From the sequence record HE978309: a stretch of 64,000 bases of DNA; one strand, written 5' to 3'. Below are positions 1-64,000 of this stretch, one piece after another. Within the stretch, counting starts at the first letter, position 1. The number at the start of each line of letters is the position of its first letter. The translations under genes and the position numbers were made by a program. The DNA is from Enterobacteria phage GEC-3S. Below the pieces are notes generated by a model. That model did not search any database and was not told where the DNA came from. It saw nothing but the letters and a program-made list of their open reading frames with translations.

Positions 1-68
1 GTATGTTGAGCAAAGACAGCGTAGGTAAAAACGCATACTTCCGTCGTGTATGGGTTAAAGGTTGCTAA
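1..68 (+). CDS. 23: Major capsid protein gp23, C-terminal fragment (5' end outside window)
   Basis: Frame-3 translation ...SVGKNAYFRRVWVKGC* matches conserved T4 gp23 C-terminus (...GKNAYFRRVYVKGI); gene 24 follows as in T4. Confidence 0.8.
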   Translation, partial: MLSKDSVGKNAYFRRVWVKGC

Positions 69-153
69 TATAAGCCATTTCTGAAAAACTCCGGTCGGGT
101 GCAATACCCGACTTATCATAAACCTTATGACAGTGTAAAGTGTTAATTCCAAA

Positions 154-182
154 GGGAAGACTCGAAAGGGTCTTCCCTTTTT
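154..182 (+). terminator. Rho-independent terminator downstream of gene 23
   Basis: GGGAAGAC / GTCTTCCC stem with 8-nt loop followed by TTTTT. Confidence 0.7.
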
Positions 183-198
183 GCGTATTATATCCCGT

Positions 199-206
199 TA
201 TAAATA
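199..206 (+). promoter_or_regulatory. T4-type late promoter core TATAAATA
   Basis: Exact TATAAATA directly after gene 23 terminator; downstream target unclear (small ORF at 568 is about 360 nt away). Confidence 0.4.
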
Positions 207-567
207 AGGTTGCAAGCCTATATTCTATTGGGAGCGAAAATAGATACACACAACAAAGACGGAAGATGCAGAACATCGGTGGGTCGCGAGCCTAAATCCA
301 GTGGCTATGATATGTGTGATTGCTTTTGATGCTGGATTTATTAAAACACAACAAACAATTCCACCAATTTTCGTAGTAACCGCATGGCAAAGGACCAATG
401 AATGAAATGAGCGTTCATGTTGATATTGTGTCGGATAGATTTGGTAGATATACAGATCTGGTGTATGTCGACCTTGTTATGGCATTCCAGCGTGACGCTA
501 GCGGTAATTTTTGGTTTTGGTACGCTGTTCCCTGAATTAACCCAAAATTCTCCATAAGGAGGAATGC

Positions 568-720
568 ATGAGTAAGAAAGAAAACAGCTATGTTATGACT
601 CGTAAGGAATACAACGAATTGATGTTAGCATTAGCTTATGCAATTATTCGTTCTGATCATGCAATTAATCTGGTAAACAAAGTTAACCGTAGCGTTGATA
701 ATGTTTCTAGGAAGAAGTAA
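568..720 (+). CDS. Hypothetical small protein (50 aa) between genes 23 and 24
   Basis: ATG preceded by AAGGAGG at 5-nt spacing; MSKKENSYVMTRKEYNELMLALAYAIIRSDHAINLVNKVNRSVDNVSRKK; below ORF-track size cutoff. Confidence 0.35.
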   Translation: MSKKENSYVMTRKEYNELMLALAYAIIRSDHAINLVNKVNRSVDNVSRKK

Positions 721-729
721 GTTTATTTT

Positions 730-758
730 GGAATCCTTCGGATTCCTTTTTCTTTTTT
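730..758 (+). terminator. Hairpin plus T-run terminator upstream of gene 24 promoter
   Basis: GGAATCC-TTC-GGATTCC followed by TTTTTCTTTTTT. Confidence 0.5.
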
Positions 759-759
759 G

Positions 760-767
760 TATAAATA
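760..767 (+). promoter_or_regulatory. T4-type late promoter (TATAAATA) for gene 24
   Basis: Exact TATAAATA about 38 nt upstream of gene 24 ATG. Confidence 0.6.
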
Positions 768-804
768 TGATATATCCATTAAGGCAAATACAGGATTCAT
801 AAAC

Positions 805-2046
805 ATGACTCATATTTTTACTGAACTGTTGCGGGAATCTACTTCCTCAGTAGCTAACCAGACAGCGCGACCGCAACTATTATCATTAACTCGCGCGGTA
901 AACAACCTGATTTTCTCTGATCTGGTAGCAATCCAGCCAACGGATCAACCAGTATCTGCATTGTACGGCCTACGTTATCTTAATCATGATGGTCAGATGA
1001 CTTTCCGAACTGCTGCAACCTACGGTGGCGCGGTTGGTGATCGCACAGAGATTGAAGAGTTTTCAAAAGAAAAATCTTATGACGAAGGCGCACTATTCAA
1101 ATCAGGCGATGTTGTATACGAAGTTGTGACCGCTGGTACAGTCGGTGAAGATGCCGCAACTCCAGAAGCTGCGATCTTTAAAGGCGTAATGACAAACAAA
1201 ATTCGTTTCTATAGCGATTGTGCATCGGTAGAATACTTTGAAGATAAAAACACCGAAATTGCGTCTACCTCTATGCAGTTTGACAAGTGGCAAGTTAATG
1301 TAGGTTCTCGTAAACTGAAAACCTCGTTCACCACTGAATTAATGCAGGATCTTGAGGCAAGCCAAATCAACTCTGAAAACTCTGTAATTGATCTTCTGGC
1401 TACTGTTGCTTCCGAAGAGATCAACAAAGATATTATTCAGAAGTTGATCACTGTATCATCTCGCTATAAAATTAAAGGGATCACCCCTGATGGCGTACTT
1501 TCTCTCGTTAGCGTTCAGGATGCACCAACACAAGCGCGTGAACTTTACCGCTATGCTTGCGAGATGAGCAATCAAATGTTGCGGACTTCCTCCTTTGCTG
1601 GTACATACGTTTTGGCGTCTTCTCGCGTGGTTGGCCTCCTGCAATCTTCCGGTTGGATGGAAGAAACCGACAATGCTCTAAGCGAAGGTCGTCTACGTTG
1701 CGGTCTGGAAGTGTACGCAGACACGACAACACCTTTCGATTATATGCTCGTTGGTTGTAAGCACATGATCGGTGATATGGAGAGTGTAGGTTCTCTGTTC
1801 TACTCCCCATATACAGAAGCCGACGGCGCTGGCGCGTATAAGAGTGTAATTGACCCTAATAGCTTCCAGCATCATGTAGCTATTATGAATCGTTATTCAC
1901 TCTCTGTCAACCCATACACATCAAAAGTTGATCAGGAAGAACACCAGGTCATCAAGGGTGACGATTGGGGTAAAATGGCTGGACGTTCAGAAATGTCCTA
2001 CATTTTAGGAATCGAACTGCCACCGCTTGAGATTGACAACGCTTAA
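805..2046 (+). CDS. 24: Head vertex protein gp24 (gp23 paralog)
   Basis: MTHIFTELLREST... aligns with T4 gp24 (MAKINELLRESTT...; SRKLKT..ELAQDLEA; MAGRS); ORF-track ORF 757 starts at TTG, first ATG with AGGA at 805. Confidence 0.9.
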   Translation: MTHIFTELLRESTSSVANQTARPQLLSLTRAVNNLIFSDLVAIQPTDQPVSALYGLRYLNHDGQMTFRTAATYGGAVGDRTEIEEFSKEKSYDEGALFKSGDVVYEVVTAGTVGEDAATPEAAIFKGVMTNKIRFYSDCASVEYFEDKNTEIASTSMQFDKWQVNVGSRKLKTSFTTELMQDLEASQINSENSVIDLLATVASEEINKDIIQKLITVSSRYKIKGITPDGVLSLVSVQDAPTQARELYRYACEMSNQMLRTSSFAGTYVLASSRVVGLLQSSGWMEETDNALSEGRLRCGLEVYADTTTPFDYMLVGCKHMIGDMESVGSLFYSPYTEADGAGAYKSVIDPNSFQHHVAIMNRYSLSVNPYTSKVDQEEHQVIKGDDWGKMAGRSEMSYILGIELPPLEIDNA

Positions 2047-2634
2047 CTAAATATCTAACCAAGACAAGTCAGATCCGCCCAAGATTTTTTCGACGGCGGA
2101 TCTATTTTCTTGATGATATAAGTTAAAACATGGTATCCCATGTCTACGGGCAACATAAACAGCAATTCGAGTTCCTCCCGAAACGATTCCATTAACTTCT
2201 TTCGCCCAGAATATCACACAATCTACAGGATCATCAAGTGTCTCACCTAAGACTTGAGCAACATTTCTAGAAAACAGATTTTGCATGTATAACGGTATAG
2301 AACGAGGATTATCATAAACGTGTTCTAATTCATCCATCGCCAGATTTTTTTGTTCTAAGGTTTGCCATGCAATCACATCATGACCGTTATGCTTGTGGTC
2401 ATAAAACTTCCAATTTGGAATGAAAATTTTTCTATAATCTGGATCGTAATACTTCATGAAAGCATTGTCCATACCGTAAGCCCCTCCAGAATGCGCTACA
2501 ACGCGATTTTCTGACAATACCCTCCCAATGGTACTAGCCATTATCAAAATGTCGCTAGGCGCTTTTCTAGAGCCGATTAAAGCACATCTACGAAGTGGTT
2601 TTACTCCAAATAGATCTTGTAACTGGTCAAACAT
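2047..2634 (-). CDS. DprA/Smf-like Rossmann-fold protein
   Basis: Motifs IGSRK, SGGAYGMDNA, FSRN, GGTRIAVYVARRHGIPCF resemble DprA Rossmann domain; GGAGG RBS; function inferred. Confidence 0.6.
   Translation of the reverse strand: MFDQLQDLFGVKPLRRCALIGSRKAPSDILIMASTIGRVLSENRVVAHSGGAYGMDNAFMKYYDPDYRKIFIPNWKFYDHKHNGHDVIAWQTLEQKNLAMDELEHVYDNPRSIPLYMQNLFSRNVAQVLGETLDDPVDCVIFWAKEVNGIVSGGTRIAVYVARRHGIPCFNLYHQENRSAVEKILGGSDLSWLDI
2071..2111 (+). terminator. Possible terminator for gene 24 embedded in 3' end of convergent gene
   Basis: 9-bp stem AGATCCGCC/GGCGGATCT with long loop followed by T-rich run; weak. Confidence 0.3.
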
Positions 2635-2786
2635 AATATTTCCTCCATAGAAAGCAATATCATACTACAAGTTAATAACAAATACAAGTATCCGCGTAGC
2701 GGAAGCGAGCACAGCGAGCAATAAAACACTTCCAGTAATTGATTAATAAATGTTCGAAACAAATTTTTATTATTCTATAAGATAAG

Positions 2787-2812
2787 TCTTCGTTTTGATC
2801 ATAATTTAATCA
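2787..2812. repeat. 26-bp direct repeat, copy 1 (TCTTCGTTTTGATCATAATTTAATCA)
   Basis: Perfect 26-bp repeat in AT-rich intergenic region upstream of DprA-like gene. Confidence 0.8.
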
Positions 2813-2935
2813 TACATGTAAAAACTACACAAAAGGATATCGCTTCGCGAACTCCTACGGAGTATAACATTTGTGTTACAATATGTAGTGATTAATAATT
2901 AACCAAAGATACATTTTCTATGTTCTAAAGATCTT

Positions 2936-2961
2936 TCTTCGTTTTGATCATAATTTAATCA
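2936..2961. repeat. 26-bp direct repeat, copy 2
   Basis: Identical to copy at 2787-2812, 149 bp apart; nearby TGATTAATAA also duplicated. Confidence 0.8.
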
Positions 2962-3011
2962 AACAGTATTAATATTGTGCACATGTAAACTAAAATTATG
3001 TTAATAACAGA

Positions 3012-3040
3012 TACAAAAAAGCCGCCCCAAAGGACGGCTA
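3012..3040 (-). terminator. Terminator after minus-strand gene 3048..3485
   Basis: A-run / AGCCGCC..GACGGCT hairpin on plus strand (hairpin plus U-run on minus transcript). Confidence 0.5.
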
Positions 3041-3047
3041 ATGTTAA

Positions 3048-3485
3048 TTATTTGTTGATAACGATCTGATTTCGGCGAATGGTAACATTACTCTTAGAGA
3101 TGATCAGATCATCCGGCACTACGTTAGTTTTGTATGGTTGGAAGCGAACAAGCATCTGATTGCGTTTAGACCCTTCCTTAATCTTGATTTCCATCTGGAT
3201 ATTGTTGCCTACGTGAGCAACCGCAATTTCACCTTTATTCTCATAGACCCACTTGCTGGTAACGTCTCCAGCAAAAGCCTTAATAACTTGCAATGCTTCG
3301 TCGTATGCGGTAGAGCTGTGAACTTTCAGAAGGCCAGCCGTAGCAAGACGTGAGCAGGTGATCGCCGGAGATTGCCAAACATCAACATTAATTTGCTCAA
3401 TCAGAGTAACACCGCCCTGATCAACTGCTTTGAATGCTTCGAACATTGCCTTTTTCATTGCTACGTGGTTTTTACGGAATTTCAT
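3048..3485 (-). CDS. Hypothetical protein (145 aa)
   Basis: ORF with GAGGTG RBS; no recognised domain. Confidence 0.6.
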   Translation of the reverse strand: MKFRKNHVAMKKAMFEAFKAVDQGGVTLIEQINVDVWQSPAITCSRLATAGLLKVHSSTAYDEALQVIKAFAGDVTSKWVYENKGEIAVAHVGNNIQMEIKIKEGSKRNQMLVRFQPYKTNVVPDDLIISKSNVTIRRNQIVINK

Positions 3486-3531
3486 AATTAGTCACCTCTA
3501 TTGATTAGTTATTCAGAATATTAATTACAAA

Positions 3532-3807
3532 TCAGGACATTGCCCTTTTGAATGCGTCCATTATAACAGTGTTATTTGGCTTGTCAACACGTTTTTGAAC
3601 TTTATTTTTAAATTTTTTGTTGATGTGGTGTTTACGATAAACAACCTTTTCACGGTTGGCGTAAGCCTCGCGTGCGTCTTTTACCATCAACCATGCCTTA
3701 GCCGCATCTTGTCCGCTGATCCCGCCAATCTTCTTAGCAATATCAACAAAATTAAGACCGTGGTCTTCGCGTAGCATGTAAACCATTAACGCTGTTTTCT
3801 TGTCCAT
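3532..3807 (-). CDS. Hypothetical protein (91 aa), translationally coupled
   Basis: Internal ATG at 3807 overlaps stop of upstream gene (TGATG); ORF-track ORF extends to 3915. Confidence 0.45.
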   Translation of the reverse strand: MDKKTALMVYMLREDHGLNFVDIAKKIGGISGQDAAKAWLMVKDAREAYANREKVVYRKHHINKKFKNKVQKRVDKPNNTVIMDAFKRAMS

Positions 3808-4004
3808 CACTTCGCCCCATTGACGATTAACAGGATAGTGATTAGCACCGGAAACTGGATCATGATAGTGCCAATAAACCGGATAAATGCATTTTCTGAC
3901 TTCCACACATGACATGCGACTAGCTGATAGACCATTGTTGAAACCAGAACTAGGATATAAACCGAAAGCGGTGTAACTTCGATTAGTCGGGAAATCTCAT
4001 TCAT
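3807..4004 (-). CDS. Small membrane protein (65 aa, two hydrophobic segments)
   Basis: GAGGTG RBS; hydrophobic runs LSVYILVLVSTMVYQLV and IMIQFPVLITILLIV. Confidence 0.5.
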   Translation of the reverse strand: MNEISRLIEVTPLSVYILVLVSTMVYQLVACHVWKSENAFIRFIGTIMIQFPVLITILLIVNGAK

Positions 4005-4131
4005 ACTTCACCTCATACATTCATAAACACAACAACGAATAATACAGTAACAGTTATCAACGCCATTTTCAACCCCATATTCATAATATGTTCTTCGCCT
4101 CACTATGGACAGTAGCATGTCGATGCGTGCC

Positions 4132-4160
4132 ATTATAGACATCTAAATCGCTCTGTCAAG
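4132..4160 (-). promoter_or_regulatory. Sigma70-like early promoter (TTGACA-17-TATAAT) for 3807..4004 gene
   Basis: Minus strand TTGACA and TATAAT with 17-nt spacer, immediately after hoc terminator. Confidence 0.45.
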
Positions 4161-4164
4161 CACA

Positions 4165-4196
4165 AAAACAAAAAAGCCACCCCGAAGGATGGCTGA
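4165..4196 (-). terminator. Rho-independent terminator after hoc
   Basis: A-run then AGCCACCCC-GAA-GGATGGCT hairpin on plus strand (hairpin plus U-run on minus transcript). Confidence 0.6.
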
Positions 4197-4205
4197 TAGA
4201 TTTCA

Positions 4206-5420
4206 TTAAGCAGGATGCGTTTCACGAATGCGTAGAACTCGCTCTAACGTATCTCGGTCCAGTTTATGTAACTCTTTGGAATGATACATGAAACCATTGC
4301 GAGATTCCATGCAAGTGCAATCACTATATTTTTCTTCCGCTGCCGCGATTGTCTCCAGATCTTTGGCGTACTTGCTGGTTGAATAAACTTCTCGATCACG
4401 CCACTCTAACCCAGACTCATTGAATTTAACAATCTCGTCAAATACCCACCATCCAATGTAGATAAATGAAGTTTTGCGCCACGGGATCGGATGTACGTAA
4501 CGAAACATTTTAACAACTTCCATTGAACATTTTCGGCTTGTACTTGCTGCAACTTCTACTGTTTCATCTTCGATCTGTTGATATAGTTTAGCAACACACC
4601 AGAATTTGGCTGTGTCATCGTAAGTAGCACTCTCTTTGAACAGATGACCGTCTGGAGTGATAGAAAATCCTTCCAGTGCTTCGCCGACCTCACTACCGAT
4701 CAGAGTCGGTGACATTTGCCCTTCGCGCTGCAAATACCAGTTATATTTGATCGTCAAATTAGGCATACCGCTAGAATCGCCTACAATGTTCTCTGACACA
4801 ACATAATTAAGTAAGATCTCATTACCTAGTGCCACGGTCTTTGATTCCACCACATCCTGATCTACGTTCATTGTTGCCAGCATTATTTTAGTCGATGCGC
4901 TAGCGGCTGAATCTTCCGACTCGCCCCACACTTTTACAGTATACACGCCGTTTTTATCTGCTGTAAATTCTTGGATCGTAATATCCTTTTTTGTGTCTAT
5001 AACGTCATCGCCCTTACTCCAACTATAATGTAGTTCATAGTTGTCTGCTGGAGTCTTCCCACCAGAAAAATTTACTGTTGCATGTAATTCTACGTCTTTT
5101 TGTGATGATACGTAGAAATGCTGCGGTTCGGTGATATTTACGATTAATTCAGCTTCTTCCATGAGGAAAACTTCAGATTCTACTGATGTCATCGTATCGG
5201 TATCTTGTACCGTTACTTTATAGCTACCCGCATTTTCACTTGTTGCGTCTGCTACAGTTAGCGTAGCTGTGCTATTTTCATGCGGTTGGTCGTCTTTTGT
5301 CCATGTATATGTCAAATTGCTGGGTAATGGTTCGTCACCCGCTACAGTCGCCGTTAAGGTGAAACCATCTCCAGCAAGAAAACATCTTTTGTTAGATTGT
5401 ATTGATACTGTGAAAGCCAT
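4206..5420 (-). CDS. hoc: Hoc-like outer capsid decoration protein with Ig-like domains
   Basis: Repeated Ig-like segments (TYTWTKDDQ...GSYKVTV, YSWSKGDD...GVYTVKV), C-terminal capsid-binding-like region; T4 position between 24 and uvsW. Confidence 0.8.
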   Translation of the reverse strand: MAFTVSIQSNKRCFLAGDGFTLTATVAGDEPLPSNLTYTWTKDDQPHENSTATLTVADATSENAGSYKVTVQDTDTMTSVESEVFLMEEAELIVNITEPQHFYVSSQKDVELHATVNFSGGKTPADNYELHYSWSKGDDVIDTKKDITIQEFTADKNGVYTVKVWGESEDSAASASTKIMLATMNVDQDVVESKTVALGNEILLNYVVSENIVGDSSGMPNLTIKYNWYLQREGQMSPTLIGSEVGEALEGFSITPDGHLFKESATYDDTAKFWCVAKLYQQIEDETVEVAASTSRKCSMEVVKMFRYVHPIPWRKTSFIYIGWWVFDEIVKFNESGLEWRDREVYSTSKYAKDLETIAAAEEKYSDCTCMESRNGFMYHSKELHKLDRDTLERVLRIRETHPA

Positions 5421-5515
5421 ATAAAGCCACTCCCATCGAAAATCCGAATTTAATTAATTGAAATAGTTGATTGTCATCAACCAGATAACCATTGCGAGAT
5501 TCCAATACATGAGTA

Positions 5516-5680
5516 TTAGAATAGTGATGCAACGAGGCCGAAATAGTATCGATCTCGTCTGGGTATTTGTTCTGCTATAAAGTCTGCTGTACTAACAACA
5601 ATCTTTAACAGAAGTGGATGACCAACGGAGCCATAAACCGGATCTTCTGTTTGATGTAATACATTGATTTTGTTAGACAT
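5516..5680 (-). CDS. Hypothetical small protein (54 aa)
   Basis: Internal ATG with AGAGGA RBS; ORF-track ORF extends to 5704. Confidence 0.4.
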   Translation of the reverse strand: MSNKINVLHQTEDPVYGSVGHPLLLKIVVSTADFIAEQIPRRDRYYFGLVASLF

Positions 5681-5760
5681 GTAGTATCCTCTTTTTAATT
5701 GCATAACGGAACTACAATTAAAATTATAACAAATATTTCACAACTTTTATCACCCAAAAA

Positions 5761-6486
5761 TTACTTGAGTGTGTGGAATTGGCTATGTTTAGTCTCTCGC
5801 ACCTTGACAGACCCATCGCGTTTGATATAATAGATCAGTGACTTGAGGGTGTCGTGTACATACGCGTGCGGGAAACGCTCTGGATACTTCTTCCAATCTG
5901 GAGTATTAACGATCCAGTCGAAAATCCACCACGGGCAGGAGTAGTAACCACGACCGCCACCGATCAAACAAATGGTCGGACGGAAACCAGTAAGATCGCA
6001 AAATGAATCAGTGTCATGTGCAGGAGAACGATGCTCTGCTTCGTCAGAGAAAATGTTTGCTACCGGAGATTTCACTTTAACTTCCGGTGCTTCTTCAACA
6101 TCTGACTTAACTTCTTCGACCACTGGTTCAACTGCTGGAGATTCTTCTTTTGTTTCTTCAATGACGATCTCAGGTTCTTTCATTGCTTCAACCAGAGACG
6201 GATCAACTTCGTCGAATACTACTTTATCATCTGCGGTATCTGCTGCCAGAATAAGATCGTTAATACTGGTTCCTTCTGCCGGAGTTTCTTCTTCCATTTC
6301 GGAAGCCAGTTTAGTTAATTCGGTTTCTACGAACTCGATCATGTTCTCTAACGAGAGCGTCTTTTTGACCTTTATATCAAATTGTTTTGCGTAGTCCGCT
6401 AATTCTGTTTTAGCGGTTTTCTGTGCTTCTTTGTCGTCGGACGCCGCAATAGCGCGGAGTTCTTCGAAATATTCTTTATCAAACAT
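5761..6486 (-). CDS. Hypothetical acidic protein (positional equivalent of T4 inh; homology not verified)
   Basis: 241-aa ORF with AGGAGA RBS, acidic central region, Cys/Trp-rich C-terminus; sits between hoc and uvsW. Confidence 0.5.
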   Translation of the reverse strand: MFDKEYFEELRAIAASDDKEAQKTAKTELADYAKQFDIKVKKTLSLENMIEFVETELTKLASEMEEETPAEGTSINDLILAADTADDKVVFDEVDPSLVEAMKEPEIVIEETKEESPAVEPVVEEVKSDVEEAPEVKVKSPVANIFSDEAEHRSPAHDTDSFCDLTGFRPTICLIGGGRGYYSCPWWIFDWIVNTPDWKKYPERFPHAYVHDTLKSLIYYIKRDGSVKVRETKHSQFHTLK

Positions 6487-6512
6487 GTTATTCTCCTGAT
6501 TGGGGGTGTTTG

Positions 6513-6520
6513 TATAAATA
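6513..6520 (+). promoter_or_regulatory. T4-type late promoter (TATAAATA) for uvsW
   Basis: Exact TATAAATA 37 nt upstream of uvsW ATG. Confidence 0.6.
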
Positions 6521-6556
6521 TTTGTATACTGTATTTATTGAGTGAGGCTATTCGCT

Positions 6557-8059
6557 ATGCAAGATATTAAAATTCACTTTCTGAACTACTCCCATGTTCA
6601 AATTGAATGTAGCGATTCAATTTTATTAGAAATGCGAGATTATTTTAGTTTTGAAGTCGAGGGAGCAAGATTTCAAAAAAGATTTAAGTATGGTGGATGG
6701 GATGGGCGTATTCGTCTTTTAGATTACAACGGAAAGCTGCCAATCGGTCTAACTAAAACCGTGGGAATCTTCGCTAAAAATATGGGCTATAGCGTATGGG
6801 TAGATCCTCGCTTATTCGAAAAAGAACAAGTTACAGAAGAAGAAATTACAAAATGGTGTAATGACTTAGAATTATATTCCGGTGCTAACAGGATCACCCC
6901 TCATTGGTATCAATCAAAGGCCGTCTTTGAAGGTATTCATCATAAACGCCGTATGTTAGTTTTGCCTACGTCCGCTGGTAAATCTGCGATTGCTTGTATG
7001 TTGTCTCGTTGGTACTTAGAGAATTACGAAGGGAAAGTGTTGATCATCGTTCCTACCACGTCGCTAGTGCTGCAAATGCGTGATGACTTTGTTGATTATC
7101 GCCAGTTTCCTTATGAAGCAATTCATACTATCATGAGCGGTACTAGTAAACACGTAGGTGATCGCCTGATCGTTGTTAGTACGTGGCAATCTGCATGTAA
7201 ACAACCTAGTGAGTGGTTCCAACAATTCGGGATGGTTATTGTTGACGAATGTCACAAGGCTACTGCTAAAAACCTGCTAAACATCGTTACTGATATGGAT
7301 CATTGCCAATTTAAGATCGGCATGACTGGTTCCCCTCGTGACGGGAAAGCTAACATGATGCAGTATGTCGGGCTTTTTGGTGATATTTCTAAGATCGTGA
7401 GTATTGACCGCCTGATGGAAGAAGGTCAAGTGACAAAACTGAAAATTAACTGCCTTTTCCTTCGTTATACCGATGAGGAATGTAGCGCGGTTAAGGGGCG
7501 AGAATATGCGGAAGAGATCAAGTATATTACATCTAACCCACGACGAAATAAGTTTGCTTGCAATTTGGCGCTAAAACTCGCTAAGAAGGGCGAAAACGTA
7601 TTCCTGATGTTCCGCAATACTAAGCACGGAAAACTTATGTATGATGCGTTACAGAAGGTACACGACAAGGTTTATTATATTGACGGTGGAGTTAAGACAG
7701 AAGAACGTGATGAATTTAAGAAAATGGCGGAGGGTGACACCGGGATCATTTGTGTTGCGTCTTATGGTGTGTTCTCTACTGGTGTTTCAATTAAGAATTT
7801 GCACCATGTTATTTTCGGTCATCCAGTGAAGGAATCAACTATCGTTCGTCAGAGTATCGGTCGTGCATTGCGTAAACATGGTTCGAAAGACATTGCAACG
7901 GTCTGGGATCTTATAGATCATCTGGCGGTGAAGACAAAGAGCAAGAATGCTAAGAAACAGTTTAGTCACCTTAATTATGCTCTTAAACATGCCCTTGAAA
8001 GAATAAAAATTTACAATACCGACCGATTCGAATATGTCACGAAAACCATCGAGATTTAA
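6557..8059 (+). CDS. uvsW: UvsW DNA/RNA helicase
   Basis: Strong similarity to T4 UvsW (FSFE..RF..RF.YG.WDGRIRLLDYN; LPTSAGKS; VDECH; ATVWDLID); GAGG RBS. Confidence 0.93.
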   Translation: MQDIKIHFLNYSHVQIECSDSILLEMRDYFSFEVEGARFQKRFKYGGWDGRIRLLDYNGKLPIGLTKTVGIFAKNMGYSVWVDPRLFEKEQVTEEEITKWCNDLELYSGANRITPHWYQSKAVFEGIHHKRRMLVLPTSAGKSAIACMLSRWYLENYEGKVLIIVPTTSLVLQMRDDFVDYRQFPYEAIHTIMSGTSKHVGDRLIVVSTWQSACKQPSEWFQQFGMVIVDECHKATAKNLLNIVTDMDHCQFKIGMTGSPRDGKANMMQYVGLFGDISKIVSIDRLMEEGQVTKLKINCLFLRYTDEECSAVKGREYAEEIKYITSNPRRNKFACNLALKLAKKGENVFLMFRNTKHGKLMYDALQKVHDKVYYIDGGVKTEERDEFKKMAEGDTGIICVASYGVFSTGVSIKNLHHVIFGHPVKESTIVRQSIGRALRKHGSKDIATVWDLIDHLAVKTKSKNAKKQFSHLNYALKHALERIKIYNTDRFEYVTKTIEI

Positions 8060-8102
8060 TAAATAGGGGATTTAATGCCCCTTTATTCTACGGAGATTAA
8101 AA

Positions 8103-8339
8103 ATGATTAGCTTTAAACGTTTTTTGGTTGAGGCCGCTATTGACGGTTTCATGCGTAAGATTTATTCTTGTAATACTATCGAGGGATTAAATGAACTTGA
8201 GGCATATTATGAGAAGCGCAAGAAAGAAACAGAATTGAAACCTGCTGATGATATTTCGATCCGTGATGCCATCGCTGGACGCCGTAAGCAATTGGAAGCG
8301 GACAACGAGCCAGAAGAGGAGCCGGAAGAGGATTTTTAA
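8103..8339 (+). CDS. uvsW.1: UvsW.1-like small acidic protein
   Basis: 78-aa ORF immediately after uvsW, same position and size as T4 uvsW.1. Confidence 0.8.
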   Translation: MISFKRFLVEAAIDGFMRKIYSCNTIEGLNELEAYYEKRKKETELKPADDISIRDAIAGRRKQLEADNEPEEEPEEDF

Positions 8340-8344
8340 GATAT

Positions 8345-8370
8345 AAAAAAGCCCCATCAATGATGGGGCA
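8345..8370 (-). terminator. Hairpin terminator after uvsY operon
   Basis: AAAAAA then GCCCCATC-AAT-GATGGGGC on plus strand. Confidence 0.5.
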
Positions 8371-8402
8371 AAATAAACCAATTAAAATCGGTTATCAACA
8401 AA

Positions 8403-8579
8403 TTACATTAACAGCATTGTTTGCTCTACGAGTTGTTCTTGTTCTTCGCCGTTCGCATCTTCACTAATCGAACGTTCTGTTACTAGCTGTAAGCAGTAGC
8501 CAGTGTGAACAACGCCGTTTTCTGTCTGGACTGATAACGCATCCTCGACAGGTTGTTTACAACAAATACAGATTTTCAT
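8403..8579 (-). CDS. Small Cys-containing protein (58 aa), uvsY.-2-like position
   Basis: ATG with AGGAGG RBS 7 nt upstream; MKICICCKQPVEDALSVQTENGVVHTGYCLQLV...; below ORF-track cutoff. Confidence 0.45.
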   Translation of the reverse strand: MKICICCKQPVEDALSVQTENGVVHTGYCLQLVTERSISEDANGEEQEQLVEQTMLLM

Positions 8580-8600
8580 AAAAATTCCTCCTGCATGTAT

Positions 8601-9008
8601 TTAGCGACCAGATTCCAGCATACGCAATTCTATAGCATTCTTGATCGCAAATCCACGAGATTTAACGATATCAAGTGCGCGACCAGCAAAATCCATTACC
8701 ATCTGGTAATATGCAATTTTCGTATCAAGCGGTAAGATCTCGTCGTCTGCTGCCATGACAACTTTCAATTCTGATTTCTCATATTCAGCACGACACCAGT
8801 CATCACTACGGTTAGTGTAAAAGTCAAGACGATTTTTCATAGCCTTTTTCTTTTTAGCCTCAAGAGCAATCGTCTCTCTTTTCGCCTCGCTGTAAATCCT
8901 TAACCACTTTGAGTATACTACCGGATTATTCAGCGCCTCCCATTGCAACTTAGTCGCATCGATCTTCATGTCAGCTTCTAATTGTTCTTTCAAATCGTTT
9001 AGGTCCAT
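8601..9008 (-). CDS. uvsY: UvsY recombination mediator
   Basis: Aligns with T4 UvsY (KLQ.EA.NN...YSKWL; YEKSE.K.V; KSRGFAIK). Confidence 0.9.
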   Translation of the reverse strand: MDLNDLKEQLEADMKIDATKLQWEALNNPVVYSKWLRIYSEAKRETIALEAKKKKAMKNRLDFYTNRSDDWCRAEYEKSELKVVMAADDEILPLDTKIAYYQMVMDFAGRALDIVKSRGFAIKNAIELRMLESGR

Positions 9009-9055
9009 AATATCCCCTTATTCACACTAAGACCTATATCATATCACACACAAAA

Positions 9056-9442
9056 TCACTTTGCAAGTCTTATGCGTAGTTGTTCAAGATCATCTGGGTT
9101 ATCTATTACTGAAAAGTAGATTGATACTATGATTGAGTTATCGTCGTACTGCGGGGTTACTTCTACTGTCAGGTTTCGGACCCGTGGTTCATAGTTTCGG
9201 ATCGCCTCATTGATGTTTTTTGATAAGGTATCCACTGTCAGTGGGTTCATGTTCTCAAACAGTGATTTATTGAGATCGCATCCAAACAGTGGATCAAATG
9301 GACGAGATCCCTTGCGAGTAGTCACGATCAGTAGAATAGAATCTTTAACCGCTTTAATCCCTATGTTCTTTTTAACGTCGTTATTCCACGATCTGGATAT
9401 ATTGAGATCCAAATCAGTATACATCTGATTAATAGTTGCCAT
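9056..9442 (-). CDS. 25: Baseplate wedge subunit gp25
   Basis: Aligns with T4 gp25 (TTRKGSRPFDP.FGCDL; RNYEPR; FSVIDNPDD); ATG at 9442 with GAGG RBS. Confidence 0.9.
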   Translation of the reverse strand: MATINQMYTDLDLNISRSWNNDVKKNIGIKAVKDSILLIVTTRKGSRPFDPLFGCDLNKSLFENMNPLTVDTLSKNINEAIRNYEPRVRNLTVEVTPQYDDNSIIVSIYFSVIDNPDDLEQLRIRLAK

Positions 9443-9450
9443 GTTATACC

Positions 9451-10080
9451 TCAAAGAATTTTAAGGAAACTGGATAGACCTGATAATGAATATACACCAG
9501 ATTCCCCGCATTCGCACTTGATCGGTACTGCCAGCGTGATTTGATTTCTTGTTAGCTCGTCGATCACTTCTTCCACTTTATCCGTGGTAAGCATATCCAG
9601 CACGCGGTCAAAGTCCTGTGCGTTCAGGTCGTCTATATTGAATTGCTGATCGCCGATCACGATATATTCGATACATGCAATTACCATCTGCATAATATCA
9701 ACATCTTCTGTAAACTTAGGTTGACGAAACTTGATTTTTACTTGTCCTAAGTCCAGAATATACGGTTCAACTTCTGGTATCTGTGTGCGTGAAACATCAA
9801 GAGAGTATACTTTCTCTTTATTGCATACACCACACACCCAAGTAGCATCAATTTTCATCTTATTGAGGCTGTGACACCATAAGAGAAGAAAAATATATTC
9901 TGCTTCGCATTTCTCTAGCTCTAATGCATTGACCCCCGTACATTCATGTATGATCTCTATAACAACCTCTGACAGCTTGCCAGTCTCTTTTGCTGCTACC
10001 AGTTTTTGAAATTCGCCGAAGGTGAAAGCACGGGCGTGTATCAACTTTTCGCCTAATTGGATCTTGAAAAAGTATTGCAT
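9451..10080 (-). CDS. 26: Baseplate hub subunit gp26 (by position and size)
   Basis: 209 aa, directly upstream of gene 25, CxxC motifs; T4 gp26 is 208 aa. Confidence 0.75.
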   Translation of the reverse strand: MQYFFKIQLGEKLIHARAFTFGEFQKLVAAKETGKLSEVVIEIIHECTGVNALELEKCEAEYIFLLLWCHSLNKMKIDATWVCGVCNKEKVYSLDVSRTQIPEVEPYILDLGQVKIKFRQPKFTEDVDIMQMVIACIEYIVIGDQQFNIDDLNAQDFDRVLDMLTTDKVEEVIDELTRNQITLAVPIKCECGESGVYSLSGLSSFLKIL

Positions 10081-10122
10081 AATAAAACACCCTTTATAAA
10101 CACATAGAATTATTTAGTATTT

Positions 10123-10130
10123 TATAAATA
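10123..10130 (+). promoter_or_regulatory. T4-type late promoter (TATAAATA) for gene 51 operon
   Basis: Exact TATAAATA about 21 nt upstream of gene 51 ATG. Confidence 0.55.
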
Positions 10131-10150
10131 CCCGAAAGGGGGATTATACC

Positions 10151-10921
10151 ATGAATATTATCAGAATAAAACTACCGGAAGGTGTGCAGAGATTTAAACC
10201 ATTCACGGTAAAAGATTATAGAGATTTCCTTCTGGTGTCAACTGAAATTAAGATGAATCCAGAAGAAGAACAAACGATTCTTGATGAGCTATTAGAAGAA
10301 ATATATCCAGACGTAGATCCGGCATTTCGTGAATATATTTTCCTGAATGTCTTTACTAGTTCAATTGGTAAAACTAAGATACCGCTTTGTTTTACTTGCC
10401 CGACTTGCAACAAAGAAAGAAAAATGTTGCTTAACTTACAGATTGAAGCACTAAAACCAATCGTTCTAGAGGCCGCAGGGCTTAAAATAACTTTCCGGTA
10501 TGTTAAACCATCAACCGACTATGCAAAAACGTTTCTGGATGCGATAGAGCGTGTATCTGATGGTATTAATGATTATCTATGGACTGAATTACCGGAAGAA
10601 GTTAGAGAACAGGTTATCGATTCAATCTCATTTGCTGAATTTGAAGAAGTTGTCAAGCAGATGCACACAATCAAGATCGAACAAAAGATATCTTGTTGTG
10701 AAAGTCATGACCTGAAATACATAGGTCTTCTTCCATTATTCAAATTGTTGTTGAATCCAGATGAGTTATTCATCTTTTATCGAATAAACCATCTATTGGC
10801 AAAATCAAATTATTCTATCAGTGATCTTATGGATATGTTACCGGTCGAGAGAAACATTGCACTGACACTGGTCGAGAAAGACGTAAAAGAGGCAAATAAT
10901 GCAAAGAACGGGGTTTCCTAA
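10151..10921 (+). CDS. 51: Baseplate hub assembly protein gp51 (by position)
   Basis: 256 aa, first gene of coupled 51-27-28-29-48-54 operon; CPTCNKE motif similar to gp26. Confidence 0.7.
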   Translation: MNIIRIKLPEGVQRFKPFTVKDYRDFLLVSTEIKMNPEEEQTILDELLEEIYPDVDPAFREYIFLNVFTSSIGKTKIPLCFTCPTCNKERKMLLNLQIEALKPIVLEAAGLKITFRYVKPSTDYAKTFLDAIERVSDGINDYLWTELPEEVREQVIDSISFAEFEEVVKQMHTIKIEQKISCCESHDLKYIGLLPLFKLLLNPDELFIFYRINHLLAKSNYSISDLMDMLPVERNIALTLVEKDVKEANNAKNGVS

Positions 10922-11681
10922 TGTCTCAATAAAACTTTATGCTGTTAATAACGTAACTAGCATGATTGATGCCATCTATAAGGAAGTTCCTTTATGGAAA
11001 CCTACTATAAAGGGTGATAACGTTGTTATTCCTCGTTGTCCGTGGGTTAGTACCATAAATGACTATATGGATTTTGTGAGGGCATACGGGCAAAGCGTAG
11101 AAACAGAGTCTTTCGTGTATTGCTGGGAAGATTTTGATGGTATAACGATAGCTGGACACGATACAATATTAAAAAATGAGCCAATACCAGCTATAATCTG
11201 TGAGCCTAGACTCATGGGGCAATTTATTGATATGTCGCCTAATCTGATGGTTTTTAATTTCGAGTGGCAGACTAAGAGCAATGCTAAAGTTAAAAATTCA
11301 TTTAGCAATGTGACATACACAACTATTGATTTTGTTACTAAGCAGTATAATAAAATTATTGTTGGTAATGGGGATAACATTGCACACTTTGTTCATGGTG
11401 GCGCTTATGGCGATTTAACTTATAAGAATGCGTTTTTGGAAGGTTCTAAACTTGCCACAATAGAACAATATGATTCATATGCTACCGCCGTGTGTCACGG
11501 TAATTTTTCGTTGCGCCCCGGTATGGTTATTCGATTCTTTGATGAGAAGCAACAAGCACGCAATGATTTTATTGTTGACGAAGTGGTGCATGAAATTAGC
11601 CGAGAGCAATCATTAACTCACCTGTATATGATCGGTAACAGCGAAGAATTACAGGAAGTCAAATTTGAAGGTAAGATATAA
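10899..11681 (+). CDS. 27: Baseplate hub subunit gp27
   Basis: N-terminus (MQRTGFPNVSIKL) and C-terminal half align with T4 gp27 (GQFI; HGGAYGD.TYKN; QYD.YA; GNF.L.PG; VDEV.HE.S...THLYM); shorter than T4 (260 vs 391 aa). Confidence 0.8.
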   Translation: MQRTGFPNVSIKLYAVNNVTSMIDAIYKEVPLWKPTIKGDNVVIPRCPWVSTINDYMDFVRAYGQSVETESFVYCWEDFDGITIAGHDTILKNEPIPAIICEPRLMGQFIDMSPNLMVFNFEWQTKSNAKVKNSFSNVTYTTIDFVTKQYNKIIVGNGDNIAHFVHGGAYGDLTYKNAFLEGSKLATIEQYDSYATAVCHGNFSLRPGMVIRFFDEKQQARNDFIVDEVVHEISREQSLTHLYMIGNSEELQEVKFEGKI

Positions 11682-12199
11682 TGACAGAAACTAAACCTAT
11701 GTTAAAATTTGTTGTTCCTGTAAAAAAATTAGATATAAACGGGAAACATATCAAGATCCCAAAAATGGGGATTAAGCAACATCGATTATTAAAAGATGTT
11801 CGTAGCTGTGATGAAACATTAAAGATTCTTCTTGATTCAATCTGTCCTGGGTTAAACGCTGCCGAGTCTGAATTGGTTATGCTTAACCTTTGTGCGTTTA
11901 ATGGTAAGTGTCTGGAAGAAAAGGATGGTCTTAAGCTGTCTGATGTGTATATTTGTACAGAGACTGAATTTACTTTAAATGGTAAAGTCTTTAAATTTAA
12001 AAATCCAATGTATACTTCTGACCCCATTATCGATGACGCTGATTTCTTGAGTCATCATTATCACGATCCTAGTGTAGACTTCCATGATTTCCCAGCTTTT
12101 ATTATGGATTGGGCTACAGGATTAAGAAAAACTATTGCACTGGATACACCGGAAGGTACTATCTATGGTGGAATTAACATATTGGATCGCCTATCATGA
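11681..12199 (+). CDS. 28: Baseplate hub distal subunit gp28 (by position and size)
   Basis: 172 aa, TAATG coupling to gene 27; T4 gp28 is 177 aa. Confidence 0.7.
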   Translation: MTETKPMLKFVVPVKKLDINGKHIKIPKMGIKQHRLLKDVRSCDETLKILLDSICPGLNAAESELVMLNLCAFNGKCLEEKDGLKLSDVYICTETEFTLNGKVFKFKNPMYTSDPIIDDADFLSHHYHDPSVDFHDFPAFIMDWATGLRKTIALDTPEGTIYGGINILDRLS

Positions 12200-13929
12200 A
12201 TGACGCATTAACATCATTTCGCGGGATGCGCAAGGAAGCGGAAGAAAACCCGATTGATAAACTTAACAAATTAGATAAACTTGATTCTATTGATAATTTG
12301 CAAGCCGCTACCGAATTGGTGGCGGAGACAGTAGAACAAAAATCTAATGAAGTTGTTGGTGCGGTAGAGGATAACACCGCAGCCAATGAATTGACGGCAG
12401 AAAATACACAATCTACCGCTGGCAATACCAAAAAAACTTATGAAGAATTGCAAAAACTCAATAATTTCTCTTCTCAGATGAATGAGAAATTACGTGGTTT
12501 TGGTGTTATGATGGAACGTAGATTTGGTGTTGTCAGTAAAATGGCTAGCGGTATTGGTGCGATTGAAGAAGCACTGAAAAAACCGGAACAACCGCAAACA
12601 ATGCCATCACCTCAGCCAGTTTTGCCTACTGTGCCGGAACAGCCTAATAATGACAACTATCAAGGTCTTCCAAAGAAAAAACCAGATGTTGAGGAACGGA
12701 AGAAAAAGAACGCCACAGATAAGCGTAATGCCGATTCTATGGAAAATCTTCTTAAAGTTGTTCGTGGAGGATTTAAAGAAACCATAGGTATCTCTAATAA
12801 GGTCTTAGGGATGTTATTTAAGATCACCTTGACCGCTATGGCAGAAGCCGCAAAATGGGGCGCTATTTTGATGGGTATTGTTTTTGCCATTGATACCCTT
12901 ATGATTCATTTCAGATATTGGAGTGATTTATTCGAAACAAAATTTGATGAATTTATGGATAAAGCCGGAGAATGGGCTGGACCAATTAGTGATATTCTAA
13001 CAACTATTCGTCAAGTTCGAGATTATTGGTCTAAAGGCGAATATGGAGAGTTAATTAAATCTCTTGTTATGGGTATTGGTGATGCATTCTATAAAACCTT
13101 TATCCAACTTGATCGAATTATCACTACTGGTATTGCTAAAATTCTTCGCATGATCCCTGGTATGGGTGATTATGCCGATAAGTTAGAATACGGTGCTTTA
13201 AAGTCTGCTGTCGCTCAAGGCTATACTCCAAATGAAAGAGAACTCGAATTAATGGATAAGGTCGAGTCTGAACATGAAGAAGACAAATATGGAGAGCGTA
13301 CTGGTTGGACCGGAAAAGCCCGTGATATTGGCGAAGCTATTGGGGATTCTATTAAGGATAAAGTTAACGAAGGTCTTGTTAGTCTGGGCTGGCGAGATCA
13401 AAAGGATGTTGACGCAGAGAAACGACAAGAAGAATTAAAACGCGGGGAATATAAGTCTGTTTCTGCTGAACAACGATCTGCTAGTCGTAAACTTAGAATT
13501 AAAAGCGAGGGCGCGATCAATAATATTAATGAAGTTATGGAGAATTTGAGCGGTGACTATGACAAAGAAAGAATGGGAGAGTTGAAAAAGGATATTGATG
13601 TTTACCGTGAGCAAGTTCAAGATCCTACATTAGTTGAAAGTGATCGTTCTCAGTTAGAGCGTCTTATTGAAAAATTTGATGAGATGTATGCTGATAAAAC
13701 TAAGGGTGCGGTTCCAACTAATCCTGTTCCTGCAACTGAAACGGAAACAGCAAAACAAGCGGAACGTACTGAACAAATGCAGAAACAAGCTGCAATCCAG
13801 CAACAAACGACAAATCAGACCTCAAACGTAAATAATACACAAATTGTAACAAACAATAGAACTGTTAAACAGGGTGCACCAACAACTAGAATTGATGCCC
13901 CCGGTACAATTAATATGGGGAACTTTTAA
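12196..13929 (+). CDS. 29: Tail tube length determinator gp29 (by position and size)
   Basis: 577 aa, ATGA overlap with gene 28, coiled-coil-rich; T4 gp29 is 590 aa. Confidence 0.75.
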   Translation: MNDALTSFRGMRKEAEENPIDKLNKLDKLDSIDNLQAATELVAETVEQKSNEVVGAVEDNTAANELTAENTQSTAGNTKKTYEELQKLNNFSSQMNEKLRGFGVMMERRFGVVSKMASGIGAIEEALKKPEQPQTMPSPQPVLPTVPEQPNNDNYQGLPKKKPDVEERKKKNATDKRNADSMENLLKVVRGGFKETIGISNKVLGMLFKITLTAMAEAAKWGAILMGIVFAIDTLMIHFRYWSDLFETKFDEFMDKAGEWAGPISDILTTIRQVRDYWSKGEYGELIKSLVMGIGDAFYKTFIQLDRIITTGIAKILRMIPGMGDYADKLEYGALKSAVAQGYTPNERELELMDKVESEHEEDKYGERTGWTGKARDIGEAIGDSIKDKVNEGLVSLGWRDQKDVDAEKRQEELKRGEYKSVSAEQRSASRKLRIKSEGAINNINEVMENLSGDYDKERMGELKKDIDVYREQVQDPTLVESDRSQLERLIEKFDEMYADKTKGAVPTNPVPATETETAKQAERTEQMQKQAAIQQQTTNQTSNVNNTQIVTNNRTVKQGAPTTRIDAPGTINMGNF

Positions 13930-14987
13930 TGAAAATTAGTGTTATCAATGATGCCGTTGATAGCTTTAAAGCGGGGGTTAAAACCTCCGCTGGTTTTACC
14001 TCAAAAAATAAAGGAAAAACATTAACCGCTCAATTCCCCGCTGAACGTGCTAGCGGTAATGATGCTAGCGGTTATTATATCAACGACTTATATAATAATG
14101 GTCTGTTATTCACTGCATACGATTATACATCTCGTACTACTGGATCGTTGCGTGATTTCAGGAAAAAGAAAAATGTTGCTAGCGGTTTTGGCGGTAGCGT
14201 TAATATCGCTGGTTTTGATTTAAATTTGGGAGGGAGAAATGCTGCATTTGACCGCGAGGCAATTGCTAATATTCTTCTTCCTCGTAGTCAATCTGACGTT
14301 GACGCTGCTAGCCATAAGTTTAATGATGTTGGTGAATCTGTCATTTCTCGCGGCGGTGGTACTTTAGGCGGTGCTCTTTCTAATATGGCATCTACTGCCG
14401 TTTTTGGTGGTATCGAAAGTATTACTGGTGGATACCTTGCCGATCACGGTGAACAGATTTATAATACTGCGCGAAGCATGTATGCGGGTGCTGACGCACG
14501 AACTAAAAACTACGTATGGCATTTAACCCCACGTAGTATTGAAGACCTTCGCAATATTCTGATCATATACGAAACGTTTTTAGAATTGTCTTATGGATCT
14601 AGTGGTATTTCCAGCACCGCAAAAGAATTAAAAGCGGAAGTTGATGCGTGGTATAAAAATACACTATTGAGAAAATCCACCCCAGAGGAAGCGAAGAGAA
14701 ATGATACTCTGTTTGAAGGGATCACCGATTTTCTATCAAACGCAATTACTGTATCTAACCCGACAATATGGATGATCTCTAACTTCGGTAAGCGTACATC
14801 GTTTGAAGGGCGTAGCGATGCATTTGGTCCCGCTCAGATCTCAAGTGTACGTCTGGACAAGTCGCCGGATGGTAAGTTTAATGGCCTTGCTATTTCTCCT
14901 AACTTGCCGAGTACCTTTGTTCTGGAAGTATCATTTAGAGAGATCTTGACACTTTCCCGTGGTACTATATTTGGGAGTGCGGTATAA
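13929..14987 (+). CDS. 48: Baseplate tail tube cap gp48 (by position and size)
   Basis: 352 aa, TAATG coupling; T4 gp48 is 364 aa. Confidence 0.75.
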   Translation: MKISVINDAVDSFKAGVKTSAGFTSKNKGKTLTAQFPAERASGNDASGYYINDLYNNGLLFTAYDYTSRTTGSLRDFRKKKNVASGFGGSVNIAGFDLNLGGRNAAFDREAIANILLPRSQSDVDAASHKFNDVGESVISRGGGTLGGALSNMASTAVFGGIESITGGYLADHGEQIYNTARSMYAGADARTKNYVWHLTPRSIEDLRNILIIYETFLELSYGSSGISSTAKELKAEVDAWYKNTLLRKSTPEEAKRNDTLFEGITDFLSNAITVSNPTIWMISNFGKRTSFEGRSDAFGPAQISSVRLDKSPDGKFNGLAISPNLPSTFVLEVSFREILTLSRGTIFGSAV

Positions 14988-15919
14988 TGTTTGATTTAAA
15001 TGATTTTAACGAACAAGCCGCTAACCTTGACTTTCAGCGATCCAACTTATTCAGCGTGGCATTTGCCACCACTCCAAGTAATAAGACACAAGCGATCCTA
15101 GAAAGTATGGGCGGTGCGGTATATGATATTATACCAAATGCATTAAATGACTATTTCGGGATTACTCGTGGTGATTATACTGACGCATTAACAAATCTTG
15201 CTGTACAGGGTGTTAGGCGTGCTGTTGATTCATCCGGTGTCAAAAAGTATCTTTTAGGTGCAATGTCATCCCGCGTAGTTCAATCTCTTCTGGGGCAATT
15301 TGATGTTGGTACATATGCGCTTGACTGGTTCAATATGGCATATAAGACAAGCGGTCTTCTGGTGTATGCTGTTAAGGTTCCAGAAAACAGATTGAATTAT
15401 GAAATGGACCGTAACCACAATGCGCCAAACATTCGAATTACCGGACGTGATTTTGATCCGCTTGTGTTGAGCTTTAGAATGGACTCTAGCGCATCAAACT
15501 ATAGAGCAATGCAGGATTGGGTTAACTCAGTAGAAGACCCCGTCACAGGGCTTCGTGCGCTTCCTGTTGACGTTGAAGCGGATATTCAGGTCAACTTACA
15601 TAACCGAATGGGAGTCCCTCACACGATTATGATGTTTAATGGTTGTGTTCCTGTTGGTGTGAGTGCACCGGAATTAACCTATGAAAACAACAACGAAATT
15701 ACAACATTCGATGTTACTTTCGCATATCGTTCTATGCAAACTGGTGCTGTAGGAGAGCAAGCCGCGCGAGAATGGATTGAGGATAAGGCAATAAACGCAA
15801 TAACAAACACTTTCGGCAATAATTTACTTGATAGTGGGTTATCTGCTGCTGGTAATGCTTTATCGCGTCTAAATGGCGTTGGTGGGCGTGTGGTGAATAC
15901 TGTCACTAACTGGTTCTGA
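14987..15919 (+). CDS. 54: Baseplate tail tube initiator gp54 (by position and size)
   Basis: 310 aa, TAATG coupling; T4 gp54 is 320 aa. Confidence 0.75.
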   Translation: MFDLNDFNEQAANLDFQRSNLFSVAFATTPSNKTQAILESMGGAVYDIIPNALNDYFGITRGDYTDALTNLAVQGVRRAVDSSGVKKYLLGAMSSRVVQSLLGQFDVGTYALDWFNMAYKTSGLLVYAVKVPENRLNYEMDRNHNAPNIRITGRDFDPLVLSFRMDSSASNYRAMQDWVNSVEDPVTGLRALPVDVEADIQVNLHNRMGVPHTIMMFNGCVPVGVSAPELTYENNNEITTFDVTFAYRSMQTGAVGEQAAREWIEDKAINAITNTFGNNLLDSGLSAAGNALSRLNGVGGRVVNTVTNWF

Positions 15920-15925
15920 TAAGCG

Positions 15926-15955
15926 AAAGGCGGGGATTATCCCCGCCTTTTTATT
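15926..15955. terminator. Bidirectional rho-independent terminator between gene 54 and minus-strand alt cluster
   Basis: AAA-GGCGGGG-ATTAT-CCCCGCC-TTTTTATTTT. Confidence 0.7.
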
Positions 15956-16436
15956 TTGCTAAATCATTGCAATATTTTAGTGCCTTAGTTTGAAATTCTG
16001 CGCTGTTAAGTTCTTCATAACGGTCATAATCACCGTTTAATGCTGCCTTTCTTGCTTCTTGCTCTATCTGCATGTCAGACATGATAATACAGCGATCCCG
16101 TGCTTTCATCTTCTCAAGTTGTTTAGACTCTTCTTTCTGCTTGCGCAATTCTTCTTGACGCTTCTTTTCTTCTTGTTCTTTCTCTTCCCGCGCTTCTTTG
16201 ATTGCATCCTTGAACATCTGCGTTTGTGGTGCTAAACCAACTTTAACGCGATCCACGTCTCGACGTTCCATTTTAGAAATAAAGCATGATTCGATCTGGT
16301 CATCACTTGCATATGCTGCTTTACATTCACGAAGCAAGAAAACCGGATCTGATTTAGCATTCATCATAGCTTCCATGTTGGTACAACCAGTAAGCATGAA
16401 TGCAGCCGCAAGACCAATCAGTTTAATCATTTTCAT
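15951..16436 (-). CDS. Predicted lipoprotein with charged coiled-coil region
   Basis: N-terminal signal peptide with lipobox LTGC; KEAREEKEQEEKKRQEELRKQKEESK; GGTGAGGTGA RBS; coupled to upstream ART gene. Confidence 0.6.
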   Translation of the reverse strand: MKMIKLIGLAAAFMLTGCTNMEAMMNAKSDPVFLLRECKAAYASDDQIESCFISKMERRDVDRVKVGLAPQTQMFKDAIKEAREEKEQEEKKRQEELRKQKEESKQLEKMKARDRCIIMSDMQIEQEARKAALNGDYDRYEELNSAEFQTKALKYCNDLAK

Positions 16437-17257
16437 TTAGTCACCTCACCGAAAATTGTAAATTGTCTACGATTCTCATCGCCGAAAGATTCTACTACGT
16501 CGTTTACCTTGACGCAAGTCCCGCGCGGTAAAATTACTTCACATTCGCAAGGGTTCCATGCAATTGATCCAACAACAAAACCTTTATGATCTTTTACGTC
16601 AATTACCCATGATACATTACAAGAATGTTGCATCTTTCCGGTCATGGATTCATATCGATTCTCACAATAAAGGCTAGTGCTATTTGAAAGCCAGCCTCCA
16701 AAGATGATTGGTGTCATGCTGGTCGATACAAAGTTTTTAAAGGTAAACTCCTTATCTTCAATAATACGCTCTATTGTCTGAATGTCAAGATGTTGACCGC
16801 GATAAAGAGTACCGTTTAACTTTTCGGTTTTATCCATGACACAATCCATCAAATCAACAATCTCTGATATCTCATCGGTCATGTCTTCTTCCCCTAAGAG
16901 AGCACCATTTACCCATTCGTATTGTTCAGACACATAATCACAGATTGCATTATATTCTGCTGGGGTTATGTTGTTATGTTTGTAATGTTTGAATACATTA
17001 TCTCCAAAGTCTTCGGAGTGTACTTCATACATCACATTAATGATTTTCTTGACAAATCCATAATCTTGTGTCTCGCGCTCAAGGAAGCGGATAACCTTCA
17101 CATAATCATCAAAGTTAATCTGATCGCTGATCATCTCAGTGATCATGTAACCATTAATCCCCTCAATGTCATATGTTTCGATGTAATTATCCATACGTTC
17201 CATCATTGATTCGCGTGATTCTTCTGAAAGACGAAAATCCTGTAATTTCTTGAACAT
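16433..17257 (-). CDS. Alt-like ADP-ribosyltransferase paralog (R-S-E class)
   Basis: TLYRGQ (Arg), NFVSTSMTP (STS), ECEVILPRG (ExE) motifs, matching Alt C-terminal catalytic motifs. Confidence 0.7.
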   Translation of the reverse strand: MFKKLQDFRLSEESRESMMERMDNYIETYDIEGINGYMITEMISDQINFDDYVKVIRFLERETQDYGFVKKIINVMYEVHSEDFGDNVFKHYKHNNITPAEYNAICDYVSEQYEWVNGALLGEEDMTDEISEIVDLMDCVMDKTEKLNGTLYRGQHLDIQTIERIIEDKEFTFKNFVSTSMTPIIFGGWLSNSTSLYCENRYESMTGKMQHSCNVSWVIDVKDHKGFVVGSIAWNPCECEVILPRGTCVKVNDVVESFGDENRRQFTIFGEVTK

Positions 17258-17335
17258 TTTAAACCTCCCATATAACAGAAAACGGGGCTAGTATAAAACT
17301 AGTCCCCGTTTGAGTCAACCATTATTTCTTAAAAA

Positions 17336-19387
17336 TTACATTTTAAATTTATCTGGCATTGCGTCTACAGATACCAGATCAGCGATAAGCTGACGTAGAG
17401 TTGCCTTATCTGCTTTCTTACGTTCGGTTTTAGCTTCGCTAATGAAGCTGGAGAAAGACAGGTCAGAAGCAGGTTTAACAACACCCTCACGGATGAATGC
17501 ATCACCGTCCGCGATCATCTCGCCAGATTCTTGTAATGCTGCCAGTTCACTTTTGTTCATAATATGTGCCTCAATGTAATAAGTTTCTTGTGAATCCGTA
17601 GATGCCGTAGCACGAGTTACCGTATCAAAGGATAACACAACACCGCGAGGAAGTAAAATCTCGCATTCTTTGTAAGCAAATGCTTTGTTACCTACTGGCA
17701 ATACAGGGATGTTTTCCGCGCCAGCAATGGAGAAAGCAACATTAGCGCCACCTTCACCGCGAGATCCAGCCATAGAATCTACCCCAGCAACGGCACTAGC
17801 CACGTTTGCATTCCAGCCGCCAAAAATGTTAGGTGCAAGGGAAGTGCTCACGTAGTTTTTAAAGTAAAACGCTTTTTGCTTACGTGCAGTTTCCCACATT
17901 TGAGACCGGAAGTCCATACCACGATACAGAATAGTACCCGGATCAAGTTTAACGCCATAGTTAGAGAAGGCATTATCCAGTGCATCGCACATCTTGACCA
18001 ATTCTTCTGGATCTGCGATTCCCTCAAACTCTTCCAGCTTGCGATCAGTTAGGAAGTTGTTCATATTGATGTATGCTGCATCGGCATATTCGCTCAACAC
18101 AAAACCTTCCGCGCCCGGCAGATCAAGATCAATATCTGCCATCATTTCACCCATGTTGCTAGCAATTGCTTCAAACATACCGGAAGCAACATTACGAAGG
18201 GCATCGGTTTTAATCTGGGTGATATGACTACGCAGCATTTCAGCTTTTACATCTGCTGGCATAGACTGGTCTACTCGATCCATTGCCAGGGCGGTGATCT
18301 TGTTTTCGAATACTTCCTCGCTCATGATTTCTTTTAAGCGTTTGATTGATGCTGCGATAACTTCCGCAGACAACGGATCATATTGATCCTGAACTTTTAC
18401 CAGTTCGCTTACTGCGTATTTTGCATCGGCTTCGCTTTCAAAAATAGTACGCATGAAACCATAGCGAGTGATAATATCACTTGTCCAGTCATTCAGAGAA
18501 CGGGCGGTTGAACGTTCTAAGGCTTGACGGTCAATCAGAGTATTAAACTGTTTCTTAGGTTCTGCTTCGGTGATATCTTCTTCCGGTTTAAGATTAATTT
18601 TTTCTGGATGATTCACATAGTCGCTGTTATAGGTCGCTTGAGTTTTCAGCATTTCTTCTTTAGTCAAACGAGATTTAGCCGCTACGCGTTGTTCTGCTTC
18701 CGCGTTTCGTTCTTCTTCTGACACAAGACTAGCCGCATATGCCTCATCTTTAGTCAGAGATTCACCAGTAGCCTTAGATACCCAGCGATCACCTAAATCA
18801 CTTTCTACTTTAGTGAACAAGGATTCATCAAGTTTAATCCCTTTAATCTTATCAATCGCCATCCCGCGACGCTTGACAACAACTAAAGCGATCTTTTTGC
18901 TGGTCATTACTTCCTGCTGGAATACTTCAAACTTCGGTGTACGACGCACCAAACGCTCTATAACGCGCTTAACCAGTTCGGTCTTACCTTTCATGCGGGA
19001 TACGTTAAAACGGAACATAACAGCGTCTAATTGCGCTTTACGGGCTGTTTCCATAACCACATCAAACGCACTTGCCATAACTGCAATCGGGTTATCGCCT
19101 AGACCATTTTTAAGCTGTACAATACGACCGCTTTTGTTCATTTCGCACAGTACAACATGTGCGGTCTTGTCGCCCATACGAATGATTTTAGGTGTTTTGT
19201 TGGTGAAGTTACAAAGACGGACAATCACATCTTTATCGCGTGTCTGTACTGCAAAAAGCTGTTTAGGATTCTGCTTAGGCTTTAAGCACTGTACCGGAGC
19301 AATACTGCCAAAGTTTTCTTCCTCTTCCGTCAACAGCCATTTCTCGAAAGATTCAATCATTAGATCGTCGATTTCTAAGTTAAACAT
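17336..19387 (-). CDS. alt: Alt ADP-ribosyltransferase
   Basis: 683 aa (T4 Alt 682 aa), T4 position next to gene 54; ILYRGMDFR, NYVSTSLAP, YKECEILLPRG motifs. Confidence 0.85.
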   Translation of the reverse strand: MFNLEIDDLMIESFEKWLLTEEEENFGSIAPVQCLKPKQNPKQLFAVQTRDKDVIVRLCNFTNKTPKIIRMGDKTAHVVLCEMNKSGRIVQLKNGLGDNPIAVMASAFDVVMETARKAQLDAVMFRFNVSRMKGKTELVKRVIERLVRRTPKFEVFQQEVMTSKKIALVVVKRRGMAIDKIKGIKLDESLFTKVESDLGDRWVSKATGESLTKDEAYAASLVSEEERNAEAEQRVAAKSRLTKEEMLKTQATYNSDYVNHPEKINLKPEEDITEAEPKKQFNTLIDRQALERSTARSLNDWTSDIITRYGFMRTIFESEADAKYAVSELVKVQDQYDPLSAEVIAASIKRLKEIMSEEVFENKITALAMDRVDQSMPADVKAEMLRSHITQIKTDALRNVASGMFEAIASNMGEMMADIDLDLPGAEGFVLSEYADAAYINMNNFLTDRKLEEFEGIADPEELVKMCDALDNAFSNYGVKLDPGTILYRGMDFRSQMWETARKQKAFYFKNYVSTSLAPNIFGGWNANVASAVAGVDSMAGSRGEGGANVAFSIAGAENIPVLPVGNKAFAYKECEILLPRGVVLSFDTVTRATASTDSQETYYIEAHIMNKSELAALQESGEMIADGDAFIREGVVKPASDLSFSSFISEAKTERKKADKATLRQLIADLVSVDAMPDKFKM

Positions 19388-19427
19388 TTTATATCCTCTA
19401 GTTGATAACCTATAAACCTATATTTAT

Positions 19428-19455
19428 GAAAAAGGGGCTTAACGCCCCCTTTTAT
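19428..19455. terminator. Hairpin terminator between small early gene and alt
   Basis: AAAAA-GGGGC-TTAA-CGCCCC-TTTTA. Confidence 0.6.
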
Positions 19456-19667
19456 TATAATGCACCATCGAGCAATTGCTCTAAGGTGTATCCTGAATAG
19501 TCTTTTTCAATCAGGGTATATTTTCCTACTCGTTTAATACAACCGCGCATTTCCACGTATTCTGTGTAGTTGATGGTACGAGTTGTTCCATCTTCCAGTA
19601 ATGCAGTACCGATTTCGTTAATGCGGTCATAAGTTACGTCGGTAATGATGATTTCGATGTTAGCCAT
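19455..19667 (-). CDS. Hypothetical early protein (70 aa)
   Basis: ORF preceded by GGAG RBS and own sigma70-like promoter. Confidence 0.55.
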   Translation of the reverse strand: MANIEIIITDVTYDRINEIGTALLEDGTTRTINYTEYVEMRGCIKRVGKYTLIEKDYSGYTLEQLLDGAL

Positions 19668-19701
19668 TTGATACTCCTTAGTAGTTCGTTTCGGTATGGG
19701 T

Positions 19702-19733
19702 GTATTATGATATACACCCTCTGTTATGTCAAC
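19702..19733 (-). promoter_or_regulatory. Sigma70-like early promoter
   Basis: Minus strand AAAAAGTTGTTGACA ... CATAAT, conserved leader CCGAAACGAA plus GGAG RBS. Confidence 0.55.
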
Positions 19734-19739
19734 AACTTT

Positions 19740-19919
19740 TTAGAACATTTTTGAAATTAATTTTGCTTTGATTTCGCAGAGAACACCTAAAGATTTCTCG
19801 TCACCCGCTTTTGCTGCTTCTGATTGCATTTTTGAAATGGCTTCAATGTCAGTGCAATTATAAGCCGCTTGAACTTTAGCGATTGCGATGATTGCCGATT
19901 CGATGGTTAAGTGTTTCAT
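19740..19919 (-). CDS. Hypothetical early protein (59 aa)
   Basis: MKHLTIESAIIAIAKVQAAYNCTDIEAISKMQ...; RBS GGAGAATCAA; below ORF-track cutoff. Confidence 0.45.
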   Translation of the reverse strand: MKHLTIESAIIAIAKVQAAYNCTDIEAISKMQSEAAKAGDEKSLGVLCEIKAKLISKMF

Positions 19920-19951
19920 GTTTGATTCTCCTTTCGTTTCGGTATGTGTGC

Positions 19952-19981
19952 ATTATAGGGGATCACCGATCCCCTGTCAAC
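19952..19981 (-). promoter_or_regulatory. Sigma70-like early promoter with palindromic spacer
   Basis: TTGACA - GGGGATCGGTGATCCCC (17 nt) - TATAAT on minus strand. Confidence 0.6.
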
Positions 19982-19987
19982 AACTTT

Positions 19988-20506
19988 TTAGTTATTTTTT
20001 AATTGCTCATCTTGCAATAGGGAAATCACATGCTGGCGATGTTCTTCCGATTGAGGAACACCGAAAAAGTTTGTTTTGTAGAAATACTCTAATCGGTCTT
20101 CTCGTGTGCTCTCTTCCATCATGATCGCGGGTAGTCCGAGATTTCGGAAACGTCGCTTTTCTGCTGGCGTAAAATCACTGTAATACAACATAGAATCATC
20201 ATTACCCGCAATGCTAAATTCATCCTTCATAAAGGAGAATATTGCGTTTAAACGCTGTTTACCGTCCACGATTTCGATCTCATAGCGAGATCCATCATCA
20301 ATCTTAGCCATTGCGATAGCACCAACCGGAAAATCATTAATCAGGTTTTCGATAAACATACGTTTGTTTTCGGTGTCCCATACCAAAGGACGCTGATAAT
20401 CTGGGTTCATGTTGATATAGCCATCTTCTAACCACGCCTCATAAACAGAGATGACAAAGTTTTTAGTATTGGTATAGTAACGGCGTTTAGGCGTTAAACG
20501 GTTCAT
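19988..20506 (-). CDS. DUF262 / ParB-like nuclease-domain protein
   Basis: NPDYQRPLVWD ... IVDGKQRLNAI resembles DUF262 DGQQR-type motif; ATG at 20506 with GGAG RBS, adjacent to stop of upstream gene. Confidence 0.6.
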   Translation of the reverse strand: MNRLTPKRRYYTNTKNFVISVYEAWLEDGYINMNPDYQRPLVWDTENKRMFIENLINDFPVGAIAMAKIDDGSRYEIEIVDGKQRLNAIFSFMKDEFSIAGNDDSMLYYSDFTPAEKRRFRNLGLPAIMMEESTREDRLEYFYKTNFFGVPQSEEHRQHVISLLQDEQLKNN

Positions 20507-20507
20507 G

Positions 20508-20840
20508 TTATAGTCTCCTGAATGGATCATCACGTAAATCAATATCTTTTAAGAACTCATCCCATGAATGGCGGATATTGTTCTTAATTCTCCAGATAAG
20601 CGCAGGGATTGAACGCTCTCCCATCTGGAAGTAGGGATCATATGATCCGTATGCCCAATATGCTACTACAATTCCACAATCAGCGCAATAGTATTCTATT
20701 TCACTTGCTGGCGACCAAATTCCATCAATATGATCGGTGATCCTGCTTTCGATGTTATGGCTATGGCAATCAGGGCAACGGATGCAATGACCTTGTTTAT
20801 CGTAATTTGACGTTAGCGAATACTTAAACAATCTCATCAT
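20508..20840 (-). CDS. Cys/His zinc-ribbon-like protein (110 aa)
   Basis: CIRCPDCHSH ... CADCG; ATGA overlap with upstream methyltransferase-like gene. Confidence 0.55.
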   Translation of the reverse strand: MMRLFKYSLTSNYDKQGHCIRCPDCHSHNIESRITDHIDGIWSPASEIEYYCADCGIVVAYWAYGSYDPYFQMGERSIPALIWRIKNNIRHSWDEFLKDIDLRDDPFRRL

Positions 20841-21553
20841 AGATCCTTATTGGCTTCAAATACTGCCTTTGCGAATCCTCGCGGGGTAAGTGACCTGATA
20901 GTCTTTGTTCTGGTTCCTTTCCCGCCTAGCTTAGAATGCTGTTTACTGTACCCTTTATTAATATGCAACGGTTTCTTTTCTGGCATTATAAAGCCTTGTC
21001 CGGTCCATAAGCAAGTCTTTTTCGGGTACATATCACGGGCGGCGATATACTCAGGAAACGTAGGATGTTTATCATCTTCCGGCAAATAACCGCCATATTC
21101 CCACGGATGGAACATGTAATCAGGCTTACGCCACATACTAGAGATAACGCTTACAGGATTCTCTATCATGTAGGGAACTCCTAGCCATTCACCCAAATAA
21201 GCGGTTATTTTAGCTGCCCGTACATCATGAACTTGAATCAACGGTCCTTGTTCTCGTTTCTTTCGTTCAAAGTGTGCAGCGCCACTAACAGCTAAATTGG
21301 TACACGGTGGGAATGCAAAGATAATATCCGGTTTCCCCCATTCAAGGTCCATTGCTCTTTCCAGCCAGTTCAAATCAATCCAGGTGTTTACATAGGTAAT
21401 GTTTGGATGTTCAAATCTGGTATTATACTTTTTGTATGTACCGTGGTCGGCGTCATCCGCATTAAAGCAGACTACCTTATGACCTGCTTTAGCCCATTCT
21501 AGACCCATTATCCCCGATCCATCAAAGTTGCAGAATATTAATTTTTGTTTCAT
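20837..21553 (-). CDS. Compact DNA (cytosine-5)-methyltransferase-like protein
   Basis: Motif I FCNFDGSGIMG, motif IV FPPCTNLAVSG, motif VI MIENP, C-terminal RSLTPRGFAKA in canonical C5-MTase order; only 238 aa. Confidence 0.6.
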   Translation of the reverse strand: MKQKLIFCNFDGSGIMGLEWAKAGHKVVCFNADDADHGTYKKYNTRFEHPNITYVNTWIDLNWLERAMDLEWGKPDIIFAFPPCTNLAVSGAAHFERKKREQGPLIQVHDVRAAKITAYLGEWLGVPYMIENPVSVISSMWRKPDYMFHPWEYGGYLPEDDKHPTFPEYIAARDMYPKKTCLWTGQGFIMPEKKPLHINKGYSKQHSKLGGKGTRTKTIRSLTPRGFAKAVFEANKDL

Positions 21554-21795
21554 ATACGACCCTTTAACCCAGCACAGATTTTAGTCGGTTCTTTACCGTG
21601 CCACATTAAGTAAAGTCCGTTAATGCGACCTTGTTTTGTGTGTGATTCTTTTCTGATCTTCTTATAGTGTCGTGCTTCCTCAACTGATTGTTTAGAATAC
21701 CAATCATAAAGGAAGAGGCACAAAGGCCAACCATTAGCGGCCTTAATGCAGTTATTAAGAAATTCCTTATTGCGTTTAATTAATTTTCTTTTCAC
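21550..21795 (-). CDS. Hypothetical basic protein (81 aa), GTG start
   Basis: GTGA overlap with upstream gene and ATGA overlap with downstream gene. Confidence 0.45.
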   Translation of the reverse strand: MKRKLIKRNKEFLNNCIKAANGWPLCLFLYDWYSKQSVEEARHYKKIRKESHTKQGRINGLYLMWHGKEPTKICAGLKGRI

Positions 21796-22043
21796 GCTGC
21801 CCCCGTTGGTTTGATAGTAACAGAATCTAAAAGACCTTTGTTAGCCAGTTCGCGGCAAGTTTTCAGATCCGCAACTTCCCAGCCAGCCGCAATCAGGTTA
21901 TCAATCAGGCTGTTAGCAACTTCTTCGCTCATGAAAGAGCACTGTTTGCCGATGGTGTAGCGTACACGCTGTAATTTCAGTTTACGGAAGCCTTTAACGT
22001 TCAGGTCTTTAGCGATTTTCTTTGCGGTTTCGATGTTAGCCAT
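21792..22043 (-). CDS. Hypothetical protein (83 aa), first gene of five-gene operon
   Basis: Own sigma70-like promoter and GGAGAATCAA RBS. Confidence 0.55.
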   Translation of the reverse strand: MANIETAKKIAKDLNVKGFRKLKLQRVRYTIGKQCSFMSEEVANSLIDNLIAAGWEVADLKTCRELANKGLLDSVTIKPTGAA

Positions 22044-22083
22044 TGTTTGATTCTCCTAAGTGGTATCTCGTCTTGATGGTTGT

Positions 22084-22113
22084 ATTGTAGGGGAGTTATC
22101 CTCCCCTGTCAAC
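22084..22113 (-). promoter_or_regulatory. Sigma70-like early promoter with palindromic spacer
   Basis: TTGACA - GGGGAGGATAACTCCCC - TACAAT on minus strand. Confidence 0.6.
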
Positions 22114-22126
22114 ACTTTTTATAAAA

Positions 22127-22294
22127 TTATTTGTTAATTTCTGGTGCGTTGCTAGGATAGTAACCTTCTTTAACTCCGAGGTATTTCGCAACCATCCCTA
22201 CAATCTTCTGTGCTACTACAATGTCAAATTTCAGATAATCTTCGCCGTAGGTTTCAATGATATATGCTTCACATGCTGCTTTAGTCTCGAACAT
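22127..22294 (-). CDS. Hypothetical early protein (55 aa); paralog of 25403..25570
   Basis: MFETKAACEAYIIETYGEDYLKFDIVVAQKIVGMVAKYLGVKEGYYPSNAPEINK; near-identical C-terminus to 25403..25570. Confidence 0.45.
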   Translation of the reverse strand: MFETKAACEAYIIETYGEDYLKFDIVVAQKIVGMVAKYLGVKEGYYPSNAPEINK

Positions 22295-22329
22295 TTTGAT
22301 TCTCCTATATTTCGTTTCGGTATGGGTGT

Positions 22330-22359
22330 ATTATAGGGGATCTCCCGATCCCCGTCAAC
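22330..22359 (-). promoter_or_regulatory. Sigma70-like early promoter with palindromic spacer
   Basis: TTGACG - GGGGATCGGGAGATCCCC - TATAAT on minus strand. Confidence 0.6.
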
Positions 22360-22372
22360 AACTTTTTTAAAA

Positions 22373-22654
22373 TTATTCGTGATTAGTTTCGATGTTGTGC
22401 ATTTTGCACCAGTTCAGCCAATCGACCAGGTCTTGATAGTTGATGCTTTTATCTGCTGCCATCGTTTTTGTCTTGATACCCATATGTGCGTTATGAGTAA
22501 GCATTTTTACAGTGAACTCAATTTTATCGCCTTTAGCTTTAACATCAACCAGTTTGGTCCACTGGCTACCAGCGCCGCGAATGTTCATGCCAACGATGTT
22601 TCCGATGTATGCTTCTTTGTTTTTCAGGATTTCGGTTGCTTTGATGAATTTCAT
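22373..22654 (-). CDS. Hypothetical early protein (93 aa)
   Basis: ORF with own promoter and GGAGAATCAAA RBS. Confidence 0.55.
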   Translation of the reverse strand: MKFIKATEILKNKEAYIGNIVGMNIRGAGSQWTKLVDVKAKGDKIEFTVKMLTHNAHMGIKTKTMAADKSINYQDLVDWLNWCKMHNIETNHE

Positions 22655-22687
22655 TTTTGATTCTCCAGTTCGTTTCGGTATGGGTGT

Positions 22688-22717
22688 ATTATGCTATGTT
22701 CTTACTTTGGTGTCAAC
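22688..22717 (-). promoter_or_regulatory. Sigma70-like early promoter
   Basis: TTGACA - 17 nt - CATAAT on minus strand. Confidence 0.55.
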
Positions 22718-22724
22718 AACTTTT

Positions 22725-22994
22725 TTAGATATTTTCAGAAATAAATTTTAAAACTTGACGTAAATGTTTCTCATCTTTGATAGTCGCCGGAAGTTCTTCT
22801 TTTACTTCCTGTGCAAGATAGATATTTCCGTTCCAAGTGAAAGATCCGTCTTCGTTTACGCGATAGCTGAACATCCACTCGCAATCATTTTCGATTTCAT
22901 ATACACATAGAAGAGTATAATCTTCAAAGCTATTGATTTCAAGGTCGAAGCCGTGACGTTTTGCAAAGTTGGTAGTGGTTTTAGTCAGTGCCAT
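22725..22994 (-). CDS. Hypothetical early protein (89 aa)
   Basis: ORF with own promoter and GGAGAATCAAA RBS. Confidence 0.55.
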   Translation of the reverse strand: MALTKTTTNFAKRHGFDLEINSFEDYTLLCVYEIENDCEWMFSYRVNEDGSFTWNGNIYLAQEVKEELPATIKDEKHLRQVLKFISENI

Positions 22995-23034
22995 TGTTTG
23001 ATTCTCCTAAGTGGTATCTCGTTTCGATGGGTGT

Positions 23035-23065
23035 ATTATGCTATAGGCGTGATCTGGTGTCAATT
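23035..23065 (-). promoter_or_regulatory. Sigma70-like early promoter
   Basis: TTGACA - 18 nt - CATAAT on minus strand. Confidence 0.5.
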
Positions 23066-23086
23066 CTTTTTTTAAATTTTATGCAA

Positions 23087-23116
23087 TAAAAAAGCCGACG
23101 CTATGGTCGGCTAATA
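23087..23116 (-). terminator. Hairpin terminator after 23120..23428
   Basis: A-run then GCCGAC-GCTATG-GTCGGC on plus strand. Confidence 0.5.
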
Positions 23117-23119
23117 AAA

Positions 23120-23428
23120 TCATTTAGACAAATAATCATTCAGTGCAATCCGGTCGGCGTATGCTGGTGTTACGTCAATCGCAATCACTTTAACGCGTGC
23201 TTTCTTGCGACCTGGGTTTTCACGTAACCAGTGCTCATGACCGTGAACATTTTTATACTGCGATGCTTCTTCGAAGGTACGGATCGGACCTGGGTAATCA
23301 GCGTAAAGGATCTCTAGATCTTCGGTGATGTAAAAATATACATCGTAATTGCTGTTCTCTAGCTTAAGCAGAGACTTTCGGAACATTGGGAGATTTTCGC
23401 GGGTAAATTCAAAGATATTATCTTTCAT
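23120..23428 (-). CDS. HxHW-motif family protein (paralog 1 of 6)
   Basis: VHGHEHWL...VKVIAIDVTPAYADRIA shared pattern with five other ORFs. Confidence 0.55.
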   Translation of the reverse strand: MKDNIFEFTRENLPMFRKSLLKLENSNYDVYFYITEDLEILYADYPGPIRTFEEASQYKNVHGHEHWLRENPGRKKARVKVIAIDVTPAYADRIALNDYLSK

Positions 23429-23452
23429 AGTATTATCCTCAATAGTTGGATG

Positions 23453-23472
23453 AAAAGGGGCGTTAACGCCCC
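23453..23472 (-). terminator. Hairpin after 23479..23766
   Basis: AAAA-GGGGCG-TTAA-CGCCCC on plus strand. Confidence 0.45.
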
Positions 23473-23478
23473 CATATA

Positions 23479-23766
23479 TTAAAACAGTCCTTCCTGTACA
23501 CCGTAGTAGAGTTCGTCGCTGATAATTTCATTAATGCGACGGTGTGCATATTCCTGATTTGCGAAGTTGTCAGCAAGTTCTATTTTAGTTTCGCCGTCAT
23601 GAGTCCATTTAGTGATAACTTTACCATCTGCAAATTTGAAGTTGAACTCTTTAGCTACTGCATCGCGTACCAGACGTGCAAACTTATTGTTGCGGATTGC
23701 ATTGTCGGTTTCGTGTGCAGCGTGAGCAAATTTGTTAACTTTCAGAGTGATAGTGATGTATGCCAT
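23479..23766 (-). CDS. Hypothetical early protein (95 aa); shares AKEFN motif with 26806..27117
   Basis: ORF with own promoter and GGAGAATCAAA RBS. Confidence 0.55.
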   Translation of the reverse strand: MAYITITLKVNKFAHAAHETDNAIRNNKFARLVRDAVAKEFNFKFADGKVITKWTHDGETKIELADNFANQEYAHRRINEIISDELYYGVQEGLF

Positions 23767-23812
23767 AATTTGATTCTCCTAGTTAGAAAGTGTATCTCGT
23801 TTCGATGGGGAT

Positions 23813-23842
23813 ATTATGCTATATCCCCGATCCGGTGTCAAC
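23813..23842 (-). promoter_or_regulatory. Sigma70-like early promoter, palindrome spanning -10
   Basis: TTGACA ... GGGGATAT-AGCATA-ATATCCCC containing CATAAT. Confidence 0.55.
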
Positions 23843-23847
23843 ACTTT

Positions 23848-24126
23848 TTATAAAATAATTTTTTGATATTTTTCTATGATGTTCGTGTAAGTCACATCAA
23901 CCGCTAGCACTGTTGCTTCGAATCCACCGTTTAGCCAATGGCTATGATCATGGTCGTGAAAGAAACCTAGACCAGTACGAAGACCTTCTTTATATTCTGC
24001 GCGTACATTCAGTTTGTCGTCGATAAACAGATAAAACCATGAATTTTTACTAGGATTGATGATACAACCTTTCAGATTAGGGAGAATATCACGACTAAGA
24101 ATAAACTTATCACCTACTTTGAACAT
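23848..24126 (-). CDS. HxHW-motif family protein (paralog 2)
   Basis: FHDHDHSHWL...TVLAVDVT; internal ATG at 24126 with GAGGA RBS. Confidence 0.55.
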   Translation of the reverse strand: MFKVGDKFILSRDILPNLKGCIINPSKNSWFYLFIDDKLNVRAEYKEGLRTGLGFFHDHDHSHWLNGGFEATVLAVDVTYTNIIEKYQKIIL

Positions 24127-24130
24127 AATA

Positions 24131-24451
24131 TTAGTCCTCACTTATAAGGTCAAACCAATTGTTTTTCGCATAATGCTTAATGCGTGCTTGATCTGCTTCC
24201 GCTGGTGATAGATTCCATGCAACCACTACAACTTCTGACGCATCGTCATCAGTTTCCGATACCCAATGATTGTGATTCATACAGTTATTTGCTATCGAGT
24301 GAGCAAATGATTTCATCACTGGAGACGTATAATCATAGTAACGGATTTTCAGATTTTCATCAACATACAAATAGATCGTATAAGGTTTATATTCAGTAAC
24401 AAGTAACAGACAGTTACGCAATTCTGGGAAAATCTTTTTAGTTAATTTCAT
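24131..24451 (-). CDS. HxHW-motif family protein (paralog 3)
   Basis: MNHNHWVSE...VVVVAWNLSPAEADQA. Confidence 0.55.
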   Translation of the reverse strand: MKLTKKIFPELRNCLLLVTEYKPYTIYLYVDENLKIRYYDYTSPVMKSFAHSIANNCMNHNHWVSETDDDASEVVVVAWNLSPAEADQARIKHYAKNNWFDLISED

Positions 24452-24653
24452 ATTCTAGTTCTCCGTAATACACGGTAATCCATTTTTCTTCATATTTTGT
24501 ATCTTTCCAGCACACAATACCGTTTACTGTGCAATCTTTGGAATTGACGAATGATTCATATTGTTCCGCATCTTCCATCATTTCATGAGCGGTCTTTTCA
24601 TCGAATATATCGCAGATCGCTTTATATGCTCGATAATCTTTAAATTTGCTCAT
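24438..24653 (-). CDS. Hypothetical small protein (71 aa); tandem paralog of 24656..24865
   Basis: Both start MSKFKDY[RK]AY; internal ATG at 24653. Confidence 0.45.
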   Translation of the reverse strand: MSKFKDYRAYKAICDIFDEKTAHEMMEDAEQYESFVNSKDCTVNGIVCWKDTKYEEKWITVYYGELEYEIN

Positions 24654-24655
24654 AA

Positions 24656-24865
24656 TTAACACCACTCAAGAGTTTTTGAAAACACATCTATCCATTGTTG
24701 AGTATATGCGGTTTCTTTCCATGATACAATACCAGTCGAATAATGGTTTTTGTTTCCAGAAAAGGACGGGCATTTTGATGCATCTTCCATCATCTTTTCG
24801 GCGAACTCTGGTTCGTATACTCGCAAGATCTGTTGATATGCTTTATAATCTTTAAACTTACTCAT
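24656..24865 (-). CDS. Hypothetical small protein (69 aa); tandem paralog of 24438..24653
   Basis: ATGA overlap with upstream gene. Confidence 0.5.
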   Translation of the reverse strand: MSKFKDYKAYQQILRVYEPEFAEKMMEDASKCPSFSGNKNHYSTGIVSWKETAYTQQWIDVFSKTLEWC

Positions 24866-25146
24866 AACAACACCACCGATACATCGTAATCATTCGCGAC
24901 CTTATCGGCTTCTTCAACCGACATAATACCTTCTGCGACAATTGGCATAGGGTGATCGTGATTCCACCAATGGTCATGTATATCAATTTCAGTTTTGCCG
25001 GAAAATGAATCATGTTTGACGTTTTTCACTTTATACCCGATGTGACCGTCGTGGTCAATAAAGATATAGTTTCCGAAAATCGGTGTCTGTAAAATCATAC
25101 CGAAAAATTTTTCTTTGTTGTTCGGGTCGAGTGTAATCATTTTCAT
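24862..25146 (-). CDS. HxHW-motif family protein (paralog 4)
   Basis: IDIHDHWWNHDH...AEGIMSVEEADKVA; AAGAGG RBS. Confidence 0.55.
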   Translation of the reverse strand: MKMITLDPNNKEKFFGMILQTPIFGNYIFIDHDGHIGYKVKNVKHDSFSGKTEIDIHDHWWNHDHPMPIVAEGIMSVEEADKVANDYDVSVVLL

Positions 25147-25158
25147 AATATATTCCTC

Positions 25159-25338
25159 TTAGAAAGGGATGGTCATTTCTTGAGCTTGTACATTCTCGTT
25201 AGGATTAAACTTCATCCAACCGATATTGTCTACCAGCATATGCACATTTTTATCATATCCTACGTGAGTAGTCAACACTAAATGTGCTTTACATTCAACG
25301 ATGATTTCCATGTACTTCTGAACTTCGATAGCTTTCAT
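25159..25338 (-). CDS. Hypothetical early protein (59 aa)
   Basis: MKAIEVQKYMEIIVECKAHLVLTTHVGYDKNVHMLVDNIGWMKF...; GGAGAATCAAA RBS; below ORF-track cutoff. Confidence 0.45.
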   Translation of the reverse strand: MKAIEVQKYMEIIVECKAHLVLTTHVGYDKNVHMLVDNIGWMKFNPNENVQAQEMTIPF

Positions 25339-25370
25339 TTTGATTCTCCGTTTGTTGTCTTGATGGGAGT

Positions 25371-25400
25371 ATCTTACTACTCCCTTTAATCATTGTCAAC
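25371..25400 (-). promoter_or_regulatory. Sigma70-like early promoter (GGGAGTA...TACTCCC palindrome around -10)
   Basis: TTGACA - 17 nt - TAAGAT; palindrome identical to copies near 35.02 and 61.85 kb. Confidence 0.5.
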
Positions 25401-25402
25401 GA

Positions 25403-25570
25403 TTATTTGTTAATTTCTGGTGCGTTGCTCGGATAGTAACCTTCTTTAACACCCAGATATTTTGCAACCATTCCGGTGATCTTCTGTGCTACTACGATAT
25501 CGAATTTCAGGTAGTCTTCACCGTGGTTTGCTACAATGTATGCTTCGCATTCTGCTTTAGTCTGGAACAT
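25403..25570 (-). CDS. Hypothetical early protein (55 aa); paralog of 22127..22294
   Basis: MFQTKAECEAYIVANHGEDYLKFDIVVAQKITGMVAKYLGVKEGYYPSNAPEINK; internal ATG of ORF-track ORF 25403..25636. Confidence 0.5.
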   Translation of the reverse strand: MFQTKAECEAYIVANHGEDYLKFDIVVAQKITGMVAKYLGVKEGYYPSNAPEINK

Positions 25571-25604
25571 TTTTGATTCTCCTATATCTCGTTGGTATGT
25601 GTGT

Positions 25605-25634
25605 AGTATAGGGGATCGGTGATCCCCTGTCAAC
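25605..25634 (-). promoter_or_regulatory. Sigma70-like early promoter with palindromic spacer
   Basis: TTGACA - GGGGATCACCGATCCCC - TATACT on minus strand. Confidence 0.6.
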
Positions 25635-25641
25635 AACTTTT

Positions 25642-25950
25642 TTATTCTTCATCTTCATTTTTATCTTTATATGCGTACTTCATAAATTTGTCTGCTACTT
25701 TGTCCGCGTTTTCAGGTTCTACGTCTGACGCTAGGACAACAGCTAGTTCGGTTTTGTCGTTTCCGTCATACCAATGATTATGAGTGTCGTTTTCTTCGAT
25801 ATAAAACGAATCATTTGGAGTTGTTCGACAATATACGTCTAAATTCCCATCGATATAAAAGATCCAATCCGAATACAAAATGATTGCTTTAGCCAGATTT
25901 TTATTGTCTCTTACAAAAGGTTCCGCGACAAATAGCTTAGTTTGTTCCAT
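25642..25950 (-). CDS. HxHW-motif family protein (paralog 5)
   Basis: NDTHNHWYDG...ELAVVLASDVEPENADKVA; ATG at 25950 with GAGGAA RBS. Confidence 0.55.
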   Translation of the reverse strand: MEQTKLFVAEPFVRDNKNLAKAIILYSDWIFYIDGNLDVYCRTTPNDSFYIEENDTHNHWYDGNDKTELAVVLASDVEPENADKVADKFMKYAYKDKNEDEE

Positions 25951-25966
25951 AATATTTTCCTCAAAA

Positions 25967-26158
25967 TTATACAGCTTCGTAAACTTCCCAATGTTCAGCG
26001 CCAACACGCTTAACGAAAAGGTTTTCTTTGATGTTATTCATAAACGTCTGGATAGATTTAATGCGGTTGGAAGGTTTCCAGTCTTCGTTGGCATTGCGGC
26101 GATACATAATAACATTACCAGTTCGCTTATATTCAGCAACCATTTTAAGATCACACAT
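25967..26158 (-). CDS. Hypothetical small protein (63 aa)
   Basis: ORF with GAGGA RBS. Confidence 0.45.
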   Translation of the reverse strand: MCDLKMVAEYKRTGNVIMYRRNANEDWKPSNRIKSIQTFMNNIKENLFVKRVGAEHWEVYEAV

Positions 26159-26215
26159 AATATTATCCTCAATTTGTGGGAGAGTATTACCCCTCCCAAT
26201 GATTGTTATGTTATA

Positions 26216-26536
26216 TCACACAAAATGGCGTGTCAATGCTTCTTTTGCGGTTCCGCTAAGACTTTCGATCTCGCCTGGCATAACATCAACCGCCAGAACT
26301 TCGACAACATCCTCGGACCCTAACCAGTGAGTATGGCCTTTGTAGAACTTGATAACCAGACTACCTTCCTCATCCCATTTAACGCTATCGCTAGCCCACC
26401 ACACATCACCGTCGATAAAGTTGATGTAAAGCACACTACGCCACATTGAATTAATTACTTTCAATACTGCGCCTTTCATCTCTTCCACGGTATGGTCTTC
26501 CATTTTGAAGACCTCACCTACCTGAACTTTTGCCAT
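26216..26536 (-). CDS. HxHW-motif family protein (paralog 6)
   Basis: YKGHTHWLGSEDVVEVLAVDVMP; GAGAGGTGA RBS. Confidence 0.55.
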   Translation of the reverse strand: MAKVQVGEVFKMEDHTVEEMKGAVLKVINSMWRSVLYINFIDGDVWWASDSVKWDEEGSLVIKFYKGHTHWLGSEDVVEVLAVDVMPGEIESLSGTAKEALTRHFV

Positions 26537-26553
26537 TTAGTCACCTCTCTTTA

Positions 26554-26733
26554 TTACATAACAATCACGCCAGCCGTTGAAAGTTGATGTTTCAACTGAG
26601 CATTTTCTGCTACCGTCAAATCAATGATTTCTTGTGACGCTGCAATCATATATCCATTGGTGATATTGTTTTGCATCAGTTCAATGGTTTCTTCGTTGTA
26701 GCGGATTTTAGCGATGATTTCGTTGAAGTTCAT
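26554..26733 (-). CDS. Hypothetical early protein (59 aa)
   Basis: MNFNEIIAKIRYNEETIELMQNNITNGYMIAASQEIIDLTVAENAQLKHQ...; GGAGAATCAATC RBS; below ORF-track cutoff. Confidence 0.45.
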   Translation of the reverse strand: MNFNEIIAKIRYNEETIELMQNNITNGYMIAASQEIIDLTVAENAQLKHQLSTAGVIVM

Positions 26734-26767
26734 GATTGATTCTCCTAGTTCGTTTCGGTATGTGTGT

Positions 26768-26798
26768 ATTATAGGGGATCTCCCGATCCCCTGTCAAC
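26768..26798 (-). promoter_or_regulatory. Sigma70-like early promoter with palindromic spacer
   Basis: TTGACA - GGGGATCGGGAGATCCCC - TATAAT on minus strand. Confidence 0.6.
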
Positions 26799-26805
26799 AA
26801 CTTTT

Positions 26806-27117
26806 TTAAAGTTTTTCCATGATAACGGTCATAATTACATCTTCTGCGCGAGCGGTCAGATTATCAGCGTCAGCATGTGGGCGGTTGGTTGTTACAGAGA
26901 TAGCACCGTTGCGCACTGGTTTGATATTGATATCAAGATGATCCGCGAAACGTTCGCCAGTTACAGAATGAATTTTGGTGTTAAATTCTTTTGCCAGTGC
27001 CTTGCGAACTTCACGAATCAGGGTAGCGTTTTTCAGTTGGTTCTCCGCGCTCATGGTCTTCTGGGTGTTCATGGTTCCGTCGAAGTCAATCATTGGCAGC
27101 GTTACGATGTATTTCAT
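26806..27117 (-). CDS. Hypothetical early protein (103 aa)
   Basis: ORF with own promoter and GGAGAATCAAA RBS. Confidence 0.55.
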   Translation of the reverse strand: MKYIVTLPMIDFDGTMNTQKTMSAENQLKNATLIREVRKALAKEFNTKIHSVTGERFADHLDINIKPVRNGAISVTTNRPHADADNLTARAEDVIMTVIMEKL

Positions 27118-27162
27118 TTTTGATTCTCCGTTTAAGAAAGTGTGTTTCGTTTTGATGTGTGT

Positions 27163-27193
27163 ATTATAAGGGGATCACCGATCCCCTGTCAAC
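27163..27193 (-). promoter_or_regulatory. Sigma70-like early promoter with palindromic spacer
   Basis: TTGACA - GGGGATCGGTGATCCCC - TATAAT on minus strand. Confidence 0.6.
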
Positions 27194-27204
27194 AACTTTT
27201 TGAA

Positions 27205-27681
27205 TTATTTTTCTTGATGCTCGCGCTCGTACTTTTCGAAATAAAATTCTACTGGCTGATCGTGGATTGAAAGCAAGCCAAAGCGTTTAGCCGCTCGCAA
27301 TCCCATATTGCGCTGAATGTACTTCTGGAAGTTCTCGCGTATACACTTACGCCAGTATTCTAAGCCCATACAGCTTTTATAAAGATTGCATTGCACACAC
27401 GCCGGATTCATGTTATCAAGTATATCATGTTCCGGTTTATGCATTCCTACAACCTTATACTTCCACGATCCATCATCATTACGGGCAATTCGTCCATTTT
27501 CATCATAGACTACCTTTGAGCGTCGCAATACTGGTTTGATATGGTCTGCGTGCCAGCGATCCCCTAGTTCCTCGCCACAATAGGCACAACGCCCACCGTA
27601 TTTCATTTTCAGGATCTGGCGTTGCTCTTTCTTTGACAATTTTTTAGGTTTAGGGGCTTTCGCCCCTTCATTATCACACAT
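27205..27681 (-). CDS. HNH homing-endonuclease-like protein
   Basis: CAYCG ... WHADHIKP ... CVQCN (HNH-type Cys/His motifs); overlaps 3' end of ligase gene by 8 nt. Confidence 0.7.
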   Translation of the reverse strand: MCDNEGAKAPKPKKLSKKEQRQILKMKYGGRCAYCGEELGDRWHADHIKPVLRRSKVVYDENGRIARNDDGSWKYKVVGMHKPEHDILDNMNPACVQCNLYKSCMGLEYWRKCIRENFQKYIQRNMGLRAAKRFGLLSIHDQPVEFYFEKYEREHQEK

Positions 27682-29170
27682 CGAATACCTCTTTTACTGT
27701 ATTTGCCGTGGTCTTGTCGTAGCGAATACGTTTGATGATCGGGAGAAATAAAGAGAACTCCGGTTCATCTTCTTTACGTGATTTGCTGCGAATGTACCCG
27801 TTGCATGTCATCTCAATGACTTTTCCGACCAGGTTATGCCGTTCAGCCCATAACATTTCTCGGTCAAGTTCATTTCGACGATCGAACGGAATTACACGTT
27901 CAGTACCATCATCACCTTTTTCGGTTGTAGTGTCGGTTAATCCCGATCCGGTGTTAGTCATCATTCGTCCGCACGCACTACGGACAGTAAAACCGCCTAC
28001 CTTATTGGGGTCTTTACTATGCGGATATACATCAACAATTTCCGCGTCGAAGTCAATAACTTCTTTAAATTTAACCTGATCTTTACTGCGACGATCTTCA
28101 AATACACCATGTAAATTTTTAAGGATAATACCTTCTAAGCCCATGTTTACATAGCGATGATATACTTCGCGAGCTTCATCGATATTGTTAACTACGGTAT
28201 TTTCGATTATCTGAACACGAGGATCGTTAAGTTCTTCAACAATCTGTTTTAGTTCTTCGAATCGATCTTTATATTGCTTCGTTGCTTTCTCGTTTCCGTA
28301 ATACACATCACGGTCGATAACATCCCAGACAGTGTAAACAATACATTGGGCTTCTTCTTTTGGAATAGTTCCTTTCAGTGATTTGTTGAGGATACCATTT
28401 CCGGTCTGACGATCTGCAACAACGGATTCTTTCACCGCTTCCGCTACTGGCGTTAATGGCATTTCCTCTTCTTCAAATATCCATGACAGAGTACCATCAT
28501 AAACGCTCTCAACGAAGTTCTGCGCTGGTGTTTGCGAAAGGGTAGGCATATATACCAATTCGCCATCTAGAACAATTCCACGGCCTCGTAGACGCTCTAA
28601 AACCGCAAACAAATCATCAAGCCCTTGATAGGTATTACCTGAGCGGGTATAGATTGCTAATGTTTCCCCGTCAATATCAGCCATACCACGAGCGCCATCG
28701 CTTTTAAGTTGTGCATACGCCGGATACTTGATATTAGAAATAGTCTTATCAGAACATGACGATGCAAGGTGGCACGGTTGCTGAGGGATCAGTTTCTTCC
28801 ATACCTTGTTTGCAGTGGTAGCGGAACAACCGCATTCCAGGTCACGATTCAGGACCATCATTGCAACTTTAGCATCATCCTCTGACAAGCAAGTCAGAGT
28901 ATCGGTAACTAGCTGTAATGCTGCGTTGCCAGTTACTTGACGCGTGGCAAGTTTATTTTTAAAGACCTGTAATGCACCGGATAAAGACAATACAGACGAA
29001 TAGCGAGATGGTTTATCGTATTTCTTTACGCCAAACGTAACCTGTTTGCAATATGCCAGATAAAAGCATTCTTTCAGCGTTTCATTGCTCGCGGATTCTT
29101 TCAGAATCTTTTCTTTCAGCGATGTTTTGTCTGTTGCTGCAAGCTGATTAATGATATTAAGAATTGACAT
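27674..29170 (-). CDS. 30: ATP-dependent DNA ligase gp30
   Basis: Aligns with T4 DNA ligase (AQLKSDGAR KxDG site; TRQVTGNAA; NRDLECG; ANKSLKGTI.KEEAQC; EGIILKN); ATG at 29170 with GAGGTG RBS. Confidence 0.93.
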   Translation of the reverse strand: MSILNIINQLAATDKTSLKEKILKESASNETLKECFYLAYCKQVTFGVKKYDKPSRYSSVLSLSGALQVFKNKLATRQVTGNAALQLVTDTLTCLSEDDAKVAMMVLNRDLECGCSATTANKVWKKLIPQQPCHLASSCSDKTISNIKYPAYAQLKSDGARGMADIDGETLAIYTRSGNTYQGLDDLFAVLERLRGRGIVLDGELVYMPTLSQTPAQNFVESVYDGTLSWIFEEEEMPLTPVAEAVKESVVADRQTGNGILNKSLKGTIPKEEAQCIVYTVWDVIDRDVYYGNEKATKQYKDRFEELKQIVEELNDPRVQIIENTVVNNIDEAREVYHRYVNMGLEGIILKNLHGVFEDRRSKDQVKFKEVIDFDAEIVDVYPHSKDPNKVGGFTVRSACGRMMTNTGSGLTDTTTEKGDDGTERVIPFDRRNELDREMLWAERHNLVGKVIEMTCNGYIRSKSRKEDEPEFSLFLPIIKRIRYDKTTANTVKEVFDV

Positions 29171-29636
29171 TTTCACCTCGTTTTGTTAAACGTTCACGAA
29201 TATCATTGAGGATACTACAAAATTCCGATTCAGTCAATATAGTCTTTAACGGATCTGTTCCACCTATACTATGACGCAATTTCTTATTTCCGGTAGCGAG
29301 TAATGCTTTACAAAATTCTGGGTTATTCCGTGCCATCGTAACAAATGCCAGATGTACCAGTCTGTAATAATGCTCACTCATTCGATGAATCGGGCGACCC
29401 TGAAAATATAGCATGTGATTCTCTATCTTTTCAGTCCTTCCGGTTCTTTTTGCTTTGCCACCGTGCATCAAAAAGATTTCTCTTTGTCTCTGGGGGTTCT
29501 TGAATCTTAATCCCTGTAAAAATCCTTCTGTGCTGTTAATATCGCAACCAAATAGACGGAATGGTCTTTTATTGAAATTACTCAATTCACCCGATGGATA
29601 AGGTCCACCCGCATAGATATCAATTTCATAAGTCAT
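29157..29636 (-). CDS. NADAR (YbiA-like) domain protein
   Basis: SNFNKRPF, STEGFLQGLRF, KALLATGNKKL...GG resemble NADAR family motifs; function inferred. Confidence 0.5.
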   Translation of the reverse strand: MTYEIDIYAGGPYPSGELSNFNKRPFRLFGCDINSTEGFLQGLRFKNPQRQREIFLMHGGKAKRTGRTEKIENHMLYFQGRPIHRMSEHYYRLVHLAFVTMARNNPEFCKALLATGNKKLRHSIGGTDPLKTILTESEFCSILNDIRERLTKRGENVNS

Positions 29637-29790
29637 TGAAACTAATCTCGCTAATCAGAGAGAACGGATCATAATCGTCATTAGGAATATCGATAGTAAT
29701 CGAATGAGGATTTACCCATACACCAAACTGGTCTTCTTCGGTGAATACTTCGGTATGGATTTCGTGGATGTTTACATTCATAGTTTTCAT
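29626..29790 (-). CDS. Hypothetical small protein (54 aa)
   Basis: ATG with AAGGAA RBS; stop overlaps NADAR start; below ORF-track cutoff. Confidence 0.4.
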   Translation of the reverse strand: MKTMNVNIHEIHTEVFTEEDQFGVWVNPHSITIDIPNDDYDPFSLISEISFNDL

Positions 29791-29839
29791 AATAAAATTC
29801 CTTAATAATCAATAACTTACAAAATCATATAGCCAAAAT

Positions 29840-29866
29840 ATAGGCGGGATTATTTCCCGCCGTTTA
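29840..29866 (-). terminator. Hairpin terminator after gene 31
   Basis: GGCGGGA-TTATTT-CCCGCC followed on minus strand by U-rich tract. Confidence 0.5.
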
Positions 29867-29873
29867 AAAATCA

Positions 29874-30197
29874 TTAACCGTAAACTACCACAATATTCTG
29901 TTTGTGCGTTACAGTCCATTTCAGGTCGATCTCTTCTTCCTTCTTAACGCCGTTAATAACGTCTGGATGAGGAACTTTATTCATCTTTCCGTGTGGCAGT
30001 AGAACAGTTTTACCCAGCAATTCTTTATCTACAGTTTCACCAATATCAATAATCTTACCTACCAGCGGAATCTCGCCCATAGTGCGCTTTTGCTCAATAA
30101 TGATCCCCATAGAGCTTTTTACTTCGGTCCCTGCGCTTTCTGCTTTAGCTTCGATAATTACATAATCACCAAGTGCTTTAGGAGTTTTAACGGTCAT
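29874..30197 (-). CDS. 31: Co-chaperonin gp31 (GroES-like)
   Basis: 107 aa; GEYVI/GDYVII, SGLIIG-like, VPHP motifs shared with T4 gp31; T4 position. Confidence 0.7.
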   Translation of the reverse strand: MTVKTPKALGDYVIIEAKAESAGTEVKSSMGIIIEQKRTMGEIPLVGKIIDIGETVDKELLGKTVLLPHGKMNKVPHPDVINGVKKEEEIDLKWTVTHKQNIVVVYG

Positions 30198-30238
30198 AAT
30201 TTTATTACCTCTTCAAATCAATACAGTTTAATGATGAA

Positions 30239-30553
30239 TTATTTATAAATTTCGACGATCTGTGCTGGAGTCAGCCCGTCTACATTAATCAGACTATCAA
30301 GCCCAAAACTACGGAAACCTTCAACTGCAATTTCATATACGGGCAAAGATGTTTCTGATTCTTTACGCGGTTTTTCTACATTAGGAACTAACCACTTTTC
30401 GTATGTTTCAAACGGCATCAGTGCCGGATCTCGCGTGGCGATCATCTCGCGGACAGTACCATCTTTCTTAGTAAACTGCAAAGAGTGAGTACCGACCGAA
30501 AACATTTTCTTTAGTGCTTCACGAATTGCGATATTATCAATTTGTTCAGTCAT
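30239..30553 (-). CDS. Hypothetical protein (104 aa)
   Basis: ORF; ATG at 30553 (ORF-track start at 30559 is TTG). Confidence 0.5.
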   Translation of the reverse strand: MTEQIDNIAIREALKKMFSVGTHSLQFTKKDGTVREMIATRDPALMPFETYEKWLVPNVEKPRKESETSLPVYEIAVEGFRSFGLDSLINVDGLTPAQIVEIYK

Positions 30554-31052
30554 TATCAATACCCTTCAAATCAGTCAATAATGCTTTTGGAATACGCGTA
30601 ACCGTAATGTCGGCTTTATCCAAAATATCAGCCCAATCACGCCCACCATTTCGATCATATGTGTCGCAATAATATAGATGTTTAATTCCACTGTTTGCAA
30701 TTGCTTTAGCGCAATCTGGACATGGTGAAGCAGTACACCACATACTAGCGCCTTCAATCGATACACCGCTACGGGCAGCAAACAAAATAGCATTTAATTC
30801 AGCGTGGATCTCGTTTTTCTGTGACCATGCACTATGCTCTGACCGTTTTTCAGGGATCATTTTACCTTCATCATCCAGCCAACCGCTTTTATGTGCATGA
30901 CAGCTACAATTTACTTGCCCTGCTGGAGTTCCATTAAATCCAGTAGAAATGATTCGCCCGTCTTTTTCAATTAGTGCGCCTACCTTCCACGAAACGCATT
31001 TAGAGTTCTTTGCGATTAGATAGGCGATCTGCATGTAAGTTTGTGACAACAT
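30546..31052 (-). CDS. cd: dCMP deaminase
   Basis: Zinc-binding motifs HAELNAI and PCPDC; GTGAGG RBS; T4 position. Confidence 0.9.
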   Translation of the reverse strand: MLSQTYMQIAYLIAKNSKCVSWKVGALIEKDGRIISTGFNGTPAGQVNCSCHAHKSGWLDDEGKMIPEKRSEHSAWSQKNEIHAELNAILFAARSGVSIEGASMWCTASPCPDCAKAIANSGIKHLYYCDTYDRNGGRDWADILDKADITVTRIPKALLTDLKGIDND

Positions 31053-31073
31053 AATATAATCCTCACATATTAA

Positions 31074-31277
31074 TTAACCGTATACGCGAAAGTATTCTAC
31101 TGATCCGTCGCTATACTGTTTTACATTGAATGTATTCACACCATGATTATTGCTCATAATGACATATACACTACGACGCTCATCGCTAAACGGGTTAACT
31201 GGTGCGGGTTCAATTTCAACATTAAAACCACGTTTAGCAAGTGCTTCGCCTAATTGCTTGAGTTTATCGGTAAACAT
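31074..31277 (-). CDS. Hypothetical small protein (67 aa)
   Basis: ORF with GGAGAC RBS; TAATG coupling to pseT. Confidence 0.5.
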   Translation of the reverse strand: MFTDKLKQLGEALAKRGFNVEIEPAPVNPFSDERRSVYVIMSNNHGVNTFNVKQYSDGSVEYFRVYG

Positions 31278-32155
31278 TAAAAGTCTCCGTAGTTAACCTG
31301 AAAACATTCTACACCAATTGCGCGGTACATGTCAACCACTTGATCACGGTCATCTACTGCCAACACAACATGATAACGCGGTGCAATTTCAGAGAAGAAA
31401 ATCTCTTTCTTCACTTCATGGTCAGGACGACGATCATTAGTTTCACGTTGAAAGTGATCACTAGGTTCAATACCCTGTTCACGCAGCCATTGCAGAGTAT
31501 CTTCTTCGCAAACATCCTCACGCCCTGAGCATGTAATGATACGATAACCATTATCACGATACAGTTTAAGCATTTCGATCACTTGCGGACGCGGTTTATC
31601 TTCTTTGACCTTTGTCCAGTCAAACGGATGACGACCGCCCTTATCCGCTAATGTCCCATCAATATCAAAGATCACTGCTTTCGGCAGCATGGTATTCGGT
31701 TTGTATACTTCTTGACCCATATATTCCTGCATCAGATAAAATTGGTTGCGCAAATGAGAAAGTGGAATTGCTTTCTCTCCGCGATAGAAATTACGTTTCT
31801 TTAGTGTCTCAAATGATTCATTGAACACTTGTTCAGTATACACCGCGTTAAATTCTTTTGCAAGTTTTTTGTAGAATACACGATGTTTTTCTTTCAGGTT
31901 AGTATCAGAGATAATGATACTTAATCCGCGTGATAGAGTCTCACGAGCAATCATTCTCTGAATAGACTCTACCAGCTTTTCTTTTTCCTTAGTATACTTG
32001 TATTTCAAATGTGAGTCAACACCAAACAACATAAGACGAAGGTCATCACGATTCACATTACGATAATTACTAAACCGTTTACATGTCTCCATAGCCCATG
32101 TAGTTTTACCGGACCCAGAACAACCAACGGTTAAAATCACTTCACATTTCGGCAT
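31277..32155 (-). CDS. pseT: Polynucleotide 5'-kinase / 3'-phosphatase
   Basis: P-loop GCSGSGKTT and HAD motif DIDGTL in same order as T4 Pnk; ATG at 32155 with AAGGAG. Confidence 0.9.
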   Translation of the reverse strand: MPKCEVILTVGCSGSGKTTWAMETCKRFSNYRNVNRDDLRLMLFGVDSHLKYKYTKEKEKLVESIQRMIARETLSRGLSIIISDTNLKEKHRVFYKKLAKEFNAVYTEQVFNESFETLKKRNFYRGEKAIPLSHLRNQFYLMQEYMGQEVYKPNTMLPKAVIFDIDGTLADKGGRHPFDWTKVKEDKPRPQVIEMLKLYRDNGYRIITCSGREDVCEEDTLQWLREQGIEPSDHFQRETNDRRPDHEVKKEIFFSEIAPRYHVVLAVDDRDQVVDMYRAIGVECFQVNYGDF

Positions 32156-32607
32156 TATTTCTCCTTCGGTTTGCACCGTTCCTCATTAAGTTCTTTGCGA
32201 TAATAACACATGATCAACTTACTTTCAAGTGTATATCTCTTAATATCCGCAAGCCAGACTCTGAATTTTTGGGAGTCCTCCCACGACATAGAAACTCTAG
32301 GTTTACCGTCTATTGTATCCACTTTCAGGTCAATGTCAACTTTTTCTATTGGTGCTGGTAGTGGAGGATGTAATTTCGGTTCTTGTGAATAATGGTCCAT
32401 TGTACACGAAGAAAGCACAAATACAATAGGCACAGCGAAGACATGGATTATGGAGGTCTGAAAATTCTTGTGTACTTTCTTAAACATCCAGTGTATCACG
32501 AAAATTGAAAACACCATCAGAATAATAATGCTTGCACCTATCCACAAATAATCAACCAGATTAAAATTGCTTATCTGCTCTTGCGTAGGCAATATTTCTA
32601 TGCTCAT
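32155..32607 (-). CDS. o-spanin candidate (lipobox, Pro-rich); N-terminal extent uncertain
   Basis: Lipoprotein signal MFKKVHKNFQTSIIHVFAVPIVFVLSSC then PPLPAP; full ORF has AAGGAGG RBS and ATGA coupling at 32607; possible internal start at 32487. Confidence 0.5.
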   Translation of the reverse strand: MSIEILPTQEQISNFNLVDYLWIGASIIILMVFSIFVIHWMFKKVHKNFQTSIIHVFAVPIVFVLSSCTMDHYSQEPKLHPPLPAPIEKVDIDLKVDTIDGKPRVSMSWEDSQKFRVWLADIKRYTLESKLIMCYYRKELNEERCKPKEK

Positions 32608-32927
32608 TTAGTAGCCTCCTTTAATTCTTCGGTAAACTCCTTAAATGAGTCATTAAGCTGTTTCTCTACCAACTTGGGTTTTTGTGCTACTACATAGCCT
32701 CGTGTAGCGTCTTTCATTGCTTTGTTTTGTTCTTCTGCAAACTTAGTTCTTATTCCGTACATCTCCTTTTGCAGCGAGTCTACAATCTTCATCTTTTCAT
32801 CTGTCTTTTTCTTATACTCTGTAAATTCCTGATTCAGTCGATCTACCTCCTTTTTATTTTCCCACCACATATTTCCACCTACCCCCAGCAACACAGAGAT
32901 GATAACAATGTATATCAGCTTTGACAT
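32604..32927 (-). CDS. i-spanin candidate (N-terminal TM plus coiled coil)
   Basis: MSKLIYIVIISVLLGVGG TM segment followed by charged coiled-coil region; next to lipoprotein ORF and pseT as T4 pseT.3/pseT.2. Confidence 0.55.
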   Translation of the reverse strand: MSKLIYIVIISVLLGVGGNMWWENKKEVDRLNQEFTEYKKKTDEKMKIVDSLQKEMYGIRTKFAEEQNKAMKDATRGYVVAQKPKLVEKQLNDSFKEFTEELKEATK

Positions 32928-32940
32928 ATTACCCCCAACG

Positions 32941-32970
32941 ACAAAAGGCGGGGAACTAGCCCCGCTTATT
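32941..32970 (-). terminator. Hairpin terminator after rnlA
   Basis: GGCGGGG-AACTAG-CCCCGC; U-run on minus transcript. Confidence 0.55.
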
Positions 32971-32971
32971 A

Positions 32972-34141
32972 TTACCAATCAATCTTATCTGCCGGAATCA
33001 GTTTCTTATAATTCCGTAGATAGTAAGTTTTCATTGAATCCAGAATACGGTCATAATCAAGACCATCGAATGCAATCATCAGACACATGAAAATATATGC
33101 TTGTGCATCACCATGTTTACGCGATTCGATAGTCGCATTGGATGCATATGTCTTTCTGTCTTCTCCCGCGTGTTCGTTATAAAACTCTGTTGCTGTCGTA
33201 AAGGCATTGCGAAGAATAGACCTGAATGCTTCCTCGAATAACTCGATTCGTTCCAGTGCTTCCGGTTCGCCTTCATATGCAGCACGCAAATCATCGGTTT
33301 CGCTTTCTACGACATAGTAGATCAGGTTATTAGGAAACATCGATGTGTTTTTAATGTTATGCACACCAATATACCATTCACTCTTCACTTTGAACAGTTG
33401 ACCGTCTTTAGTGCGTGCAACAATTCCTTCGATACCTTCTGCGGTCCGAACTTCATCAAGAATATTGCTAAAACGCGCTGAATCAACCTGTAACGCATTT
33501 ACCAGATGAGGACGTAGGATTGAATCGGCGAATAGCATTTGATGCGGTACATACTCTCCTGTGACGTTATGGCGTACATTCAGAAGTGTTAGCGACGGTT
33601 CAGAATATTCTACAACAATTCGGTTGCTGGGTGCTGTATATTCAAAGTTGAAAGTATAATCAGACCCAATATCGGCGATCTTAGCGCGTAGATCCGCATA
33701 CTTCTCGGAATACAGAAGACCGTTTGCTCTCTCTGCCTGGCTTGAGTATAAGGCCGCTTTAGACTTCAACTGAACATAGCCGTTATCAATGTATGTGCTT
33801 ACTAGACTACCGTCCATTTTGTCCATGACCATTTCCACATCTTCCGGCTTAAAGCGAGCGCGATCATTCTCACCTAAATTAAAAAACTTCTCCATAGGAC
33901 GAGATGCAATGCGGACCGGACTACCTTTATCGTCAATTTCAAACATGATCCCGCGACACTCTAACGCATCTGGTTTATTCCACATTTCCGGTTTGCTCAA
34001 GTACAGATAACTAAAAATGCGCATACGGGTTTGCATCGCCGTAATTTCATCTTTGTAATAGAACGTATCAGATCCGTCACATAGTGCCATCAGATTTTTG
34101 AACAATGCTAAAACTTTTTTGTTGTTTTCTTTTGTTGACAT
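32972..34141 (-). CDS. rnlA: RNA ligase 1
   Basis: Aligns with T4 Rnl1 (LF.NLM.LC; PDALECRGIMFE; VRIASRPMEKFFNL; KMDGSLVSTY KxDG). Confidence 0.85.
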   Translation of the reverse strand: MSTKENNKKVLALFKNLMALCDGSDTFYYKDEITAMQTRMRIFSYLYLSKPEMWNKPDALECRGIMFEIDDKGSPVRIASRPMEKFFNLGENDRARFKPEDVEMVMDKMDGSLVSTYIDNGYVQLKSKAALYSSQAERANGLLYSEKYADLRAKIADIGSDYTFNFEYTAPSNRIVVEYSEPSLTLLNVRHNVTGEYVPHQMLFADSILRPHLVNALQVDSARFSNILDEVRTAEGIEGIVARTKDGQLFKVKSEWYIGVHNIKNTSMFPNNLIYYVVESETDDLRAAYEGEPEALERIELFEEAFRSILRNAFTTATEFYNEHAGEDRKTYASNATIESRKHGDAQAYIFMCLMIAFDGLDYDRILDSMKTYYLRNYKKLIPADKIDW

Positions 34142-34538
34142 AATTTGTGTTCCATTCTGGTTTAAATTTGGTGATCAAAACAGGTTCTTCGATATCGGCA
34201 GTGCTTATAATATCCTTACCCGTTGGATTCTCAATATATAACTCAAAGCACTGGCGGTAATAGAATGTTACTGTCTTACCTTCCTCTAGCGCCTTATGAA
34301 TATTCTTACTCTTGCGAGTATCCGCTGTTGGTGTTTGTCTGTTAATGCTAGTCCGGTAATAATTGATCCGCTTTCTGAGATTGACAGTCTGACCAATGTA
34401 TACCAGTTCATTATCAACCGCAATAGCGTAAAGAACATTTAAACGGTTCTTCTGAGGCGGTAGAATAACGTCACCATCTTTACACTCTAAACATGAATAT
34501 TTAACGAATCCATAGTTTTCTATTAGCTCATTAATCAT
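34077..34538 (-). CDS. GIY-YIG endonuclease-like protein
   Basis: LYAIAVDNELVYIGQTVNLRKR matches GIY-x10-YIG...R pattern; 3' end overlaps rnlA start by 65 nt. Confidence 0.6.
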   Translation of the reverse strand: MINELIENYGFVKYSCLECKDGDVILPPQKNRLNVLYAIAVDNELVYIGQTVNLRKRINYYRTSINRQTPTADTRKSKNIHKALEEGKTVTFYYRQCFELYIENPTGKDIISTADIEEPVLITKFKPEWNTNYVNKRKQQKSFSIVQKSDGTM

Positions 34539-34588
34539 TATCCTTTCCTCACGTCACAACAAAGGCGGGATTTCTCCCGCCCACCTTA

Positions 34589-34987
34589 TTAACTTTCCAG
34601 AATATCGCGAGCTTCGTTACGCTCCTTGATGATTTTCAGGACAAATTCCAGTTTTTCTTTGTTTAGTGTTCCGTTTTCCATTGCTTCTTTGACGGTAAAC
34701 ACTCCGCCACCTTGCCCGTATACAGTGACAGTGATTTCACCTAACATCGTGGTATGAAAACCGCCAATTTTCGGTGATTCGAAAGAAACAATTACCTCGC
34801 GGACAGTATTACCGTCGTTGATTTCTGAGAGGGTAATGTCGTTTTTGTAGGCGGTTGCTTTAACCATACGGATCAGCATAGTCTGATCTGGGGAGATGGT
34901 CATTTTGTCCATTGCATGTTGCAATGCAGCGTAACCGAAAACTTTAACGAAGTCCAGAACGTCTTTGCGAGTTTGAAATTTAATCAT
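34589..34987 (-). CDS. Hypothetical protein (132 aa)
   Basis: ORF with own promoter and AAGGAGTATCAAG RBS. Confidence 0.55.
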   Translation of the reverse strand: MIKFQTRKDVLDFVKVFGYAALQHAMDKMTISPDQTMLIRMVKATAYKNDITLSEINDGNTVREVIVSFESPKIGGFHTTMLGEITVTVYGQGGGVFTVKEAMENGTLNKEKLEFVLKIIKERNEARDILES

Positions 34988-35020
34988 CTTGATACTCCTT
35001 AGTTGTTTTAGTATTGGAGT

Positions 35021-35050
35021 ATCTTACTACTCCCGTGATATGCTGTCAAC
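35021..35050 (-). promoter_or_regulatory. Sigma70-like early promoter (GGGAGTA...TACTCCC palindrome around -10)
   Basis: TTGACA - 17 nt - TAAGAT. Confidence 0.5.
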
Positions 35051-35057
35051 TGCTTTT

Positions 35058-35207
35058 TTATGCAACCGCAAACATCAACATTTGAACATTCTTGGCTGTC
35101 TGGCTTTCAAAGTTCTGACATTCTTTGATAATGTCCTCTACTTTCTCTCCGGAGATCTCCGCGTAAGTTTCGATTGCCATTTTCAGTACCGCGTCAAAGT
35201 TGTTCAT
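35058..35207 (-). CDS. Hypothetical early protein (49 aa)
   Basis: MNNFDAVLKMAIETYAEISGEKVEDIIKECQNFESQTAKNVQMLMFAVA; GGAGAATCAAATG; below ORF-track cutoff. Confidence 0.45.
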   Translation of the reverse strand: MNNFDAVLKMAIETYAEISGEKVEDIIKECQNFESQTAKNVQMLMFAVA

Positions 35208-35245
35208 TTGATTCTCCTTAAAGTGTATTTCGTTTCGATGGGGGT

Positions 35246-35275
35246 ATATTAATACCCCCGTTATTCAGTGTCAAC
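35246..35275 (-). promoter_or_regulatory. Sigma70-like early promoter with GGGGGTAT...ATACCCCC palindrome
   Basis: TTGACA - 17 nt - TAATAT. Confidence 0.5.
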
Positions 35276-35493
35276 TACTTTTTAATGACAAGTTCGAATT
35301 TTGCTACCTTGCGTCCGCGTTTATTGAAAGCAACCCACGGACGGTTTTCAATGTAGAACAATTCTTCGCCAATAATGAATACTGGCTGATTGTAAAGTCG
35401 ACCCATCAGGTCACGTTGACGAATAGTAGTAGATTCGTATACTTCGCCCACTACAAAGTGTTTGTTGATAGAGTCGGTGCAAATAAATTTCAT
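35275..35493 (-). CDS. Hypothetical early protein (72 aa)
   Basis: ORF with own promoter and GGAGAATCAAAATG. Confidence 0.55.
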   Translation of the reverse strand: MKFICTDSINKHFVVGEVYESTTIRQRDLMGRLYNQPVFIIGEELFYIENRPWVAFNKRGRKVAKFELVIKK

Positions 35494-35522
35494 TTTGATT
35501 CTCCTTTGTTTCTTGGTGGGGT

Positions 35523-35552
35523 ATATTACTACCCCCGTTATTCAGTGTAAAC
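35523..35552 (-). promoter_or_regulatory. Sigma70-like early promoter (GTTTACA -35)
   Basis: GTTTACA - 17 nt - TAATAT with GGGGGTAGTAATATACCCC palindrome. Confidence 0.5.
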
Positions 35553-35558
35553 TACTTT

Positions 35559-35777
35559 TTACTTGTTGTATTCATTCCACCATTGGGTGAGCTTATCAAT
35601 TATTTTTGTGTTTCTATCCAACTTATCCCACCGTTTTCGAGGGTTTATCAACCGGAATAGGTAAGGTGTACTTGTTAAGTGAACTCGGTCAATATAGTGA
35701 TTGATGTACTGCTTTTCGATTCTAAGTTTCATCTTTTTACGATGAAAATATGCAATAACTTGTTCTTCTGTTTCCAT
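35559..35777 (-). CDS. Hypothetical early protein (72 aa)
   Basis: ORF with GGAGGAA RBS and own promoter. Confidence 0.55.
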   Translation of the reverse strand: METEEQVIAYFHRKKMKLRIEKQYINHYIDRVHLTSTPYLFRLINPRKRWDKLDRNTKIIDKLTQWWNEYNK

Positions 35778-35801
35778 ATGTTCCTCCGTCTCGATGTGCG
35801 T

Positions 35802-35831
35802 ATTATGCTATGGTAAGATCCGATTGTCAAC
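35802..35831 (-). promoter_or_regulatory. Sigma70-like early promoter
   Basis: TTGACA - 17 nt - CATAAT. Confidence 0.55.
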
Positions 35832-35841
35832 ACCCAATAAC

Positions 35842-35872
35842 AAAAAAGTCGCCACTATGGGCGACTTTGAAC
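35842..35872 (-). terminator. Hairpin terminator after HAD-like gene
   Basis: A-run then GTCGCC-ACTATGG-GCGAC on plus strand. Confidence 0.5.
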
Positions 35873-35877
35873 AAACA

Positions 35878-36354
35878 TTAATCATGACCGTGATTTGCAA
35901 TATCCGCTCGCGTCTTATCTTTGTGATTTCCTACGTCAAAAACACGATAACCATTTTCACGCAAAACTTTAATCACTTCTGGGTTATCCTCAAAGACTCC
36001 GACAACTTCATCTTTATCAAAGGATTTAATTACCTCTAATTTGATGTGATAGTCTTTACGGGAGTCTGTGCGGCCTCTCATAAAGATTTTATCAAAACAC
36101 ACCCCGTTAGAAATTAACCAATCAATTGTTTCCATGTAAGCATGTGAACTTCGTCCGGTGAGGATGTAAATCAAATGCCCGTTATCGGAAAGAGCATTAA
36201 TAACACGAATTACATCGTAAATGGGGGAATCTCCCCCACATGCCTTGTTATATTCGATCCATGACTCAACTTTATCAAGATTTTCGGTTGGCATCTTTGT
36301 TAGTCGATGTGTTGGATCTGTGATCGTAAAATCTAAATCGACAAAATATATCAT
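35878..36354 (-). CDS. HAD-superfamily phosphatase-like protein
   Basis: N-terminal FVDLDFTITD (DxDxT motif I); overlaps nrdB stop. Confidence 0.6.
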   Translation of the reverse strand: MIYFVDLDFTITDPTHRLTKMPTENLDKVESWIEYNKACGGDSPIYDVIRVINALSDNGHLIYILTGRSSHAYMETIDWLISNGVCFDKIFMRGRTDSRKDYHIKLEVIKSFDKDEVVGVFEDNPEVIKVLRENGYRVFDVGNHKDKTRADIANHGHD

Positions 36355-37511
36355 AGATATTTCCCGAATCGGTTGTAGTCATCGTCTGTTAAATCGGTAT
36401 TAACCTGAGATACCAGATACATAATCTCTACTTCCTGCGCTGCATTCTGTACTTCGTCAGAGTTCAACCATTTACGCATCCACGGTAACGGATGACGACG
36501 AACACTAAACGGGCTTTTCAGTCCGGCAGCACGCATACGGGAATCTGCCAGGTATTCTACATAGGTTTTCAGAATTTCCGGTGACAGGTTAGGAATTGCC
36601 CCCATTGCGAATAGGTGGTCTACCCATTCTTTTTCTTGCTCGACAACATCCAGAAAGATTTTCGTTGCTTCGCCTTCAAGTTCTTCCGCAATCTGTTTCC
36701 ACTCATCACCATCAACCCCCGTTTGCCATTGACGAATAATGTATTGTGTGCCTTTTAAGTGAAGTTGTTCATCACGCGCAATAAATTTCATGATCTTCGC
36801 GTTACCTTCCAGTAAACCACGTTCGGCAAAGCTGAAAGTACATGCAAAGGACACATAAAAACGAATTGCTTCCAGTGCATTGACGCAGTGTGCACACAGA
36901 TAAATCGAAGCCATCAGATCTCGTTTTGTATCTTCAAAAAATCTTCTTGCATCATCTAATGCTGTCTGGTCGTCTCGTTCTTCCCAATAGCGGAGATCTT
37001 CTTTTGCATTCTCATACTTACGAATCCAATAAAGAACATCATCATAATATTTCCCGATAGATTCCGCTCGCTTCATGATAGCAGGGTTATCGATGATCTG
37101 GTCGAACTCACTAGCCGGATCAATGAAACAGTTACGCATAATGTGTGTATAGCTTCGGCTATGAATCGTTTCGCTGAATGTCCATGTTTGCAACCATGTA
37201 TCGAGAGTTGGATCAGATACAATTGGACCAAATGCTGCGGACGGTGCGCGTCCTTGAATAGAATCAAGTAATGTCTGATACTTCAAATTTTCGGTAAAGA
37301 AACGCTTTTCAACGTCACCCATATTAAGATATTGAATGCGGTCGGTTGCAAGTGAAATTTCTTCGGGGCGCCAAAAAAATGACAATTGCTTTTCGATCAG
37401 TTCTTCAAATACTTGATGACGCTGAATATCATAGCGAGCGATACCCAACCCACTACCCAGAAACATTGGTTCGTTCATAATATCAACATGTTCGCGGTTA
37501 AATACGCTCAT
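36351..37511 (-). CDS. nrdB: Ribonucleotide reductase beta subunit
   Basis: Class Ia R2 features (FSFAERGLLEGNAKIMKFIARDEQLH; di-iron ligand pattern); 386 aa; T4 order. Confidence 0.93.
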   Translation of the reverse strand: MSVFNREHVDIMNEPMFLGSGLGIARYDIQRHQVFEELIEKQLSFFWRPEEISLATDRIQYLNMGDVEKRFFTENLKYQTLLDSIQGRAPSAAFGPIVSDPTLDTWLQTWTFSETIHSRSYTHIMRNCFIDPASEFDQIIDNPAIMKRAESIGKYYDDVLYWIRKYENAKEDLRYWEERDDQTALDDARRFFEDTKRDLMASIYLCAHCVNALEAIRFYVSFACTFSFAERGLLEGNAKIMKFIARDEQLHLKGTQYIIRQWQTGVDGDEWKQIAEELEGEATKIFLDVVEQEKEWVDHLFAMGAIPNLSPEILKTYVEYLADSRMRAAGLKSPFSVRRHPLPWMRKWLNSDEVQNAAQEVEIMYLVSQVNTDLTDDDYNRFGKYL

Positions 37512-37526
37512 TAATTCACCTCACTA

Positions 37527-37694
37527 TCACTTTTTAACACAAAAGAACTTAGTATTTCTGTTAACTTCGCTATCCTGCTGCAATTCCTGCACAGCTTCAA
37601 AACAATTTTGATATGATGAAAACTCTACGCTGGTAACAGTTCCTTTATTATATACGCCTACGCTAACGGAAAGCAATAACCATAATGTAGCCAT
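37527..37694 (-). CDS. Small protein with N-terminal hydrophobic segment (55 aa); tandem paralog
   Basis: MATLWLLLSVSVGVYNKGTVTSVEFSSYQNCFEAVQELQQDSEVNRNTKFFCVKK; TAATG coupling. Confidence 0.4.
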   Translation of the reverse strand: MATLWLLLSVSVGVYNKGTVTSVEFSSYQNCFEAVQELQQDSEVNRNTKFFCVKK

Positions 37695-37867
37695 TAGTTC
37701 ACCTTTTGTTTTTCAACGCAATATAGATTCATAAAGCGTTTATTGTCTTCGCGGATAATCTCGCGAGCTTTAACGCAATCCTGCTTTGTTGCAAATTCAA
37801 TGCTTGACATATTTCCGTAATTATACATTGAATTGCTGATTGCAATCAATAACCATACAGTAGCCAT
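37694..37867 (-). CDS. Small protein with N-terminal hydrophobic segment (57 aa); tandem paralog
   Basis: MATVWLLIAISNSMYNYGNMSSIEFATKQDCVKAREIIREDNKRFMNLYCVEKQKVN; TAATG coupling. Confidence 0.4.
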   Translation of the reverse strand: MATVWLLIAISNSMYNYGNMSSIEFATKQDCVKAREIIREDNKRFMNLYCVEKQKVN

Positions 37868-38055
37868 TATTCGACAACCTCAAAGCATTTATCATCAGGA
37901 AGAATAGCCCATTCTATGCCGTATTCATCCTCAACGTAGTAGCAAGCCCCATCATGTCGAGCATCATATTCATCACGTCGAGCATCATATACATCACCGA
38001 CAACAAAGCTATCAGCTAGCTCAAAATCTACAGCAACACATTTTAATTTGGTCAT
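37867..38055 (-). CDS. Hypothetical acidic small protein (62 aa)
   Basis: Internal ATG at 38055 with GAGGA RBS; ORF-track ORF extends to 38118. Confidence 0.45.
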   Translation of the reverse strand: MTKLKCVAVDFELADSFVVGDVYDARRDEYDARHDGACYYVEDEYGIEWAILPDDKCFEVVE

Positions 38056-38084
38056 AATAAAATCCTCACTTGTTTTTGATGGTT

Positions 38085-38118
38085 GAATTATAGCGGGGAT
38101 TTCTCCCCGCGTCAACAC
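38085..38118 (-). promoter_or_regulatory. Sigma70-like promoter with embedded terminator-like hairpin after nrdA
   Basis: TTGACG - GCGGGGAGAAATCCCCGC - TATAAT on minus strand. Confidence 0.45.
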
Positions 38119-38123
38119 TTATT

Positions 38124-40367
38124 TTACAGCTTGCAAGATGAGCACTCGCTAGAGTCTTCCGTACCATCTGCACCGTCGCGAACGTTCGCATAATACAGGG
38201 TTTTCAGACCGTAATATTGAGCAAACAACATATCATCTAAAACATCAGCAATATCGACTTTACCCGTCTTATAAGTGCTTGGGTCGTAGGATGTATTGGA
38301 ACTAATCGCCTGGTCTACAAACTTCTGCATGATCGCTGCCAGTGTCAGATAAGGCTTGTTACCTTTCTTGATCAGTGTCCAAAGCAGGTCAATAACATCA
38401 GCATTATTCTCTACGTTCGGAATAACCTGATTAAATTGCCCTTCTTTCGATCCTTTAACCGATACAATCCCGCGAGGCGGTTCAATACCGTTTGTGCTGT
38501 TAGACACCTGAGAAGACGACTCACAAGGCATCAGCGCCGAAAGCGTACTGTTACGAATGCCATATTTTTTCAGGTCTTCGCGCAGTTCTTCCCAATCCAT
38601 CTCATACACCGGATCAACCAGTTCATCTACTGTCTTTTTGTACCAGTCGATAGGAAGTTCACCGCGACCATAGCGTGTTTCGTGCATCAGTTCGCAAGCA
38701 CCCTTCTCTTTTGCTAGCTGCACACTAGCTTTAATCAGAGCATATTGCAAGCGTTCAAACGTTTTATGCGTAAACTCGTTAGCGTCTTCATATGTGAAGA
38801 AATTATCTGCTAGATATGATGCAAAGTTAGTCACACCAACACCCAGAGAGCGACGTTTTTTGGCTGTCAGAGCTTGTTCTACAGGATAATCCTGGTAATC
38901 TAACAGGTTGTCAAGTGCACGCACCATAACCATAGCAATGCGTTCTACTTCTTCCATATTTTCGATATCAAAGTTTCCTAAAACATATGCTGCCAAAGTG
39001 CATAGGCTGATCTCTGAATCATCACGACCCATCGGTTTTGTAGGCAGAGCAATTTCACAACACAGGTTGGATTGTTTAATCGGTGCTACATTACGAATAA
39101 ACGCCCCGTGATTGTTCATGTTGTCTGTGAACGTTGGGTAGATTCGACCAGTGTTAAAACGTTCAATTGCCACCGCTAAAAACAGGTCTTCGGCTTTAAC
39201 ACGAGTTTTACGAACACTCGGATCTTTTTCCAGTTTTTCGTAAAGCTGGCGGAAACCTTCCTCATCTCGGAAGTATAGATCCCACAACAAGCCACCTGCA
39301 ACATCTGGACTAAACAGAGTAATGTAATCCCGTTTAAGGAATCGCTCTACCATCAGGTTATTAATCTGTACGCCGTAGTCAAGATGGCGAATGCGGTTAT
39401 CTTCCACGCCCTTATTGTTCTTTAACACAATCAGACTTTCAAACTCTAAATGCCACATTGGGTAATAGAGAGTCGCCGCCCCGCCACGAATACCGCCTTG
39501 TGAGCATGACTTAACGGCAGTCTGAAAATGTTTCCAGAATGGGATAACGCCAGTATGACGAACTTCACCATGCCCGATCTTAGATCCTTCCGCGCGAATC
39601 ATGCCAGCGTTGATACCGATACCCGCACGCTTGCTAATATACTTGATGATTGCATTTGCTGTTTCGTTGATGCCCTGCAATGAGTCATCACTTTCAATCA
39701 CCACACACGAACTAAATTGGCGTGTTGGGGTACGCACACCAGCCATAATCGGAGTAGGCAGAGAGATTTGCTTATTCGAAACAGCATTATAAAAATCAAT
39801 CACATGTTCAAGTCGATTTTCTGTCTCTTCTTGATGCAAGCACATACCGATCAGCATATACGCAAATTGCGGTGTTTCGATGATTTTCTTAGTGCTGCGA
39901 TCCTGAACAAGATATTTCTCTTTTAACTGCATCGCACCAGCATAGGTCATTTTAAAATCAAGTTTATGGTCGATGAATTTCTCCAGATATTCCACTTCTT
40001 CACGGGAATACTTTTGCAGAATTTCACGATCATATTTTCCGGTTGCAATATTACGCTCAATATGGCTGTAAAAATCAATCGGTTGGAATTGACCGTATAC
40101 TGATTTGCGAAGCGCGAACATTGCAAGGTTACTTGCTACATATTGATAATCGGGTGTTTCTACAGTAATGTTATCTGCTGCGACCTTAATCAATACTTTC
40201 TGGATATCATTGGTAGACATACCTTCTGTCAGAAGTGGTTCAACCATATCAAACAATTCATATGGATCAACGTTATGACCTTCGGCTGCCGCTTCCAGAA
40301 TTTTCATTACTTTTTCTTTTTCAAACGGAACAGTCAGACCGGAAGACTTAACAACATTTTTAATCAT
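38124..40367 (-). CDS. nrdA: Ribonucleotide reductase alpha subunit
   Basis: 747 aa; class Ia R1 features (ATP-cone N-terminus, NLCCEI, C-terminal CSSC); GTGAGG RBS. Confidence 0.95.
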   Translation of the reverse strand: MIKNVVKSSGLTVPFEKEKVMKILEAAAEGHNVDPYELFDMVEPLLTEGMSTNDIQKVLIKVAADNITVETPDYQYVASNLAMFALRKSVYGQFQPIDFYSHIERNIATGKYDREILQKYSREEVEYLEKFIDHKLDFKMTYAGAMQLKEKYLVQDRSTKKIIETPQFAYMLIGMCLHQEETENRLEHVIDFYNAVSNKQISLPTPIMAGVRTPTRQFSSCVVIESDDSLQGINETANAIIKYISKRAGIGINAGMIRAEGSKIGHGEVRHTGVIPFWKHFQTAVKSCSQGGIRGGAATLYYPMWHLEFESLIVLKNNKGVEDNRIRHLDYGVQINNLMVERFLKRDYITLFSPDVAGGLLWDLYFRDEEGFRQLYEKLEKDPSVRKTRVKAEDLFLAVAIERFNTGRIYPTFTDNMNNHGAFIRNVAPIKQSNLCCEIALPTKPMGRDDSEISLCTLAAYVLGNFDIENMEEVERIAMVMVRALDNLLDYQDYPVEQALTAKKRRSLGVGVTNFASYLADNFFTYEDANEFTHKTFERLQYALIKASVQLAKEKGACELMHETRYGRGELPIDWYKKTVDELVDPVYEMDWEELREDLKKYGIRNSTLSALMPCESSSQVSNSTNGIEPPRGIVSVKGSKEGQFNQVIPNVENNADVIDLLWTLIKKGNKPYLTLAAIMQKFVDQAISSNTSYDPSTYKTGKVDIADVLDDMLFAQYYGLKTLYYANVRDGADGTEDSSECSSCKL

Positions 40368-40413
40368 ATTACCTCACTTCATATTTTAGCAGGAACAAGT
40401 TTATCCTCCATAT

Positions 40414-40429
40414 TGGGGGCTTTCGCCCC
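40414..40429 (-). other. GC-rich stem-loop between td and nrdA (GGGGGC-TTTC-GCCCCC)
   Basis: Perfect 6-bp GC stem with tetraloop; same motif near 27652 and 52063. Confidence 0.4.
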
Positions 40430-40435
40430 CTTTGT

Positions 40436-41659
40436 TTATACTGCCATTTGAGCGGTGATCGCTGGATGGCTTTGATAGTTGTGAATTTTAAAATCTTTCG
40501 GAGTCTTTGTCAATACCTCATCTAAAGATTTAAATTCCGGCAACTCAATTGTTGGTTTATCAAACGGAACACGGCTTAACTGTTCCATAACTTGATCAAA
40601 ATGGTTTTTGTAAATGTGGCAATCCCCACACTGATAAACCAGTTCGCCAACTTCTAACCCGCAAATCTTCGCGATGATATGCGTTAACAGTGCATAGCTC
40701 GCTACGTTGAACGGATTCCCTAAAAAGAGATCATTCGAACGCATGAAAAATAAACAACTCAATTTGTTGTCGTTGGAAACATAAAACTGTACCATCGGAT
40801 GACATACACCTAACACAGCATTATGCGTTTCCTGTACGTTCCATGAATCAATGATAATACGACGACTATACGGATCATTCTTGATCATGTCAATAACTTT
40901 TTGTAACTGGTCTTCCCAAATCTTCGGGCGATAGACATATTCTTCATCGTCTTTAGTGCTTGATGTGTCTACGTCCATACTAACAAACATCGTGGTATCC
41001 GGTGCTATAATATCCCCACCCAGATAATCACTATCAAGCAGATAACCGAAATAACCATCATCTACCCATTCCTGGAATCCCCACAAGCAATATGCATCAT
41101 TAACAAAATTAGATTGAGTCTTCCAGTGGTCTGCTACCAGAATATAATCAAACTCTTCATAACGCATACCACGCCAGATAGCACATAAACGGTCTTCTGT
41201 GTCATTGGTTGGCGTAAAGTCTTCTACCCACGGGTGCTTAAATGTATGTGTATATTTGCTCTTAACGCGCTTAATTTTGATTTCACCATGTGGATGAATC
41301 GGTTTGCGTCGCCACGCCATACCATACATATTGCCGACATTATAACCATTGAATCGCAAGGGATTCTTTTCTTTCATATCAAGACAGTTGCCGCGCCAAA
41401 TATCAAAGGCTTCCTCGTCAAACTTGCCGCGTGTAATTTCCTGTAAGCGACGGCGGTCAAGTGATCCCTCCATAAACCATAGCAATTCGCCAATCACAGA
41501 GGCTGTAGCCATCTTTTTAGTGGTCAGTAATGGGAAACCCTTGCTTAAATCAATTCGCATCTCTGCGCCGAATTTAGAGAGCGTACCTACCCCCGTGCGG
41601 TCTTCACGAGGACAGCCATTATCAAGAACATCACGCAACAGTTTCAAATATTCTTTCAT
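40436..41659 (-). CDS. td: Thymidylate synthase with large internal insertion
   Basis: ThyA motifs (REDRTGVGT; FPLLTTKK; ELLWF; DPYSRRIII; CHPMVQFYV; FMRSNDLFLGNPFNVASYALL) in one 407-aa ORF; about 120 extra residues mid-protein. Confidence 0.9.
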   Translation of the reverse strand: MKEYLKLLRDVLDNGCPREDRTGVGTLSKFGAEMRIDLSKGFPLLTTKKMATASVIGELLWFMEGSLDRRRLQEITRGKFDEEAFDIWRGNCLDMKEKNPLRFNGYNVGNMYGMAWRRKPIHPHGEIKIKRVKSKYTHTFKHPWVEDFTPTNDTEDRLCAIWRGMRYEEFDYILVADHWKTQSNFVNDAYCLWGFQEWVDDGYFGYLLDSDYLGGDIIAPDTTMFVSMDVDTSSTKDDEEYVYRPKIWEDQLQKVIDMIKNDPYSRRIIIDSWNVQETHNAVLGVCHPMVQFYVSNDNKLSCLFFMRSNDLFLGNPFNVASYALLTHIIAKICGLEVGELVYQCGDCHIYKNHFDQVMEQLSRVPFDKPTIELPEFKSLDEVLTKTPKDFKIHNYQSHPAITAQMAV

Positions 41660-41900
41660 CCCACATCACCTTTTTCTTGTTGATTGCTTTCTTACGCAGT
41701 TTTGCTACTGTCTCGTCAATATCGATAAAGACAACGCCACGGTCGAATATAGTAGCAGGTCTTGAGATATCGCTATTTTCTTGCACAGGAAGCCATGATG
41801 CGCTCGCTTCATCATAGAGATATTGTAAACCGTAATAATCTACGGCTACTGCGTAGTTTTCACTGGTAGCCGTCCATAATTGAATAATACCGACTTTCAT
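41631..41900 (-). CDS. Hypothetical protein (89 aa)
   Basis: Internal ATG at 41900; 3' end overlaps td start. Confidence 0.45.
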   Translation of the reverse strand: MKVGIIQLWTATSENYAVAVDYYGLQYLYDEASASWLPVQENSDISRPATIFDRGVVFIDIDETVAKLRKKAINKKKVMWDERIFETVA

Positions 41901-41992
41901 TATTGTTCCCGTCCGCAATGTAAGCACCGACTACCAGCAAACATCAAAGATTCACCACAATGTTTGCACTCATAATCTGTAAGAATTTTCAT
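41900..41992 (-). CDS. Possible 30-aa zinc-ribbon peptide
   Basis: MKILTDYECKHCGESLMFAGSRCLHCGREQ; TAATG coupling to downstream gene; very short. Confidence 0.3.
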   Translation of the reverse strand: MKILTDYECKHCGESLMFAGSRCLHCGREQ

Positions 41993-41993
41993 G

Positions 41994-42563
41994 TTACGCC
42001 TTCTTACGTTCTAAAATTTGTTCGCTGATCAGGTAATTATCAAGGAAGTAATTATGTTCTTCTTTGGTTACAAAGTCAAAATACAATTCCTGAATCATTT
42101 CCTTAGAGATACCAACATCATATTCAAATGGATCGTTGATCCCTGAACGTTGAACATACGTTAACACAATACGGTCCGCAAAGTCAACCGCTTTTTCAAT
42201 CAGGGAAGGTCCGCCGATAACACTTACCAAACCTTGCGTTTTCTCCAGGACTTTTAACAGATCCTTTAATTCAATTCCAGTATACACATTAGGCTGGTCG
42301 CCGTTTTTGGCTTTCGGTGTCGGCTTGCTGGCATCGGTACTAATAACCACATTAAGACGACCTTCCAGTGCTTTAGGGAGACTTTCAAAGGTATTACGTC
42401 CCATTACAACCGCCGCAAGATCAACATCTCCCATAGTGCGCATTTTAAAGTTTTCCATGTCCTTTTTAATTGGACGCCCCCACGGTAAACCGCCTTTAAA
42501 ACCAAAAGACCATTTTTCATCTGACATTTTAGTGTCACCAATAGCAAATACACATTGAATCAT
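41994..42563 (-). CDS. frd: Dihydrofolate reductase
   Basis: 189 aa; DHFR-like pattern (GGLPW; VVMGRNTFESLP; VIGG); T4 position. Confidence 0.9.
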   Translation of the reverse strand: MIQCVFAIGDTKMSDEKWSFGFKGGLPWGRPIKKDMENFKMRTMGDVDLAAVVMGRNTFESLPKALEGRLNVVISTDASKPTPKAKNGDQPNVYTGIELKDLLKVLEKTQGLVSVIGGPSLIEKAVDFADRIVLTYVQRSGINDPFEYDVGISKEMIQELYFDFVTKEEHNYFLDNYLISEQILERKKA

Positions 42564-42578
42564 AATATAAATCTCCCA

Positions 42579-42908
42579 TCAAATCAGTTTGAAATAGTTT
42601 TCGTTTACATTTTCTTCTGTGATTGCTGTCTTAAATTCTTGACCGTTATCCGGTGTGATGAAATAACGGTCAGAATAATCACGAAAACGTTTTAAGTGAG
42701 ATACCCCAACATTAACACCATTTTCCCAAAAACGAAAGGTAATCATTTTTGGTTCATATCGATAGTCGCTGGTTAACACAGTACCATCACCGCGACGGGC
42801 TTCATAAACCGTAATACATTCACGATTAGCGGCTTTAAGGCATTCTTCAATAGTGCCGCATGAGATAATACTTACTTTTTCATCTACGATTTGTTCTACA
42901 GTCCACAT
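42579..42908 (-). CDS. Hypothetical protein (109 aa)
   Basis: Internal ATG at 42908 with GAGAGGA RBS downstream of own promoter. Confidence 0.5.
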   Translation of the reverse strand: MWTVEQIVDEKVSIISCGTIEECLKAANRECITVYEARRGDGTVLTSDYRYEPKMITFRFWENGVNVGVSHLKRFRDYSDRYFITPDNGQEFKTAITEENVNENYFKLI

Positions 42909-42939
42909 AATATAATCCTCTCTTTGTTTCGATATGTGC

Positions 42940-42968
42940 ATTATACACTATTGCGTTACGCTGTCAAC
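42940..42968 (-). promoter_or_regulatory. Sigma70-like early promoter
   Basis: TTGACA - 16 nt - TATAAT. Confidence 0.5.
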
Positions 42969-44134
42969 TCTTTTTCAAAAGATTTTACGATATACATGAT
43001 GGTGCTCAATTCGGACGGCGCTACTGTCTCTGTGTAGCCATCCGGCATATCTTCTTTCGAGATATAGGAAGTTTTACCTTTCATTGCTTCCTTGATTTTG
43101 TTCTCTAATTCTAAGATCTTTTGACCGTCTTGTAAAGTCAATTCATAAAAGATCTCATGATCGAACTTTGAAACACGAGATTGGTTTCTCATGCGCTCAT
43201 GTGTTTCTTTGTTTGTTATTCCAAATTTCACGCCAACAAAGGAATCATTGTTGGTTAATTTCTGTATATAAAGAGTTCCTGTCTTTAATGCCTGATAACC
43301 ATGCTTAGAACACAACGGGCAGCGTGTTCCGCGATTAACAAAATTATCAATAGTTACATCCCATTCATGGTTACGTTCGCATGTCAGAAGTATTCTTGTT
43401 AATGCACCTTTCCACTTTCCTGAAATCCCAATAAATTTTAGTCTGTTGGTTTCGCATATTTTTTCAATTTGTTTTAATCGGTCACTTTTTGTTATTGGTG
43501 CTGTTCCGCTACATTTGCGACACCGACGACCTAGTTTGAACTTATCATAACTTTGTTCGTAAATGTGATTATTAGGACACTCAAATTTAAGTTTAGTTTT
43601 TGTTCCTCTCCATTCCCCAATTATACCCAAAAATTTATAATCTCCTTTATTTTCATTTATATAAGATAAGGAATCTTCTTTATCATGCATCTTGCCCCCG
43701 TTACATAAAGGACATCTTGTTTTTTGATGAATGAAATCTGTATATGTTGGTTGGTATGTGTGTCCGTTTGTACAGTTCATAATGAGTCTTGTTCTGCTAT
43801 TTTTATACTCCCCACCAACAAAACCAACAAATACATCGTTTGTTTCTTGTTTTATTCTTTCTATCACATTGTTTGGGTTTAATCTTTGAGAATCAACCAC
43901 ACATTTCTTACACGAAACTTTTTTCCTGATATTTGCTAGAGTTGATGTGTATTCATGCTTGTTATTACATAATATAAGAGCTTTTGTTTTGAGACCAGAC
44001 CATTCTCCAACAAACCCCATGAAAGAATAACCAACTTCCAAACATGATTTTTTTACAACATTTTCCCAATAGAAGGGAGTTTTCGTGTTTCCTTTTATTT
44101 CTATACGAATCTCATGTGCTTGACGTACTAACAT
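42956..44134 (-). CDS. Four tandem Cys/His zinc-ribbon repeats plus C-terminal T5orf172/GIY-YIG-like domain
   Basis: Four ~45-aa repeats each with C..H...CxxC, then LYIQKL...FVGVKFGIT...R; ATG at 44134 with GGAGGAT RBS. Confidence 0.6.
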   Translation of the reverse strand: MLVRQAHEIRIEIKGNTKTPFYWENVVKKSCLEVGYSFMGFVGEWSGLKTKALILCNNKHEYTSTLANIRKKVSCKKCVVDSQRLNPNNVIERIKQETNDVFVGFVGGEYKNSRTRLIMNCTNGHTYQPTYTDFIHQKTRCPLCNGGKMHDKEDSLSYINENKGDYKFLGIIGEWRGTKTKLKFECPNNHIYEQSYDKFKLGRRCRKCSGTAPITKSDRLKQIEKICETNRLKFIGISGKWKGALTRILLTCERNHEWDVTIDNFVNRGTRCPLCSKHGYQALKTGTLYIQKLTNNDSFVGVKFGITNKETHERMRNQSRVSKFDHEIFYELTLQDGQKILELENKIKEAMKGKTSYISKEDMPDGYTETVAPSELSTIMYIVKSFEKELTA

Positions 44135-44164
44135 ATTTTTATCCTCCGTTGTTTCGATGATTGT

Positions 44165-44193
44165 ATTATACATTACCACATCAGCATGTCAAT
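44165..44193 (-). promoter_or_regulatory. Sigma70-like early promoter
   Basis: TTGACA - 16 nt - TATAAT. Confidence 0.5.
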
Positions 44194-44217
44194 ACATTTT
44201 CATAAAATTTTAGGCAA

Positions 44218-44246
44218 TAAAAAAGCCTTCCCGAAGGAAGGCTTTA
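44218..44246 (-). terminator. Rho-independent terminator after gene 32
   Basis: AAAAAA-GCCTTCC-CGAA-GGAAGGC on plus strand. Confidence 0.6.
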
Positions 44247-44253
44247 AAATTCA

Positions 44254-45222
44254 TTACATCGCTAACAGAGAGTCAAGGTCATCCAGATCAGAAGCGGAGG
44301 AAGTACCGCCACCCAGGTCCAGAGATGCCATCAGGTCATCAGCGGAAGAATCTAACGCCGTGCTAGCTGCGTTAATACCAACTACAGTGCTAGCTGCGGT
44401 AATACCAGAGTCGAATGCATTCATCTGTGCGTCAAAATCGTCAAGCTGACTGTTAATCGCTGCCGCAGCACTGGAAGCCGCAGCACCCGCTACCATAGAA
44501 ACGCCCATAGTTTTCTTAAATTTGGTTTCCAGTTCATCGAACGGTTTAAACTGGCTAGGCGCTACAATCTCACTCAGATCAACCATGTTTTCCATCAGAT
44601 ATTTCTGATATGCTTCGTCTTCAATCTTCGGAAGCTGTGATTGCTGCATGAAACGAGAATCATCATAGTTCTGGTGTTTATCAACCTTCTTAGCTTTCAG
44701 GAGGAAGTTAGCACCGGAGAACACACAAGTTACATCTACCGGAACTTCGCCCATGTCGGTATTCACGTTCACCATTGCAACGATCTTATCATAAATTTTC
44801 TGACCGAATCGGAATTTGAATACTTTACCTTCATTTTCTGGTGCTTGAGGATCTTTCAGTACAAGAATGTTTGCGTAGTAAGACGCTTTACGCTTAATCA
44901 GTTGCCATTCGGTTTTATCGGTATTGTATAGGTCTTTTTCGTTAATATATTTGCACACAGGGCAAGAATCAAAATCACCGTGGGTGCTGGAGCAGTTTTC
45001 CCAATACCATTTACCATTAACTTTGAAGGAATGGTTTACCAGTTTCACAATCGGCAGACCGTCTTCTGTCTTAGACGGCAGGAAGCGAATCAGGGCTTCA
45101 CCGTTACCTGCTGCATCAGTCTTAATCTTCCACTCTTTCGGATCTTCTTTTGAGAAACCGTTGCCACCTTTCAGTGCGGCCAGTTGAGCTTGCAGTTTGG
45201 AAGAATCTTGGCGTTTAAACAT
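44254..45222 (-). CDS. 32: Single-stranded DNA-binding protein gp32
   Basis: Aligns with T4 gp32 (MFKR; [13 protein letters not shown]; [22 protein letters not shown]; [12 protein letters not shown]; DLDSLLAM); ATG at 45222. Confidence 0.93.
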
Positions 45223-45282
45223 ATTCACTATTCCTTCTTTTGATTAATTTACTAGACTATTATACAGATTTAAATTTACTTG

Positions 45283-45963
45283 TCAACTATTTGTTTCGGC
45301 TTTTAATTGAGATATTTCTTTACACTCTTTAACTACTTTAACAAATAATGCTCTTGCTTTTGCGGCGTCAATAACAAGTAGTTTCTTGTACGCCTTCATT
45401 TTAACACTATAAGTTTGCCAAATCAAGTCTTTGGCTACCTTGTCGTGTTCGTCGATTATATTTAGAAAGCTATCTAACAACATAAACGACTCAAACGATA
45501 TAATCCGATTTTGCAGTAGTTTAAAGATACCGCTAGTTTCGGTTGCGGGATTGTATGTAATTAGCTCTTTAAGAGTAACCCCGCGTTTCTCGGAGAAGTA
45601 TACCAGACTTTTAATGTCATCGTCAAATCTTGTTGCTGCATCGGTTATCTTTCCTATGTATTCCATATAAAAGCCGTATGCGTCAACATCAGTGATTTCA
45701 CCTACCCATGCATCGGTATTAGCTACCAGATTGCTTAGGAATAAGAAGTATAATTCTCTTAGATTGTACTTTTCCGCTAATTTTGCGAAATAATACTTAT
45801 CTCTGCGTTTATTGAATGCGGCATCAGACAACCGCATCCTCCAATTGTATTTTACGCAATCATAACGCCCGTTCATATGAGCTTTCATCATGCAATATAA
45901 CATATACACAGATTTAGCATTAATTCGCATATCTGGATCTGGAGGAAGACGGTTTCTGATCAT
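45283..45963 (-). CDS. 59: Helicase loader gp59
   Basis: Aligns with T4 gp59 (KSVY.LY.M.K.HMNG.YD..KYNW.MR.SDAA; FLSNLVAN.DAW; ISFE.F.LLDSFLNIID). Confidence 0.9.
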   Translation of the reverse strand: MIRNRLPPDPDMRINAKSVYMLYCMMKAHMNGRYDCVKYNWRMRLSDAAFNKRRDKYYFAKLAEKYNLRELYFLFLSNLVANTDAWVGEITDVDAYGFYMEYIGKITDAATRFDDDIKSLVYFSEKRGVTLKELITYNPATETSGIFKLLQNRIISFESFMLLDSFLNIIDEHDKVAKDLIWQTYSVKMKAYKKLLVIDAAKARALFVKVVKECKEISQLKAETNS

Positions 45964-45972
45964 ACATACCCC

Positions 45973-46242
45973 TTAAATATCGAGAGTGTTGGTCGGTTCG
46001 TCGATCACTCCCTTCCTGAGCGTTCTATTTACTATACATTCTTGTGTGATCTTGTCAATAATGGACACCGGAATATACTTCTGATAGTGACCATATTCTA
46101 TAGAGTTTTCCTCGACAAACTGAGTTGTCGCTTCAAGATAAGTCAATCCCTCTTCAACAACCAGTTTTTCGATTGCAAGACCGTTTGCTGTTTTATTCGC
46201 GGCTTTTACCGCATGTTCATTAAGCATTGAACACCCGATCAT
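45973..46242 (-). CDS. 33: Late-transcription co-activator gp33
   Basis: IEKLVVEEGLTYLEATTQFVEENSI ... NTLDI aligns with T4 gp33 C-terminal region; N-terminus shorter than T4. Confidence 0.75.
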   Translation of the reverse strand: MIGCSMLNEHAVKAANKTANGLAIEKLVVEEGLTYLEATTQFVEENSIEYGHYQKYIPVSIIDKITQECIVNRTLRKGVIDEPTNTLDI

Positions 46243-46495
46243 AGAGTTCTACCGCTTCATCGCGTTCTGCTTCGAAGGTTTCGCGCTGTTGCTGGTGATA
46301 CAGTTTAAACAGAATGCCCCACATTTTACCATCTACACCTAATTCTTCTTTAGCACGCTGTTTGATCTCTTTGATCTTATCGCCATATGCTTCTTGAATG
46401 GTTTTCTGATCGCTGGCTTCTTTAATCAGTTGTGCCAGGGTATTTCCGTGCGCTGCTTCGTCAAATACTACTTTTTCTTTTTTCTGTTCAGTCAT
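46220..46495 (-). CDS. dsbA: dsDNA-binding protein DsbA
   Basis: Aligns with T4 DsbA (FDEA.HG..LA..IKEASD; RAKDELGVDGKM; FEAE..E.VELYD.VF). Confidence 0.85.
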   Translation of the reverse strand: MTEQKKEKVVFDEAAHGNTLAQLIKEASDQKTIQEAYGDKIKEIKQRAKEELGVDGKMWGILFKLYHQQQRETFEAERDEAVELYDRVFNA

Positions 46496-46499
46496 AATA

Positions 46500-47096
46500 T
46501 TAACCCTCTTTCGTCATTAATTGAAAACCACGTTCAGCTTTTGAAATTTCGCTAGGACTTAAATCGTCACCCACATATTCTAGCATCATTTCTCGGATAA
46601 TGTCAAGTGCTTTTTCATCGCCTGATTTTAACTCAAACTCAAGTTCATAGTGAGCATCTCCCATTACTTCGCCGACTTTGCAATAATAGAAAGTGTCTCT
46701 GCACATTTCCACTATACCACAACCCATATCTAGAGTCAATGACTTGCGGTATGTCATTACTTGAAGTAAAGGAACGATAAGGTCGGAGTTTACGCCTAGA
46801 CTATCAACATAGTGATAGAAATCATCCATTGTTGAAAAAGTAATTTCTTCTCGGTTGAATAGTCCAGATTCACCATCACCTATTTTGACCATGATCAATG
46901 ATCTATTAACGTCAAGTCGTGCATAAATTCCTTTTTGACGTAGAGCATGATCTTTGGTATCATAATAAAATTCGTGTTTTATAATGTTATCTCGGTCTAC
47001 GAGATTGTACCCGTCATACATTGCTACCCACAAATCACAGATTGTTTCGACGCCAATTTGTGAGTGTGCATAGTATTTTAATTCAAGTTCTTTCAT
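46500..47096 (-). CDS. CYTH-like (triphosphate tunnel metalloenzyme) domain protein
   Basis: N-terminal ELELKY (ExExK) and C-terminal YELEFELK, basic residues between, consistent with CYTH signature; function inferred. Confidence 0.55.
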   Translation of the reverse strand: MKELELKYYAHSQIGVETICDLWVAMYDGYNLVDRDNIIKHEFYYDTKDHALRQKGIYARLDVNRSLIMVKIGDGESGLFNREEITFSTMDDFYHYVDSLGVNSDLIVPLLQVMTYRKSLTLDMGCGIVEMCRDTFYYCKVGEVMGDAHYELEFELKSGDEKALDIIREMMLEYVGDDLSPSEISKAERGFQLMTKEG

Positions 47097-47106
47097 GTGT
47101 CAACCC

Positions 47107-48054
47107 TTAGAACTCACCAATTTTCTGCAACATTTTAACTAACGCATTTGTTACAAAATAGTTATAAATTTTACCGCGTGGTGCTGGTTTAGATTTTTCC
47201 CATGACTCCAGAATCTGAGTCTTAATATTGTCTGGGATGTAATCGAAATCAATAAGTTCGCGGTTTTCGTCAAAGCGTCGTGCTTCTTCCTCTGTCATTA
47301 AAGACTTTGGATCTTCGGCATCGAAAATTTGCTCTAACCATTTGGTTGCAACCGGTTTAGCTCGTTCCCCTTCCAGTCGAGAGATAATGAAATCACTACG
47401 ACACTTGACAGAAGCCACACCGTCTTTTGCGTCACCCTTAACACATTTTACCATAAGGTCTTTGTAAGGGCTACCATATTTGCATTTCTTCCATGCTTTC
47501 TGTACTGGCGCCCACTGTTTCACGTTTTTGTATTTGTGCAACTGCGTGTAGTCACCATCACCGGAGTTGATCAGCACCTGGCGACCTTCTACAGAAAACT
47601 TTTTAGTTAATACAGCGATTATATCATCCGCTTCAACTTTGTCAACCTTAATAACGTGATAAGGCATATTCTCTTTAAACTCTTCGGTGATCTTATTGAT
47701 CGCAGCAAAGATCATCTCCCAATCACGCGGATCTGCGTCTCGCTTTTCCTTACGGTTGCGTTTATAGTAAGGGGCGATATCACGTCGCCAGTAACCTTTG
47801 CTTGAATCAAAAGCAAGTACCGTAATAGGGTATTGCTCTTTGAATTTTGTCATATTATAACGCATGGTGTCAAGAATAAGATGACGGATCATGCCTTCAT
47901 TAATAGGATCTTCCGGTTTAAATGTATGCGAGATAGTAGCAATCATAAGCTGTGACATATCAATCAAATGCACACCTTCCGGCAGTTTATCTTCTGGATC
48001 ATCGAAGAAATCATTAAGTGTAGCGGTAGTTTTTGTAAACGGGTTATATGTCAT
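47107..48054 (-). CDS. rnh: RNase H / 5'-3' exonuclease (FEN-like)
   Basis: Aligns with T4 RNase H (GYWRRD.A.YYK.NR; HKYKNVKQW; DFDYIPDNI; PRGKIY.YFV). Confidence 0.9.
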   Translation of the reverse strand: MTYNPFTKTTATLNDFFDDPEDKLPEGVHLIDMSQLMIATISHTFKPEDPINEGMIRHLILDTMRYNMTKFKEQYPITVLAFDSSKGYWRRDIAPYYKRNRKEKRDADPRDWEMIFAAINKITEEFKENMPYHVIKVDKVEADDIIAVLTKKFSVEGRQVLINSGDGDYTQLHKYKNVKQWAPVQKAWKKCKYGSPYKDLMVKCVKGDAKDGVASVKCRSDFIISRLEGERAKPVATKWLEQIFDAEDPKSLMTEEEARRFDENRELIDFDYIPDNIKTQILESWEKSKPAPRGKIYNYFVTNALVKMLQKIGEF

Positions 48055-48056
48055 AA

Positions 48057-48242
48057 TTAAGTTCTCTCCACTCTCACAACAACATATTCGCCAAACGAGT
48101 TAGATACTTCACGATCATAACCGTACTTCTCCATAACTCGCAGAATTGCATTGTTTAATTCGGCGCGGAAATAATTGTAATCCTTATCAGGGATTCTGTC
48201 AACTACCCATTTTGCACCGTCTGACAAATCAACTTTAACCAT
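48057..48242 (-). CDS. Hypothetical small protein (61 aa)
   Basis: ORF with AAGAGGAT RBS; stop abuts rnh start. Confidence 0.5.
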   Translation of the reverse strand: MVKVDLSDGAKWVVDRIPDKDYNYFRAELNNAILRVMEKYGYDREVSNSFGEYVVVRVERT

Positions 48243-48280
48243 AATATATCATCCTCTTTTGTTTCTATCAAGCCTTATTT

Positions 48281-48288
48281 TATAAATA
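48281..48288 (+). promoter_or_regulatory. T4-type late promoter (TATAAATA) for gene 34
   Basis: Exact TATAAATA 29 nt upstream of gene 34 ATG; AAGGAG RBS. Confidence 0.6.
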
Positions 48289-48316
48289 TGATCATACTAT
48301 AAAAGGAGACCCAATA

Positions 48317-51300
48317 ATGGCAGATTTTTCTCAACATTTCAAGGCCACATTTGGCTTTGACGCTGGTAATGAAAAGGTCGTCAATGTAGCATTGGCTGAT
48401 AAGAATGTCAACACCGATGCGGTCAACGTTGAATTTTTCAATTACCATAATGGTATTACTCAGTATGACACAACTCGCGGTTATGATCAATACGGAACTA
48501 CAATCTATCAAAACCGTCCGTATTATGCAAAAGAAGATATCACAAAACCAGCAGGTGATTTTGACCCGACTAAATGGCAAGCACTGCGCACGGACCCACG
48601 TTGGGATTATATTGCAGCAACTTCCGGTGATACTCCTTTACAGTCTGGTGATTATATCGCAGCAGATGGTCAATTTGCAAACTTGACTTTCTCTATGCCA
48701 ACTAAACCAGCAGAGGGAGACACTATAACAGTAAAAGATATCGGTGGCAAGTGTGGTGTTAACGAATTATCGTTCTTGAGTTCAGGACATGAGTTTTACC
48801 ATAACGGTAATGTGTATAACCGAAAATGGTATTGCACTACCCCGTATGCAATGAACTATTTCATCTTTGTTCGTAATCGTTGGCATGTTTATCAGACAGG
48901 AACAGAGCCACGCGGTGTGTACGCACAGCCAGCGATTGATGCTATTCAAATGCAGAATGGTGATCAGGTCTTTCGTCGTAGTTCGTTGGGTAATATTACC
49001 TTAGTGCTTCCTAAGTTTGCCAACAATGGCGACATGATCCAGACTACAGACCTTGACGGATTAACCGCAACCAACCACGTTACGGTTAAAGTTCATGAGC
49101 ACGCAGAAGAACAATCAATTGGCACGTCCGGTCTAAAAGAGATTATCGGTAAGCGTAGCGGTCATGGTGTATTCATCTTTGACAAGACGGAAAACTTATG
49201 GCGTTTGTGGGATGGTGATCAGTCTGTTCGTCTTAAACCGATCATCGATGACACTCGCTTGCAACCTAATAGCTATGTTGCCGTATTTGGTGATCGTGAT
49301 GTTACTCTGACGCTGCCGACCAATGTCGAGCCGGGTGATCGTATTCAAGTTTCTATGCAGTATATGCACGGAAACCAGAATTGCCGTATTATCACCGCCA
49401 CAGAGGATACAAAAATCCTTATGCAGAAAAACATGGTTCAGTTTCCTAAGCGTAGCGAGTACCCATTCAATGGGACCGATACATGGACGGGAGTTTCTGA
49501 ATTGTCTTTCAACGCTGCAAATGATTATGTACCTTATCTGGAGTTCTCTTATTCAGAAGGTGATGATGGTAAGAAATACTGGTTGGTGGCACATGCTCAC
49601 CCGATTGTAGAACGAGTAGATCCGACTCGTAAAGACCGTGTTGGTGTAATTGCACTGGCTACCCAGGATGAAACAAACAAAAACCATGAAGATAATCCTA
49701 GCGACGAAGTTGCGGTGACTCCAAAGGTTCTGGCTAATAAAACAGCCAACGAAACTCGACGCGGTATTGCTCGCATTGCGACTCAAGCGGAAACGCATCA
49801 AGATACTGGTTCTAACTTCCTGGATGATGTTATCGTTACGCCTAAAAAGTTAAATGACTGTGTTGCTACCGAAGCCCGTCGTGGTGTGATGGAAATTGCA
49901 ACCCAGCACGAAACCAATGAAGGTTTAGACGATACCCGCGCTATTACTCCTAAGAAATTAGAAGAACGTCGCGCTTCCGAAGATCTCGCTGGTATTGCTG
50001 AAATTGTTCAGGTTGGCGGTAGTGCTGCCGCTCGACGTGGCGAAGCTGGTACAGGGATCTATAACATCAATGACCATGCTAAAATTGTTACGCCAAAAAA
50101 CATCAACGAAGTCAAGGCGACCGAAACTTCCCGTGGTGTTGGCTATCTGGCAACTGACGCGGAAGTGCAAGGGGCTACAGAATCAACCCCGCAAGATGCT
50201 TTACTAATCACTACTCGCACGCTAACTAAACGTACTGCTACCGAATCGCGCACTGGTATCGCTGAAATTGCAACTCAGGAAGAAACAAACTTAGGTCAAA
50301 GTGATAACCATATCATCACGCCTAAAAAGCTGCATACTCGCCGCGCAACGGAAACTTTACATGGTTTAGCAGAAATTGCAACTCAACCGGAGTTTGACGC
50401 AGGTCTTGACGATGCTCGCATTTCTACCCCATTGAAGATTAAAACCTTCTTTGAGAATGCACAGCGTTTGAAAGTAGATCCGACTCAGGGGCTTAACCTT
50501 ACTGGTGATTTGTGGCAAGGTATCATGATCAGCGGTCTGGATGCAACCGAAGACACAAAAGGTGTCGCTAAAGTTGCTACTACTCAGCTTACGGATGCTG
50601 GTCAAGATGATACTACAATCATCACGCCTAAAAAGCTGCAAGGCAAAAAAGCCACCGAAGGTAAAGAAGGTATTATCCGCGTTGGTACTCAAGCCGAAAC
50701 CGTGGCTGGTACACTGGCTAATGTAGCAATTTCTCCGAAGAACTTCAAATATGTTGTTCAGACAGAGGATACATGGAAAGCAACCGAAGCGCGTCGTGGA
50801 TTCTTGAAAGTTGCTACTCAGGAAAACTGTTTTGTTGGTGACAATCTGCAAGGTTCTACTCAAGAACTAGGAAACTACCAGCATGACGGAATTGCTGTTA
50901 CCCCGAAAGGATTAAACTATGCACTTGCTAATTTCTTACCTAAGATGGCAACCGCTCAGAATAGTTTGAAATTGGGTAACGTAGAGGCCGCTAAATGGGC
51001 GCGTAGAGACATTGACCAGACCATAGAGAGCAATTACACGTTTAATAAAAACGTTAACGTGAAGGGCGATTTAGGGTGCTTAAAATCTGGTTCCTTTGAA
51101 ACTCTTTCTGTGACTAAGAACTCTACTGATGTTCCGAGTAATGGTCATCTGGTGTTGGGTAAGCGTGGAGTTGACGGTCACACCGGAATTACTCTGCATG
51201 GTACAACCGCATCGGAAGGCATGAAAAACTCGTGGTCTATTATCGTTGGTGGTACTGGAACAGCGCAAGTTGTTGATAGTGATGCTATCGCTTTCGGTCA

Positions 51301-52057
51301 AATCAATGATGGTGGAGTCGTCGAGCATTACGCCTTTGCTGTGGAACACAATGGCGACGCGACAGCATATAGAGACTTTATTGCAGGTCGTAACCTGTAT
51401 GCGAAACAAGGCGGTTTATACATTGTTGACCAGTCTAATCCGGCAATGACTCGTTCCCAAGATGGTATGCTGAATATCGGTCACGGTGGAAGTGTTAACA
51501 TCAAGGCAGGTTCTCAAAAGTTAACTACAGAGATCGCCGGACAGAAATATCAGATCGTACACGCAGGAAACGCCGACGAAGTTCTTAACCGTCAGTTTGT
51601 TAAGAATGCTGGCGATACAATGGTCGGTAAGCTGACTATGGATAATGCGCCTATTGTTTCTGTTAAGCATGAAGCTAGCGCGGCAACCGCTCCGGCAATC
51701 GGTAACATCGGTTTCTGGAATATGCGAGTTACTACCCAGAACATCAAAGAAACTTATCCAGAGAAGAAAAACGGTACTCTGATGCAATGGGGTACTGACG
51801 CGGACGGGCTTACCCAGCTTTGGTCCCCTGATGGTACTCATAAACATTATATCCGTTCCGGTACTGGTGGTCAATGGACCGCATGGGGTGAAATTTACAC
51901 CAAACAGAATAAGCCTACCGCTCAGGAAATCGGGGCAGTAGTTGCAGAAGGTGGTTTAATGAACTCTATGACGGTTCGTGATTGGATCAAAGTTGGTAAT
52001 GTTAAAATCATCGCCAATAATCTGACTCGTACCGTAGACTTTATCTGGGAAGACTAA
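48317..52057 (+). CDS. 34: Long tail fibre proximal subunit gp34
   Basis: 1246 aa (T4 1289 aa); N-terminus similar to T4 gp34; internal repeats (ETRRGIARIATQAETH / TEARRGVMEIATQHETN ...). Confidence 0.9.
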   Translation: MADFSQHFKATFGFDAGNEKVVNVALADKNVNTDAVNVEFFNYHNGITQYDTTRGYDQYGTTIYQNRPYYAKEDITKPAGDFDPTKWQALRTDPRWDYIAATSGDTPLQSGDYIAADGQFANLTFSMPTKPAEGDTITVKDIGGKCGVNELSFLSSGHEFYHNGNVYNRKWYCTTPYAMNYFIFVRNRWHVYQTGTEPRGVYAQPAIDAIQMQNGDQVFRRSSLGNITLVLPKFANNGDMIQTTDLDGLTATNHVTVKVHEHAEEQSIGTSGLKEIIGKRSGHGVFIFDKTENLWRLWDGDQSVRLKPIIDDTRLQPNSYVAVFGDRDVTLTLPTNVEPGDRIQVSMQYMHGNQNCRIITATEDTKILMQKNMVQFPKRSEYPFNGTDTWTGVSELSFNAANDYVPYLEFSYSEGDDGKKYWLVAHAHPIVERVDPTRKDRVGVIALATQDETNKNHEDNPSDEVAVTPKVLANKTANETRRGIARIATQAETHQDTGSNFLDDVIVTPKKLNDCVATEARRGVMEIATQHETNEGLDDTRAITPKKLEERRASEDLAGIAEIVQVGGSAAARRGEAGTGIYNINDHAKIVTPKNINEVKATETSRGVGYLATDAEVQGATESTPQDALLITTRTLTKRTATESRTGIAEIATQEETNLGQSDNHIITPKKLHTRRATETLHGLAEIATQPEFDAGLDDARISTPLKIKTFFENAQRLKVDPTQGLNLTGDLWQGIMISGLDATEDTKGVAKVATTQLTDAGQDDTTIITPKKLQGKKATEGKEGIIRVGTQAETVAGTLANVAISPKNFKYVVQTEDTWKATEARRGFLKVATQENCFVGDNLQGSTQELGNYQHDGIAVTPKGLNYALANFLPKMATAQNSLKLGNVEAAKWARRDIDQTIESNYTFNKNVNVKGDLGCLKSGSFETLSVTKNSTDVPSNGHLVLGKRGVDGHTGITLHGTTASEGMKNSWSIIVGGTGTAQVVDSDAIAFGQINDGGVVEHYAFAVEHNGDATAYRDFIAGRNLYAKQGGLYIVDQSNPAMTRSQDGMLNIGHGGSVNIKAGSQKLTTEIAGQKYQIVHAGNADEVLNRQFVKNAGDTMVGKLTMDNAPIVSVKHEASAATAPAIGNIGFWNMRVTTQNIKETYPEKKNGTLMQWGTDADGLTQLWSPDGTHKHYIRSGTGGQWTAWGEIYTKQNKPTAQEIGAVVAEGGLMNSMTVRDWIKVGNVKIIANNLTRTVDFIWED

Positions 52058-52060
52058 TTA

Positions 52061-52080
52061 AAGGGGGCGAAAGCCCCCTA
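52061..52080 (+). other. GC-rich stem-loop between genes 34 and 35 (GGGGGC-GAAA-GCCCCC)
   Basis: Perfect 6-bp GC stem with GAAA tetraloop, no following T-run. Confidence 0.4.
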
Positions 52081-52090
52081 TGGGGTTATT

Positions 52091-53230
52091 ATGACACAAG
52101 AGATAGAATTACGCAACACTGGAATTAGGTTTGCGCATTTCGACGAAGACTCTGCGACATTTACCAGCATTTCAGAAAATAACTCTGTGATGTATAAGCT
52201 GGAAGTGCGCGGATCTAATGCGGATTCTACCAAACCAGCAAGGATTAGATTTAATGGAGTGGAGATCGTTGGCACTGGCTATGAAAATGGCCTAAATTTT
52301 AAAGTTCTTACTCCAACTGGACAATTACACGAAGAAAAGGTATTCTATGGTCGCGGTGCTGTTTTGGCAATGCGTGATTATCTTTCTTTGCTGAAAGGTG
52401 ACTATATCATTGCGATGGCAACGCATGGAGAATTGTTTGCAGATCCGGTAAGTGATGTTGTATTTTCTAAGCTGGGATCTGTATCATTCCCGAATCACAT
52501 TTTGTTACAGCAAATGCCTCGTGTATCATATGCAGCAATTTATTCTACGAAAATGGGTAAAATTGTGTGCGAAGGGATGCAAGCAACTCACGGGGAAGGA
52601 CAAGATTCATCTATACAAATTGAGAAAGTCTATGATACTATAGATGATCTTGCTATAACAGGAACACCGCAACGATTTTTAGATTATCCGGTTGAGTATG
52701 TTAGCGAAGATGCCGAACATTTCGAGCTAATACAATGGCCTCACGATGAGATCAGCGCCCCACTTGAGGATTTTAACATAAAGGCAGGTGACAAACTATC
52801 AATATCCTTTGAATTGTTCCGTGATAGTGCCGCAGCCGCAGCCAACGTAACAGCGCGTTTCTATCACAACTACTTCACCGATGGACAATATCAAACTGGT
52901 GTTCGATACAATGCCAGCAAAAAAGATCAATGGGAAAAGTTTGAAGCAGTCTATACCGTACCGGAAGGTGTCGATAGTGTAGTAACTGGTTGTATCAGAT
53001 ATCCAACCAACTCAAGTGAAGGTATTGTTAAAATTAGAAACATACTAATAACGCCGATCAGTGGAGTCGTCAAAACTACTGGTCCTACTTCATTTGGTGT
53101 TAATGGTGTTAGAACAACTCATATTCAGGATAACGGTGATTTTACTAACCCTGTAATGAGTCTTCTTAAGCTGCCTAGAGACAATAAACATATCACATCC
53201 AACAACTTTAAAGAGTTCGATGTTGATTAA
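52091..53230 (+). CDS. 35: Long tail fibre hinge connector gp35 (by position and size)
   Basis: 379 aa (T4 gp35 372 aa), directly downstream of gene 34. Confidence 0.75.
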   Translation: MTQEIELRNTGIRFAHFDEDSATFTSISENNSVMYKLEVRGSNADSTKPARIRFNGVEIVGTGYENGLNFKVLTPTGQLHEEKVFYGRGAVLAMRDYLSLLKGDYIIAMATHGELFADPVSDVVFSKLGSVSFPNHILLQQMPRVSYAAIYSTKMGKIVCEGMQATHGEGQDSSIQIEKVYDTIDDLAITGTPQRFLDYPVEYVSEDAEHFELIQWPHDEISAPLEDFNIKAGDKLSISFELFRDSAAAAANVTARFYHNYFTDGQYQTGVRYNASKKDQWEKFEAVYTVPEGVDSVVTGCIRYPTNSSEGIVKIRNILITPISGVVKTTGPTSFGVNGVRTTHIQDNGDFTNPVMSLLKLPRDNKHITSNNFKEFDVD

Positions 53231-53241
53231 CATTTTTAACA

Positions 53242-53270
53242 AGCCGATCCATGTGGTCGGCTTTATTTTT
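53242..53270 (+). terminator. Rho-independent terminator after gene 35
   Basis: AAGCCGATCCA-TG-TGGTCGGCTT followed by TTATTTTT. Confidence 0.65.
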
Positions 53271-53392
53271 ATACAGTTGGTTAAAATGTAACCAAAACGA
53301 AGAAAGATCTTTAGAATAATAGAAAATTTGTTTCGGTTAAAAATTAGTCAGTGCCTCCGGCACGTCGCGAAGCGATATTTTTGTTAACATTC

Positions 53393-53400
53393 TATAAATA
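53393..53400 (+). promoter_or_regulatory. T4-type late promoter (TATAAATA) for gene 36
   Basis: Exact TATAAATA about 34 nt upstream of gene 36 ATG. Confidence 0.6.
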
Positions 53401-53433
53401 CTCGGAACTATAACTAATTTTTGAGGTTACTTT

Positions 53434-54924
53434 ATGGCAGATTTGAAATATGGATCTACTGTAGGTGGATCTCCCATTTGGACGCAAGGAAACTTGACGA
53501 TCCAGCCAGCGGGGGATCAGCTTTTCTACAAAGGTCATAAAATCTATACCGCTTTTGATAGACCTTCGGCTACCGATTTTGATGCTGTTAGTGCATCCGA
53601 AGGTGGCACATTTCAAAAGCAAGTTCATTTCGAGGAAGGTTTAAGCGTAGGTAGCGCATCGGCTGGAGAAACTAAAAAGAATGGTATCTTTAAAGGTCAG
53701 AGTGACGCTGCTAATTTTGACGGTGTAAGCTGGGGTTTGCATTCATGGAAGTCAATCGGCTTTGTTAATGCCCGTGATGGCGTTATTATGGCGTATATTG
53801 ACACCACAACTGGCGAATTTAAGTCTAAAGGGACTATCGAAGGGACAACCATTAAAGACACAGGTCAACGCGTCTATAGCCCTGTTAATAAACCAACGAA
53901 TAATGATTTAGATTTGGTGTCTCGTCGCGGTGATACTCTCACAGGAACATATAATTTAAACACCGTCACTGTTAAACTATCGGTTGATTCGAAATTAATT
54001 GCAAGGGAACGTGATTTAATTAATTTTGATGCGACTAAGATCTATTATGGTAACGTTCTTGATACGTTGGTCTTCCGAAGTAAAGATGAGCCTACCATTT
54101 TTGTTAATGGCAAAGAAGGTCGTTTTTATCACACCAACAATAAACCAACTAAAGCCGATGTTGGACTAGGCAATGTCACCAATGATGCACAGGTTAAACG
54201 TGCTGGTGATATTATGGAAGGTAACTTGCAAGCGCCTAGAATGTTGGCGACAAACGATCCTGCTGGTCCTAATGAATTGGTTCGTTTGAGCTACTTTGAG
54301 AGAAAATCAATGGTAGCAAATCCAACCATCATTGGAAACGTTGATTGGAACACTCTTATTAATCGCGGTATCTATCGTGTGGAAAATGCTGGATCAGGTA
54401 CTAATAAACCGTCTGATAGCTATTATAACGGCGTTTTGATGGTATATCGCCCAGAAGATGCGGTCGGTACTCGTCGAATTGTTCAGGTGTATTATCCTGA
54501 ATCTATTGACCATCCGATGTGCTGGCGTTCTTGTTCTAATGAATCATGGACTGCATGGAACTATGTAGATCACCGTAAATTAGCCGATATTCGCTATGTT
54601 AACGTAACTGGCGATACCATGACAGGACCGTTAACTGTTCCGGCTGCAAACGGTGTTAGAACAGCTAAAACTAACTATAACGGGGATAACTGTTATGCGG
54701 CGTTAAGCGGTGCTGATGGTACTGCTATGATTCACCGCATTAGTGATATTAAAGGGACCGAAAAGCTGGGGATCACCCACGACTCAAAGGTCGTGTTTTT
54801 CCGTTCTAGAAACAATACTCAAACCGTGGATCGCTATCAGCTTTATCATGAAGGTAATAAACCTACTCCGGCTGATGTTGGAGCGGTTCCACTTAATGCG
54901 GTGATTGATTTTGGTACTTTCTAA
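53434..54924 (+). CDS. 36: Long tail fibre distal connector gp36-like (enlarged)
   Basis: Position between 35 and 37; 496 aa vs 221 aa in T4; N-terminus (MADLKYG...) related to gp34/gp37 N-termini. Confidence 0.65.
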   Translation: MADLKYGSTVGGSPIWTQGNLTIQPAGDQLFYKGHKIYTAFDRPSATDFDAVSASEGGTFQKQVHFEEGLSVGSASAGETKKNGIFKGQSDAANFDGVSWGLHSWKSIGFVNARDGVIMAYIDTTTGEFKSKGTIEGTTIKDTGQRVYSPVNKPTNNDLDLVSRRGDTLTGTYNLNTVTVKLSVDSKLIARERDLINFDATKIYYGNVLDTLVFRSKDEPTIFVNGKEGRFYHTNNKPTKADVGLGNVTNDAQVKRAGDIMEGNLQAPRMLATNDPAGPNELVRLSYFERKSMVANPTIIGNVDWNTLINRGIYRVENAGSGTNKPSDSYYNGVLMVYRPEDAVGTRRIVQVYYPESIDHPMCWRSCSNESWTAWNYVDHRKLADIRYVNVTGDTMTGPLTVPAANGVRTAKTNYNGDNCYAALSGADGTAMIHRISDIKGTEKLGITHDSKVVFFRSRNNTQTVDRYQLYHEGNKPTPADVGAVPLNAVIDFGTF

Positions 54925-54928
54925 TTTT

Positions 54929-54953
54929 AGCGGGGATTATCTCCCCGCTTTTC
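54929..54953 (+). terminator. Rho-independent terminator after gene 36
   Basis: GCGGGGA-TTATC-TCCCCGC followed by TTTT. Confidence 0.65.
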
Positions 54954-54994
54954 TAAATAATATTATTCTAATAACCGTTTAAGGATTTTATAAA

Positions 54995-57763
54995 ATGGCA
55001 GATTTAAGCAGAATCCAATTTAAACGCACTAGCACTAAAGGTCGTAAACCTGATGCTAGTACGATGAATCCGGGGGAATTGGCAATCAACCTTGCGGATC
55101 AATATCTTCTTACTAAAAATGATTCCGGTGCTATTATCAATTTAAGTTGCCCTCCGGTGTATGACCGTGATGTTACAATGGCGGGTAAGGTTAAAGGTAA
55201 TAATTATATCTTAGGTAAAACCGCCAACTATCTGGAAGATCAGACAGCGCGAGATCTTAACTACTTTGGTGCTTTCCGTACCAATGGTCTTGATGGTTTT
55301 CTCGAACTCACGCTAAACGTTCCTCATTCTTCTGGTGTTCAGCATGGTCGAGGATTTACTTTCCAGTATGGACACACAGGAAACCGTGTAGAAACTTATG
55401 GTTATAATAAAGAAGGACAAAAAGCATTTAGCTATAAAATGTATCACGAAGGTGATAAACCAACACCCTCAGAATTGAACGTTTACAGCAAACAAGAAGT
55501 TGACCGTATGTTTGTTAAAAACGTTAAACTTGCTACAGTTCCTGGTGATATAGTTGACGGTTATTTTAAATTAGCAACTGCAATGATTCCGCAAAGCGGT
55601 CGTAGTGTATTTTTCCGTATTCATGGTGGTAACGGATATAACGTTACTGCATACGATCAAGTTGATATTGTAGAAATTGTTATTCGCAGTGGAAATAATC
55701 GTCCTAAAGGTGTTAACGTTATTGCATATCGCCGAAATACAAACAAAGCATTTGATGTTTTGGCTGTTAATACTTCTGGTGATAACTATGATATCTACGT
55801 GAAATATCAGCGTTATACTGATAACGTTATTGTTGAATTTGGTAAAAGTGTTGATGTTAATCTGGTAGTCCATGACGTTCCAGACTTTGTTGTTGATCGT
55901 CCTGCTGGCGATAATGTTATTGGCGGTCGCGCGGTAACTCTTTTTAACACCGAAAACAAACGAGGTGTGTTGAGTTTTGACGATAACACACAAAATAGTT
56001 ATGATATTGTTCACTTGAGTAATGATAGGGGTACTGGACGAAAATATATTCGTAAATTCCGTAGTAACTATAATGAAATGATCTGGCACGAGACGGTTCA
56101 AGGCGCCAGCTATCGTCTGGCTACTGGTGCAACTGATGTTCAGGAGATTCTAACCGTTGAATCTGTTAGCTCAATTGCTGGAACTCATAAAGGTAATATT
56201 ACTTCTGGCCGTATGCTGTTAAATGGTGGTAGTAATGTTATTACCTTGCGGCGTCCTGCTGGTCAATCCAACCATATTGCGTTTCAAGATAATCGTACTG
56301 GAGATATTACCCGTCAAGGATGGATCGGTTATGCCAATGCTGATACTAACGTTTTTGAATGGTATAGTGATGTAGGTGGCAGTTCTATTCGTCAACATAT
56401 CGACGGACAGATCGAATTTCAGACAGGTAGCATGAAGCGAGTTTATACTAACGGACAATTCATTTCATTATATGCCGATGGCTTCCGTACAGTATATGGA
56501 AACTATGGTTCATGGTGGCGAAATGACGGTAGTAACGTTTATCTGATGAGCACAAAATCAGGCGACACTATGGGTCCGTGGAATACCTTTAGGCCGTTCA
56601 TATACAGTCTCGCCAATGGAAACGTTACTCTAGGTGGTAGCGATGCTGGCAACCATTTAATGCGTCTCAATAATGAAAATCGTCAAGTAGAAATAAATGC
56701 AACAACACATTTAGGGTCTCGATTATATTGGGAACGTAGCGAAGGATCGGCATCTAGATTTTTTATTAAGAATTGGGGTAATGGATCTTCTCGCGCTCAA
56801 GTGTGGGAACTTGCTGACGAGACAGGTTATCATGTATATTCTCAGCGAAACGACGCGGGTGTTCTTCAATTCCGTACTGCTGGTAATTTTGAGACTGGTG
56901 GTGATGCTCAAGTAAACGGGACTTTACGTGTCACCAATGTTCTTCGAACAGATAACCAAATTCAGATTTATCGCGATAACAACAAAGAACTCTGGTTTAA
57001 GGATGCTAATGGTACTAACCGTGGTGTTATCTGGGGTGATAGCACAGGTCAAATGCGCATTCGAAACTATAACAGCGGAGAATTTGACCATGTTTTCCAG
57101 ACTGGTATGATTCGCTTAGAACGTGGGTATGCAAACGGTAGCGACCGTGGTTTGATTCGCGGAGAAGTACAAGGTGGTGCTTGGTCAGAATGGAAAACTC
57201 GCGCTGCTGGCTTATTGGTTGACTGTCCAGCTGCTCAAACTTCCGCATATAACGTATGGAAAGCGACCAAATGGGGTTTAGACCACATCGCGGCAATGGG
57301 CGTTCATGTTCCTAGTGGCGTTATTACTAATGCTATGGCACGTCTTCATATTCATACCACAAACTTTGACTTTAACGCCTCCGGTGATTTCCAAGCAGGT
57401 CGTAACGGTAATTTTAACGATGTGTATATTCGTTCTGATGCTCGCCTTAAAATCAATAAGGAAGAGTATAAGGAGAATGCCACCGATAAAGTTAATCGCT
57501 TGACGGTATACACCTATGACAAGGTTAAATCTTTAACCGACCGTACTGTCATTGCTCATGAAGTTGGTATTATTGCTCAGGATCTTGAGAAAGAATTGCC
57601 GGAAGCCGTAACAACTTCTAAGGTCGGCGATCCTGATAAGCCAGAAGAGATCTTAACAATTTCTAACTCTGCTGTCAACGCTCTTTTAATTAAGGCGTTT
57701 CAGGAAATGAGCGAAGAACTTAAAGCCGTTAAAGCTGAACTAGCGGAACTTAAAAAGAATTAA
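54995..57763 (+). CDS. 37: Long tail fibre distal subunit gp37-like with C-terminal intramolecular chaperone (S74-like) domain
   Basis: 922 aa; C-terminal YIRSDARLKINK ... resembles auto-cleaving IMC domains of phage fibres; position upstream of holin t. Confidence 0.8.
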   Translation: MADLSRIQFKRTSTKGRKPDASTMNPGELAINLADQYLLTKNDSGAIINLSCPPVYDRDVTMAGKVKGNNYILGKTANYLEDQTARDLNYFGAFRTNGLDGFLELTLNVPHSSGVQHGRGFTFQYGHTGNRVETYGYNKEGQKAFSYKMYHEGDKPTPSELNVYSKQEVDRMFVKNVKLATVPGDIVDGYFKLATAMIPQSGRSVFFRIHGGNGYNVTAYDQVDIVEIVIRSGNNRPKGVNVIAYRRNTNKAFDVLAVNTSGDNYDIYVKYQRYTDNVIVEFGKSVDVNLVVHDVPDFVVDRPAGDNVIGGRAVTLFNTENKRGVLSFDDNTQNSYDIVHLSNDRGTGRKYIRKFRSNYNEMIWHETVQGASYRLATGATDVQEILTVESVSSIAGTHKGNITSGRMLLNGGSNVITLRRPAGQSNHIAFQDNRTGDITRQGWIGYANADTNVFEWYSDVGGSSIRQHIDGQIEFQTGSMKRVYTNGQFISLYADGFRTVYGNYGSWWRNDGSNVYLMSTKSGDTMGPWNTFRPFIYSLANGNVTLGGSDAGNHLMRLNNENRQVEINATTHLGSRLYWERSEGSASRFFIKNWGNGSSRAQVWELADETGYHVYSQRNDAGVLQFRTAGNFETGGDAQVNGTLRVTNVLRTDNQIQIYRDNNKELWFKDANGTNRGVIWGDSTGQMRIRNYNSGEFDHVFQTGMIRLERGYANGSDRGLIRGEVQGGAWSEWKTRAAGLLVDCPAAQTSAYNVWKATKWGLDHIAAMGVHVPSGVITNAMARLHIHTTNFDFNASGDFQAGRNGNFNDVYIRSDARLKINKEEYKENATDKVNRLTVYTYDKVKSLTDRTVIAHEVGIIAQDLEKELPEAVTTSKVGDPDKPEEILTISNSAVNALLIKAFQEMSEELKAVKAELAELKKN

Positions 57764-57805
57764 GGAAAACTCCCAGGGAAGGGAAACTACTAAGGAGAAA
57801 CGGCT

Positions 57806-58045
57806 ATGGTCTATAATATCGTCATTGGTGCTTTGTCTAGTTTCGGAATGAAATTATTGTCAAAGTTAATTAGTGAAAAGATGCTCACTAAAATTTTCTT
57901 CTATTGCGCTCGTCGTCTTGCGGCTTATACCAATACGCCAATTGATGATCGTTTTGTGGAAGAACTTTATAAGGAGTTTAATAAAGATCAGTCAGAAGAT
58001 AGTAACGAGCAAGAGAAACCTAGTGATAGTCAACTACCTAAATAA
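57806..58045 (+). CDS. Hypothetical small protein with N-terminal hydrophobic segment (79 aa)
   Basis: ORF between gene 37 and t, where T4 has gene 38; no similarity to gp38 recognised. Confidence 0.45.
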   Translation: MVYNIVIGALSSFGMKLLSKLISEKMLTKIFFYCARRLAAYTNTPIDDRFVEELYKEFNKDQSEDSNEQEKPSDSQLPK

Positions 58046-58078
58046 GAGTACACTGTCATAGTTATCTTAGGGCATTAT

Positions 58079-58735
58079 ATGCAAGTTTCTGAAAAAGGGA
58101 AAGACTTTGCTATCTCAAATGTCCTGCGCGCTATTTTCACAACTAAAAGCACGGAGTTGCTCGTACTTCGTGTTTTTGCTGCCGTCGTGTTGTCCATATT
58201 GGCATTTGTCGTTTATAGTAAAAACGAGTTGTTTGCGCTTTATAAAGAGACTCGTTATGAGACTTATGCTCACATTCTCCAGGTAGAGAAAGACCGCAAT
58301 TTTGATAATGCAGCACAGGAGCAGTTACAGATAGTTCATGTGTCGGCTGATGCCGATTTTTCTGCTGTTTTTAGTTTTCGTCCGAAAAACCTAAACTATT
58401 TTGTTGATTTGGTGGCATATGAAGGAAAGTTGCCGCATACAATCGATGAAAAAAATTTAGGCGGATTCCCTATCAATAAAACGAGTGAAGAATATCGTAG
58501 GCATCTTTTAGGTAAATCATATTTTACCGATAAAGATTTCCAGTATATTCCATCAAGAGAAAAGAAATTAGAGAATATCGATATAGGTTTCATGTATTCT
58601 TGTCCTATATTCAATCTCGATAATGTCTATTCTGGTAGTATCGCCATTTCATGGAAGAATAAACCGGATATTGACATTGAGAATTTAGATACTCTTTGCA
58701 ATCAATCTGCCAGAATCCTCGGAAGGATTAGATAA
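58079..58735 (+). CDS. t: Holin T
   Basis: 218 aa; aligns with T4 holin (YETY; EQLQIVH.S.DADFSAV.SFRPKNLNYFVD..AYEGKLP; MYSCP.FNLDN.Y.G.I; ARILGR). Confidence 0.9.
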   Translation: MQVSEKGKDFAISNVLRAIFTTKSTELLVLRVFAAVVLSILAFVVYSKNELFALYKETRYETYAHILQVEKDRNFDNAAQEQLQIVHVSADADFSAVFSFRPKNLNYFVDLVAYEGKLPHTIDEKNLGGFPINKTSEEYRRHLLGKSYFTDKDFQYIPSREKKLENIDIGFMYSCPIFNLDNVYSGSIAISWKNKPDIDIENLDTLCNQSARILGRIR

Positions 58736-58740
58736 CTTAA

Positions 58741-58772
58741 AGGGGAAGCCTTTCGGCCTCCCCTTCTTTTTA
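58741..58772. terminator. Bidirectional terminator between holin t and convergent minus-strand gene
   Basis: AAA-GGGGAAGCC-TTTC-GGCCTCCCC-TTCTTTTTATT. Confidence 0.65.
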
Positions 58773-59018
58773 TTGGCGCATAGAAGCCCCTGAATCACAT
58801 TTTGACGCTGTATGATGAAAACAGGTAGCGTACCAGTCATCGGCTTGTTTGTCTTCGTCAGAAAACGCGTAATTGCGTTGTATGCCGTTTTCTACTTTGA
58901 CCAGTGCAATAGCTGTTTCTGGAAGATCAATCAATCGGACAAAATCACCATCTTCCCACTCTACACGAGCAATATCATAGCCCATCTCAAAGTATACAAT
59001 CGCTTGTTCTAATTTCAT
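58770..59018 (-). CDS. DUF2829/Tad2-like small protein (candidate anti-Thoeris sponge)
   Basis: 82 aa; N-terminal A..Y....G....R.EW and C-terminal acidic DDWY resemble DUF2829 as recalled; low-certainty motif call. Confidence 0.4.
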   Translation of the reverse strand: MKLEQAIVYFEMGYDIARVEWEDGDFVRLIDLPETAIALVKVENGIQRNYAFSDEDKQADDWYATCFHHTASKCDSGASMRQ

Positions 59019-59344
59019 TCTGGAAACTTCCCGTAAACATTCTCTGCCAGCTTACGTGCATCTTTTACAATATCTTTCATGTAGTGACTATAATTTTTAG
59101 CTAGATCAATGATGCAATCAACAAAGAAGTAATAGCGTCGCAGTGCTACCAGCTCAACATCTTCAAGATGACCATTTTCTCCAATCGCTGAAATATGTTT
59201 AAATTCCTTTCGGATCGCATCCATCGCTACATTAACTTCTTTTATAATATCTTTCGTATTATATGCACCTCGACTAATCAAAATTTTGGTTAGGTCTTCT
59301 GCTTTTTCGTGAAAGTTGTCAATTTCAAACTCGATCATAATCAC
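59015..59344 (-). CDS. Hypothetical protein (109 aa); paralog of 59453..59785
   Basis: C-terminal ...ENVYGKFPE vs ...ENIFGKF; ATGA coupling. Confidence 0.5.
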   Translation of the reverse strand: MIMIEFEIDNFHEKAEDLTKILISRGAYNTKDIIKEVNVAMDAIRKEFKHISAIGENGHLEDVELVALRRYYFFVDCIIDLAKNYSHYMKDIVKDARKLAENVYGKFPE

Positions 59345-59452
59345 CTCTCATAATTTCACGCTGTTGTTTCAACATTTTTTCGTGGTTTGCTAATTCTATA
59401 CCTTGTAATAGCATAACCAGTGCAATTTTCAATGATTCATCATCTTTCATAA

Positions 59453-59785
59453 TCAAAATTTACCGAAAATATTCTCTGTCATAATTCTTGCTTCGTCGAT
59501 TATTTTCGTCATGTTCATGGTGTAGTTATGATCATTTAATGCCTTAATGACAACGAGCAAGGAATCTAAAAACACTCGATACCGGGTATATTCTACGCTA
59601 TTTGTGAATACCGATGTTTTCTCTACTTTATCGATCAGATAGCCTAAAACCGATAGCGCCTCGTTTACTTCCCTTGTTACTTTATCGGCGCTAAACAACA
59701 CCGGATAAAGACGCGGTGTGATTAACCGCGCTGCCTCTTTCAATTCGGTCGCTTTCCATGATTCATATTTGTCATAGTTAAACAA
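59453..59785 (-). CDS. Hypothetical protein (110 aa); paralog of 59015..59344
   Basis: Similar length and C-terminal motif. Confidence 0.5.
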   Translation of the reverse strand: MFNYDKYESWKATELKEAARLITPRLYPVLFSADKVTREVNEALSVLGYLIDKVEKTSVFTNSVEYTRYRVFLDSLLVVIKALNDHNYTMNMTKIIDEARIMTENIFGKF

Positions 59786-59797
59786 TGTATAATCTCC

Positions 59798-60130
59798 TTA
59801 CAGATGAAAACCTGTTACAATCACCGCATCGATCATACCGCTAGGAATAAACGGTTCGCCCTCTTTTATTTCAACTTTGAATTGATGCCATTTCGCTAAT
59901 ACTTCTTCCGGTACACCCAGCGATTCGGCGTCTGCTTTAGTTTCATCCATAATCCAACTAGGCTGCATGAGAGCATAGTTTACATAGTCCATTTCTGGGG
60001 TCATGTCATCAATGTTAATATATTTGCAGTTGACGCGTTTCAGAATTTCAAATTCTTTATTGTCAACCTGTACCATGTATAATTCAGTAGTTTCTGGAAT
60101 CAGTTCCCACACAATCAGTACATTTTTCAT
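59798..60130 (-). CDS. Hypothetical protein (110 aa)
   Basis: ORF in tightly packed minus-strand early cluster. Confidence 0.5.
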   Translation of the reverse strand: MKNVLIVWELIPETTELYMVQVDNKEFEILKRVNCKYINIDDMTPEMDYVNYALMQPSWIMDETKADAESLGVPEEVLAKWHQFKVEIKEGEPFIPSGMIDAVIVTGFHL

Positions 60131-60138
60131 AGTTCACC

Positions 60139-60507
60139 TCACTTAACAAAGATTTTCTTTAATGCTTTCAGGATCGTTGCTTCCGGCGCTTCTTCCGGTG
60201 GAGGAAGCAATTCTACCACTTCCTCTTCCAACTCGATATAGTCTACCAGATATTCTACATAGAATGCAAGTGCTTCCATGAAATTAGATGCTACATCCGA
60301 TTCGCCACACGCGCCCACATGCATTGTATAAACATCACTGCGATCAAGTTTGTGGATGCTCCCCAGATAGTTTCGGTTATACCAGACTTCCCACACTTTC
60401 AACTTTCCGGTTTTGGTTGCTGTTTTATAATCGGTTTCGTAATGATGCAATTGACGTTGCAGATCATTGATAATAACACATTTTTCGTAATTGTTTTGAA
60501 TTTCCAT
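60139..60507 (-). CDS. Hypothetical protein (122 aa), acidic C-terminus
   Basis: ORF with GAGGAT RBS. Confidence 0.5.
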   Translation of the reverse strand: MEIQNNYEKCVIINDLQRQLHHYETDYKTATKTGKLKVWEVWYNRNYLGSIHKLDRSDVYTMHVGACGESDVASNFMEALAFYVEYLVDYIELEEEVVELLPPPEEAPEATILKALKKIFVK

Positions 60508-60517
60508 GATGTAATCC

Positions 60518-60709
60518 TCACTTATCGTTAAGAAGTTCTAAAACTTTCTGTCGTACTTTGTCAATATTAGTTGATTCAAAAACTGTACGGTATCCCCAAC
60601 CTTGACCGTATGATCGCGAGCAATCCCCATATCCCCATTGTTCAACCTGATAGTATTCAAGGAATTGGTGCTGCCGAACTATGATACCATCGCGATTAAA
60701 AATTACCAT
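60518..60709 (-). CDS. Hypothetical small protein (63 aa)
   Basis: ORF with GAGGAT RBS. Confidence 0.4.
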   Translation of the reverse strand: MVIFNRDGIIVRQHQFLEYYQVEQWGYGDCSRSYGQGWGYRTVFESTNIDKVRQKVLELLNDK

Positions 60710-60732
60710 AATATAATCCTCACGTCAACAAC

Positions 60733-61014
60733 TTATTTTCGGTTGTAATTCTGCCACTTTCGGTAATACTGCTTGTAATATTGTTTAATGTTTGGTGGTT
60801 CGTCACTATACATGTTATCAACCATCATGTCAATAAGACCTTCCGGTGTTTGATAGTTACCCGCTCGAATGAGTTCCTTAATCAAAAGATCTTGTGTCGC
60901 TTTATACTTGACAATAACAACTGTCTTTTCTGCCTTTCCAATTCCGATCCGGTCGTTAGCTCTCATAGCATCCCACCAATCTTTTTTAAACTTCATGTTG
61001 TTAAATTTCATCAT
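60733..61014 (-). CDS. Hypothetical protein (93 aa)
   Basis: ORF abutting upstream secreted-protein gene. Confidence 0.45.
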   Translation of the reverse strand: MMKFNNMKFKKDWWDAMRANDRIGIGKAEKTVVIVKYKATQDLLIKELIRAGNYQTPEGLIDMMVDNMYSDEPPNIKQYYKQYYRKWQNYNRK

Positions 61015-61815
61015 TTAACCCTTCTTATATTCGCAAACATATTGAGTACCATAATCATAGCTAATGCGACCTTTCTCGATGACTTCAAAGCGGATTTCAT
61101 CGTTTTCCCCTACCCACATTTTGTACTCGTTGAAGTATCCTGCTACATCCGGTTTGCTCATACCAACAACCATATTTTTATATTGTTTGCTGCGTGTCAG
61201 ATTTGATTTAAACACTTCGCGCTCATCAACATATACGAAAGAAGACAATTCACCTTCGGTCATGGTCATTTTCAGCTTGCCGCCCTTGTTGCCATAAGTA
61301 GAGTTGCCATACAATGGATCTTTGCGGCTGTCTGTTTCAATACCATCAATGATTTTCCATGTAAATTTTGCAATGCACTGATAAGTGATAGATCCAGAGA
61401 TTTTCTCTTCTTTCTTCTGTTCTTCCACCACTTTTTCTTCCTGTTTCGGCTGTTCTTCTTCAACCTTCACGGAAGTCTCTGAATCGATTTCTGACGCGGT
61501 TTCTTCTTTAGGTAATACATTCATCAAGTTTTGGATTTGAGCGTTATATACAGCCTCCAGTGGCTGGATCTGCCCGATATTGATCATTGTATCACGAACA
61601 GTTTTATTCCAGTTGCGTTGCTCTTGTTTAAGAGACGGATCAATCTTAACAGCCTTAACATATACTTCATGAAGTTTCGAATCCAGTGCGGAGATTGACT
61701 CATTAGCACAAATAAACTTCTCTGATTTGGTAGTAGCTTTAGCGCAATCAAAGGACGCAGCATTAGCACCGAAAGCAGTAGCAGAAAGAACGATAGCAGC
61801 GATAATGTTTTTCAT
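61015..61815 (-). CDS. Secreted protein with DUF1311/LprI-like N-terminal domain
   Basis: Signal peptide MKNIIAAIVLSATAFGANA; FDCAKATTKSEKFICANESISALDSKL pattern; own promoter. Confidence 0.6.
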   Translation of the reverse strand: MKNIIAAIVLSATAFGANAASFDCAKATTKSEKFICANESISALDSKLHEVYVKAVKIDPSLKQEQRNWNKTVRDTMINIGQIQPLEAVYNAQIQNLMNVLPKEETASEIDSETSVKVEEEQPKQEEKVVEEQKKEEKISGSITYQCIAKFTWKIIDGIETDSRKDPLYGNSTYGNKGGKLKMTMTEGELSSFVYVDEREVFKSNLTRSKQYKNMVVGMSKPDVAGYFNEYKMWVGENDEIRFEVIEKGRISYDYGTQYVCEYKKG

Positions 61816-61848
61816 AATATATTCCTCAATGTTTTTCTTGATGGGAGT

Positions 61849-61878
61849 ATCTTACTACTCCCTTAATCCGGTGTCAAC
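61849..61878 (-). promoter_or_regulatory. Sigma70-like early promoter (GGGAGTA...TACTCCC palindrome around -10)
   Basis: TTGACA - 17 nt - TAAGAT; same palindrome as near 25.37 and 35.02 kb. Confidence 0.5.
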
Positions 61879-61884
61879 TACTTT

Positions 61885-62097
61885 TTAATTTTTACCCACT
61901 CGTGCATTAATGCGCATTTTCTGCATAGCCATGATCTGGTTTACTGCTTCTTCTTTACGTTCTTGCGTGATAACGTGACCAGATTCCGCAAACTCTCCAG
62001 CAACTTCTTCTACGATCTCGCGAACTTGAGAACGTCCAAAGATGCGGTTTCCTTCGTAGCTCATAAATTCAGTCACTACTTGCTCAATAGATTTCAT
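61885..62097 (-). CDS. Hypothetical small protein (70 aa)
   Basis: ORF with GGAGAATCACATG RBS. Confidence 0.5.
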   Translation of the reverse strand: MKSIEQVVTEFMSYEGNRIFGRSQVREIVEEVAGEFAESGHVITQERKEEAVNQIMAMQKMRINARVGKN

Positions 62098-62129
62098 GTG
62101 ATTCTCCTTCTTTCGTTTCGGTGTGGTAG

Positions 62130-62160
62130 TATGTTAATACTCCCATTTCTTTACGTCAAC
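62130..62160 (-). promoter_or_regulatory. Weak sigma70-like promoter (TTGACG -35, poor -10)
   Basis: -35 TTGACG with conserved leader CCGAAACGAA; -10 hexamer not clearly matched. Confidence 0.3.
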
Positions 62161-62166
62161 CAGTTT

Positions 62167-62409
62167 TTAGAAATTTTTCGCTTCTTCTTCGGTCATCATC
62201 ACCGCGCATTCGTGCATAACTTTGAAAACCGGGTCAATCATATCGAATGCTTCGCGGGACAGTTTACGAGAAGCGATTTTGACTGCTTCAACGTCTTCTA
62301 CTACAGGAACAAAAACAGTTTTCAGTTCGTCGAGCATGGCAGCTTCTTTTTCATTCAGGAAGATTCCAGCGTCGTACAATGCAACTTCGATAACATTAAC
62401 TTTAACCAT
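62167..62409 (-). CDS. Hypothetical small protein (80 aa)
   Basis: Internal ATG at 62409 downstream of promoter; ORF-track ORF (to 62472) would overlap the promoter. Confidence 0.5.
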   Translation of the reverse strand: MVKVNVIEVALYDAGIFLNEKEAAMLDELKTVFVPVVEDVEAVKIASRKLSREAFDMIDPVFKVMHECAVMMTEEEAKNF

Positions 62410-62443
62410 TTTTATTTCCTCCAGTTCGTTTCGGTATGGGAGT

Positions 62444-62473
62444 ATAATACTACCGATGACCTTTGGCGTCAAC
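62444..62473 (-). promoter_or_regulatory. Sigma70-like early promoter
   Basis: TTGACG - 17 nt - TATTAT with conserved leader and GGAGGAA RBS. Confidence 0.45.
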
Positions 62474-62673
62474 TAGTTTTTGTTATTTTCGTGAAAATTT
62501 TTCGTCGCCTCATGTGCTTTTCTCTGGGCTTCTTGTTGTGCTTGCTGGCGTGCTGCCTCTTGCGATGTCATAACGGAAGCATTTGCAGCAGTTACAGCCG
62601 CGACCATCGCTGCGGTATTAGCATTTACAGTACATGCACTAGCCAGCAAAGCAATTGCAATCATTTTCTTCAT
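62473..62673 (-). CDS. Small secreted protein (66 aa, signal peptide)
   Basis: MKKMIAIALLASACTVNA signal-peptide-like N-terminus; ATGA coupling. Confidence 0.45.
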   Translation of the reverse strand: MKKMIAIALLASACTVNANTAAMVAAVTAANASVMTSQEAARQQAQQEAQRKAHEATKNFHENNKN

Positions 62674-62840
62674 AGTTTCCCCTTTAGGTTATCTTCGACC
62701 TTCATCCATTCCGCGTATTCTTGCGCGGCTACTTTCGGATTTAGTCCGTCTTCGTACATTGCTTCAAGTAATTCTTCGTCGGTGGGCTTATACCCTAGAT
62801 AAGCCTCCACCTGATTTTTCCAAATTTTATACCAGTTCAT
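62670..62840 (-). CDS. Hypothetical small protein (56 aa; alternative start 62909)
   Basis: Internal ATG at 62840 avoids 65-nt overlap with upstream gene; RBS weak, start uncertain. Confidence 0.35.
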   Translation of the reverse strand: MNWYKIWKNQVEAYLGYKPTDEELLEAMYEDGLNPKVAAQEYAEWMKVEDNLKGKL

Positions 62841-62844
62841 ATTA

Positions 62845-63117
62845 TCACCAGTCAAGAGCGCGTGTCTCTGCGTCTTCCCATGCTTGATCCATAACAGCCT
62901 TGAAAACATATTCTAAAGTATCATCTTTAGAGAATCCGAAGACCTTAGACGGGATATCTTCAATTGCTACTCCCGCAACTTCTGCATTACGCGCTTGGCA
63001 ATAATGCAACTCTAAGTTATCGAGATAGCGACCGCCTAATTTCTCCATATCATCCCAGCATTTCCAGTAACCTACTTTATCTGCAATTGCTAACACTTTG
63101 CTGTTTTTGTTGCTCAT
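62845..63117 (-). CDS. Hypothetical protein (90 aa)
   Basis: Internal ATG at 63117 with GGAGAATCAAAG RBS directly downstream of promoter. Confidence 0.5.
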   Translation of the reverse strand: MSNKNSKVLAIADKVGYWKCWDDMEKLGGRYLDNLELHYCQARNAEVAGVAIEDIPSKVFGFSKDDTLEYVFKAVMDQAWEDAETRALDW

Positions 63118-63148
63118 CTTTGATTCTCCTTTTGTTTGGTATGGGTGT

Positions 63149-63178
63149 ATTATGCAATGCTGGATTTGTGAAGTCAAC
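63149..63178 (-). promoter_or_regulatory. Sigma70-like early promoter
   Basis: TTGACT - 17 nt - CATAAT. Confidence 0.5.
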
Positions 63179-63197
63179 AACTTTTTAAAATAAAAAA

Positions 63198-63222
63198 AGC
63201 CGACCACAAGGATCGGCTTAAT
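63198..63222 (-). terminator. Hairpin terminator after 63229..63624
   Basis: A-run then AGCCGA-CCACAAGGA-TCGGCT on plus strand. Confidence 0.5.
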
Positions 63223-63228
63223 AATCAG

Positions 63229-63624
63229 TTACTTACTAAATTTCTTTTTGGCTTCGTCTACTGCATGAGATGCCAGTACCGCAGCCGCATGTGCACTTTT
63301 ATCTGTGTTGCAGAGAACACCCAGATAAACATCACGCCAAAGTTTAATCATCTCGTAGATCATATCAATATCATTTTCTTGTTTGTTGGCGATGCTATTC
63401 GTCGTTATCTGGTAAGGCAACGGCTTGATCTGTACTGGTTCCGCCATCGGGCTAATCGGTTTCGGATCAGTCATAATAGGTGCTGTTGTGGGCGGTGTTT
63501 TCCATACGCCATTATTCCACGGTTTAATTGTTGTATCGTAAAGTTTATAAGGGTTTTTGTCTGGGTCAACCATCCATGCATGATGAGTACCCAAACCATT
63601 TGAAGTGATGCGTCGTTCAGTCAT
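63229..63624 (-). CDS. Hypothetical protein (131 aa)
   Basis: ORF; no recognised domain. Confidence 0.5.
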   Translation of the reverse strand: MTERRITSNGLGTHHAWMVDPDKNPYKLYDTTIKPWNNGVWKTPPTTAPIMTDPKPISPMAEPVQIKPLPYQITTNSIANKQENDIDMIYEMIKLWRDVYLGVLCNTDKSAHAAAVLASHAVDEAKKKFSK

Positions 63625-63639
63625 AATTTATTTCCCCTC

Positions 63640-63831
63640 TTAAAATTCTTTCATCAAGCTATCGATCTTTGCTCTGTGTTCTGGCGTGTTTGTCATCTCT
63701 GCTAATTTGCTCAGAGATTCACTGGTGATCCGGTTGGATTCTTCCAGTGTTTCAACGACCATTGGCACAATCTTTTTATTGTTGTACAGAAATGCAATAT
63801 AACCGCCTTCTGGATATTCTTTCATAATCAA
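63640..63831 (-). CDS. Hypothetical small protein (63 aa; TTG start in ORF track, ATG 2 codons in)
   Basis: ORF; start uncertain. Confidence 0.4.
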   Translation of the reverse strand: MIMKEYPEGGYIAFLYNNKKIVPMVVETLEESNRITSESLSKLAEMTNTPEHRAKIDSLMKEF

Positions 63832-64000
63832 CCCTTCTTAAGTTCTTTAAGATCTTTCTTATATTCCTTCATTGCGGTCGTCTTTGTCCAATACTCATAT
63901 TCACTATGATGTTTATCGGCATCTTTGACCAGTCGATCATACTCTTCTTGAGTAACGCTATACAATGGCATAGAAACTAGCTTATCGGCGTATGAACGTA

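Follow-up and report, generated by a model that had tools for sequence, protein, structure and literature searches.

A catalytic-domain-only paralog of Alt and a variable lipoprotein gene form a putative early unit downstream of alt in Krischvirus phages

The closest well described counterpart of the locus studied here is the alt region of phage T4. T4 Alt (gpAlt) is an arginine-specific ADP-ribosyltransferase that is packaged in the phage head, and its gene lies by gene 54 with a terminator and a late promoter upstream; T4 ModA and ModB are encoded elsewhere, as the initial annotation of this DNA correctly stated for that phage. Tandem duplications in which an alt-derived gene is found directly downstream of alt are represented at this locus by alt.-1/alt.-2 of T4, ORF187c/188c of 44RR and a T-even-like contig (L015). 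T4 has kept only N-terminal, non-catalytic relics and L015 has a whole second alt copy, split in two ORFs and followed by alt.-3 (DUF5498), whereas the Krischvirus duplication has kept the catalytic part only, followed by a lipoprotein gene in place of alt.-3. For RB49, ORF183c (RB49ORF183c) was listed as an alt paralog in 2006, together with a SignalP-predicted signal peptide at residues 1–20 of ORF182c, an early promoter (Pe:112388) predicted before RB49ORF183c, that is, at the position of the intergenic spacer discussed below, and two predicted terminators denoted 'alt<--RB49ORF185c' and '54-><-RB49ORF182c' (Nolan et al. 2006, PMC1524935). RB49 ORF183c bears the name "ADP-ribosyltransferase" in RefSeq, and the annotation of ORF182 is that of a lipoprotein. 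The PeSL class of composite promoter/stem-loop elements was likewise described for phi1 and RB49 (Arbiol et al. 2010, PMC2839356), with promoter and terminator reporter assays of PeSLs other than the one considered here.

The window analysed in this work, a stretch of 64,000 nucleotides from Enterobacteria phage GEC-3S (HE978309), is Krischvirus DNA with 99.5% nucleotide identity to phage Phi1, and its alt region is the standard one of an RB49/Phi1-type T4-like coliphage. The three ORFs reported in the initial annotation were all found in place on the minus strand: alt (17336–19387; 683 aa, annotated alt in Phi1), a gene for a second ADP-ribosyltransferase, here termed ART2 (16433–17257; 274 aa, Phi1 ORF183, PHROG 15144), and a lipoprotein gene (15951–16436; 161 aa, Phi1 ORF182, PHROG 16112). 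The same gene order is present in 57 Krischvirus records. The arrangement of alt, a short catalytic-domain paralog and a lipoprotein gene is already catalogued and is not new; the sole new point is the occurrence of very different lipoprotein versions among nearly identical phages. The explanation that we favour, with a probability for the whole of roughly 0.55, is that the alt region would consist of two units, the second of which would provide an early ART2 and a lipoprotein that works independently of it.

The 683-aa ORF is an ortholog of the T4 Alt ADP-ribosyltransferase, as judged by a full-length match (residues 16–683) to the Alt profile PHROG 802 (E 6e-180) and a match to Pfam PF03496 (ADPrib_exo_Tox; E 2.3e-09, 37.3 bits, the curated cut-off being 23.4 bits). 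It has the full-length profile match and the position by gene 54 in common with T4 Alt, and its catalytic domain, approximately residues 425–610, contains R489 (LYRG at 487), STS at 514–516 and E574-x-E576 (ECE at 574). The upstream terminator and late-promoter position are also as in T4. A terminator hairpin (GGGGC-GTTAA-GCCCC followed by a T-run; 19434–19448, minus strand) is located between ORF185 and alt, and a terminator is found at the same place in T4 and in a metagenomic relative (L007). A putative late-promoter-like box, CATAAATA (19421–19428, minus strand), lies about 35 nt before the alt start codon; it does not fully match TATAAATA, the canonical late promoter that T4 has at the homologous position, where L007 has AATAAATA. 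With this terminator and box preceding it, alt would constitute the first unit, and Alt, like its T4 counterpart, is presumably a late product that is injected after packaging into heads.

By profile, motifs and predicted fold, ART2 is a member of the R-S-E ADP-ribosyltransferase family. It matched PF03496 over residues 82–266 (E 4.3e-16, 59.3 bits, against the same cut-off of 23.4 bits), and alignment of the two catalytic domains, which the initial annotation had proposed as a check, gave 37% identity over 109 residues (E 1e-16) with no loss of catalytic residues. R153 (LYRG at 151), S178-T179-S180 and E238-x-E240 (ECE at 238) align in the right order with the motifs of Alt and T4 Alt. They are invariant in eight ART2-family sequences, down to 24% identity, and R153, STS, E238 and E240 are also kept at three divergent metagenomic loci (L011, L018 and L019), so that the earlier description of a second Alt-like ORF with an intact R/STS/ExE triad holds. 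The ExE form of R-S-E ADP-ribosyltransferases is associated with arginine targets, and by its sequence ART2 has all the residues of an arginine-specific mono-ADP-ribosyltransferase of this form. The AlphaFold2 model of ART2 had a pLDDT of 79, with low confidence in the loop at residues 186–210. The top Foldseek matches of this model were C3bot2, Vis, Certhrax, iota Ia and CDTa (probability 1.0) and rank 45 was Tre1 (6dre_B), the matches spanning E-values from 2e-10 to 2e-8; target-normalised TM-scores of the predicted model were 0.6–0.67 against single-domain enzymes such as C3bot2 and Vis. The fold and the catalytic triad are common to ART2 and the C3/Vis/iota-type bacterial R-S-E enzymes (PF03496), but sequence identity to these is only 13–20%, and they are without the extra N-terminal helical region (about 90 residues) that ART2 shares with Alt. 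Among all 57 isolates, the identity of ART2 is 97% or more, and the protein has neither a signal peptide nor a hydrophobic segment (maximum 19-residue hydropathy 0.99). We consider it likely that ART2 is an active, early, cytoplasmic ADP-ribosyltransferase.

ART2 also matched the Alt profile PHROG 802 (E 3.2e-45), covering positions 330–602 of 674. The profile alignment shows that the N-terminal ~330 residues of Alt are absent from ART2, and the C-terminal '...MPDKFKM' tail, which is kept in Alt and in other second copies, is absent from it in the alignment as well. The catalytic domain with its R/STS/ExE residues is common to ART2 and T4 Alt, but T4 Alt has the N-terminal domain and the C-terminal tail, and ART2 has an early-type promoter of its own. 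ART2 is an Alt-derived paralog consisting of the catalytic domain only, and not an Alt. The ART2 clade is about equally distant (0.73–0.84) from its own Alt, T4 Alt and other second copies, which indicates that ART2 is an old, separate, catalytic-domain-only subfamily of the Alt lineage. Membership of the ModA/ModB family was rejected: identity in the alignment was 14–17%, and no Mod-type family was among the PHROG matches of ART2, all of its family matches being Alt-like. Phi1 has one Mod homolog, which is a different gene, next to srd and outside the window. The likeness of ART2 to T4 ModA and ModB in size class, R-S-E chemistry and in-cell synthesis would be a functional analogy.

A composite promoter/stem-loop of the PeSL type is located between alt and ART2 (17281–17318, minus strand). 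Here a sigma-70 promoter, TTGACT-17 nt-TATACT (17290–17318), overlaps a G+C-rich stem-loop and the TTTTCT after it (17281–17310), so that the stem-loop lies over the -10 box. Thirteen such consensus promoters are present in the window, compared with 0.25 expected, and all except one are on the minus strand, which is the early strand (12/13). The spacer RNA has a predicted folding energy of -20.6 kcal/mol (z = -4.3), and the composite element is conserved at loci where ART2 is only 42–48% identical. Judged by its sequence, the spacer is a PeSL, having an intergenic sigma-70 consensus promoter and a stable G/C stem-loop, and its layout (AT-rich stretch, sigma-70 promoter, G/C-tract stem-loop, Shine-Dalgarno, ATG) is that of the cassettes in the accessible part of the PeSL report (PMC2839356), where it is not itself among those displayed or assayed. 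It differs from them in being position-conserved across divergent relatives, whereas they flank mobile ORFans. ART2 has its own Shine-Dalgarno sequence in addition to this promoter, and we found no late-promoter box in the 78-nt spacer. At the other end, a bidirectional intrinsic terminator (15925–15951; 12-bp stem, 7 G-C pairs) separates the lipoprotein gene from the convergent gene 54.

Since the conserved composite sigma-70 promoter/stem-loop precedes both genes, ART2 and the lipoprotein probably represent an early unit whose products are not packaged. In this second unit, the composite element would halt read-through from alt and initiate transcription of ART2 and the lipoprotein gene, and the transcript would run as far as the bidirectional terminator that also serves gene 54. 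ART2 would most likely act in the cytoplasm on host proteins during the first minutes of infection, in a role like that of T4 ModA/ModB, and would supplement the single Mod homolog of these phages. The distinct delivery of ART2 suggested in the initial annotation appears plausible only in this sense, as early synthesis inside the cell rather than injection, given the missing N-terminal ~330 residues and C-terminal tail and the sigma-70 early-type promoter; its other part, a target or delivery route in the envelope by way of the lipoprotein, found no support, for reasons given below.

The lipoprotein starts with MKMIKLIGLAAAFMLTGC, which corresponds to a signal peptide of 18 codons (16383–16436, minus strand) with the lipobox L-T-G-C, and the mature domain is encoded at 15951–16382 (minus strand; 143 aa and stop). 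The signal region MKMIKLIGLAAAFM-LTGC has a positive n-region, a hydrophobic core and a lipobox of the pattern [LVI][ASTVI][GAS]C. Every family member has a Cys-containing lipobox-like motif (LTGC, LNGC, INGC, LVGC, LFGC or MTGC), some of which break the strict pattern in position one or two. A search of 1.84 billion representative proteins gave 10 clusters (50% identity), all of them with the lipobox and four Cys. The mature protein is predicted to be all-helical; charged residues make up 42% of it, and four Cys (38, 51, 116 and 156) do not vary. Residues 76–116 are 68% D/E/K/R, and the AlphaFold2 model (pLDDT 87.6) has a single long helix over residues 72–133, in agreement with the highly charged LTGC lipoprotein seen initially. 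The C-terminus is hydrophilic and contains no membrane segment. In E. coli, a residue other than Asp at position +2 predicts sorting to the outer membrane. As this residue is Thr, Ala or Ser and never Asp in the family, the 161-aa protein is very probably an outer-membrane lipoprotein.

T5 Llp, Cor, T4 Spackle and Imm are early and exported, as we propose for the lipoprotein; Llp and Cor are in addition lipid-anchored, as predicted here, and Spackle resembles the lipoprotein in being helical with disulfide-capable Cys pairs. However, the lipoprotein has no detectable homology or structural match to any of these. The Cor family (PHROG 1119) gave an E-value of 0.0084 with no stretch passing alone, the best being residues 1–45, mostly signal peptide, and we rejected Cor/Llp identity by mature-domain homology; Spackle was rejected at an hhalign probability of 7.6%, confined to the signal-peptide region. 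A spanin, whether o-spanin or unimolecular, was rejected since an i-spanin partner is neither encoded next to the gene nor embedded in it, and the C-terminus has no membrane segment. A search of a viral fold library retrieved only the lipoprotein's own family.

The stop codon of ART2 overlaps the lipoprotein start codon in the sequence ATGA, just after a GAGG Shine-Dalgarno sequence, and the two genes do abut as tightly as first described. They overlap (as ATGA in the window and in L018) or lie 1 nt apart in 57/57 Krischvirus records and in every readable divergent metagenomic context (L007, L008, L011, L018 and L019), the lipoprotein gene following ART2 even in relatives with only ~45% identity. 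Gene junctions throughout this genome are typically tight or overlapping, and an ATGA overlap is nothing unusual for the closely packed genes of T4-type phages. The mature domain is a hypervariable allele cassette: several alleles that are ~31–35% identical occur beside ART2 copies that are 99.6–100% identical, and between the window and phage Whisky the lipoprotein is 35% identical, compared with 99.6% for ART2 and 99.7% for Alt. Nucleotide homology to the other-allele phages Whisky and AV108 stops at 16383, which is the Cys18 codon of the lipobox, and homology to JK32, which has a different signal peptide, stops at 16404. This exchange of the lipoprotein beside a constant ART2 argues against a physical partnership of the two proteins and against the envelope as delivery route, as does the lack of a signal peptide in ART2. 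The lipoprotein would instead be exported and, once lipidated at Cys18, travel to the outer membrane, where a highly charged helical rod, stabilised by disulfides, would face the periplasm. Acting without ART2, it would serve early in infection as an envelope factor that protects the infected cell, most likely through exclusion of superinfecting relatives. Superinfection exclusion or envelope protection is our best guess for its role, and a tentative one. By tblastn, neither Imm nor Spackle of T4 had a homolog in Phi1 or the window (Dmd was found as a positive control), which leaves room for an exclusion factor.

It is quite unlikely that ART2 and the lipoprotein form a functional pair in which the latter neutralises or escorts ART2, in a toxin/immunity-like manner, or directs it to an envelope target. 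Their conserved adjacency fits such a pair, and ART toxins with cognate immunity genes are known, the Foldseek matches of ART2 including Tre1/Tri1 (6dre) and a Listeria ART-ARH pair. However, different compartments are to be expected for the two proteins as ART2 lacks a signal peptide, the alleles show no co-variation with ART2, the breakpoint at the lipobox codon cleanly parts the genes, and tight junctions are usual in this genome. ART2 could also be a second head-packaged and injected enzyme like Alt, as its Alt lineage, its place next to alt and a weak PHROG match (E 3.3e-05) to a 'head maturation protease' family might suggest, ART domains being able to join head proteins. We regard this as very unlikely in view of the missing N-terminal region and conserved tail, the terminator that parts ART2 from alt, the sigma-70 promoter in a spacer lacking a late-promoter box, and the predicted co-transcription with an exported lipoprotein. 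That ART2 is a decaying duplicate devoid of enzymatic activity is highly improbable: T4 has the non-catalytic relics alt.-1/alt.-2 at the same place, and the loop 186–210 is modelled with low confidence, but the sequence hardly varies among the 57 isolates, the residues for NAD binding and catalysis are unchanged in homologs of as little as 24% identity, and the gene has its own promoter and Shine-Dalgarno sequence.

With regard to the lipoprotein, protection from OmpA-specific phages is conferred by another lipoprotein, TraT, and a receptor-masking factor of the T5 Llp/Cor/TraT kind, blocking the outer-membrane receptor of the phage's own gp38 adhesin (OmpA on K-12), is an unlikely alternative. 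RB49-like phages are OmpA-dependent on rough strains (PMC9569957), the early lipoprotein Llp acts by blocking FhuA (cited in PMC11990801), and our lipoprotein is early-type and predicted to be sorted to the outer membrane. On the other hand, allele types A, B and C are found with both gp38 types, and Cor homology is absent beyond the signal peptide. Llp and Cor are small proteins, and the lipoprotein resembles them neither in size nor in its helical rod. A part in lysis, as a spanin-like or lysis-timing factor, is scarcely probable; an outer-membrane lipoprotein with a helix long enough to span the periplasm would suit it, but the canonical pseT.3/pseT.2 spanins are elsewhere in Phi1, the neighbours are ART2 and gene 54 with no inner-membrane partner among them, a C-terminal membrane segment is lacking, and the cassette has an early-type promoter.

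Going beyond our preferred reading of an independent early envelope factor, the lipoprotein might be the founder of a new class of phage exclusion proteins, a charged helical rod, anchored in the outer membrane and braced by disulfides, that intercepts the tail-tip/hub apparatus of superinfecting relatives in the periplasm, with alleles kept diverse by phage-phage conflict. We consider this unlikely, although it would account for alleles that predate the divergence from the L007 lineage, for a breakpoint that coincides exactly with the lipobox codon, and for an allele type that travels with the baseplate-hub module and not with the gp38 adhesin. If true, a takeover enzyme for the cytoplasm and a shield for the envelope would come from one early cassette. 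Among the phages compared, Whisky, PTE-Eco09 and AV108 have the Phi1-type gp38 and 011D4, E26, PHB13 and JK32 the 82–84% type, and allele type A occurs with both.

Over the region, the window is 99.5% identical to Escherichia phage Phi1, a member of the genus Krischvirus in the RB49 group of T4-like phages, and 57 phage records match it with at least 95% identity. The layout of three genes proposed in the initial annotation (alt, a second ADP-ribosyltransferase gene and a lipoprotein gene) was borne out in every detail. The genes are transcribed from the minus strand in the order alt (17336–19387, 683 aa, corresponding to Phi1 alt/ORF184), ART2 (16433–17257, 274 aa, an Alt-like ADP-ribosyltransferase, Phi1 ORF183) and the lipoprotein gene (15951–16436, 161 aa, Phi1 ORF182), and the tail-tube/baseplate genes 54 and 48 lie downstream of the latter on the opposite strand. 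The suggested translational coupling is seen as an overlap of the lipoprotein ATG with the ART2 stop codon (ATGA), with GAGG upstream.

It had also been proposed that the second ORF has the same R/STS/ExE triad as Alt, and this is clearly the case. Both proteins matched Pfam PF03496 above the curated threshold, and their catalytic cores aligned with 37% identity (E 1e-16) with all catalytic residues kept (R489, S514-T-S516 and E574-x-E576 in Alt; R153, S178-T179-S180 and E238-x-E240 in ART2). In the PHROG library, Alt matched family 802 (E 6e-180) and ART2 its own family, 15144, followed by the Alt family (profile positions 330–602 of 674). The catalytic residues of ART2, together with the upstream Y108, N117 and L120, are invariant in eight sequences of its family, down to 24% identity, and further metagenomic members keep the catalytic residues too. 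An AlphaFold2 model of ART2 (pLDDT 79) matched the C3, Vis, Certhrax, iota-toxin and CDT enzymes with a probability of 1.0. The Glu-x-Glu form of the motif, which Alt shares, is that of the arginine-specific enzymes of this family. Across the 57 isolates, ART2 identity is 97% or more, and the protein has no hydrophobic segment. ART2 is probably (about 0.7) an active, early, cytoplasmic arginine ADP-ribosyltransferase.

ART2 corresponds to the catalytic part of Alt together with the roughly 90 helical residues that come before it. Compared with Alt, it lacks the first ~330 residues and a C-terminal extension of ~90 residues, which ends in a conserved "...MPDKFKM"-like tail that is kept by other second copies. 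In a distance tree of the catalytic domains, the ART2 sequences formed their own clade, whose distances to the resident Alt, to T4 Alt and to the remaining second copies were all similar (0.73–0.84). The split is therefore old, and a recent duplication of the resident alt is rejected as the origin of ART2.

The alt paralog is already known, having been published in 2006 and since carried in RefSeq and PHROGs. RB49ORF183c, 44RR ORF188c and T4 alt.-1/alt.-2 were listed as paralogous alt duplications by Nolan et al. 2006 (PMC1524935), and the supplementary files of that paper predict an early promoter immediately before ORF183c (Pe:112388), a signal peptide for residues 1–20 of ORF182c, and two terminators (alt/ORF185c and gene 54/ORF182c). 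RefSeq names Phi1 ORF183 "ADP-ribosyltransferase", the record of phage W115 calls ORF182 "putative lipoprotein", and the T4 record notes alt.-1 and alt.-2 as relics of a duplicated first part of alt. A 166-kb T-even-like metagenomic contig (L015, 2086–6599) carries alt, then a complete second alt divided between two ORFs (N-terminal, 273 aa; catalytic, 415 aa), and then alt.-3 (DUF5498), and is an intermediate between full alt duplication and the T4 relics. T4-like phages commonly carry tandem alt duplications, and the T4 relics, the published paralogs and the L015 copy together make a second alt-derived gene at this locus a recurrent, published theme. The three-gene finding is real yet ordinary and already catalogued; a literature search turned up no work on the expression, function or virion proteomics of these genes in Krischviruses. 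T4 alt.-3 was also considered as a counterpart of the lipoprotein and rejected, since it lacks a signal peptide and is a member of another family (DUF5498).

With regard to the other small ADP-ribosyltransferases, Phi1 has a single 167-aa Mod homolog adjoining srd (Phi1 9096–9599, outside the window), which shares 33% identity with T4 ModB (E 8e-11) and 23% with ModA, whereas T4 has the modA-modB pair at this place. The Krischvirus set is therefore Alt, ART2 and one Mod, compared with Alt, ModA and ModB in T4. ART2 is by sequence no Mod, although it may fill a Mod-like role; as a replacement for a missing Mod it holds in part only, since one Mod homolog is still present in Phi1. Mapping of the ART2 targets would show how flexible the host-takeover toolkit is.

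The promoters point to two transcription units. Upstream of alt, a terminator hairpin is followed by CATAAATA about 35 nt ahead of the ATG; T4 has a like layout but with the canonical late promoter TATAAATA, and the distant metagenomic relative L007 has AATAAATA at the corresponding place. An exact TATAAATA was found before neither alt nor ART2, the only such box being the CATAAATA before alt. The 78-nt spacer between alt and ART2 holds TTGACT-17 nt-TATACT, which overlaps a G+C-rich hairpin followed by TTTTCT (fold -20.6 kcal/mol, z = -4.3). This promoter and hairpin are kept in metagenomic relatives whose ART2 is just 42–48% identical, with small changes that preserve the stem. In the window, TTGACW-N16-18-TATAMT occurs 13 times as against 0.25 expected by chance, 12 of the 13 being on the minus (early) strand; besides the spacer promoter, minus-strand matches lie at 19952–19980, 25605–25633, 26768–26797 and 27163–27192, and further ones at 3560, 4132, 31991, 42940, 44165, 45259 and 47618. 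Several of these consensus promoters carry internal GGGGATC...GATCCCC stems. A combined sigma-70 promoter and G/C stem-loop (promoter-early/stem-loop, PeSL) has been described for phi1 and RB49, with promoter and terminator activity demonstrated for other PeSL examples (Arbiol et al. 2010, PMC2839356). The repeated promoters of the window are these published cassettes, and the alt/ART2 spacer has, by its predicted signals, the same layout. Just past the lipoprotein stop codon lies a strong bidirectional terminator. Taken together, alt would form a late unit, its product being packaged as in T4, while ART2 and the lipoprotein gene would form an early unit whose products are made in the cell. 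Short repeated matches between intergenic promoter regions were also seen in BLAST against phage Whisky. Upstream of alt lie minus-strand genes for a DUF262-domain protein (Phi1 ORF187) and a DNA methyltransferase (Phi1 ORF189), at 19988–20542 and 20837–21553; both are non-T4 and stand amid small ORFans with PeSL elements between them.

What is new, to a modest degree, is the lipoprotein family, which is hypervariable and restricted to phages, together with the conserved early cassette that it forms with ART2. The protein begins with MKMIKLIGLAAAFMLTGC and its central segment is 68% charged, so that the lipobox and the highly charged segment reported earlier are both present. Ten clusters (50% identity, 103–174 residues) were the sole matches when 1.84 billion representatives were searched by word index and, exhaustively, by profile, and the readable contexts were all T4-like phage DNA; this ORFan family is restricted to these phages. 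The lipobox and four conserved cysteines (positions 38, 51, 116 and 156 of the window protein) were present in all eight family sequences retrieved. Residue +2 after the lipobox cysteine is never Asp, which predicts outer-membrane sorting, and the protein is probably an outer-membrane lipoprotein. Its model (pLDDT 87.6) is all-helical, with a single helix over residues 72–133, and gave no informative structural match in the PDB or the viral structure library.

Within the genus, the mature lipoprotein exists in types that are only ~30% identical to each other. Besides the window, 48 records carry type A; type B occurs in Whisky, PTE-Eco09, 011D4, E26, PHB13 and G37-3, JK32 has type B behind a different signal peptide, and AV108 has type C. 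Next to types B and C, ART2 keeps 99.6–100% identity, or 97.8% in JK32. Nucleotide homology of the window to Whisky and AV108 ends exactly at the codon of Cys18 (16383), that to JK32 ends at 16404, and past the breakpoint homology resumes in gene 54 at 83–87%. JK32 (L012, 2322–2834) combines its type-B mature protein with the signal peptide MKIIKLIGLAALVAMLNGC; AV108 (L013, 2322–2834) has the same signal peptide with M3 instead of I3 and the third mature type, the C-terminal third of which resembles type B. These combinations indicate that recombination has occurred within the lipoprotein gene too.

In every readable context (57 isolates and the metagenomic relatives L007, L008, L011, L018 and L019), ART2 is followed immediately by a lipoprotein family member, whose start overlaps the ART2 stop codon or lies 1 nt past it. 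Such adjacency could mean that the two proteins are physical partners, or that the lipoprotein is a route for ART2. However, the two do not co-vary, the breakpoint falls cleanly at the lipobox cysteine codon, and the proteins are predicted in different compartments, which argues against a partnership and leaves the envelope delivery route suggested for the Alt paralog unsupported. That the two genes stay together is best accounted for by their joint early expression from one conserved cassette. For the lipoprotein itself, the likeliest role is, tentatively, to exclude superinfecting phages or to protect the envelope early in infection. Receptor masking is the chief alternative. In RB49-like phages, gp38 mediates the use of OmpA or O antigen (PMC9569957). 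Masking is disfavoured, as the lipoprotein allele and the gp38 adhesin type do not co-vary across isolates. A role in lysis is likewise disfavoured by the presence of the spanins pseT.2/pseT.3 in Phi1 and by the promoter type of the cassette; the lipoprotein was also rejected as an o-spanin or u-spanin. A relationship to Cor was ruled out, the sole match being the signal peptide, and homology to T4 Spackle was rejected (hhalign probability 7.6%). No homologs of T4 Imm or Spackle were detectable in Phi1 or the window, while the positive control Dmd was found.

The variable lipoprotein cassette forms the right-hand end of an 8.3-kb block (window 8051–16383, Whisky 8160–16761) with 72–78% identity to Whisky, both flanks being 97% identical. 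The block contains uvsY, genes 25–29, 48 and 54 and the mature lipoprotein, and Krischviruses appear to exchange this baseplate-hub/tail-tube module as a whole. Amino-acid identities to the window proteins, for Whisky and L007 respectively, were 99.7% and 46.8% (Alt), 99.6% and 45.3% (ART2), 35% and 41% (lipoprotein), 86.7% and 81.6% (gp54), and 75.9% and 80.7% (gp48). Since the lipoprotein of Whisky is farther from that of the window than is that of the far more distant L007, the alleles must be old. We regard it as improbable that the lipoprotein represents a novel class of exclusion factor that acts in the periplasm and is tied to the baseplate-hub module. Deeply divergent alleles are swapped between otherwise nearly identical therapeutic-type phages, and if the lipoprotein should be an exclusion factor, their joint behaviour in cocktails would be affected. 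Whisky also has an extra segment of ~1.1 kb (7035–8160) that is missing from the window, where it would fall between 8051 and 8060; it holds a hypothetical ORF of 361 aa between uvsW and uvsW.1 and is possibly a mobile insertion, for instance a homing endonuclease.

Follow-up and report, generated by a model that had tools for sequence, protein, structure and literature searches.

The region between alt and the DNA ligase gene (positions 19388-27204 of the window, by which we mean the whole 64,000-nucleotide stretch analysed) is, with a probability of about 0.9, the alt-ligase hyperplastic region of an RB49/Phi1-type Krischvirus, made up of 11 early transcription units that are each headed by a promoter-early stem-loop (PeSL) and that behave as recombining cassettes. 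The window as a whole is Krischvirus DNA (RB49/Phi1-like, T4-type coliphage), and Phi1 ORF185-ORF210 matches 19388-27204 with 98.8% DNA identity across the full 7817 bp.

The array is real but not new. A sequence-only reading had implied novelty, but these cassettes are the published PeSLs of RB49/Phi1-type coliphages, defined, named and tested at the same locus by Arbiol et al. 2010 (PMC2839356), who placed the ORFan cluster containing it in HPR3 and described PeSLs as drivers of early expression and recombination hot spots. Compared with that region (PMC2839356; Comeau et al. 2014, PMC4122927), the locus, ORFs and indel pattern are alike and nothing essential differs. The present analysis adds indel breakpoints from seven further genomes, a difference in GGAG usage between the genes next to a cassette and those inside an operon, the grouping of the genes into 11 transcription units, and four paralog families (the word "paralog" is absent from the text of PMC2839356).

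The flanking genes, all on the minus strand, are:

17336..19387, alt (Alt-like RNA polymerase ADP-ribosyltransferase), downstream flank in the direction of transcription; Phi1 annotation, ORF list
27205..27681, o212, HNH endonuclease, upstream flank; 8-nt overlap with the ligase stop
27674..29176, gene 30, ATP-dependent DNA ligase, flank; Phi1 annotation

T4 shares the flanking genes 54, alt, 30, 30.3, 31 and cd, but its alt-gene 30 interval holds a single ORF, alt.1, versus 24 here, which bears out the earlier claim of extra genes relative to T4. The estimate of roughly 25 minus-strand ORFs of 49-238 aa was right about the array and slightly off in its figures: 24 minus-strand ORFs of 55-238 aa lie between alt and HNH/ligase, and Phi1 annotates all of them (ORF185-ORF210). 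The interval is thus conserved gene for gene with Phi1, as the sequence-only reading had envisaged for a known locus, but without the named functions it had coupled to such conservation.

Transcription units

The 24 genes are distributed over 11 units with 11 promoters, comprising seven single-gene units and four operons of 2-6 genes. Since 13 ORFs lie inside operons and have no promoter of their own, the description of the array as "one promoter per gene", or as one in which most genes have their own, was overstated. All units are on the minus strand:

26806..27117, unit 1: o210, 103 aa, single gene; o198 paralog, carried by the mini-circles published for ORF210 (PMC2839356)
25642..26733, unit 2: four-gene operon, o209 to o206; ORF and promoter layout
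26554-26733, o209, unit 2
26216-26536, o208, HxHW family, unit 2
25967-26158, o207, unit 2
25642-25950, o206, HxHW family, unit 2
25403..25570, unit 3: o205, 55 aa, single gene; o191 paralog
23848..25338, unit 4: six-gene operon, o204 to o199; ORF and promoter layout
25159-25338, o204, unit 4
24862-25146, o203, HxHW family, unit 4
24656-24865, o202, paralog of o201, unit 4
24438-24653, o201, paralog of o202, unit 4
24131-24451, o200, HxHW family, unit 4
23848-24126, o199, HxHW family, unit 4
23120..23766, unit 5: two genes, o198 (23479-23766, o210 paralog) and o197 (23120-23428, HxHW)
22725..22994, unit 6: o194, 89 aa, single gene; Phi1 annotation
22373..22654, unit 7: o193, 93 aa, single gene; Phi1 annotation
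22127..22294, unit 8: o191, 55 aa, single gene; phrog_8009, o205 paralog
19988..22043, unit 9: five-gene operon, o190 to o187; reading frames touch or overlap
21792-22043, o190, unit 9
21550-21795, o189.1, unit 9
20837-21553, o189, C5-cytosine methyltransferase-like, unit 9
20508-20840, o188, zinc ribbon, unit 9
19988-20506, o187, DUF262/GmrSD_N domain only, unit 9
19740..19919, unit 10: o186, 59 aa, single gene; Phi1 annotation
19455..19667, unit 11: o185, 70 aa, single gene; phrog_10679

Paralog families and cargo

Half of the ORFs (12/24) fall into four paralog families, in line with the families and the duplicated cassette proposed earlier. The largest, HxHW, has six members (o197, o199, o200, o203, o206 and o208), for which no recognisable fold was found and whose relatives occur almost exclusively in Krischvirus-like contigs. 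The others are o191 and o205 (87% amino acid identity, within a shared 243-bp unit that is ~85% identical), o201 and o202 (46% identity), and o198 and o210. Among the tblastn matches listed, weak relatives of o185 were seen in T1-like phages and relatives of o194 in phi92-like and T1-like phages; none of the cargo ORFs had a Tequatrovirus (T4) homolog among those matches, as the failure to recognise a T4 gene had suggested.

Functional hints are limited to o189 and o187, and a literature search on these ORFs found no functional study. The 172-aa o187 product matches Pfam GmrSD_N (E 4e-20) and PADLOC NsnA (E 1e-20). As in GmrSD and other DUF262 defence nucleases, its N-terminal domain is DUF262/ParB-like and contains a DGKQR motif; unlike them, it covers only the N-terminal part of the ~360-385-position profiles and has no C-terminal nuclease domain. 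The cargo could plausibly serve host takeover or counter-defence. The broader proposal, that the majority of the 24 ORFs encode effectors of host takeover or anti-defence, with paralog families expanded in an arms race against host immunity, is tentative, and we rate it at somewhat below even odds. It is consistent with the early promoters, the variable presence of genes between close relatives and the paralogy of half of the ORFs; the methyltransferase-like product could protect against restriction, and o187, similar to the defence proteins NsnA, PD-T4-2_A and GmrSD over their N-terminal half and missing the C-terminal one, could therefore be a decoy. However, no ORF matched a characterised anti-defence or takeover protein.

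The host-takeover module of Bacillus phage SPO1, reportedly described by Stewart et al. in 1998, is said to comprise about two dozen small early genes served by numerous strong promoters for the host sigma factor and by strong ribosome-binding sites. Phage and sequences are unrelated to those here, and we know of no hairpin-in-promoter cassette or cassette-mediated shuffling described for it.

Cassette anatomy and early promoters

Eleven near-identical cassettes of roughly 75-90 bp are repeated head-to-tail in the region. In each, an AT-rich stretch precedes TTGACA, which 17-18 nt separate from a TATAAT-like hexamer; leader, GGAGAATCAA and ATG follow. The RB49/Phi1 PeSL has the same layout (AT-rich tract, TTGACA, N17-18, TATAAT, Gn-loop-Cn hairpin, Shine-Dalgarno, ATG), and its consensus, TTGACA-N17-TATAAT plus Gn-loop-Cn hairpin, is restated in PMC4122927. 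The cassettes, on the minus strand, are:

27116..27203, PeSL of o210: TTGACA, 18-nt spacer, TATAAT; spacer hairpin
26733..26808, PeSL of o209: TTGACA, 18-nt spacer, TATAAT; spacer hairpin
25569..25644, PeSL of o205: Phi1/RB49 counterpart is PeSL206/205
25337..25408, PeSL of o204: -10 TAAGAT; hairpin GGGAGTA...TACTCCC overlaps -10
23767..23852, PeSL of o198: hairpin GGGGATAT...ATATCCCC overlaps -10
22996..23074, PeSL of o194: without internal hairpin
22653..22727, PeSL of o193: only cassette with no hairpin (-2.0 kcal/mol, z -0.5)
22293..22369, PeSL of o191: from cassette HMM and folding
22044..22123, PeSL of o190: TTGACA, 17-nt spacer, TACAAT; GGGGAGG...CTCCCC spacer hairpin (-19.4 kcal/mol, z -4.5)
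19918..19990, PeSL of o186: TTGACA, 17-nt spacer, TATAAT (12/12 matches); GGGGATC...GATCCCC hairpin in spacer
19666..19743, PeSL of o185: -35 at 19727-19732, -10 CATAAT at 19704-19709, GGAG at 19674-19677; hairpin overlaps -10 (-13.6 kcal/mol)

A profile HMM made from these cassettes scored the 11 region copies, which are the training copies themselves, at E 4e-11 to 3e-20, and outside the region it detected a further 11 copies in the 64 kb, independent of the training set and weaker, every one on the minus strand. Cassette motifs were in excess over shuffled sequence: with one mismatch at most, the window contains 14 occurrences of GTTGACA-N18-ATAAT versus 0.8 expected, 8 of them inside the region. 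The conserved ribosome-binding site proposed earlier held, GGAGAATCAA being exact in 10 cassettes with one mismatch in the remaining one, but the conserved leader did so in part: CCGAAACGAA is exact in 5/11, and variants such as TCGAAACGAG or TCAAGACGAG are found in the other six. The GGAG Shine-Dalgarno precedes all 11 cassette-proximal genes versus 2 of the 13 internal genes.

Published experiments support the reading of these cassettes as sigma70-type early promoters. Experimental tests cover three orthologous cassettes, PeSL193/192, PeSL206/205 and PeSL211/210. Promoter activity was detected in lacZ fusions for PeSL193/192, in mutated clones and none wild-type, and for PeSL206/205, of which one wild-type clone showed high activity of about 13,000 Miller units (PMC2839356). 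RB49 early transcripts have been 5'-mapped, according to the part of PMC1524935 that cites the work. T4 shares the host-sigma70-dependent logic of early transcription (PMC1524935), but T4-type PeSLs read TTTACW...TAYWAT, as opposed to the near-perfect sigma70 consensus here (PMC4122927).

We propose that the units work in four steps. First, as published work has shown for orthologous cassettes, unmodified host sigma70 RNA polymerase would fire the near-consensus promoters immediately after infection. Second, the G+C hairpin within or beside each promoter would be transcribed only when polymerase reads through from the upstream unit and would terminate or attenuate that read-through, and each unit would therefore be insulated; termination has been shown for one cassette and is inferred for the rest. 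Third, the invariant GGAG Shine-Dalgarno would give strong translation, and, judging by motif content, it may also be the kind of site that the RegB endoribonuclease cuts, shutting off early mRNAs; RB49 has regB, and RegB cleavage at its own Shine-Dalgarno has been seen in vivo (PMC3014915). Fourth, phage homologous recombination would delete, duplicate and swap genes between cassettes, as published mini-circles have shown and the natural indels described below support; because the cassettes are repeated head-to-tail, such recombination can shuffle the intervening genes, which would explain why gene content varies and why there are paralog families.

Indels and recombination between cassettes

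Eight Krischvirus relatives with indels were compared, and seven indel types were distinguished. Gene content varies at seven places among Krischvirus genomes, so that "hyperplastic" proved an apt description. The o186 gene is missing in the phages Cognac and ECD7; o193 through o204 are missing in Cognac, with the crossover between the leader and coding start of the o191/o205 repeat; ORF192 is inserted at the upstream edge of the o191 PeSL in RB49, FL38 and MIZ6; ORF195/196 and ORF211 are insertions in RB49 and others; o210 is missing in Skers and SFHK24; and E26 has lost o189.1 by a deletion inside the operon, not at a PeSL. Breakpoints lie in or within ~20 nt of a PeSL in six of the seven types, which agrees with the published shuffling model. 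In that work, mini-circles for ORF192 and ORF210 were sequenced, and their crossovers inside PeSLs show PeSL-to-PeSL recombination (PMC2839356).

Alternatively, the cassettes might serve strong expression alone, their likeness maintained because selection favours a consensus promoter and Shine-Dalgarno; recombination would then be incidental, a product of the highly active general recombination found in T4-type phages and not of a dedicated mobile-cassette mechanism. We consider this unlikely. It departs from the main explanation chiefly in where it puts the weight, and the published model leaves homologous versus site-specific exchange undecided (PMC4122927). In Cognac the crossover fell in a 243-bp repeat that takes in o191/o205 coding sequence, and therefore any repeat, not just a PeSL, can be a substrate; the E26 deletion is intra-operon, away from any PeSL; and no cassette-specific recombinase is evident in the region. 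Selection on expression alone fits less well with similarity that is not confined to the hexamers but also covers spacer, leader and AT-rich flank, with cassettes bounding most indel types, or with the mini-circle crossovers.

Integron arrays, like the recombining cassettes preferred here, carry tandem small ORFs between repeated recombination sites, and their cassettes can leave as circles and insert again. Integron cassettes usually lack a promoter and depend on one common promoter and on a dedicated integrase acting on attC sites, whereas here every cassette brings its own promoter and no dedicated recombinase could be seen.

Promoter hairpins and terminators

Nine of the 11 cassettes, all except those of o193 and o194, carry within the promoter a G+C hairpin with a stem of 7-8 bp and a folding energy of -13.6 to -19.4 kcal/mol. 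Five stem sequences occur (GGGGATC, GGGGAGG, GGGTGTAT, GGGGATAT and GGGAGTA), with pairing kept in each. No clean U-run follows the cassette hairpins, and a simple terminator scan flagged none of them. It is very improbable that the spacer inverted repeats are not RNA terminators but double-stranded DNA operators or Dam-methylation-sensitive sites, at which a bound protein would switch the early promoters off: the missing U-run and the GGGGATC...GATCCCC repeat common to six cassettes, with two GATC sites exactly between -35 and -10, speak for it, but the stems differ with pairing retained and the hairpin shifts relative to the -10, so that a structural role fits better than a sequence-specific operator, and the RB49 PeSL211/210 hairpin alone is a strong terminator in vivo, cutting downstream lacZ as much as rrnB T1 (PMC2839356).

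Further hairpins, on the minus strand, lie outside the promoters:

26178-26197, hairpin between o208 and o207, unit 2
23453-23473, terminator-like hairpin, o198/o197 region of unit 5
23088..23112, intrinsic terminator of canonical form (AGCCGAC...GTCGGCT, then a T-run), directly upstream of the o194 PeSL
19429..19449, hairpin resembling a terminator (GGGGGCGTTAAGCCCC, then a T-run) in the gap from o185 to alt; the same hairpin was flagged from the plus strand

The promoter hairpin, which the sequence-only reading had missed, is the defining feature of the published PeSL element.

Identity of the phage and layout of the locus

By megablast, 62 records in the phage collection match positions 19388-27204, and all those with taxonomy fetched belong to Krischvirus. 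The best match is phage Phi1, at 98.8% identity across the full 7817 bp; the 11.8-kb stretch from alt to ligase is also 98.8% identical to Phi1, with high identity and synteny to both RB49 and Phi1. These comparisons place the phage in Krischvirus, the RB49-like, T4-type coliphages. ORFs of the array are designated o185 to o210 after their Phi1 counterparts, and o212 is Phi1 ORF212. Gene order was taken from the Phi1 annotation.

Gene order around the array
Gene 54, ORF182, ORF183 (ADP-ribosyltransferase), then alt at 17336-19387
ORF185 to ORF210, minus strand, 24 CDS after alt, 'hypothetical' in Phi1 (one RefSeq label 'DNA methyltransferase')
ORF212 (HNH endonuclease), gene 30 (ligase), 30.3, 31 and cd, after the array

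The sequence-only reading had described a hyperplastic early-gene array at this position, with only a few ORFs in the corresponding T4 interval and no T4 gene recognisable among the inserted ORFs. The T4 alt-to-30 interval indeed holds one 189-bp ORF, alt.1, and nothing else, and no Tequatrovirus record occurs among the matches listed by two tblastn searches.

Several features of the surroundings were also recorded. Phi1 ORF183 corresponds to a second, shorter Alt-like ADP-ribosyltransferase at 16433-17257 (-), adjoining alt downstream (phrog_15144, E 3e-198). ORF212, at 27205-27681 (-), has an 8-nt overlap with the ligase stop codon. Plus-strand ORFs antisense to the array were taken as spurious, being annotated in none of the relatives fetched; one of these, an ATG-initiated 147-aa ORF at 25880-26323 (+) opposite o206-o208, is likewise unannotated there and probably spurious. 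Scanning the entire 64-kb window for Rfam families and tRNAs gave no matches.

Near-identical cassettes head the transcription units

All intergenic regions were extracted on the coding strand, and 11 of them turned out to be near-identical cassettes, located upstream of o185, o186, o190, o191, o193, o194, o198, o204, o205, o209 and o210. Their common form is AAAAAGTTG-TTGACA, a 17-18-nt spacer, a TATAAT-like hexamer, ACACCCAT, a leader, GGAGAATCAA, 0-4 nt and ATG. Every copy has a -35 element (TTGACA or TTGACG) and the 17-18-nt spacer of a sigma70 promoter, with a -10 element matching at 4-6 of 6 positions, and every copy has, at its 3' end, GGAG 6-9 nt before the ATG. In the cassette alignment, an AT-rich tract of the TAAAAAAGTTG type, in which the preceding gene has its stop codon, lies upstream of the -35 element.

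The repeated promoter, leader and ribosome-binding motifs noticed earlier are thus real, at counts far above those in shuffled sequence: allowing at most one mismatch, GTTGACA-N18-ATAAT has 14 matches vs 0.8 expected, and GGAGAATCAA, which is exact in 10/11 cassettes, has 19 vs 5.6. The proposed conserved leader, CCGAAACGAA, holds in part, being exact in five cassettes and present in variant forms in the other six. Individual promoters for most genes, as claimed earlier, are not borne out: 13 of the 24 ORFs are promoterless and trail the preceding gene at gaps of 0-57 nt; the array consists of seven single-gene units and four operons of 2, 4, 5 and 6 genes.

A profile HMM built from the 11 copies recovers these, its training set, at E 4e-11 to 3e-20; elsewhere in the 64 kb it detects 11 further copies, weaker and independent of the training set, each on the minus strand (34989-35833, 38074-38126, 42923-42976, 44138-44200 and 61836-63188). 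Cassettes are therefore clustered, with 11 in the 7.8-kb region vs 11 in the other 56 kb. Weaker copies form two groups of four, one near 35 kb and one at 62-63 kb, each probably the site of another hyperplastic region.

Hairpins and terminators

The sequence-only reading overlooked a further element. Nine of the 11 cassettes contain a 7-8-bp G+C hairpin of Gn-loop-Cn type inside the promoter (-13.6 to -19.4 kcal/mol), which lies in the spacer in six and overlaps the -10 element in three. The o193 cassette has no hairpin; that of o194 has none internally, but a canonical terminator is found just upstream, at 23088-23112. Five different stem sequences occur, all with pairing kept, at varying positions with respect to the -10 element; a structural function fits this better than a sequence-specific operator.

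Spacer hairpins of the form GGGGATC...GATCCCC
19961-19971
22339-22350
25614-25624
26777-26788
27173-27183

Each of these five hairpins places a pair of Dam (GATC) sites between the -35 and -10 elements, and a methylation-sensitive effect on the promoters concerned is conceivable. The window shows no avoidance of GATC (353 observed vs 230 expected from base composition).

Two near-identical terminator hairpins, each followed by a T-run, were also seen.

Terminator hairpins
19429-19449 (-), GGGGGCGTTAAGCCCC, ending the array before alt
23453-23473 (-), GGGGGCGTTAACGCCCC, between o198 and o197

Because of the second, o197 is a promoterless gene located behind a terminator.

The cassettes are promoter-early stem-loops

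Exactly these motifs were described in Phi1 and RB49 by Arbiol et al. 2010 (PMC2839356), who named them promoter-early stem-loops (PeSLs) and defined them by an AT-rich tract, sigma70-consensus -35 and -10 elements, a Gn-loop-Cn hairpin (with five subclasses by position), a Shine-Dalgarno sequence and an ATG. Phi1 has 52 PeSLs, concentrated in hyperplastic regions, and the experiments were carried out on the alt-ligase locus itself. PeSL193/192 and PeSL206/205 were assayed as promoters by lacZ fusion, most clones carrying -35 or -10 point mutations and one wild-type PeSL206/205 clone reaching about 13,000 Miller units; termination by the PeSL211/210 hairpin was as strong as that by rrnB T1; and circles cut out by PeSL-to-PeSL crossover around ORF192 and ORF210 were detected by inverse PCR and sequencing, ORF192 being the basis of the published shuffling model (PMC2839356). 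Comeau et al. 2014 (PMC4122927) restated the RB49/Phi1 consensus and added the phage pairs T4/PST and KVP40/nt-1 to those with PeSLs.

The locus is therefore already known, as the type locus of a system that has a name and has been studied by experiment, and its detection here is a rediscovery: the 2010 paper covered the locus, the cassettes, their promoter and terminator activity and their part in gene shuffling, and the 2014 paper extended this. The reading of a hyperplastic early-gene array was essentially right, and the observation behind it is real. It had staked itself on early transcription, which the existing literature favours; RB49 early transcripts were 5'-mapped by Desplats et al. 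2002, as cited in PMC1524935. By analogy with the published counterparts PeSL193/192, 206/205 and 211/210, the cassettes of the window would have promoter and terminator activity.

Most indels lie in or near cassettes

Comparison of the locus across related phages had also been proposed. The locus was taken from eight further Krischvirus genomes, each aligned to the window; in this small sample, gene content differs by seven kinds of indel.

Indels in relatives, compared with the window
19743-19921, o186 absent: Cognac, ECD7
21552-21779, o189.1 absent: E26
22365-25402, o193 through o204 absent: Cognac
22372-22377, ORF192 inserted: RB49, FL38, MIZ6
within 23016-23111, ORF195/196 inserted: RB49, MIZ6
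about 26823-27102, o210 absent: Skers, SFHK24
27212-27221, ORF211 inserted: RB49, Cognac, E26

Breakpoints fall in a cassette or within about 20 nt of one for six of the seven kinds, the loss of o189.1 in E26 being the sole indel inside an operon. Absence of o210 from Skers and SFHK24 corresponds, at genome level, to the ORF210 circle, and the sample as a whole supports the published shuffling model. ORF211, which lies between o210 and ORF212 in the three phages that carry it, is described as homologous to an ORF from a Vibrio superintegron (PMC2839356).

One crossover can be placed more closely. The single o191/o205 unit of Cognac has an o205-type upstream flank and leader joined to an o191-type coding sequence, so that crossover took place between leader and coding start, a zone also reported for one published mini-circle (PMC2839356). 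A repeat common to the o190 and o194 cassettes (22008-22086 vs 22959-23037) extends 35 nt into the coding sequences (MANIETAKKIAK vs MALTKTTTNFAK); the N-terminus of o185 is likewise MANIE. These shared N-termini look like remnants of crossovers downstream of the ATG.

Proposed mechanism

Strong sigma70 promoters would drive the units, and the hairpin would end transcription arriving from upstream, both as shown for orthologous cassettes. Since only read-through from upstream transcribes a hairpin, each may thereby insulate the unit to which it belongs. The GGAG Shine-Dalgarno, found in 11/11 cassette genes vs 2/13 internal genes, may mark cassette mRNAs for cleavage by RegB, a known T4 route of early-mRNA shut-off; RB49 possesses regB, and in vivo cleavage occurs at the Shine-Dalgarno of that very gene (PMC3014915). 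Recombination from cassette to cassette, shown in the literature and supported by the indels here, would remove and insert genes. With many Krischvirus genomes now available, this shuffling model can be tested quantitatively; the small sample here agrees with it. The cargo has a putative role in host takeover or counter-defence.

Cargo genes

The ORFs were scanned with Pfam, NCBIfam, PHROGs and PADLOC, profile searches having been suggested by the sequence-only reading: o187, o188 (a weak zinc-ribbon match), o189 and, outside the array, o212 (HNH endonuclease) gained a name of any kind, and the other ORFs did not. PHROGs has a family for every ORF, with 'unknown function' for all except o189. 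Searches of PDB sequences with o187, o189, o194, o198 and a profile of the HxHW family (described below) gave nothing significant. By tblastn of the concatenated ORFs, relatives beyond Krischvirus appear, among the matches listed, only for o185, o187, o188 (weak), o189, o189.1, o191, o193, o194 and o198. These 24 early accessory genes of blank function form a well-defined set suited to anti-defence or host-takeover screens.

The o187 product consists of a DUF262/GmrSD_N domain alone (E 4e-20; residues 26-122 align to profile positions 5-105 of 199) and its resemblance to the defence proteins NsnA and PD-T4-2_A is confined to their N-terminal half. Identification as a GmrSD type IV restriction enzyme was rejected, as the protein ends at 172 aa with no C-terminal DUF1524/HNH nuclease.

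At 238 aa, o189 is short; it matches phrog_757 'DNA methyltransferase' at E 9e-91. Its homologs number 7312, are about 230 aa long and are spread over many unrelated phages; some of them carry PF00145. The o189 sequence has FDGSG, FPPC and ENP where motifs I (FxGxG), IV (PC) and VI (ENV) were sought. Searches for PF00145 or any other Pfam match at E<=0.01, for a PDB sequence match and for a target-recognition domain were negative. Its motifs and homologs make membership of the C5-methyltransferase family probable.

The o190-o187 operon, 19988-22043 (-), holds the sole methyltransferase-like gene seen in the array. Krischvirus SAP is reported to carry 5-hmdC together with glucosylated/gentiobiosylated cytosines, yet none of the known pathway genes; phage TB34, 99.96% identical to it, is unmodified (PMC13390438, 2026). 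This operon is a lead to the source of the SAP hypermodification, and a speculative one, because the array region contains no dioxygenase or glycosyltransferase.

Paralogs and the HxHW family

The paralog families proposed earlier are present, twelve ORFs falling into four.

Paralog families
o191/o205, 87% identical, phrog_8009
o201/o202, 46% identical, phrog_8471
o198/o210, phrog_7474
o197, o199, o200, o203, o206 and o208, the six-member HxHW family

What remains of interest at the locus is its uncharacterised cargo, above all the HxHW family, of which we found no earlier description in the literature searched. Subfamilies were omitted one at a time and an HMM was built from the other five; the omitted paralog was recovered at E 3e-6 to 1e-15, compared with E 0.07 or worse for unrelated ORFs of the region. 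The H-W is invariant and the preceding His near-invariant, and members have in common a Y-x-Y-I-D strand and a V-L-A-x-D-V-x-P-x-x-A-D segment.

Fold searches found no match for the family. A JAB/MPN metalloprotease, raised by a weak PROCT match, was rejected, the MPN fold with its E...HxH...S..D motif not being found. The label 'KOW2-KOW3 of Spt5' on one database homolog is unsupported by fold searches.

It is possible, although we consider it unlikely, that the array is a gene nursery in which PeSL-mediated unequal recombination multiplied a single small protein into the six diverged paralogs, as lineage-specific, perhaps metal-binding effectors diversifying against host defences. At 90% identity the family forms 86 clusters, all of about 71-128 aa, and the long contigs among them measure 164-176 kb, as large as a Krischvirus genome. 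At 50% identity it forms 18 clusters among 1.84 billion proteins, including one weak 737-aa outlier and one two-domain fusion. A metagenomic protein of 203 aa (P0210) has two HxHW domains fused in tandem.

Follow-up and report, generated by a model that had tools for sequence, protein, structure and literature searches.

GC-clamped palindromes in the early promoters of a Krischvirus genome as promoter-early stem-loops

Early promoters with embedded stem-loops

The window considered here is a stretch of 64,000 nucleotides from Enterobacteria phage GEC-3S (record HE978309), a Krischvirus that is 98.3-98.8% identical to coliphage Phi1 in genome comparison. Its early promoters carry GC-clamped palindromes that are very probably the promoter-early stem-loops (PeSLs) of RB49/Phi1-type T4-like coliphages, described by Arbiol et al. 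(2010, PMC2839356) and Comeau et al. (2014, PMC4122927). The PeSL promoters lie on the minus strand, like all genes between 16 and 48 kb (Table 1). Stems take one of two main placements: they fill the 17-18 nt spacer of a TTGACA/TATAAT promoter, as in TTGACA-GGGGATCGGTGATCCCC-TATAAT (19980..19952), or they wrap around the -10 and the discriminator; in the GGGAGTATCTTACTACTCCC type of the latter class, the TAAGAT -10 hexamer lies in the loop and extends into the 3' arm by that arm's first base. In both main classes, the stem stops just before the predicted +1, and the hairpin would therefore form only in read-through RNA.

The conserved unit is more than the palindrome and comprises a cassette of about 90 nt with the order AAAAAGTTG-TTGACA-stem-TATAAT-ACACACATACCGAAACGAA-AGGAGAATCAAA-ATG. 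Under strict criteria, 15 such cassettes are found in the window and 36 in Phi1, nearly all on the early-gene strand. Strong perfect hairpins number 34 on the minus strand of the window, compared with 3-12 in shuffles, and 13 of the 34 are promoter hairpins, confined to three registers. The stems begin 9-20 nt past the stop codon of the upstream gene. These stop codons precede the -35 by 3-14 nt, in line with the close spacing that the first-pass annotation of this DNA had described.

That annotation also listed three palindrome families, and the motif search for which it called places two of them far above shuffle or chance expectation. All five GGGGATC(N3-4)GATCCCC palindromes reported to fill promoter spacers are present; the window holds exactly these five (Table 1), and none of 100 dinucleotide-preserving shuffles contains a match. 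Three palindromes wrapping the -10 had been called identical. All exist, and the GGGAGTATCTTACTACTCCC copies at 25365 and 61843 are exact (0.01 matches expected by chance), but the copy at 35015 has one terminal mismatch; a further relative at 62125 has three mismatches. The GGGGGTAT..ATACCCCC arm pair, assigned to two promoters, does occur, but as a single exact copy. Its nearest kin are GGGGTA..TACCCC, GGGTGTAT..ATACACCC, and GGGGATAT..ATATCCCC. Two spacer-filling stems, GGGGAG..CTCCCC and GCGGGGA..TCCCCGC, extend the earlier list.

Table 1. PeSLs and PeSL cores of the window (z, z-score of the predicted RNA hairpin)
Element	Class	Span	Strand	-35	-10	Stem-loop	Stem-loop position	Remarks
PeSL187/186	spacer	19917..19990	-	TTGACA 19975-19980	TATAAT 19952-19957	GGGGATC-GGT-GATCCCC	19958-19974	z -2.6; SD GGAG; ORF186 ATG 19917-19919; upstream stop 19988-19990
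PeSL191/190	spacer, other stem	22041..22129	-	22107-22112	TACAAT 22084-22089	GGGGAG-GATAA-CTCCCC	22090-22106	z -5.2
PeSL193/191	spacer	22292..22375	-	TTGACG 22353-22358	22330-22335	GGGGATC-GGGA-GATCCCC	22336-22353	
PeSL206/205	spacer	25568..25644	-	25628-25633	TATACT 25605-25610	GGGGATC-ACC-GATCCCC	25611-25627	z -3.5
PeSL210/209	spacer	26731..26808	-	26792-26797	26768-26773	GGGGATC-GGGA-GATCCCC	26774-26791	z -3.3; sense-strand GNRA-type loop
PeSL upstream of ORF210	spacer	27115..27207	-	27187-27192	27163-27168	GGGGATC-GGT-GATCCCC	27170-27186	
PeSL core	spacer	38087..38115	-	TTGACG 38110-38115	TATAAT 38087-38092	GCGGGGA-GAAA-TCCCCGC	38093-38110	z -4.3; GNRA loop
PeSL186/185	wraps -10	19665..19742	-	19727-19732	CATAAT 19704-19709	GGGTGTAT-ATCATA-ATACACCC	19698-19719	z -3.9; ORF185 ATG 19665-19667
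PeSL199/198	wraps -10	23764..23850	-	23836-23841	CATAAT 23813-23818	GGGGATAT-AGCATA-ATATCCCC	23807-23828	z -3.0
PeSL205/204	wraps -10	25336..25405	-	25394-25399	TAAGAT 25371-25376	GGGAGTA-GTAAGA-TACTCCC	25365-25384	z -4.2
PeSL core	wraps -10	35015..35049	-	35044-35049	TAAGAT 35021-35026	GGGAGTA..TACTCCA	35015-35034	terminal G·A mismatch, 6-bp stem
PeSL core	wraps -10	35240..35274	-	35269-35274	TAATAT 35246-35251	GGGGGTAT-TAAT-ATACCCCC	35240-35259	z -2.5
Weaker PeSL	stem around -10	35518..35551	-	TTTACA 35546-35551	TAATAT	GGGGTA-GTAATA-TACCCC	35518-35535	
PeSL	upstream terminator	35802..35868	-	35825-35830	CATAAT	AAAGTCGCC-CATAGT-GGCGACTTT	35845-35868	hairpin, then T-run, then -35
PeSL core	wraps -10	61843..61877	-	61872-61877		GGGAGTA-GTAAGA-TACTCCC	61843-61862	
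Degenerate PeSL core		62125..62159	-	TTGACG 62154-62159		GGGAGTAT-TAAC-ATACTACC	62125-62144	one internal G·A mismatch; perfect in Phi1
PeSL	upstream terminator	63149..63219	-	TTGACT 63172-63177	CATAAT	AAGCCGATC-CTTGT-GGTCGGCTT	63197-63219	hairpin ahead of -35

Correspondence with the published PeSLs

Phi1 and RB49 have 52 and 51 published PeSLs, respectively, with stems placed between -35 and -10, over the -10 or -35, upstream, or downstream (PMC2839356). The palindromes of the window correspond to the Phi1 intergenic regions 187/186, 193/191, 206/205, 210/209, and 212/210, and three of these five mapped cassettes are identical or near-identical to Phi1 across 88-116 nt. For example, PeSL210/209 is identical at 116 of 116 positions, and PeSL206/205 shows no differences from the upstream flank through the Shine-Dalgarno (SD) sequence. 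PeSL210/209 is one of two PeSLs bordering ORF210, a published mini-circle unit, and PeSL193/191 is the location of the published ORF192 indel (PMC2839356). The PeSL upstream of ORF210 is named 211/210 in RB49 and 212/210 in Phi1. In a database search, an 88-nt cassette was confined to 57 Krischvirus records, at 6-11 places per record, and the combination of TTGACA with the palindrome was found in two IMG/VR contigs only.

Lineage, intergenic positions, sequences, and stem placements thus all agree with the PeSLs of Phi1 and RB49. An AT-rich upstream tail and a downstream SD with start codon are likewise shared, as is the association with indels and small genes of unknown function. No essential difference from the PeSL papers was found, although GATC content is not mentioned in them. 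The palindrome and promoter finding is a correct rediscovery; it is already published and nothing in it is new.

Stem-loops beside early promoters that border highly variable small genes are also known from T4 early promoters and T-even internal-protein loci (Repoila 1994, via PMC2839356). These differ from PeSLs in their T4-type early promoter consensus, weaker AT-rich stems, and lack of polyG/polyC arms, and the PeSL authors regard them as analogues rather than homologues (PMC2839356).

Promoter activity and RNA pairing

The first-pass annotation held that each element acts both as part of a promoter and as a 3'-terminal hairpin of read-through transcripts, and published tests match this dual role. 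PeSL206/205, whose window counterpart lies at 25633, has a promoter activity of ~13,000 Miller units, and the stem-loop of PeSL211/210 (window position 27192) lowered lacZ to roughly the same extent as rrnB T1, a terminator-like activity that was published for one stem-loop and read as a lacZ drop, not as a mapped 3' end (PMC2839356). For RB49, the consensus of the early promoters is stated to match mapped 5' ends (Nolan et al., 2006, PMC1524935).

The same role fits our own checks, in which stems end before +1, vary by compensatory changes, and on the sense strand show G·U but almost never A·C pairs. RNA folding predicted hairpin formation for 11 of 11 stems tested (z-scores -1.9 to -5.2). 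In the -10-wrapping class, 98% and 92% of cells form pairs, including compensatory AU/GC/UA changes, and these pairing values were reached by at most 1 in 500 shuffles. Non-Watson-Crick transition pairs on the sense strand of this class are G·U or U·G in eight cells and A·C in none; in the spacer class, three stem variants have G·U and one has A·C. This asymmetry, which the Phi1/RB49 papers do not report, comprises about ten events, which are not completely independent of one another. Only on the sense strand do the tetraloops GGGA and GAAA conform to the GNRA type. Together, these features suggest that all stems act on RNA.

At the RNA level, the embedded stems, most of which have no U-tract, may either terminate transcription or only stabilize 3' ends. 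Intrinsic (Rho-independent) terminators resemble PeSLs in placing a GC-rich hairpin soon after a stop codon. Canonical intrinsic terminators with T-runs are present in the window, both as upstream-class PeSLs (35845-35868 and 63197-63219) and as free-standing hairpins (23093-23112 and 34564-34581). In contrast, the stems of the spacer and -10-wrapping classes precede TATAAT.. or ATCAAG.. and are followed by only 1-4 T in the next 8 nt, whereas the window's free-standing terminators have 5-7. This absence of a U-tract is not reported in the Phi1/RB49 papers either. The embedded stems were not called on the sense strand by a terminator scan of the window; they are likewise absent from the ARNOLD terminator annotations of the G37-3 record.

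These stems might therefore be protective or processing hairpins rather than true terminators, with read-through RNA trimmed or cut at the stem and the upstream message stabilized, a reading that we consider possible, though tentative. The missing U-tract and the silence of terminator predictors favor it, as do stable hairpins so close behind stop codons and pairing selected on the sense strand. However, a spacer-class stem-loop cloned alone lowered downstream lacZ to a degree similar to rrnB T1 (PMC2839356), which is more in keeping with termination or attenuation than with stabilization alone. The protective reading was the second option of the first-pass annotation; it would apply mainly to the -10-wrapping class and is compatible with the PeSL model.

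Operator and methylation readings

The first-pass annotation also envisaged the palindromes as operators. In such a reading, a dimeric phage or host protein would bind the dyad in the spacer or over the -10 and switch early promoters off or on. Dyad symmetry does lie inside the core promoter, so placed that a protein bound to it would obstruct RNA polymerase, and the PeSL authors speculated that GGGG...CCCC is a protein target, though in recombination (PMC2839356). Nevertheless, at least seven unrelated stems (GGGGATC, GGGGAG, GCGGGGA, GGGAGTA, GGGGGTA, GGGTGTAT, and GGGGATAT) occupy the same register. Within one family, the loop sequence is free and the loop length varies among 3, 4, and 5 nt; therefore, the spacing of half-sites is not fixed. 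Compensatory changes and tolerated G·U pairs indicate that pairing, not sequence, is kept. We know of no candidate repressor for the PeSL palindromes, and the operator role is very improbable.

Dam dependence through GATC, also suggested earlier, fares no better. The GGGGATC family, the only stem family with GATC, places two such sites 7-8 bp apart within the spacer, and the phage has genes for a Dam methyltransferase and for two further DNA methyltransferases, so that sensitivity of these promoters to Dam methylation or SeqA was conceivable. Yet the pair occurs in only 5 of about 17 PeSLs of the window, and orthologues drop it while retaining the stem. Phi1 PeSL193/191, in the 5' arm, and JK32 PeSL206/205 carry GGGGGTC, an A-to-G change that removes one GATC and keeps a G·U pair, and RB49-type PeSL211/210 has ..ACGTATCCCC, again with GATC lost and pairing kept. 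GATC occurs in the window about as often as chance predicts (353 observed, 331 expected), and the PeSL sites are thus 10 ordinary ones among hundreds. Moreover, they lie in the spacer, outside the hexamers contacted by sigma. A Dam or SeqA effect on these promoters is very improbable.

Recombination between PeSLs

A third published role of PeSLs, the main one in the literature and missed by the first-pass annotation, is that of dispersed homology patches for the gain and loss of gene cassettes. PeSL-to-PeSL recombination forms mini-circles, with crossovers mapped inside PeSLs (PMC2839356). In comparison with G37-3, JK32, and an RB49-species genome, five indels between 17 and 39 kb, including single-gene ones, begin and end within PeSLs, with 20-95 nt of overlap, and the RB49-species genome contains a chimeric PeSL with its crossover in the shared leader.

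The stems could instead act on DNA, as hairpins or cruciforms that are extruded in replication or recombination and that structure-specific enzymes of the phage (endonuclease VII, gp46/47) cut or bind; PeSLs would then be active recombination hot spots, beyond passive homology. The phage encodes gp49 and gp46/47, the published mini-circle crossover of RB49 falls inside the loop (PMC2839356), and a chimeric stem with arms of two families, GGGGGTA..TACTCCC, occurs in Phi1, the RB49-species genome, and G37-3. Other published crossovers, however, fall in the AT-rich region or the leader and not in the stem (PMC2839356), and that of the RB49-species chimera falls in the shared 5' leader. With 7-8 bp and loops of 3-6 nt, the stems are very short for cruciform extrusion, and the bias for G·U over A·C singles out one strand, contrary to what would be expected of a duplex-symmetric mechanism. 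DNA-acting stems are accordingly unlikely.

PeSL units share features with other mobile gene systems. Like lambdoid phage morons, they are small accessory genes insulated by their own promoter and terminator. Unlike morons, which are not thought to move via regulatory sequences (PMC2839356, discussion), they fuse the terminator of one unit with the promoter of the next, and that element is the exchange homology. Integron cassettes, with their attC hairpins, are likewise single genes between imperfect palindromes with circular excised intermediates. In contrast to integrons, PeSLs have no identified integrase or site-specific recombinase, their crossovers are not confined to the stem, and each has its own promoter.

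A model for the PeSL cassette

On the minus strand, each cassette begins with an AT-rich tail that includes the upstream gene's stop codon, followed by a near-consensus sigma70 promoter, presumably served by host RNA polymerase early in infection. A GC-clamped stem-loop occupies a place in the promoter that tolerates any sequence. Downstream lies a conserved leader with a Shine-Dalgarno sequence (GGAG) and the start codon of a small gene without known function. The cassette's own transcript would lack the hairpin, which would appear in RNA reading through from the upstream gene and may end or attenuate that transcript or protect its 3' end. Each small gene would thereby be insulated as its own transcription unit. 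With about 50 such cassettes per genome, the mutual resemblance of which would also make them homology patches for the phage recombination machinery, single-gene units could be deleted, inserted, or swapped via PeSL homology.

The Palindromes as Parts of Promoter-Early Stem-Loops

The palindromes in the early promoters of phage GEC-3S are parts of promoter-early stem-loops (PeSLs), intergenic cassettes named by the flanking ORFs of phages Phi1 and RB49. All defining sequence features of the PeSL family were tested and found, and the elements of the window are orthologues of the published ones. Because this account has been in print since 2010 and 2014 for the same lineage (Arbiol et al., 2010, PMC2839356; Comeau et al., 2014, PMC4122927), the finding brings no new biology. 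Identity to Escherichia phage Phi1, a Krischvirus (Straboviridae) of the RB49 or "pseudo-T-even" group, is 98.8% over positions 19000-28000 and 98.3% over 17000-39000, and all other matches to the region belong to the same genus. The Phi1 annotation, from which the PeSL entries of the table are taken, places the palindromes among the small hypothetical ORFs 185-212, with DNA ligase gene 30 upstream and alt downstream. Some cassettes are identical to Phi1 at 116/116 positions, and the elements occupy the published intergenic positions in the hyperplastic regions of RB49/Phi1-type genomes.

The term PeSL was coined by Arbiol et al. (2010), who counted about 52 such elements in Phi1 and 51 in RB49; most of them lie in hyperplastic regions and upstream of genes with unassigned function. 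Each combines an AT-rich tract containing a stop codon with -35 and -10 hexamers of the sigma70 consensus and a stable stem-loop (often polyG...polyC), followed by a Shine-Dalgarno (SD) sequence and a start codon. The position of the stem (between the two hexamers, over the -10, over the -35, upstream or downstream) divides them into five subclasses (PMC2839356). Two of these subclasses correspond to the two classes recognized in the first-pass annotation, in which the stem lies between -35 and -10 (spacer class) or encloses the -10 (-10-wrapping class). The concept was later widened to further T4-like phages (Comeau et al., 2014; PMC4122927). RB49 lacks motA and middle promoters, and the consensus of its early promoters is consistent with mapped 5' ends (Nolan et al., 2006; PMC1524935). 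The C residues of that consensus at -3 to -1 match the 3' arm of the -10-wrapping stems. A literature search for Krischvirus transcriptomes gave no relevant paper.

Both the promoter and the stem-loop assayed by Arbiol et al. (2010) have counterparts in the window. The wild-type clone of PeSL206/205 yielded about 13,000 Miller units, and most other clones acquired -35 or -10 mutations (PMC2839356), which suggests that the promoter is toxic on cloning. The stem-loop of PeSL211/210, whose stem in that assay was either the Phi1-type GGGGATCGGTGATCCCC or the RB49-type GGGGATCACGTATCCCC, reduced lacZ expression about as much as rrnB T1 (PMC2839356).

Anatomy, Census and Distribution of the Cassettes

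GC skew and the ORF map place the genes of 16-48 kb on the minus strand, and the elements, first listed with no strand, fit their description when read on it. A representative cassette (minus strand, 19990..19917) reads ...TAACTAAAAAGTTG-TTGACA-GGGGATCGGTGATCCCC-TATAAT-GCACACATACCGAAACGAAAGGAGAATCAAAC-ATG, and in the second class the -10 hexamer TAAGAT lies inside the stem GGGAGTA/TACTCCC. At every listed site, the minus-strand -35 and -10 hexamers are near consensus, matching sigma70 at 10-12 of 12 positions with a spacer of 16-18 nt. The stop codon of the preceding gene lies 3-14 nt upstream of the -35, close to it as first proposed, and an AT-rich tail with the consensus AAAAAGTTG precedes TTGACA. 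The SD and start codon, AGGAGAATCAAA-ATG, follow 40-70 nt past the -10 and open the hypothetical ORFs 185-210. The conserved unit is the entire cassette rather than the palindrome: AAAAAGTTG-TTGACA-(17-18 nt)-TATAAT-ACACCCATACCGAAACGAA...AGGAGAATCAAA-ATG. The transcribed leader ACACACATACCGAAACGAA, which separates the -10 from the SD, is conserved among paralogous PeSLs as strongly as the promoter (19920-19950, 22295-22328, 26735-26766 and others, minus strand) and contains one inter-PeSL crossover, in the RB49-species genome OZ035808.

The window contains exactly five instances of GGGGATC(N3-4)GATCCCC (19958, 22336, 25611, 26774 and 27170), where at least five were first reported, and none appeared in 100 dinucleotide-preserving shuffles of it. 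The other repeats were described less precisely. Of three copies of GGGAGTATCTTACTACTCCC held to be identical, those at 25365 and 61843 are exact and that at 35015 carries one terminal mismatch; a relative with three mismatches lies at 62125. Only one of two supposed copies of GGGGGTAT..ATACCCCC is present, at 35240-35259.

A census requiring at least 10/12 hexamer matches, a hairpin within -45 to +20 that is at least as stable as -7 kcal/mol, and an SD and start codon within 90 nt recovered 15 cassettes in the window, all on the minus strand and 9 of them inside the span first annotated, and 36 in Phi1. Their stems, ranked by energy, are 6-9 bp long (dG -7 to -14 kcal/mol). The minus strand holds 34 strong perfect hairpins, compared with 3-12 in block shuffles, and 13 of the 34 fall within promoters in only three registers (see table). 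These registers end ahead of the predicted +1, so that the stem would be absent from the promoter's own transcript and present only in read-through RNA.

The 88-nt cassette matched Krischvirus records alone, 57 in all, each carrying it at 6-11 positions, and TTGACA followed by the palindrome is found in just two IMG/VR contigs, of 150-165 kb. The bare palindrome occurs in more than 120 unrelated IMG/VR contigs, one copy each; a T-run follows about 30% of the oriented copies, which are often ordinary terminators. By itself, therefore, the palindrome is a generic terminator-like hairpin and uninformative. The upstream flank AAAAGTTGTTGACA, also used as an IMG/VR query, returned more than 120 random single matches and was discarded as too unspecific.

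PeSLs, stem registers and exchanged units (registers are counted from the first base of the -35 hexamer; all other positions are those of the window)
Feature	Position	Strand	Remark
PeSL187/186	19980	minus	Phi1 annotation
PeSL193/191	22358	minus	Phi1 annotation
PeSL206/205	25633	minus	Phi1 annotation
PeSL210/209	26797	minus	Phi1 annotation
PeSL upstream of ORF210	27192	minus	Phi1 annotation
Register 1	5 to 22-24		spacer filled by stem
Register 2	13/15 to 34		wraps -10, ends about one base before predicted +1
Register 3	-42 to -15		upstream, with T-run
Indel, ORF186 unit	19933..19708		
Indel, ORF191 unit	22295..22134		
Indel, ORF210 unit	27146..26823		
Indel, unit	35204..35065		
Insertion	at PeSL of 23063		about 410-430 nt

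Conservation of Pairing and the Operator and Dam Readings

An RNA hairpin is predicted in all 11 elements tested (z -1.9 to -5.2). The -10-wrapping class was aligned as 40 distinct cores from the window, Phi1, the RB49-species genome OZ035808, G37-3, JK32 and two IMG/VR contigs. Cells of the stem are paired in 98% of cases in the first set and 92% in the second, with compensatory changes among A-U, G-C and U-A at one and three pairs, respectively. At most 1 in 500 shuffles reached these pairing values, and sliding the register lowers pairing to 32-76%. Pairing is conserved, whereas sequence is not.

The mismatches that do occur are asymmetric. In the -10-wrapping class, G·U or U·G fills 8 cells and A·C none. 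The counts of G·U and A·C leave out "C·A" and "A·A" mismatches that a mismatch-tolerant stem search made spuriously by extending into the fixed ACA/TAT of the hexamers. Spacer-class stems show the G·U variants GGGGGTC..GATCCCC (Phi1 PeSL193/191 and JK32 PeSL206/205) and GCGGGGA..TCCCCGT (Phi1), and a single A·C variant, AAGGGAG..CTCCCCT, in G37-3. The tetraloops GGGA and GAAA are of the GNRA type on the sense strand alone. The mismatch asymmetry, amounting to about ten events that are partly non-independent, together with the sense-strand loops favours selection on pairing in the sense single strand, that is, in RNA. No Rfam family matched either strand of 17-39 kb up to E = 1.

The proposal that the palindromes also serve as operators finds no support in their variation. 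A single register accommodates at least seven stem sequences, with compensatory changes and G·U pairs, and the loops are 3, 4 or 5 nt long and free in sequence, so that half-site spacing is not fixed. The elements thus lack the conserved half-site and fixed spacing of an operator for a dimeric protein. Nor did the suggested dependence on Dam methylation find support: GATC is confined to one stem family, orthologues drop a site and retain the pairing, and the conservation of GATC at critical promoter positions that would mark a Dam-regulated promoter was not observed. Across the window, GATC shows no genome-wide bias (353 observed, 331 expected). The phage encodes a Dam methyltransferase, and Dam could conceivably affect the GATC-bearing subfamily of stems. 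Of the dual reading first offered, the promoter and the read-through hairpin stand; the operator and Dam components are unsupported.

A restriction-site explanation for the palindromes was considered and rejected. Separately, GGCC is strongly under-represented in the window (22 sites, where trinucleotide frequencies predict 67) and AGCT is low, at 0.64 of expectation, with GATC showing no depletion. The scarcity of GGCC and AGCT may reflect restriction-site avoidance by a phage with unmodified cytosine.

Ribosome-Binding Regions and Discriminators

The ribosome-binding region GGAG(A/T)ATCAA lies 5-8 nt ahead of the ATG in 11 of 13 PeSLs (19917-27207, minus strand). The T4 endoribonuclease RegB cleaves at GGAG motifs within SD sequences, and regB is present in Phi1 (phi1p094). 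Given the shared motif, PeSL-driven messages may all be inactivated once the early period is over.

In the -10-wrapping class (25365-25384, 35240-35259 and 61843-61862), the 3' arm of the stem produces a very GC-rich discriminator, ACTCCC or ACCCCC. E. coli promoters that are sensitive to ppGpp/DksA and to supercoiling typically have discriminators of this GC-rich kind. By analogy, promoters of this class could depend on host physiology.

Termination or Protection of 3' Ends

The 8 nt that follow the stem contain 1-4 T in the spacer and -10-wrapping classes, compared with 5-7 in the upstream class, whose stem precedes the -35, and in the free-standing terminators of the window. Stems embedded in the promoter thus have the hairpin of an intrinsic terminator but not its U-tract. 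They were not called by a terminator scan of the window and are missing from the ARNOLD terminator annotations of the G37-3 record. These features support a live alternative to true termination, in which the embedded stems act as RNA 3' stability or processing elements; the sole published terminator assay recorded a drop in lacZ rather than 3' ends.

Stems without a U-tract, held in a fixed register inside the core promoter and ending just before +1, could also point to a coupling between termination and promoter occupancy. The hairpin would form as an RNA polymerase coming from upstream runs into a second one waiting at the very strong PeSL promoter, and the collision would supply the pause otherwise provided by the U-tract. 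We consider this mechanism improbable, together with its lesser variant, in which the paired-GATC subfamily would be tuned by the phage's own Dam. If termination were so coupled, insulation would depend on an active PeSL promoter.

Recombination and the Proposed Modular Role of PeSLs

The first-pass annotation missed a role of PeSLs in recombination. Mini-circles arise by recombination of neighbouring PeSLs, and the ORF210 unit is among them (Arbiol et al., 2010; PMC2839356); in the window, this unit is flanked by the last two PeSLs of the table. Five indels within 17-39 kb, seen relative to G37-3, JK32 and the RB49-species genome, have both ends inside PeSLs whose homology overlaps by 20-95 nt. 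In OZ035808, a chimeric PeSL combines the 187/186 promoter and stem with the 186/185 SD; the crossover falls within the shared leader ATACCGAAACGAA. The stem GGGGGTA..TACTCCC, whose arms come from two families, is present in three genomes and fits the published crossovers within the loop (PMC2839356).

Two further observations concern gene content. ORF191 and ORF205, both on the minus strand, have near-identical opening codons, ATGTTCGAGACTAAAGCAGCATGTGAA and ATGTTCCAGACTAAAGCAGAATGCGAA (22268-22294 and 25544-25570), and each lies downstream of a spacer-class PeSL of the GGGGATC family; the two units resemble paralogous PeSL-plus-gene cassettes derived by duplication. In G37-3, an insertion of about 640 nt (7616-8220, relative to ~30220-30246 of the window) encodes a NUMOD4-motif protein of the homing-endonuclease type and, unlike the other indels of the region, has no flanking PeSLs.

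PeSLs allow dozens of tiny accessory genes in a lytic phage to be maintained as separately expressed, insulated and exchangeable units. Their insulation may take the form of termination, attenuation or 3'-end protection, for which an assay has been published for one stem. PeSLs have been proposed as the "linker" sequences of modular phage evolution.
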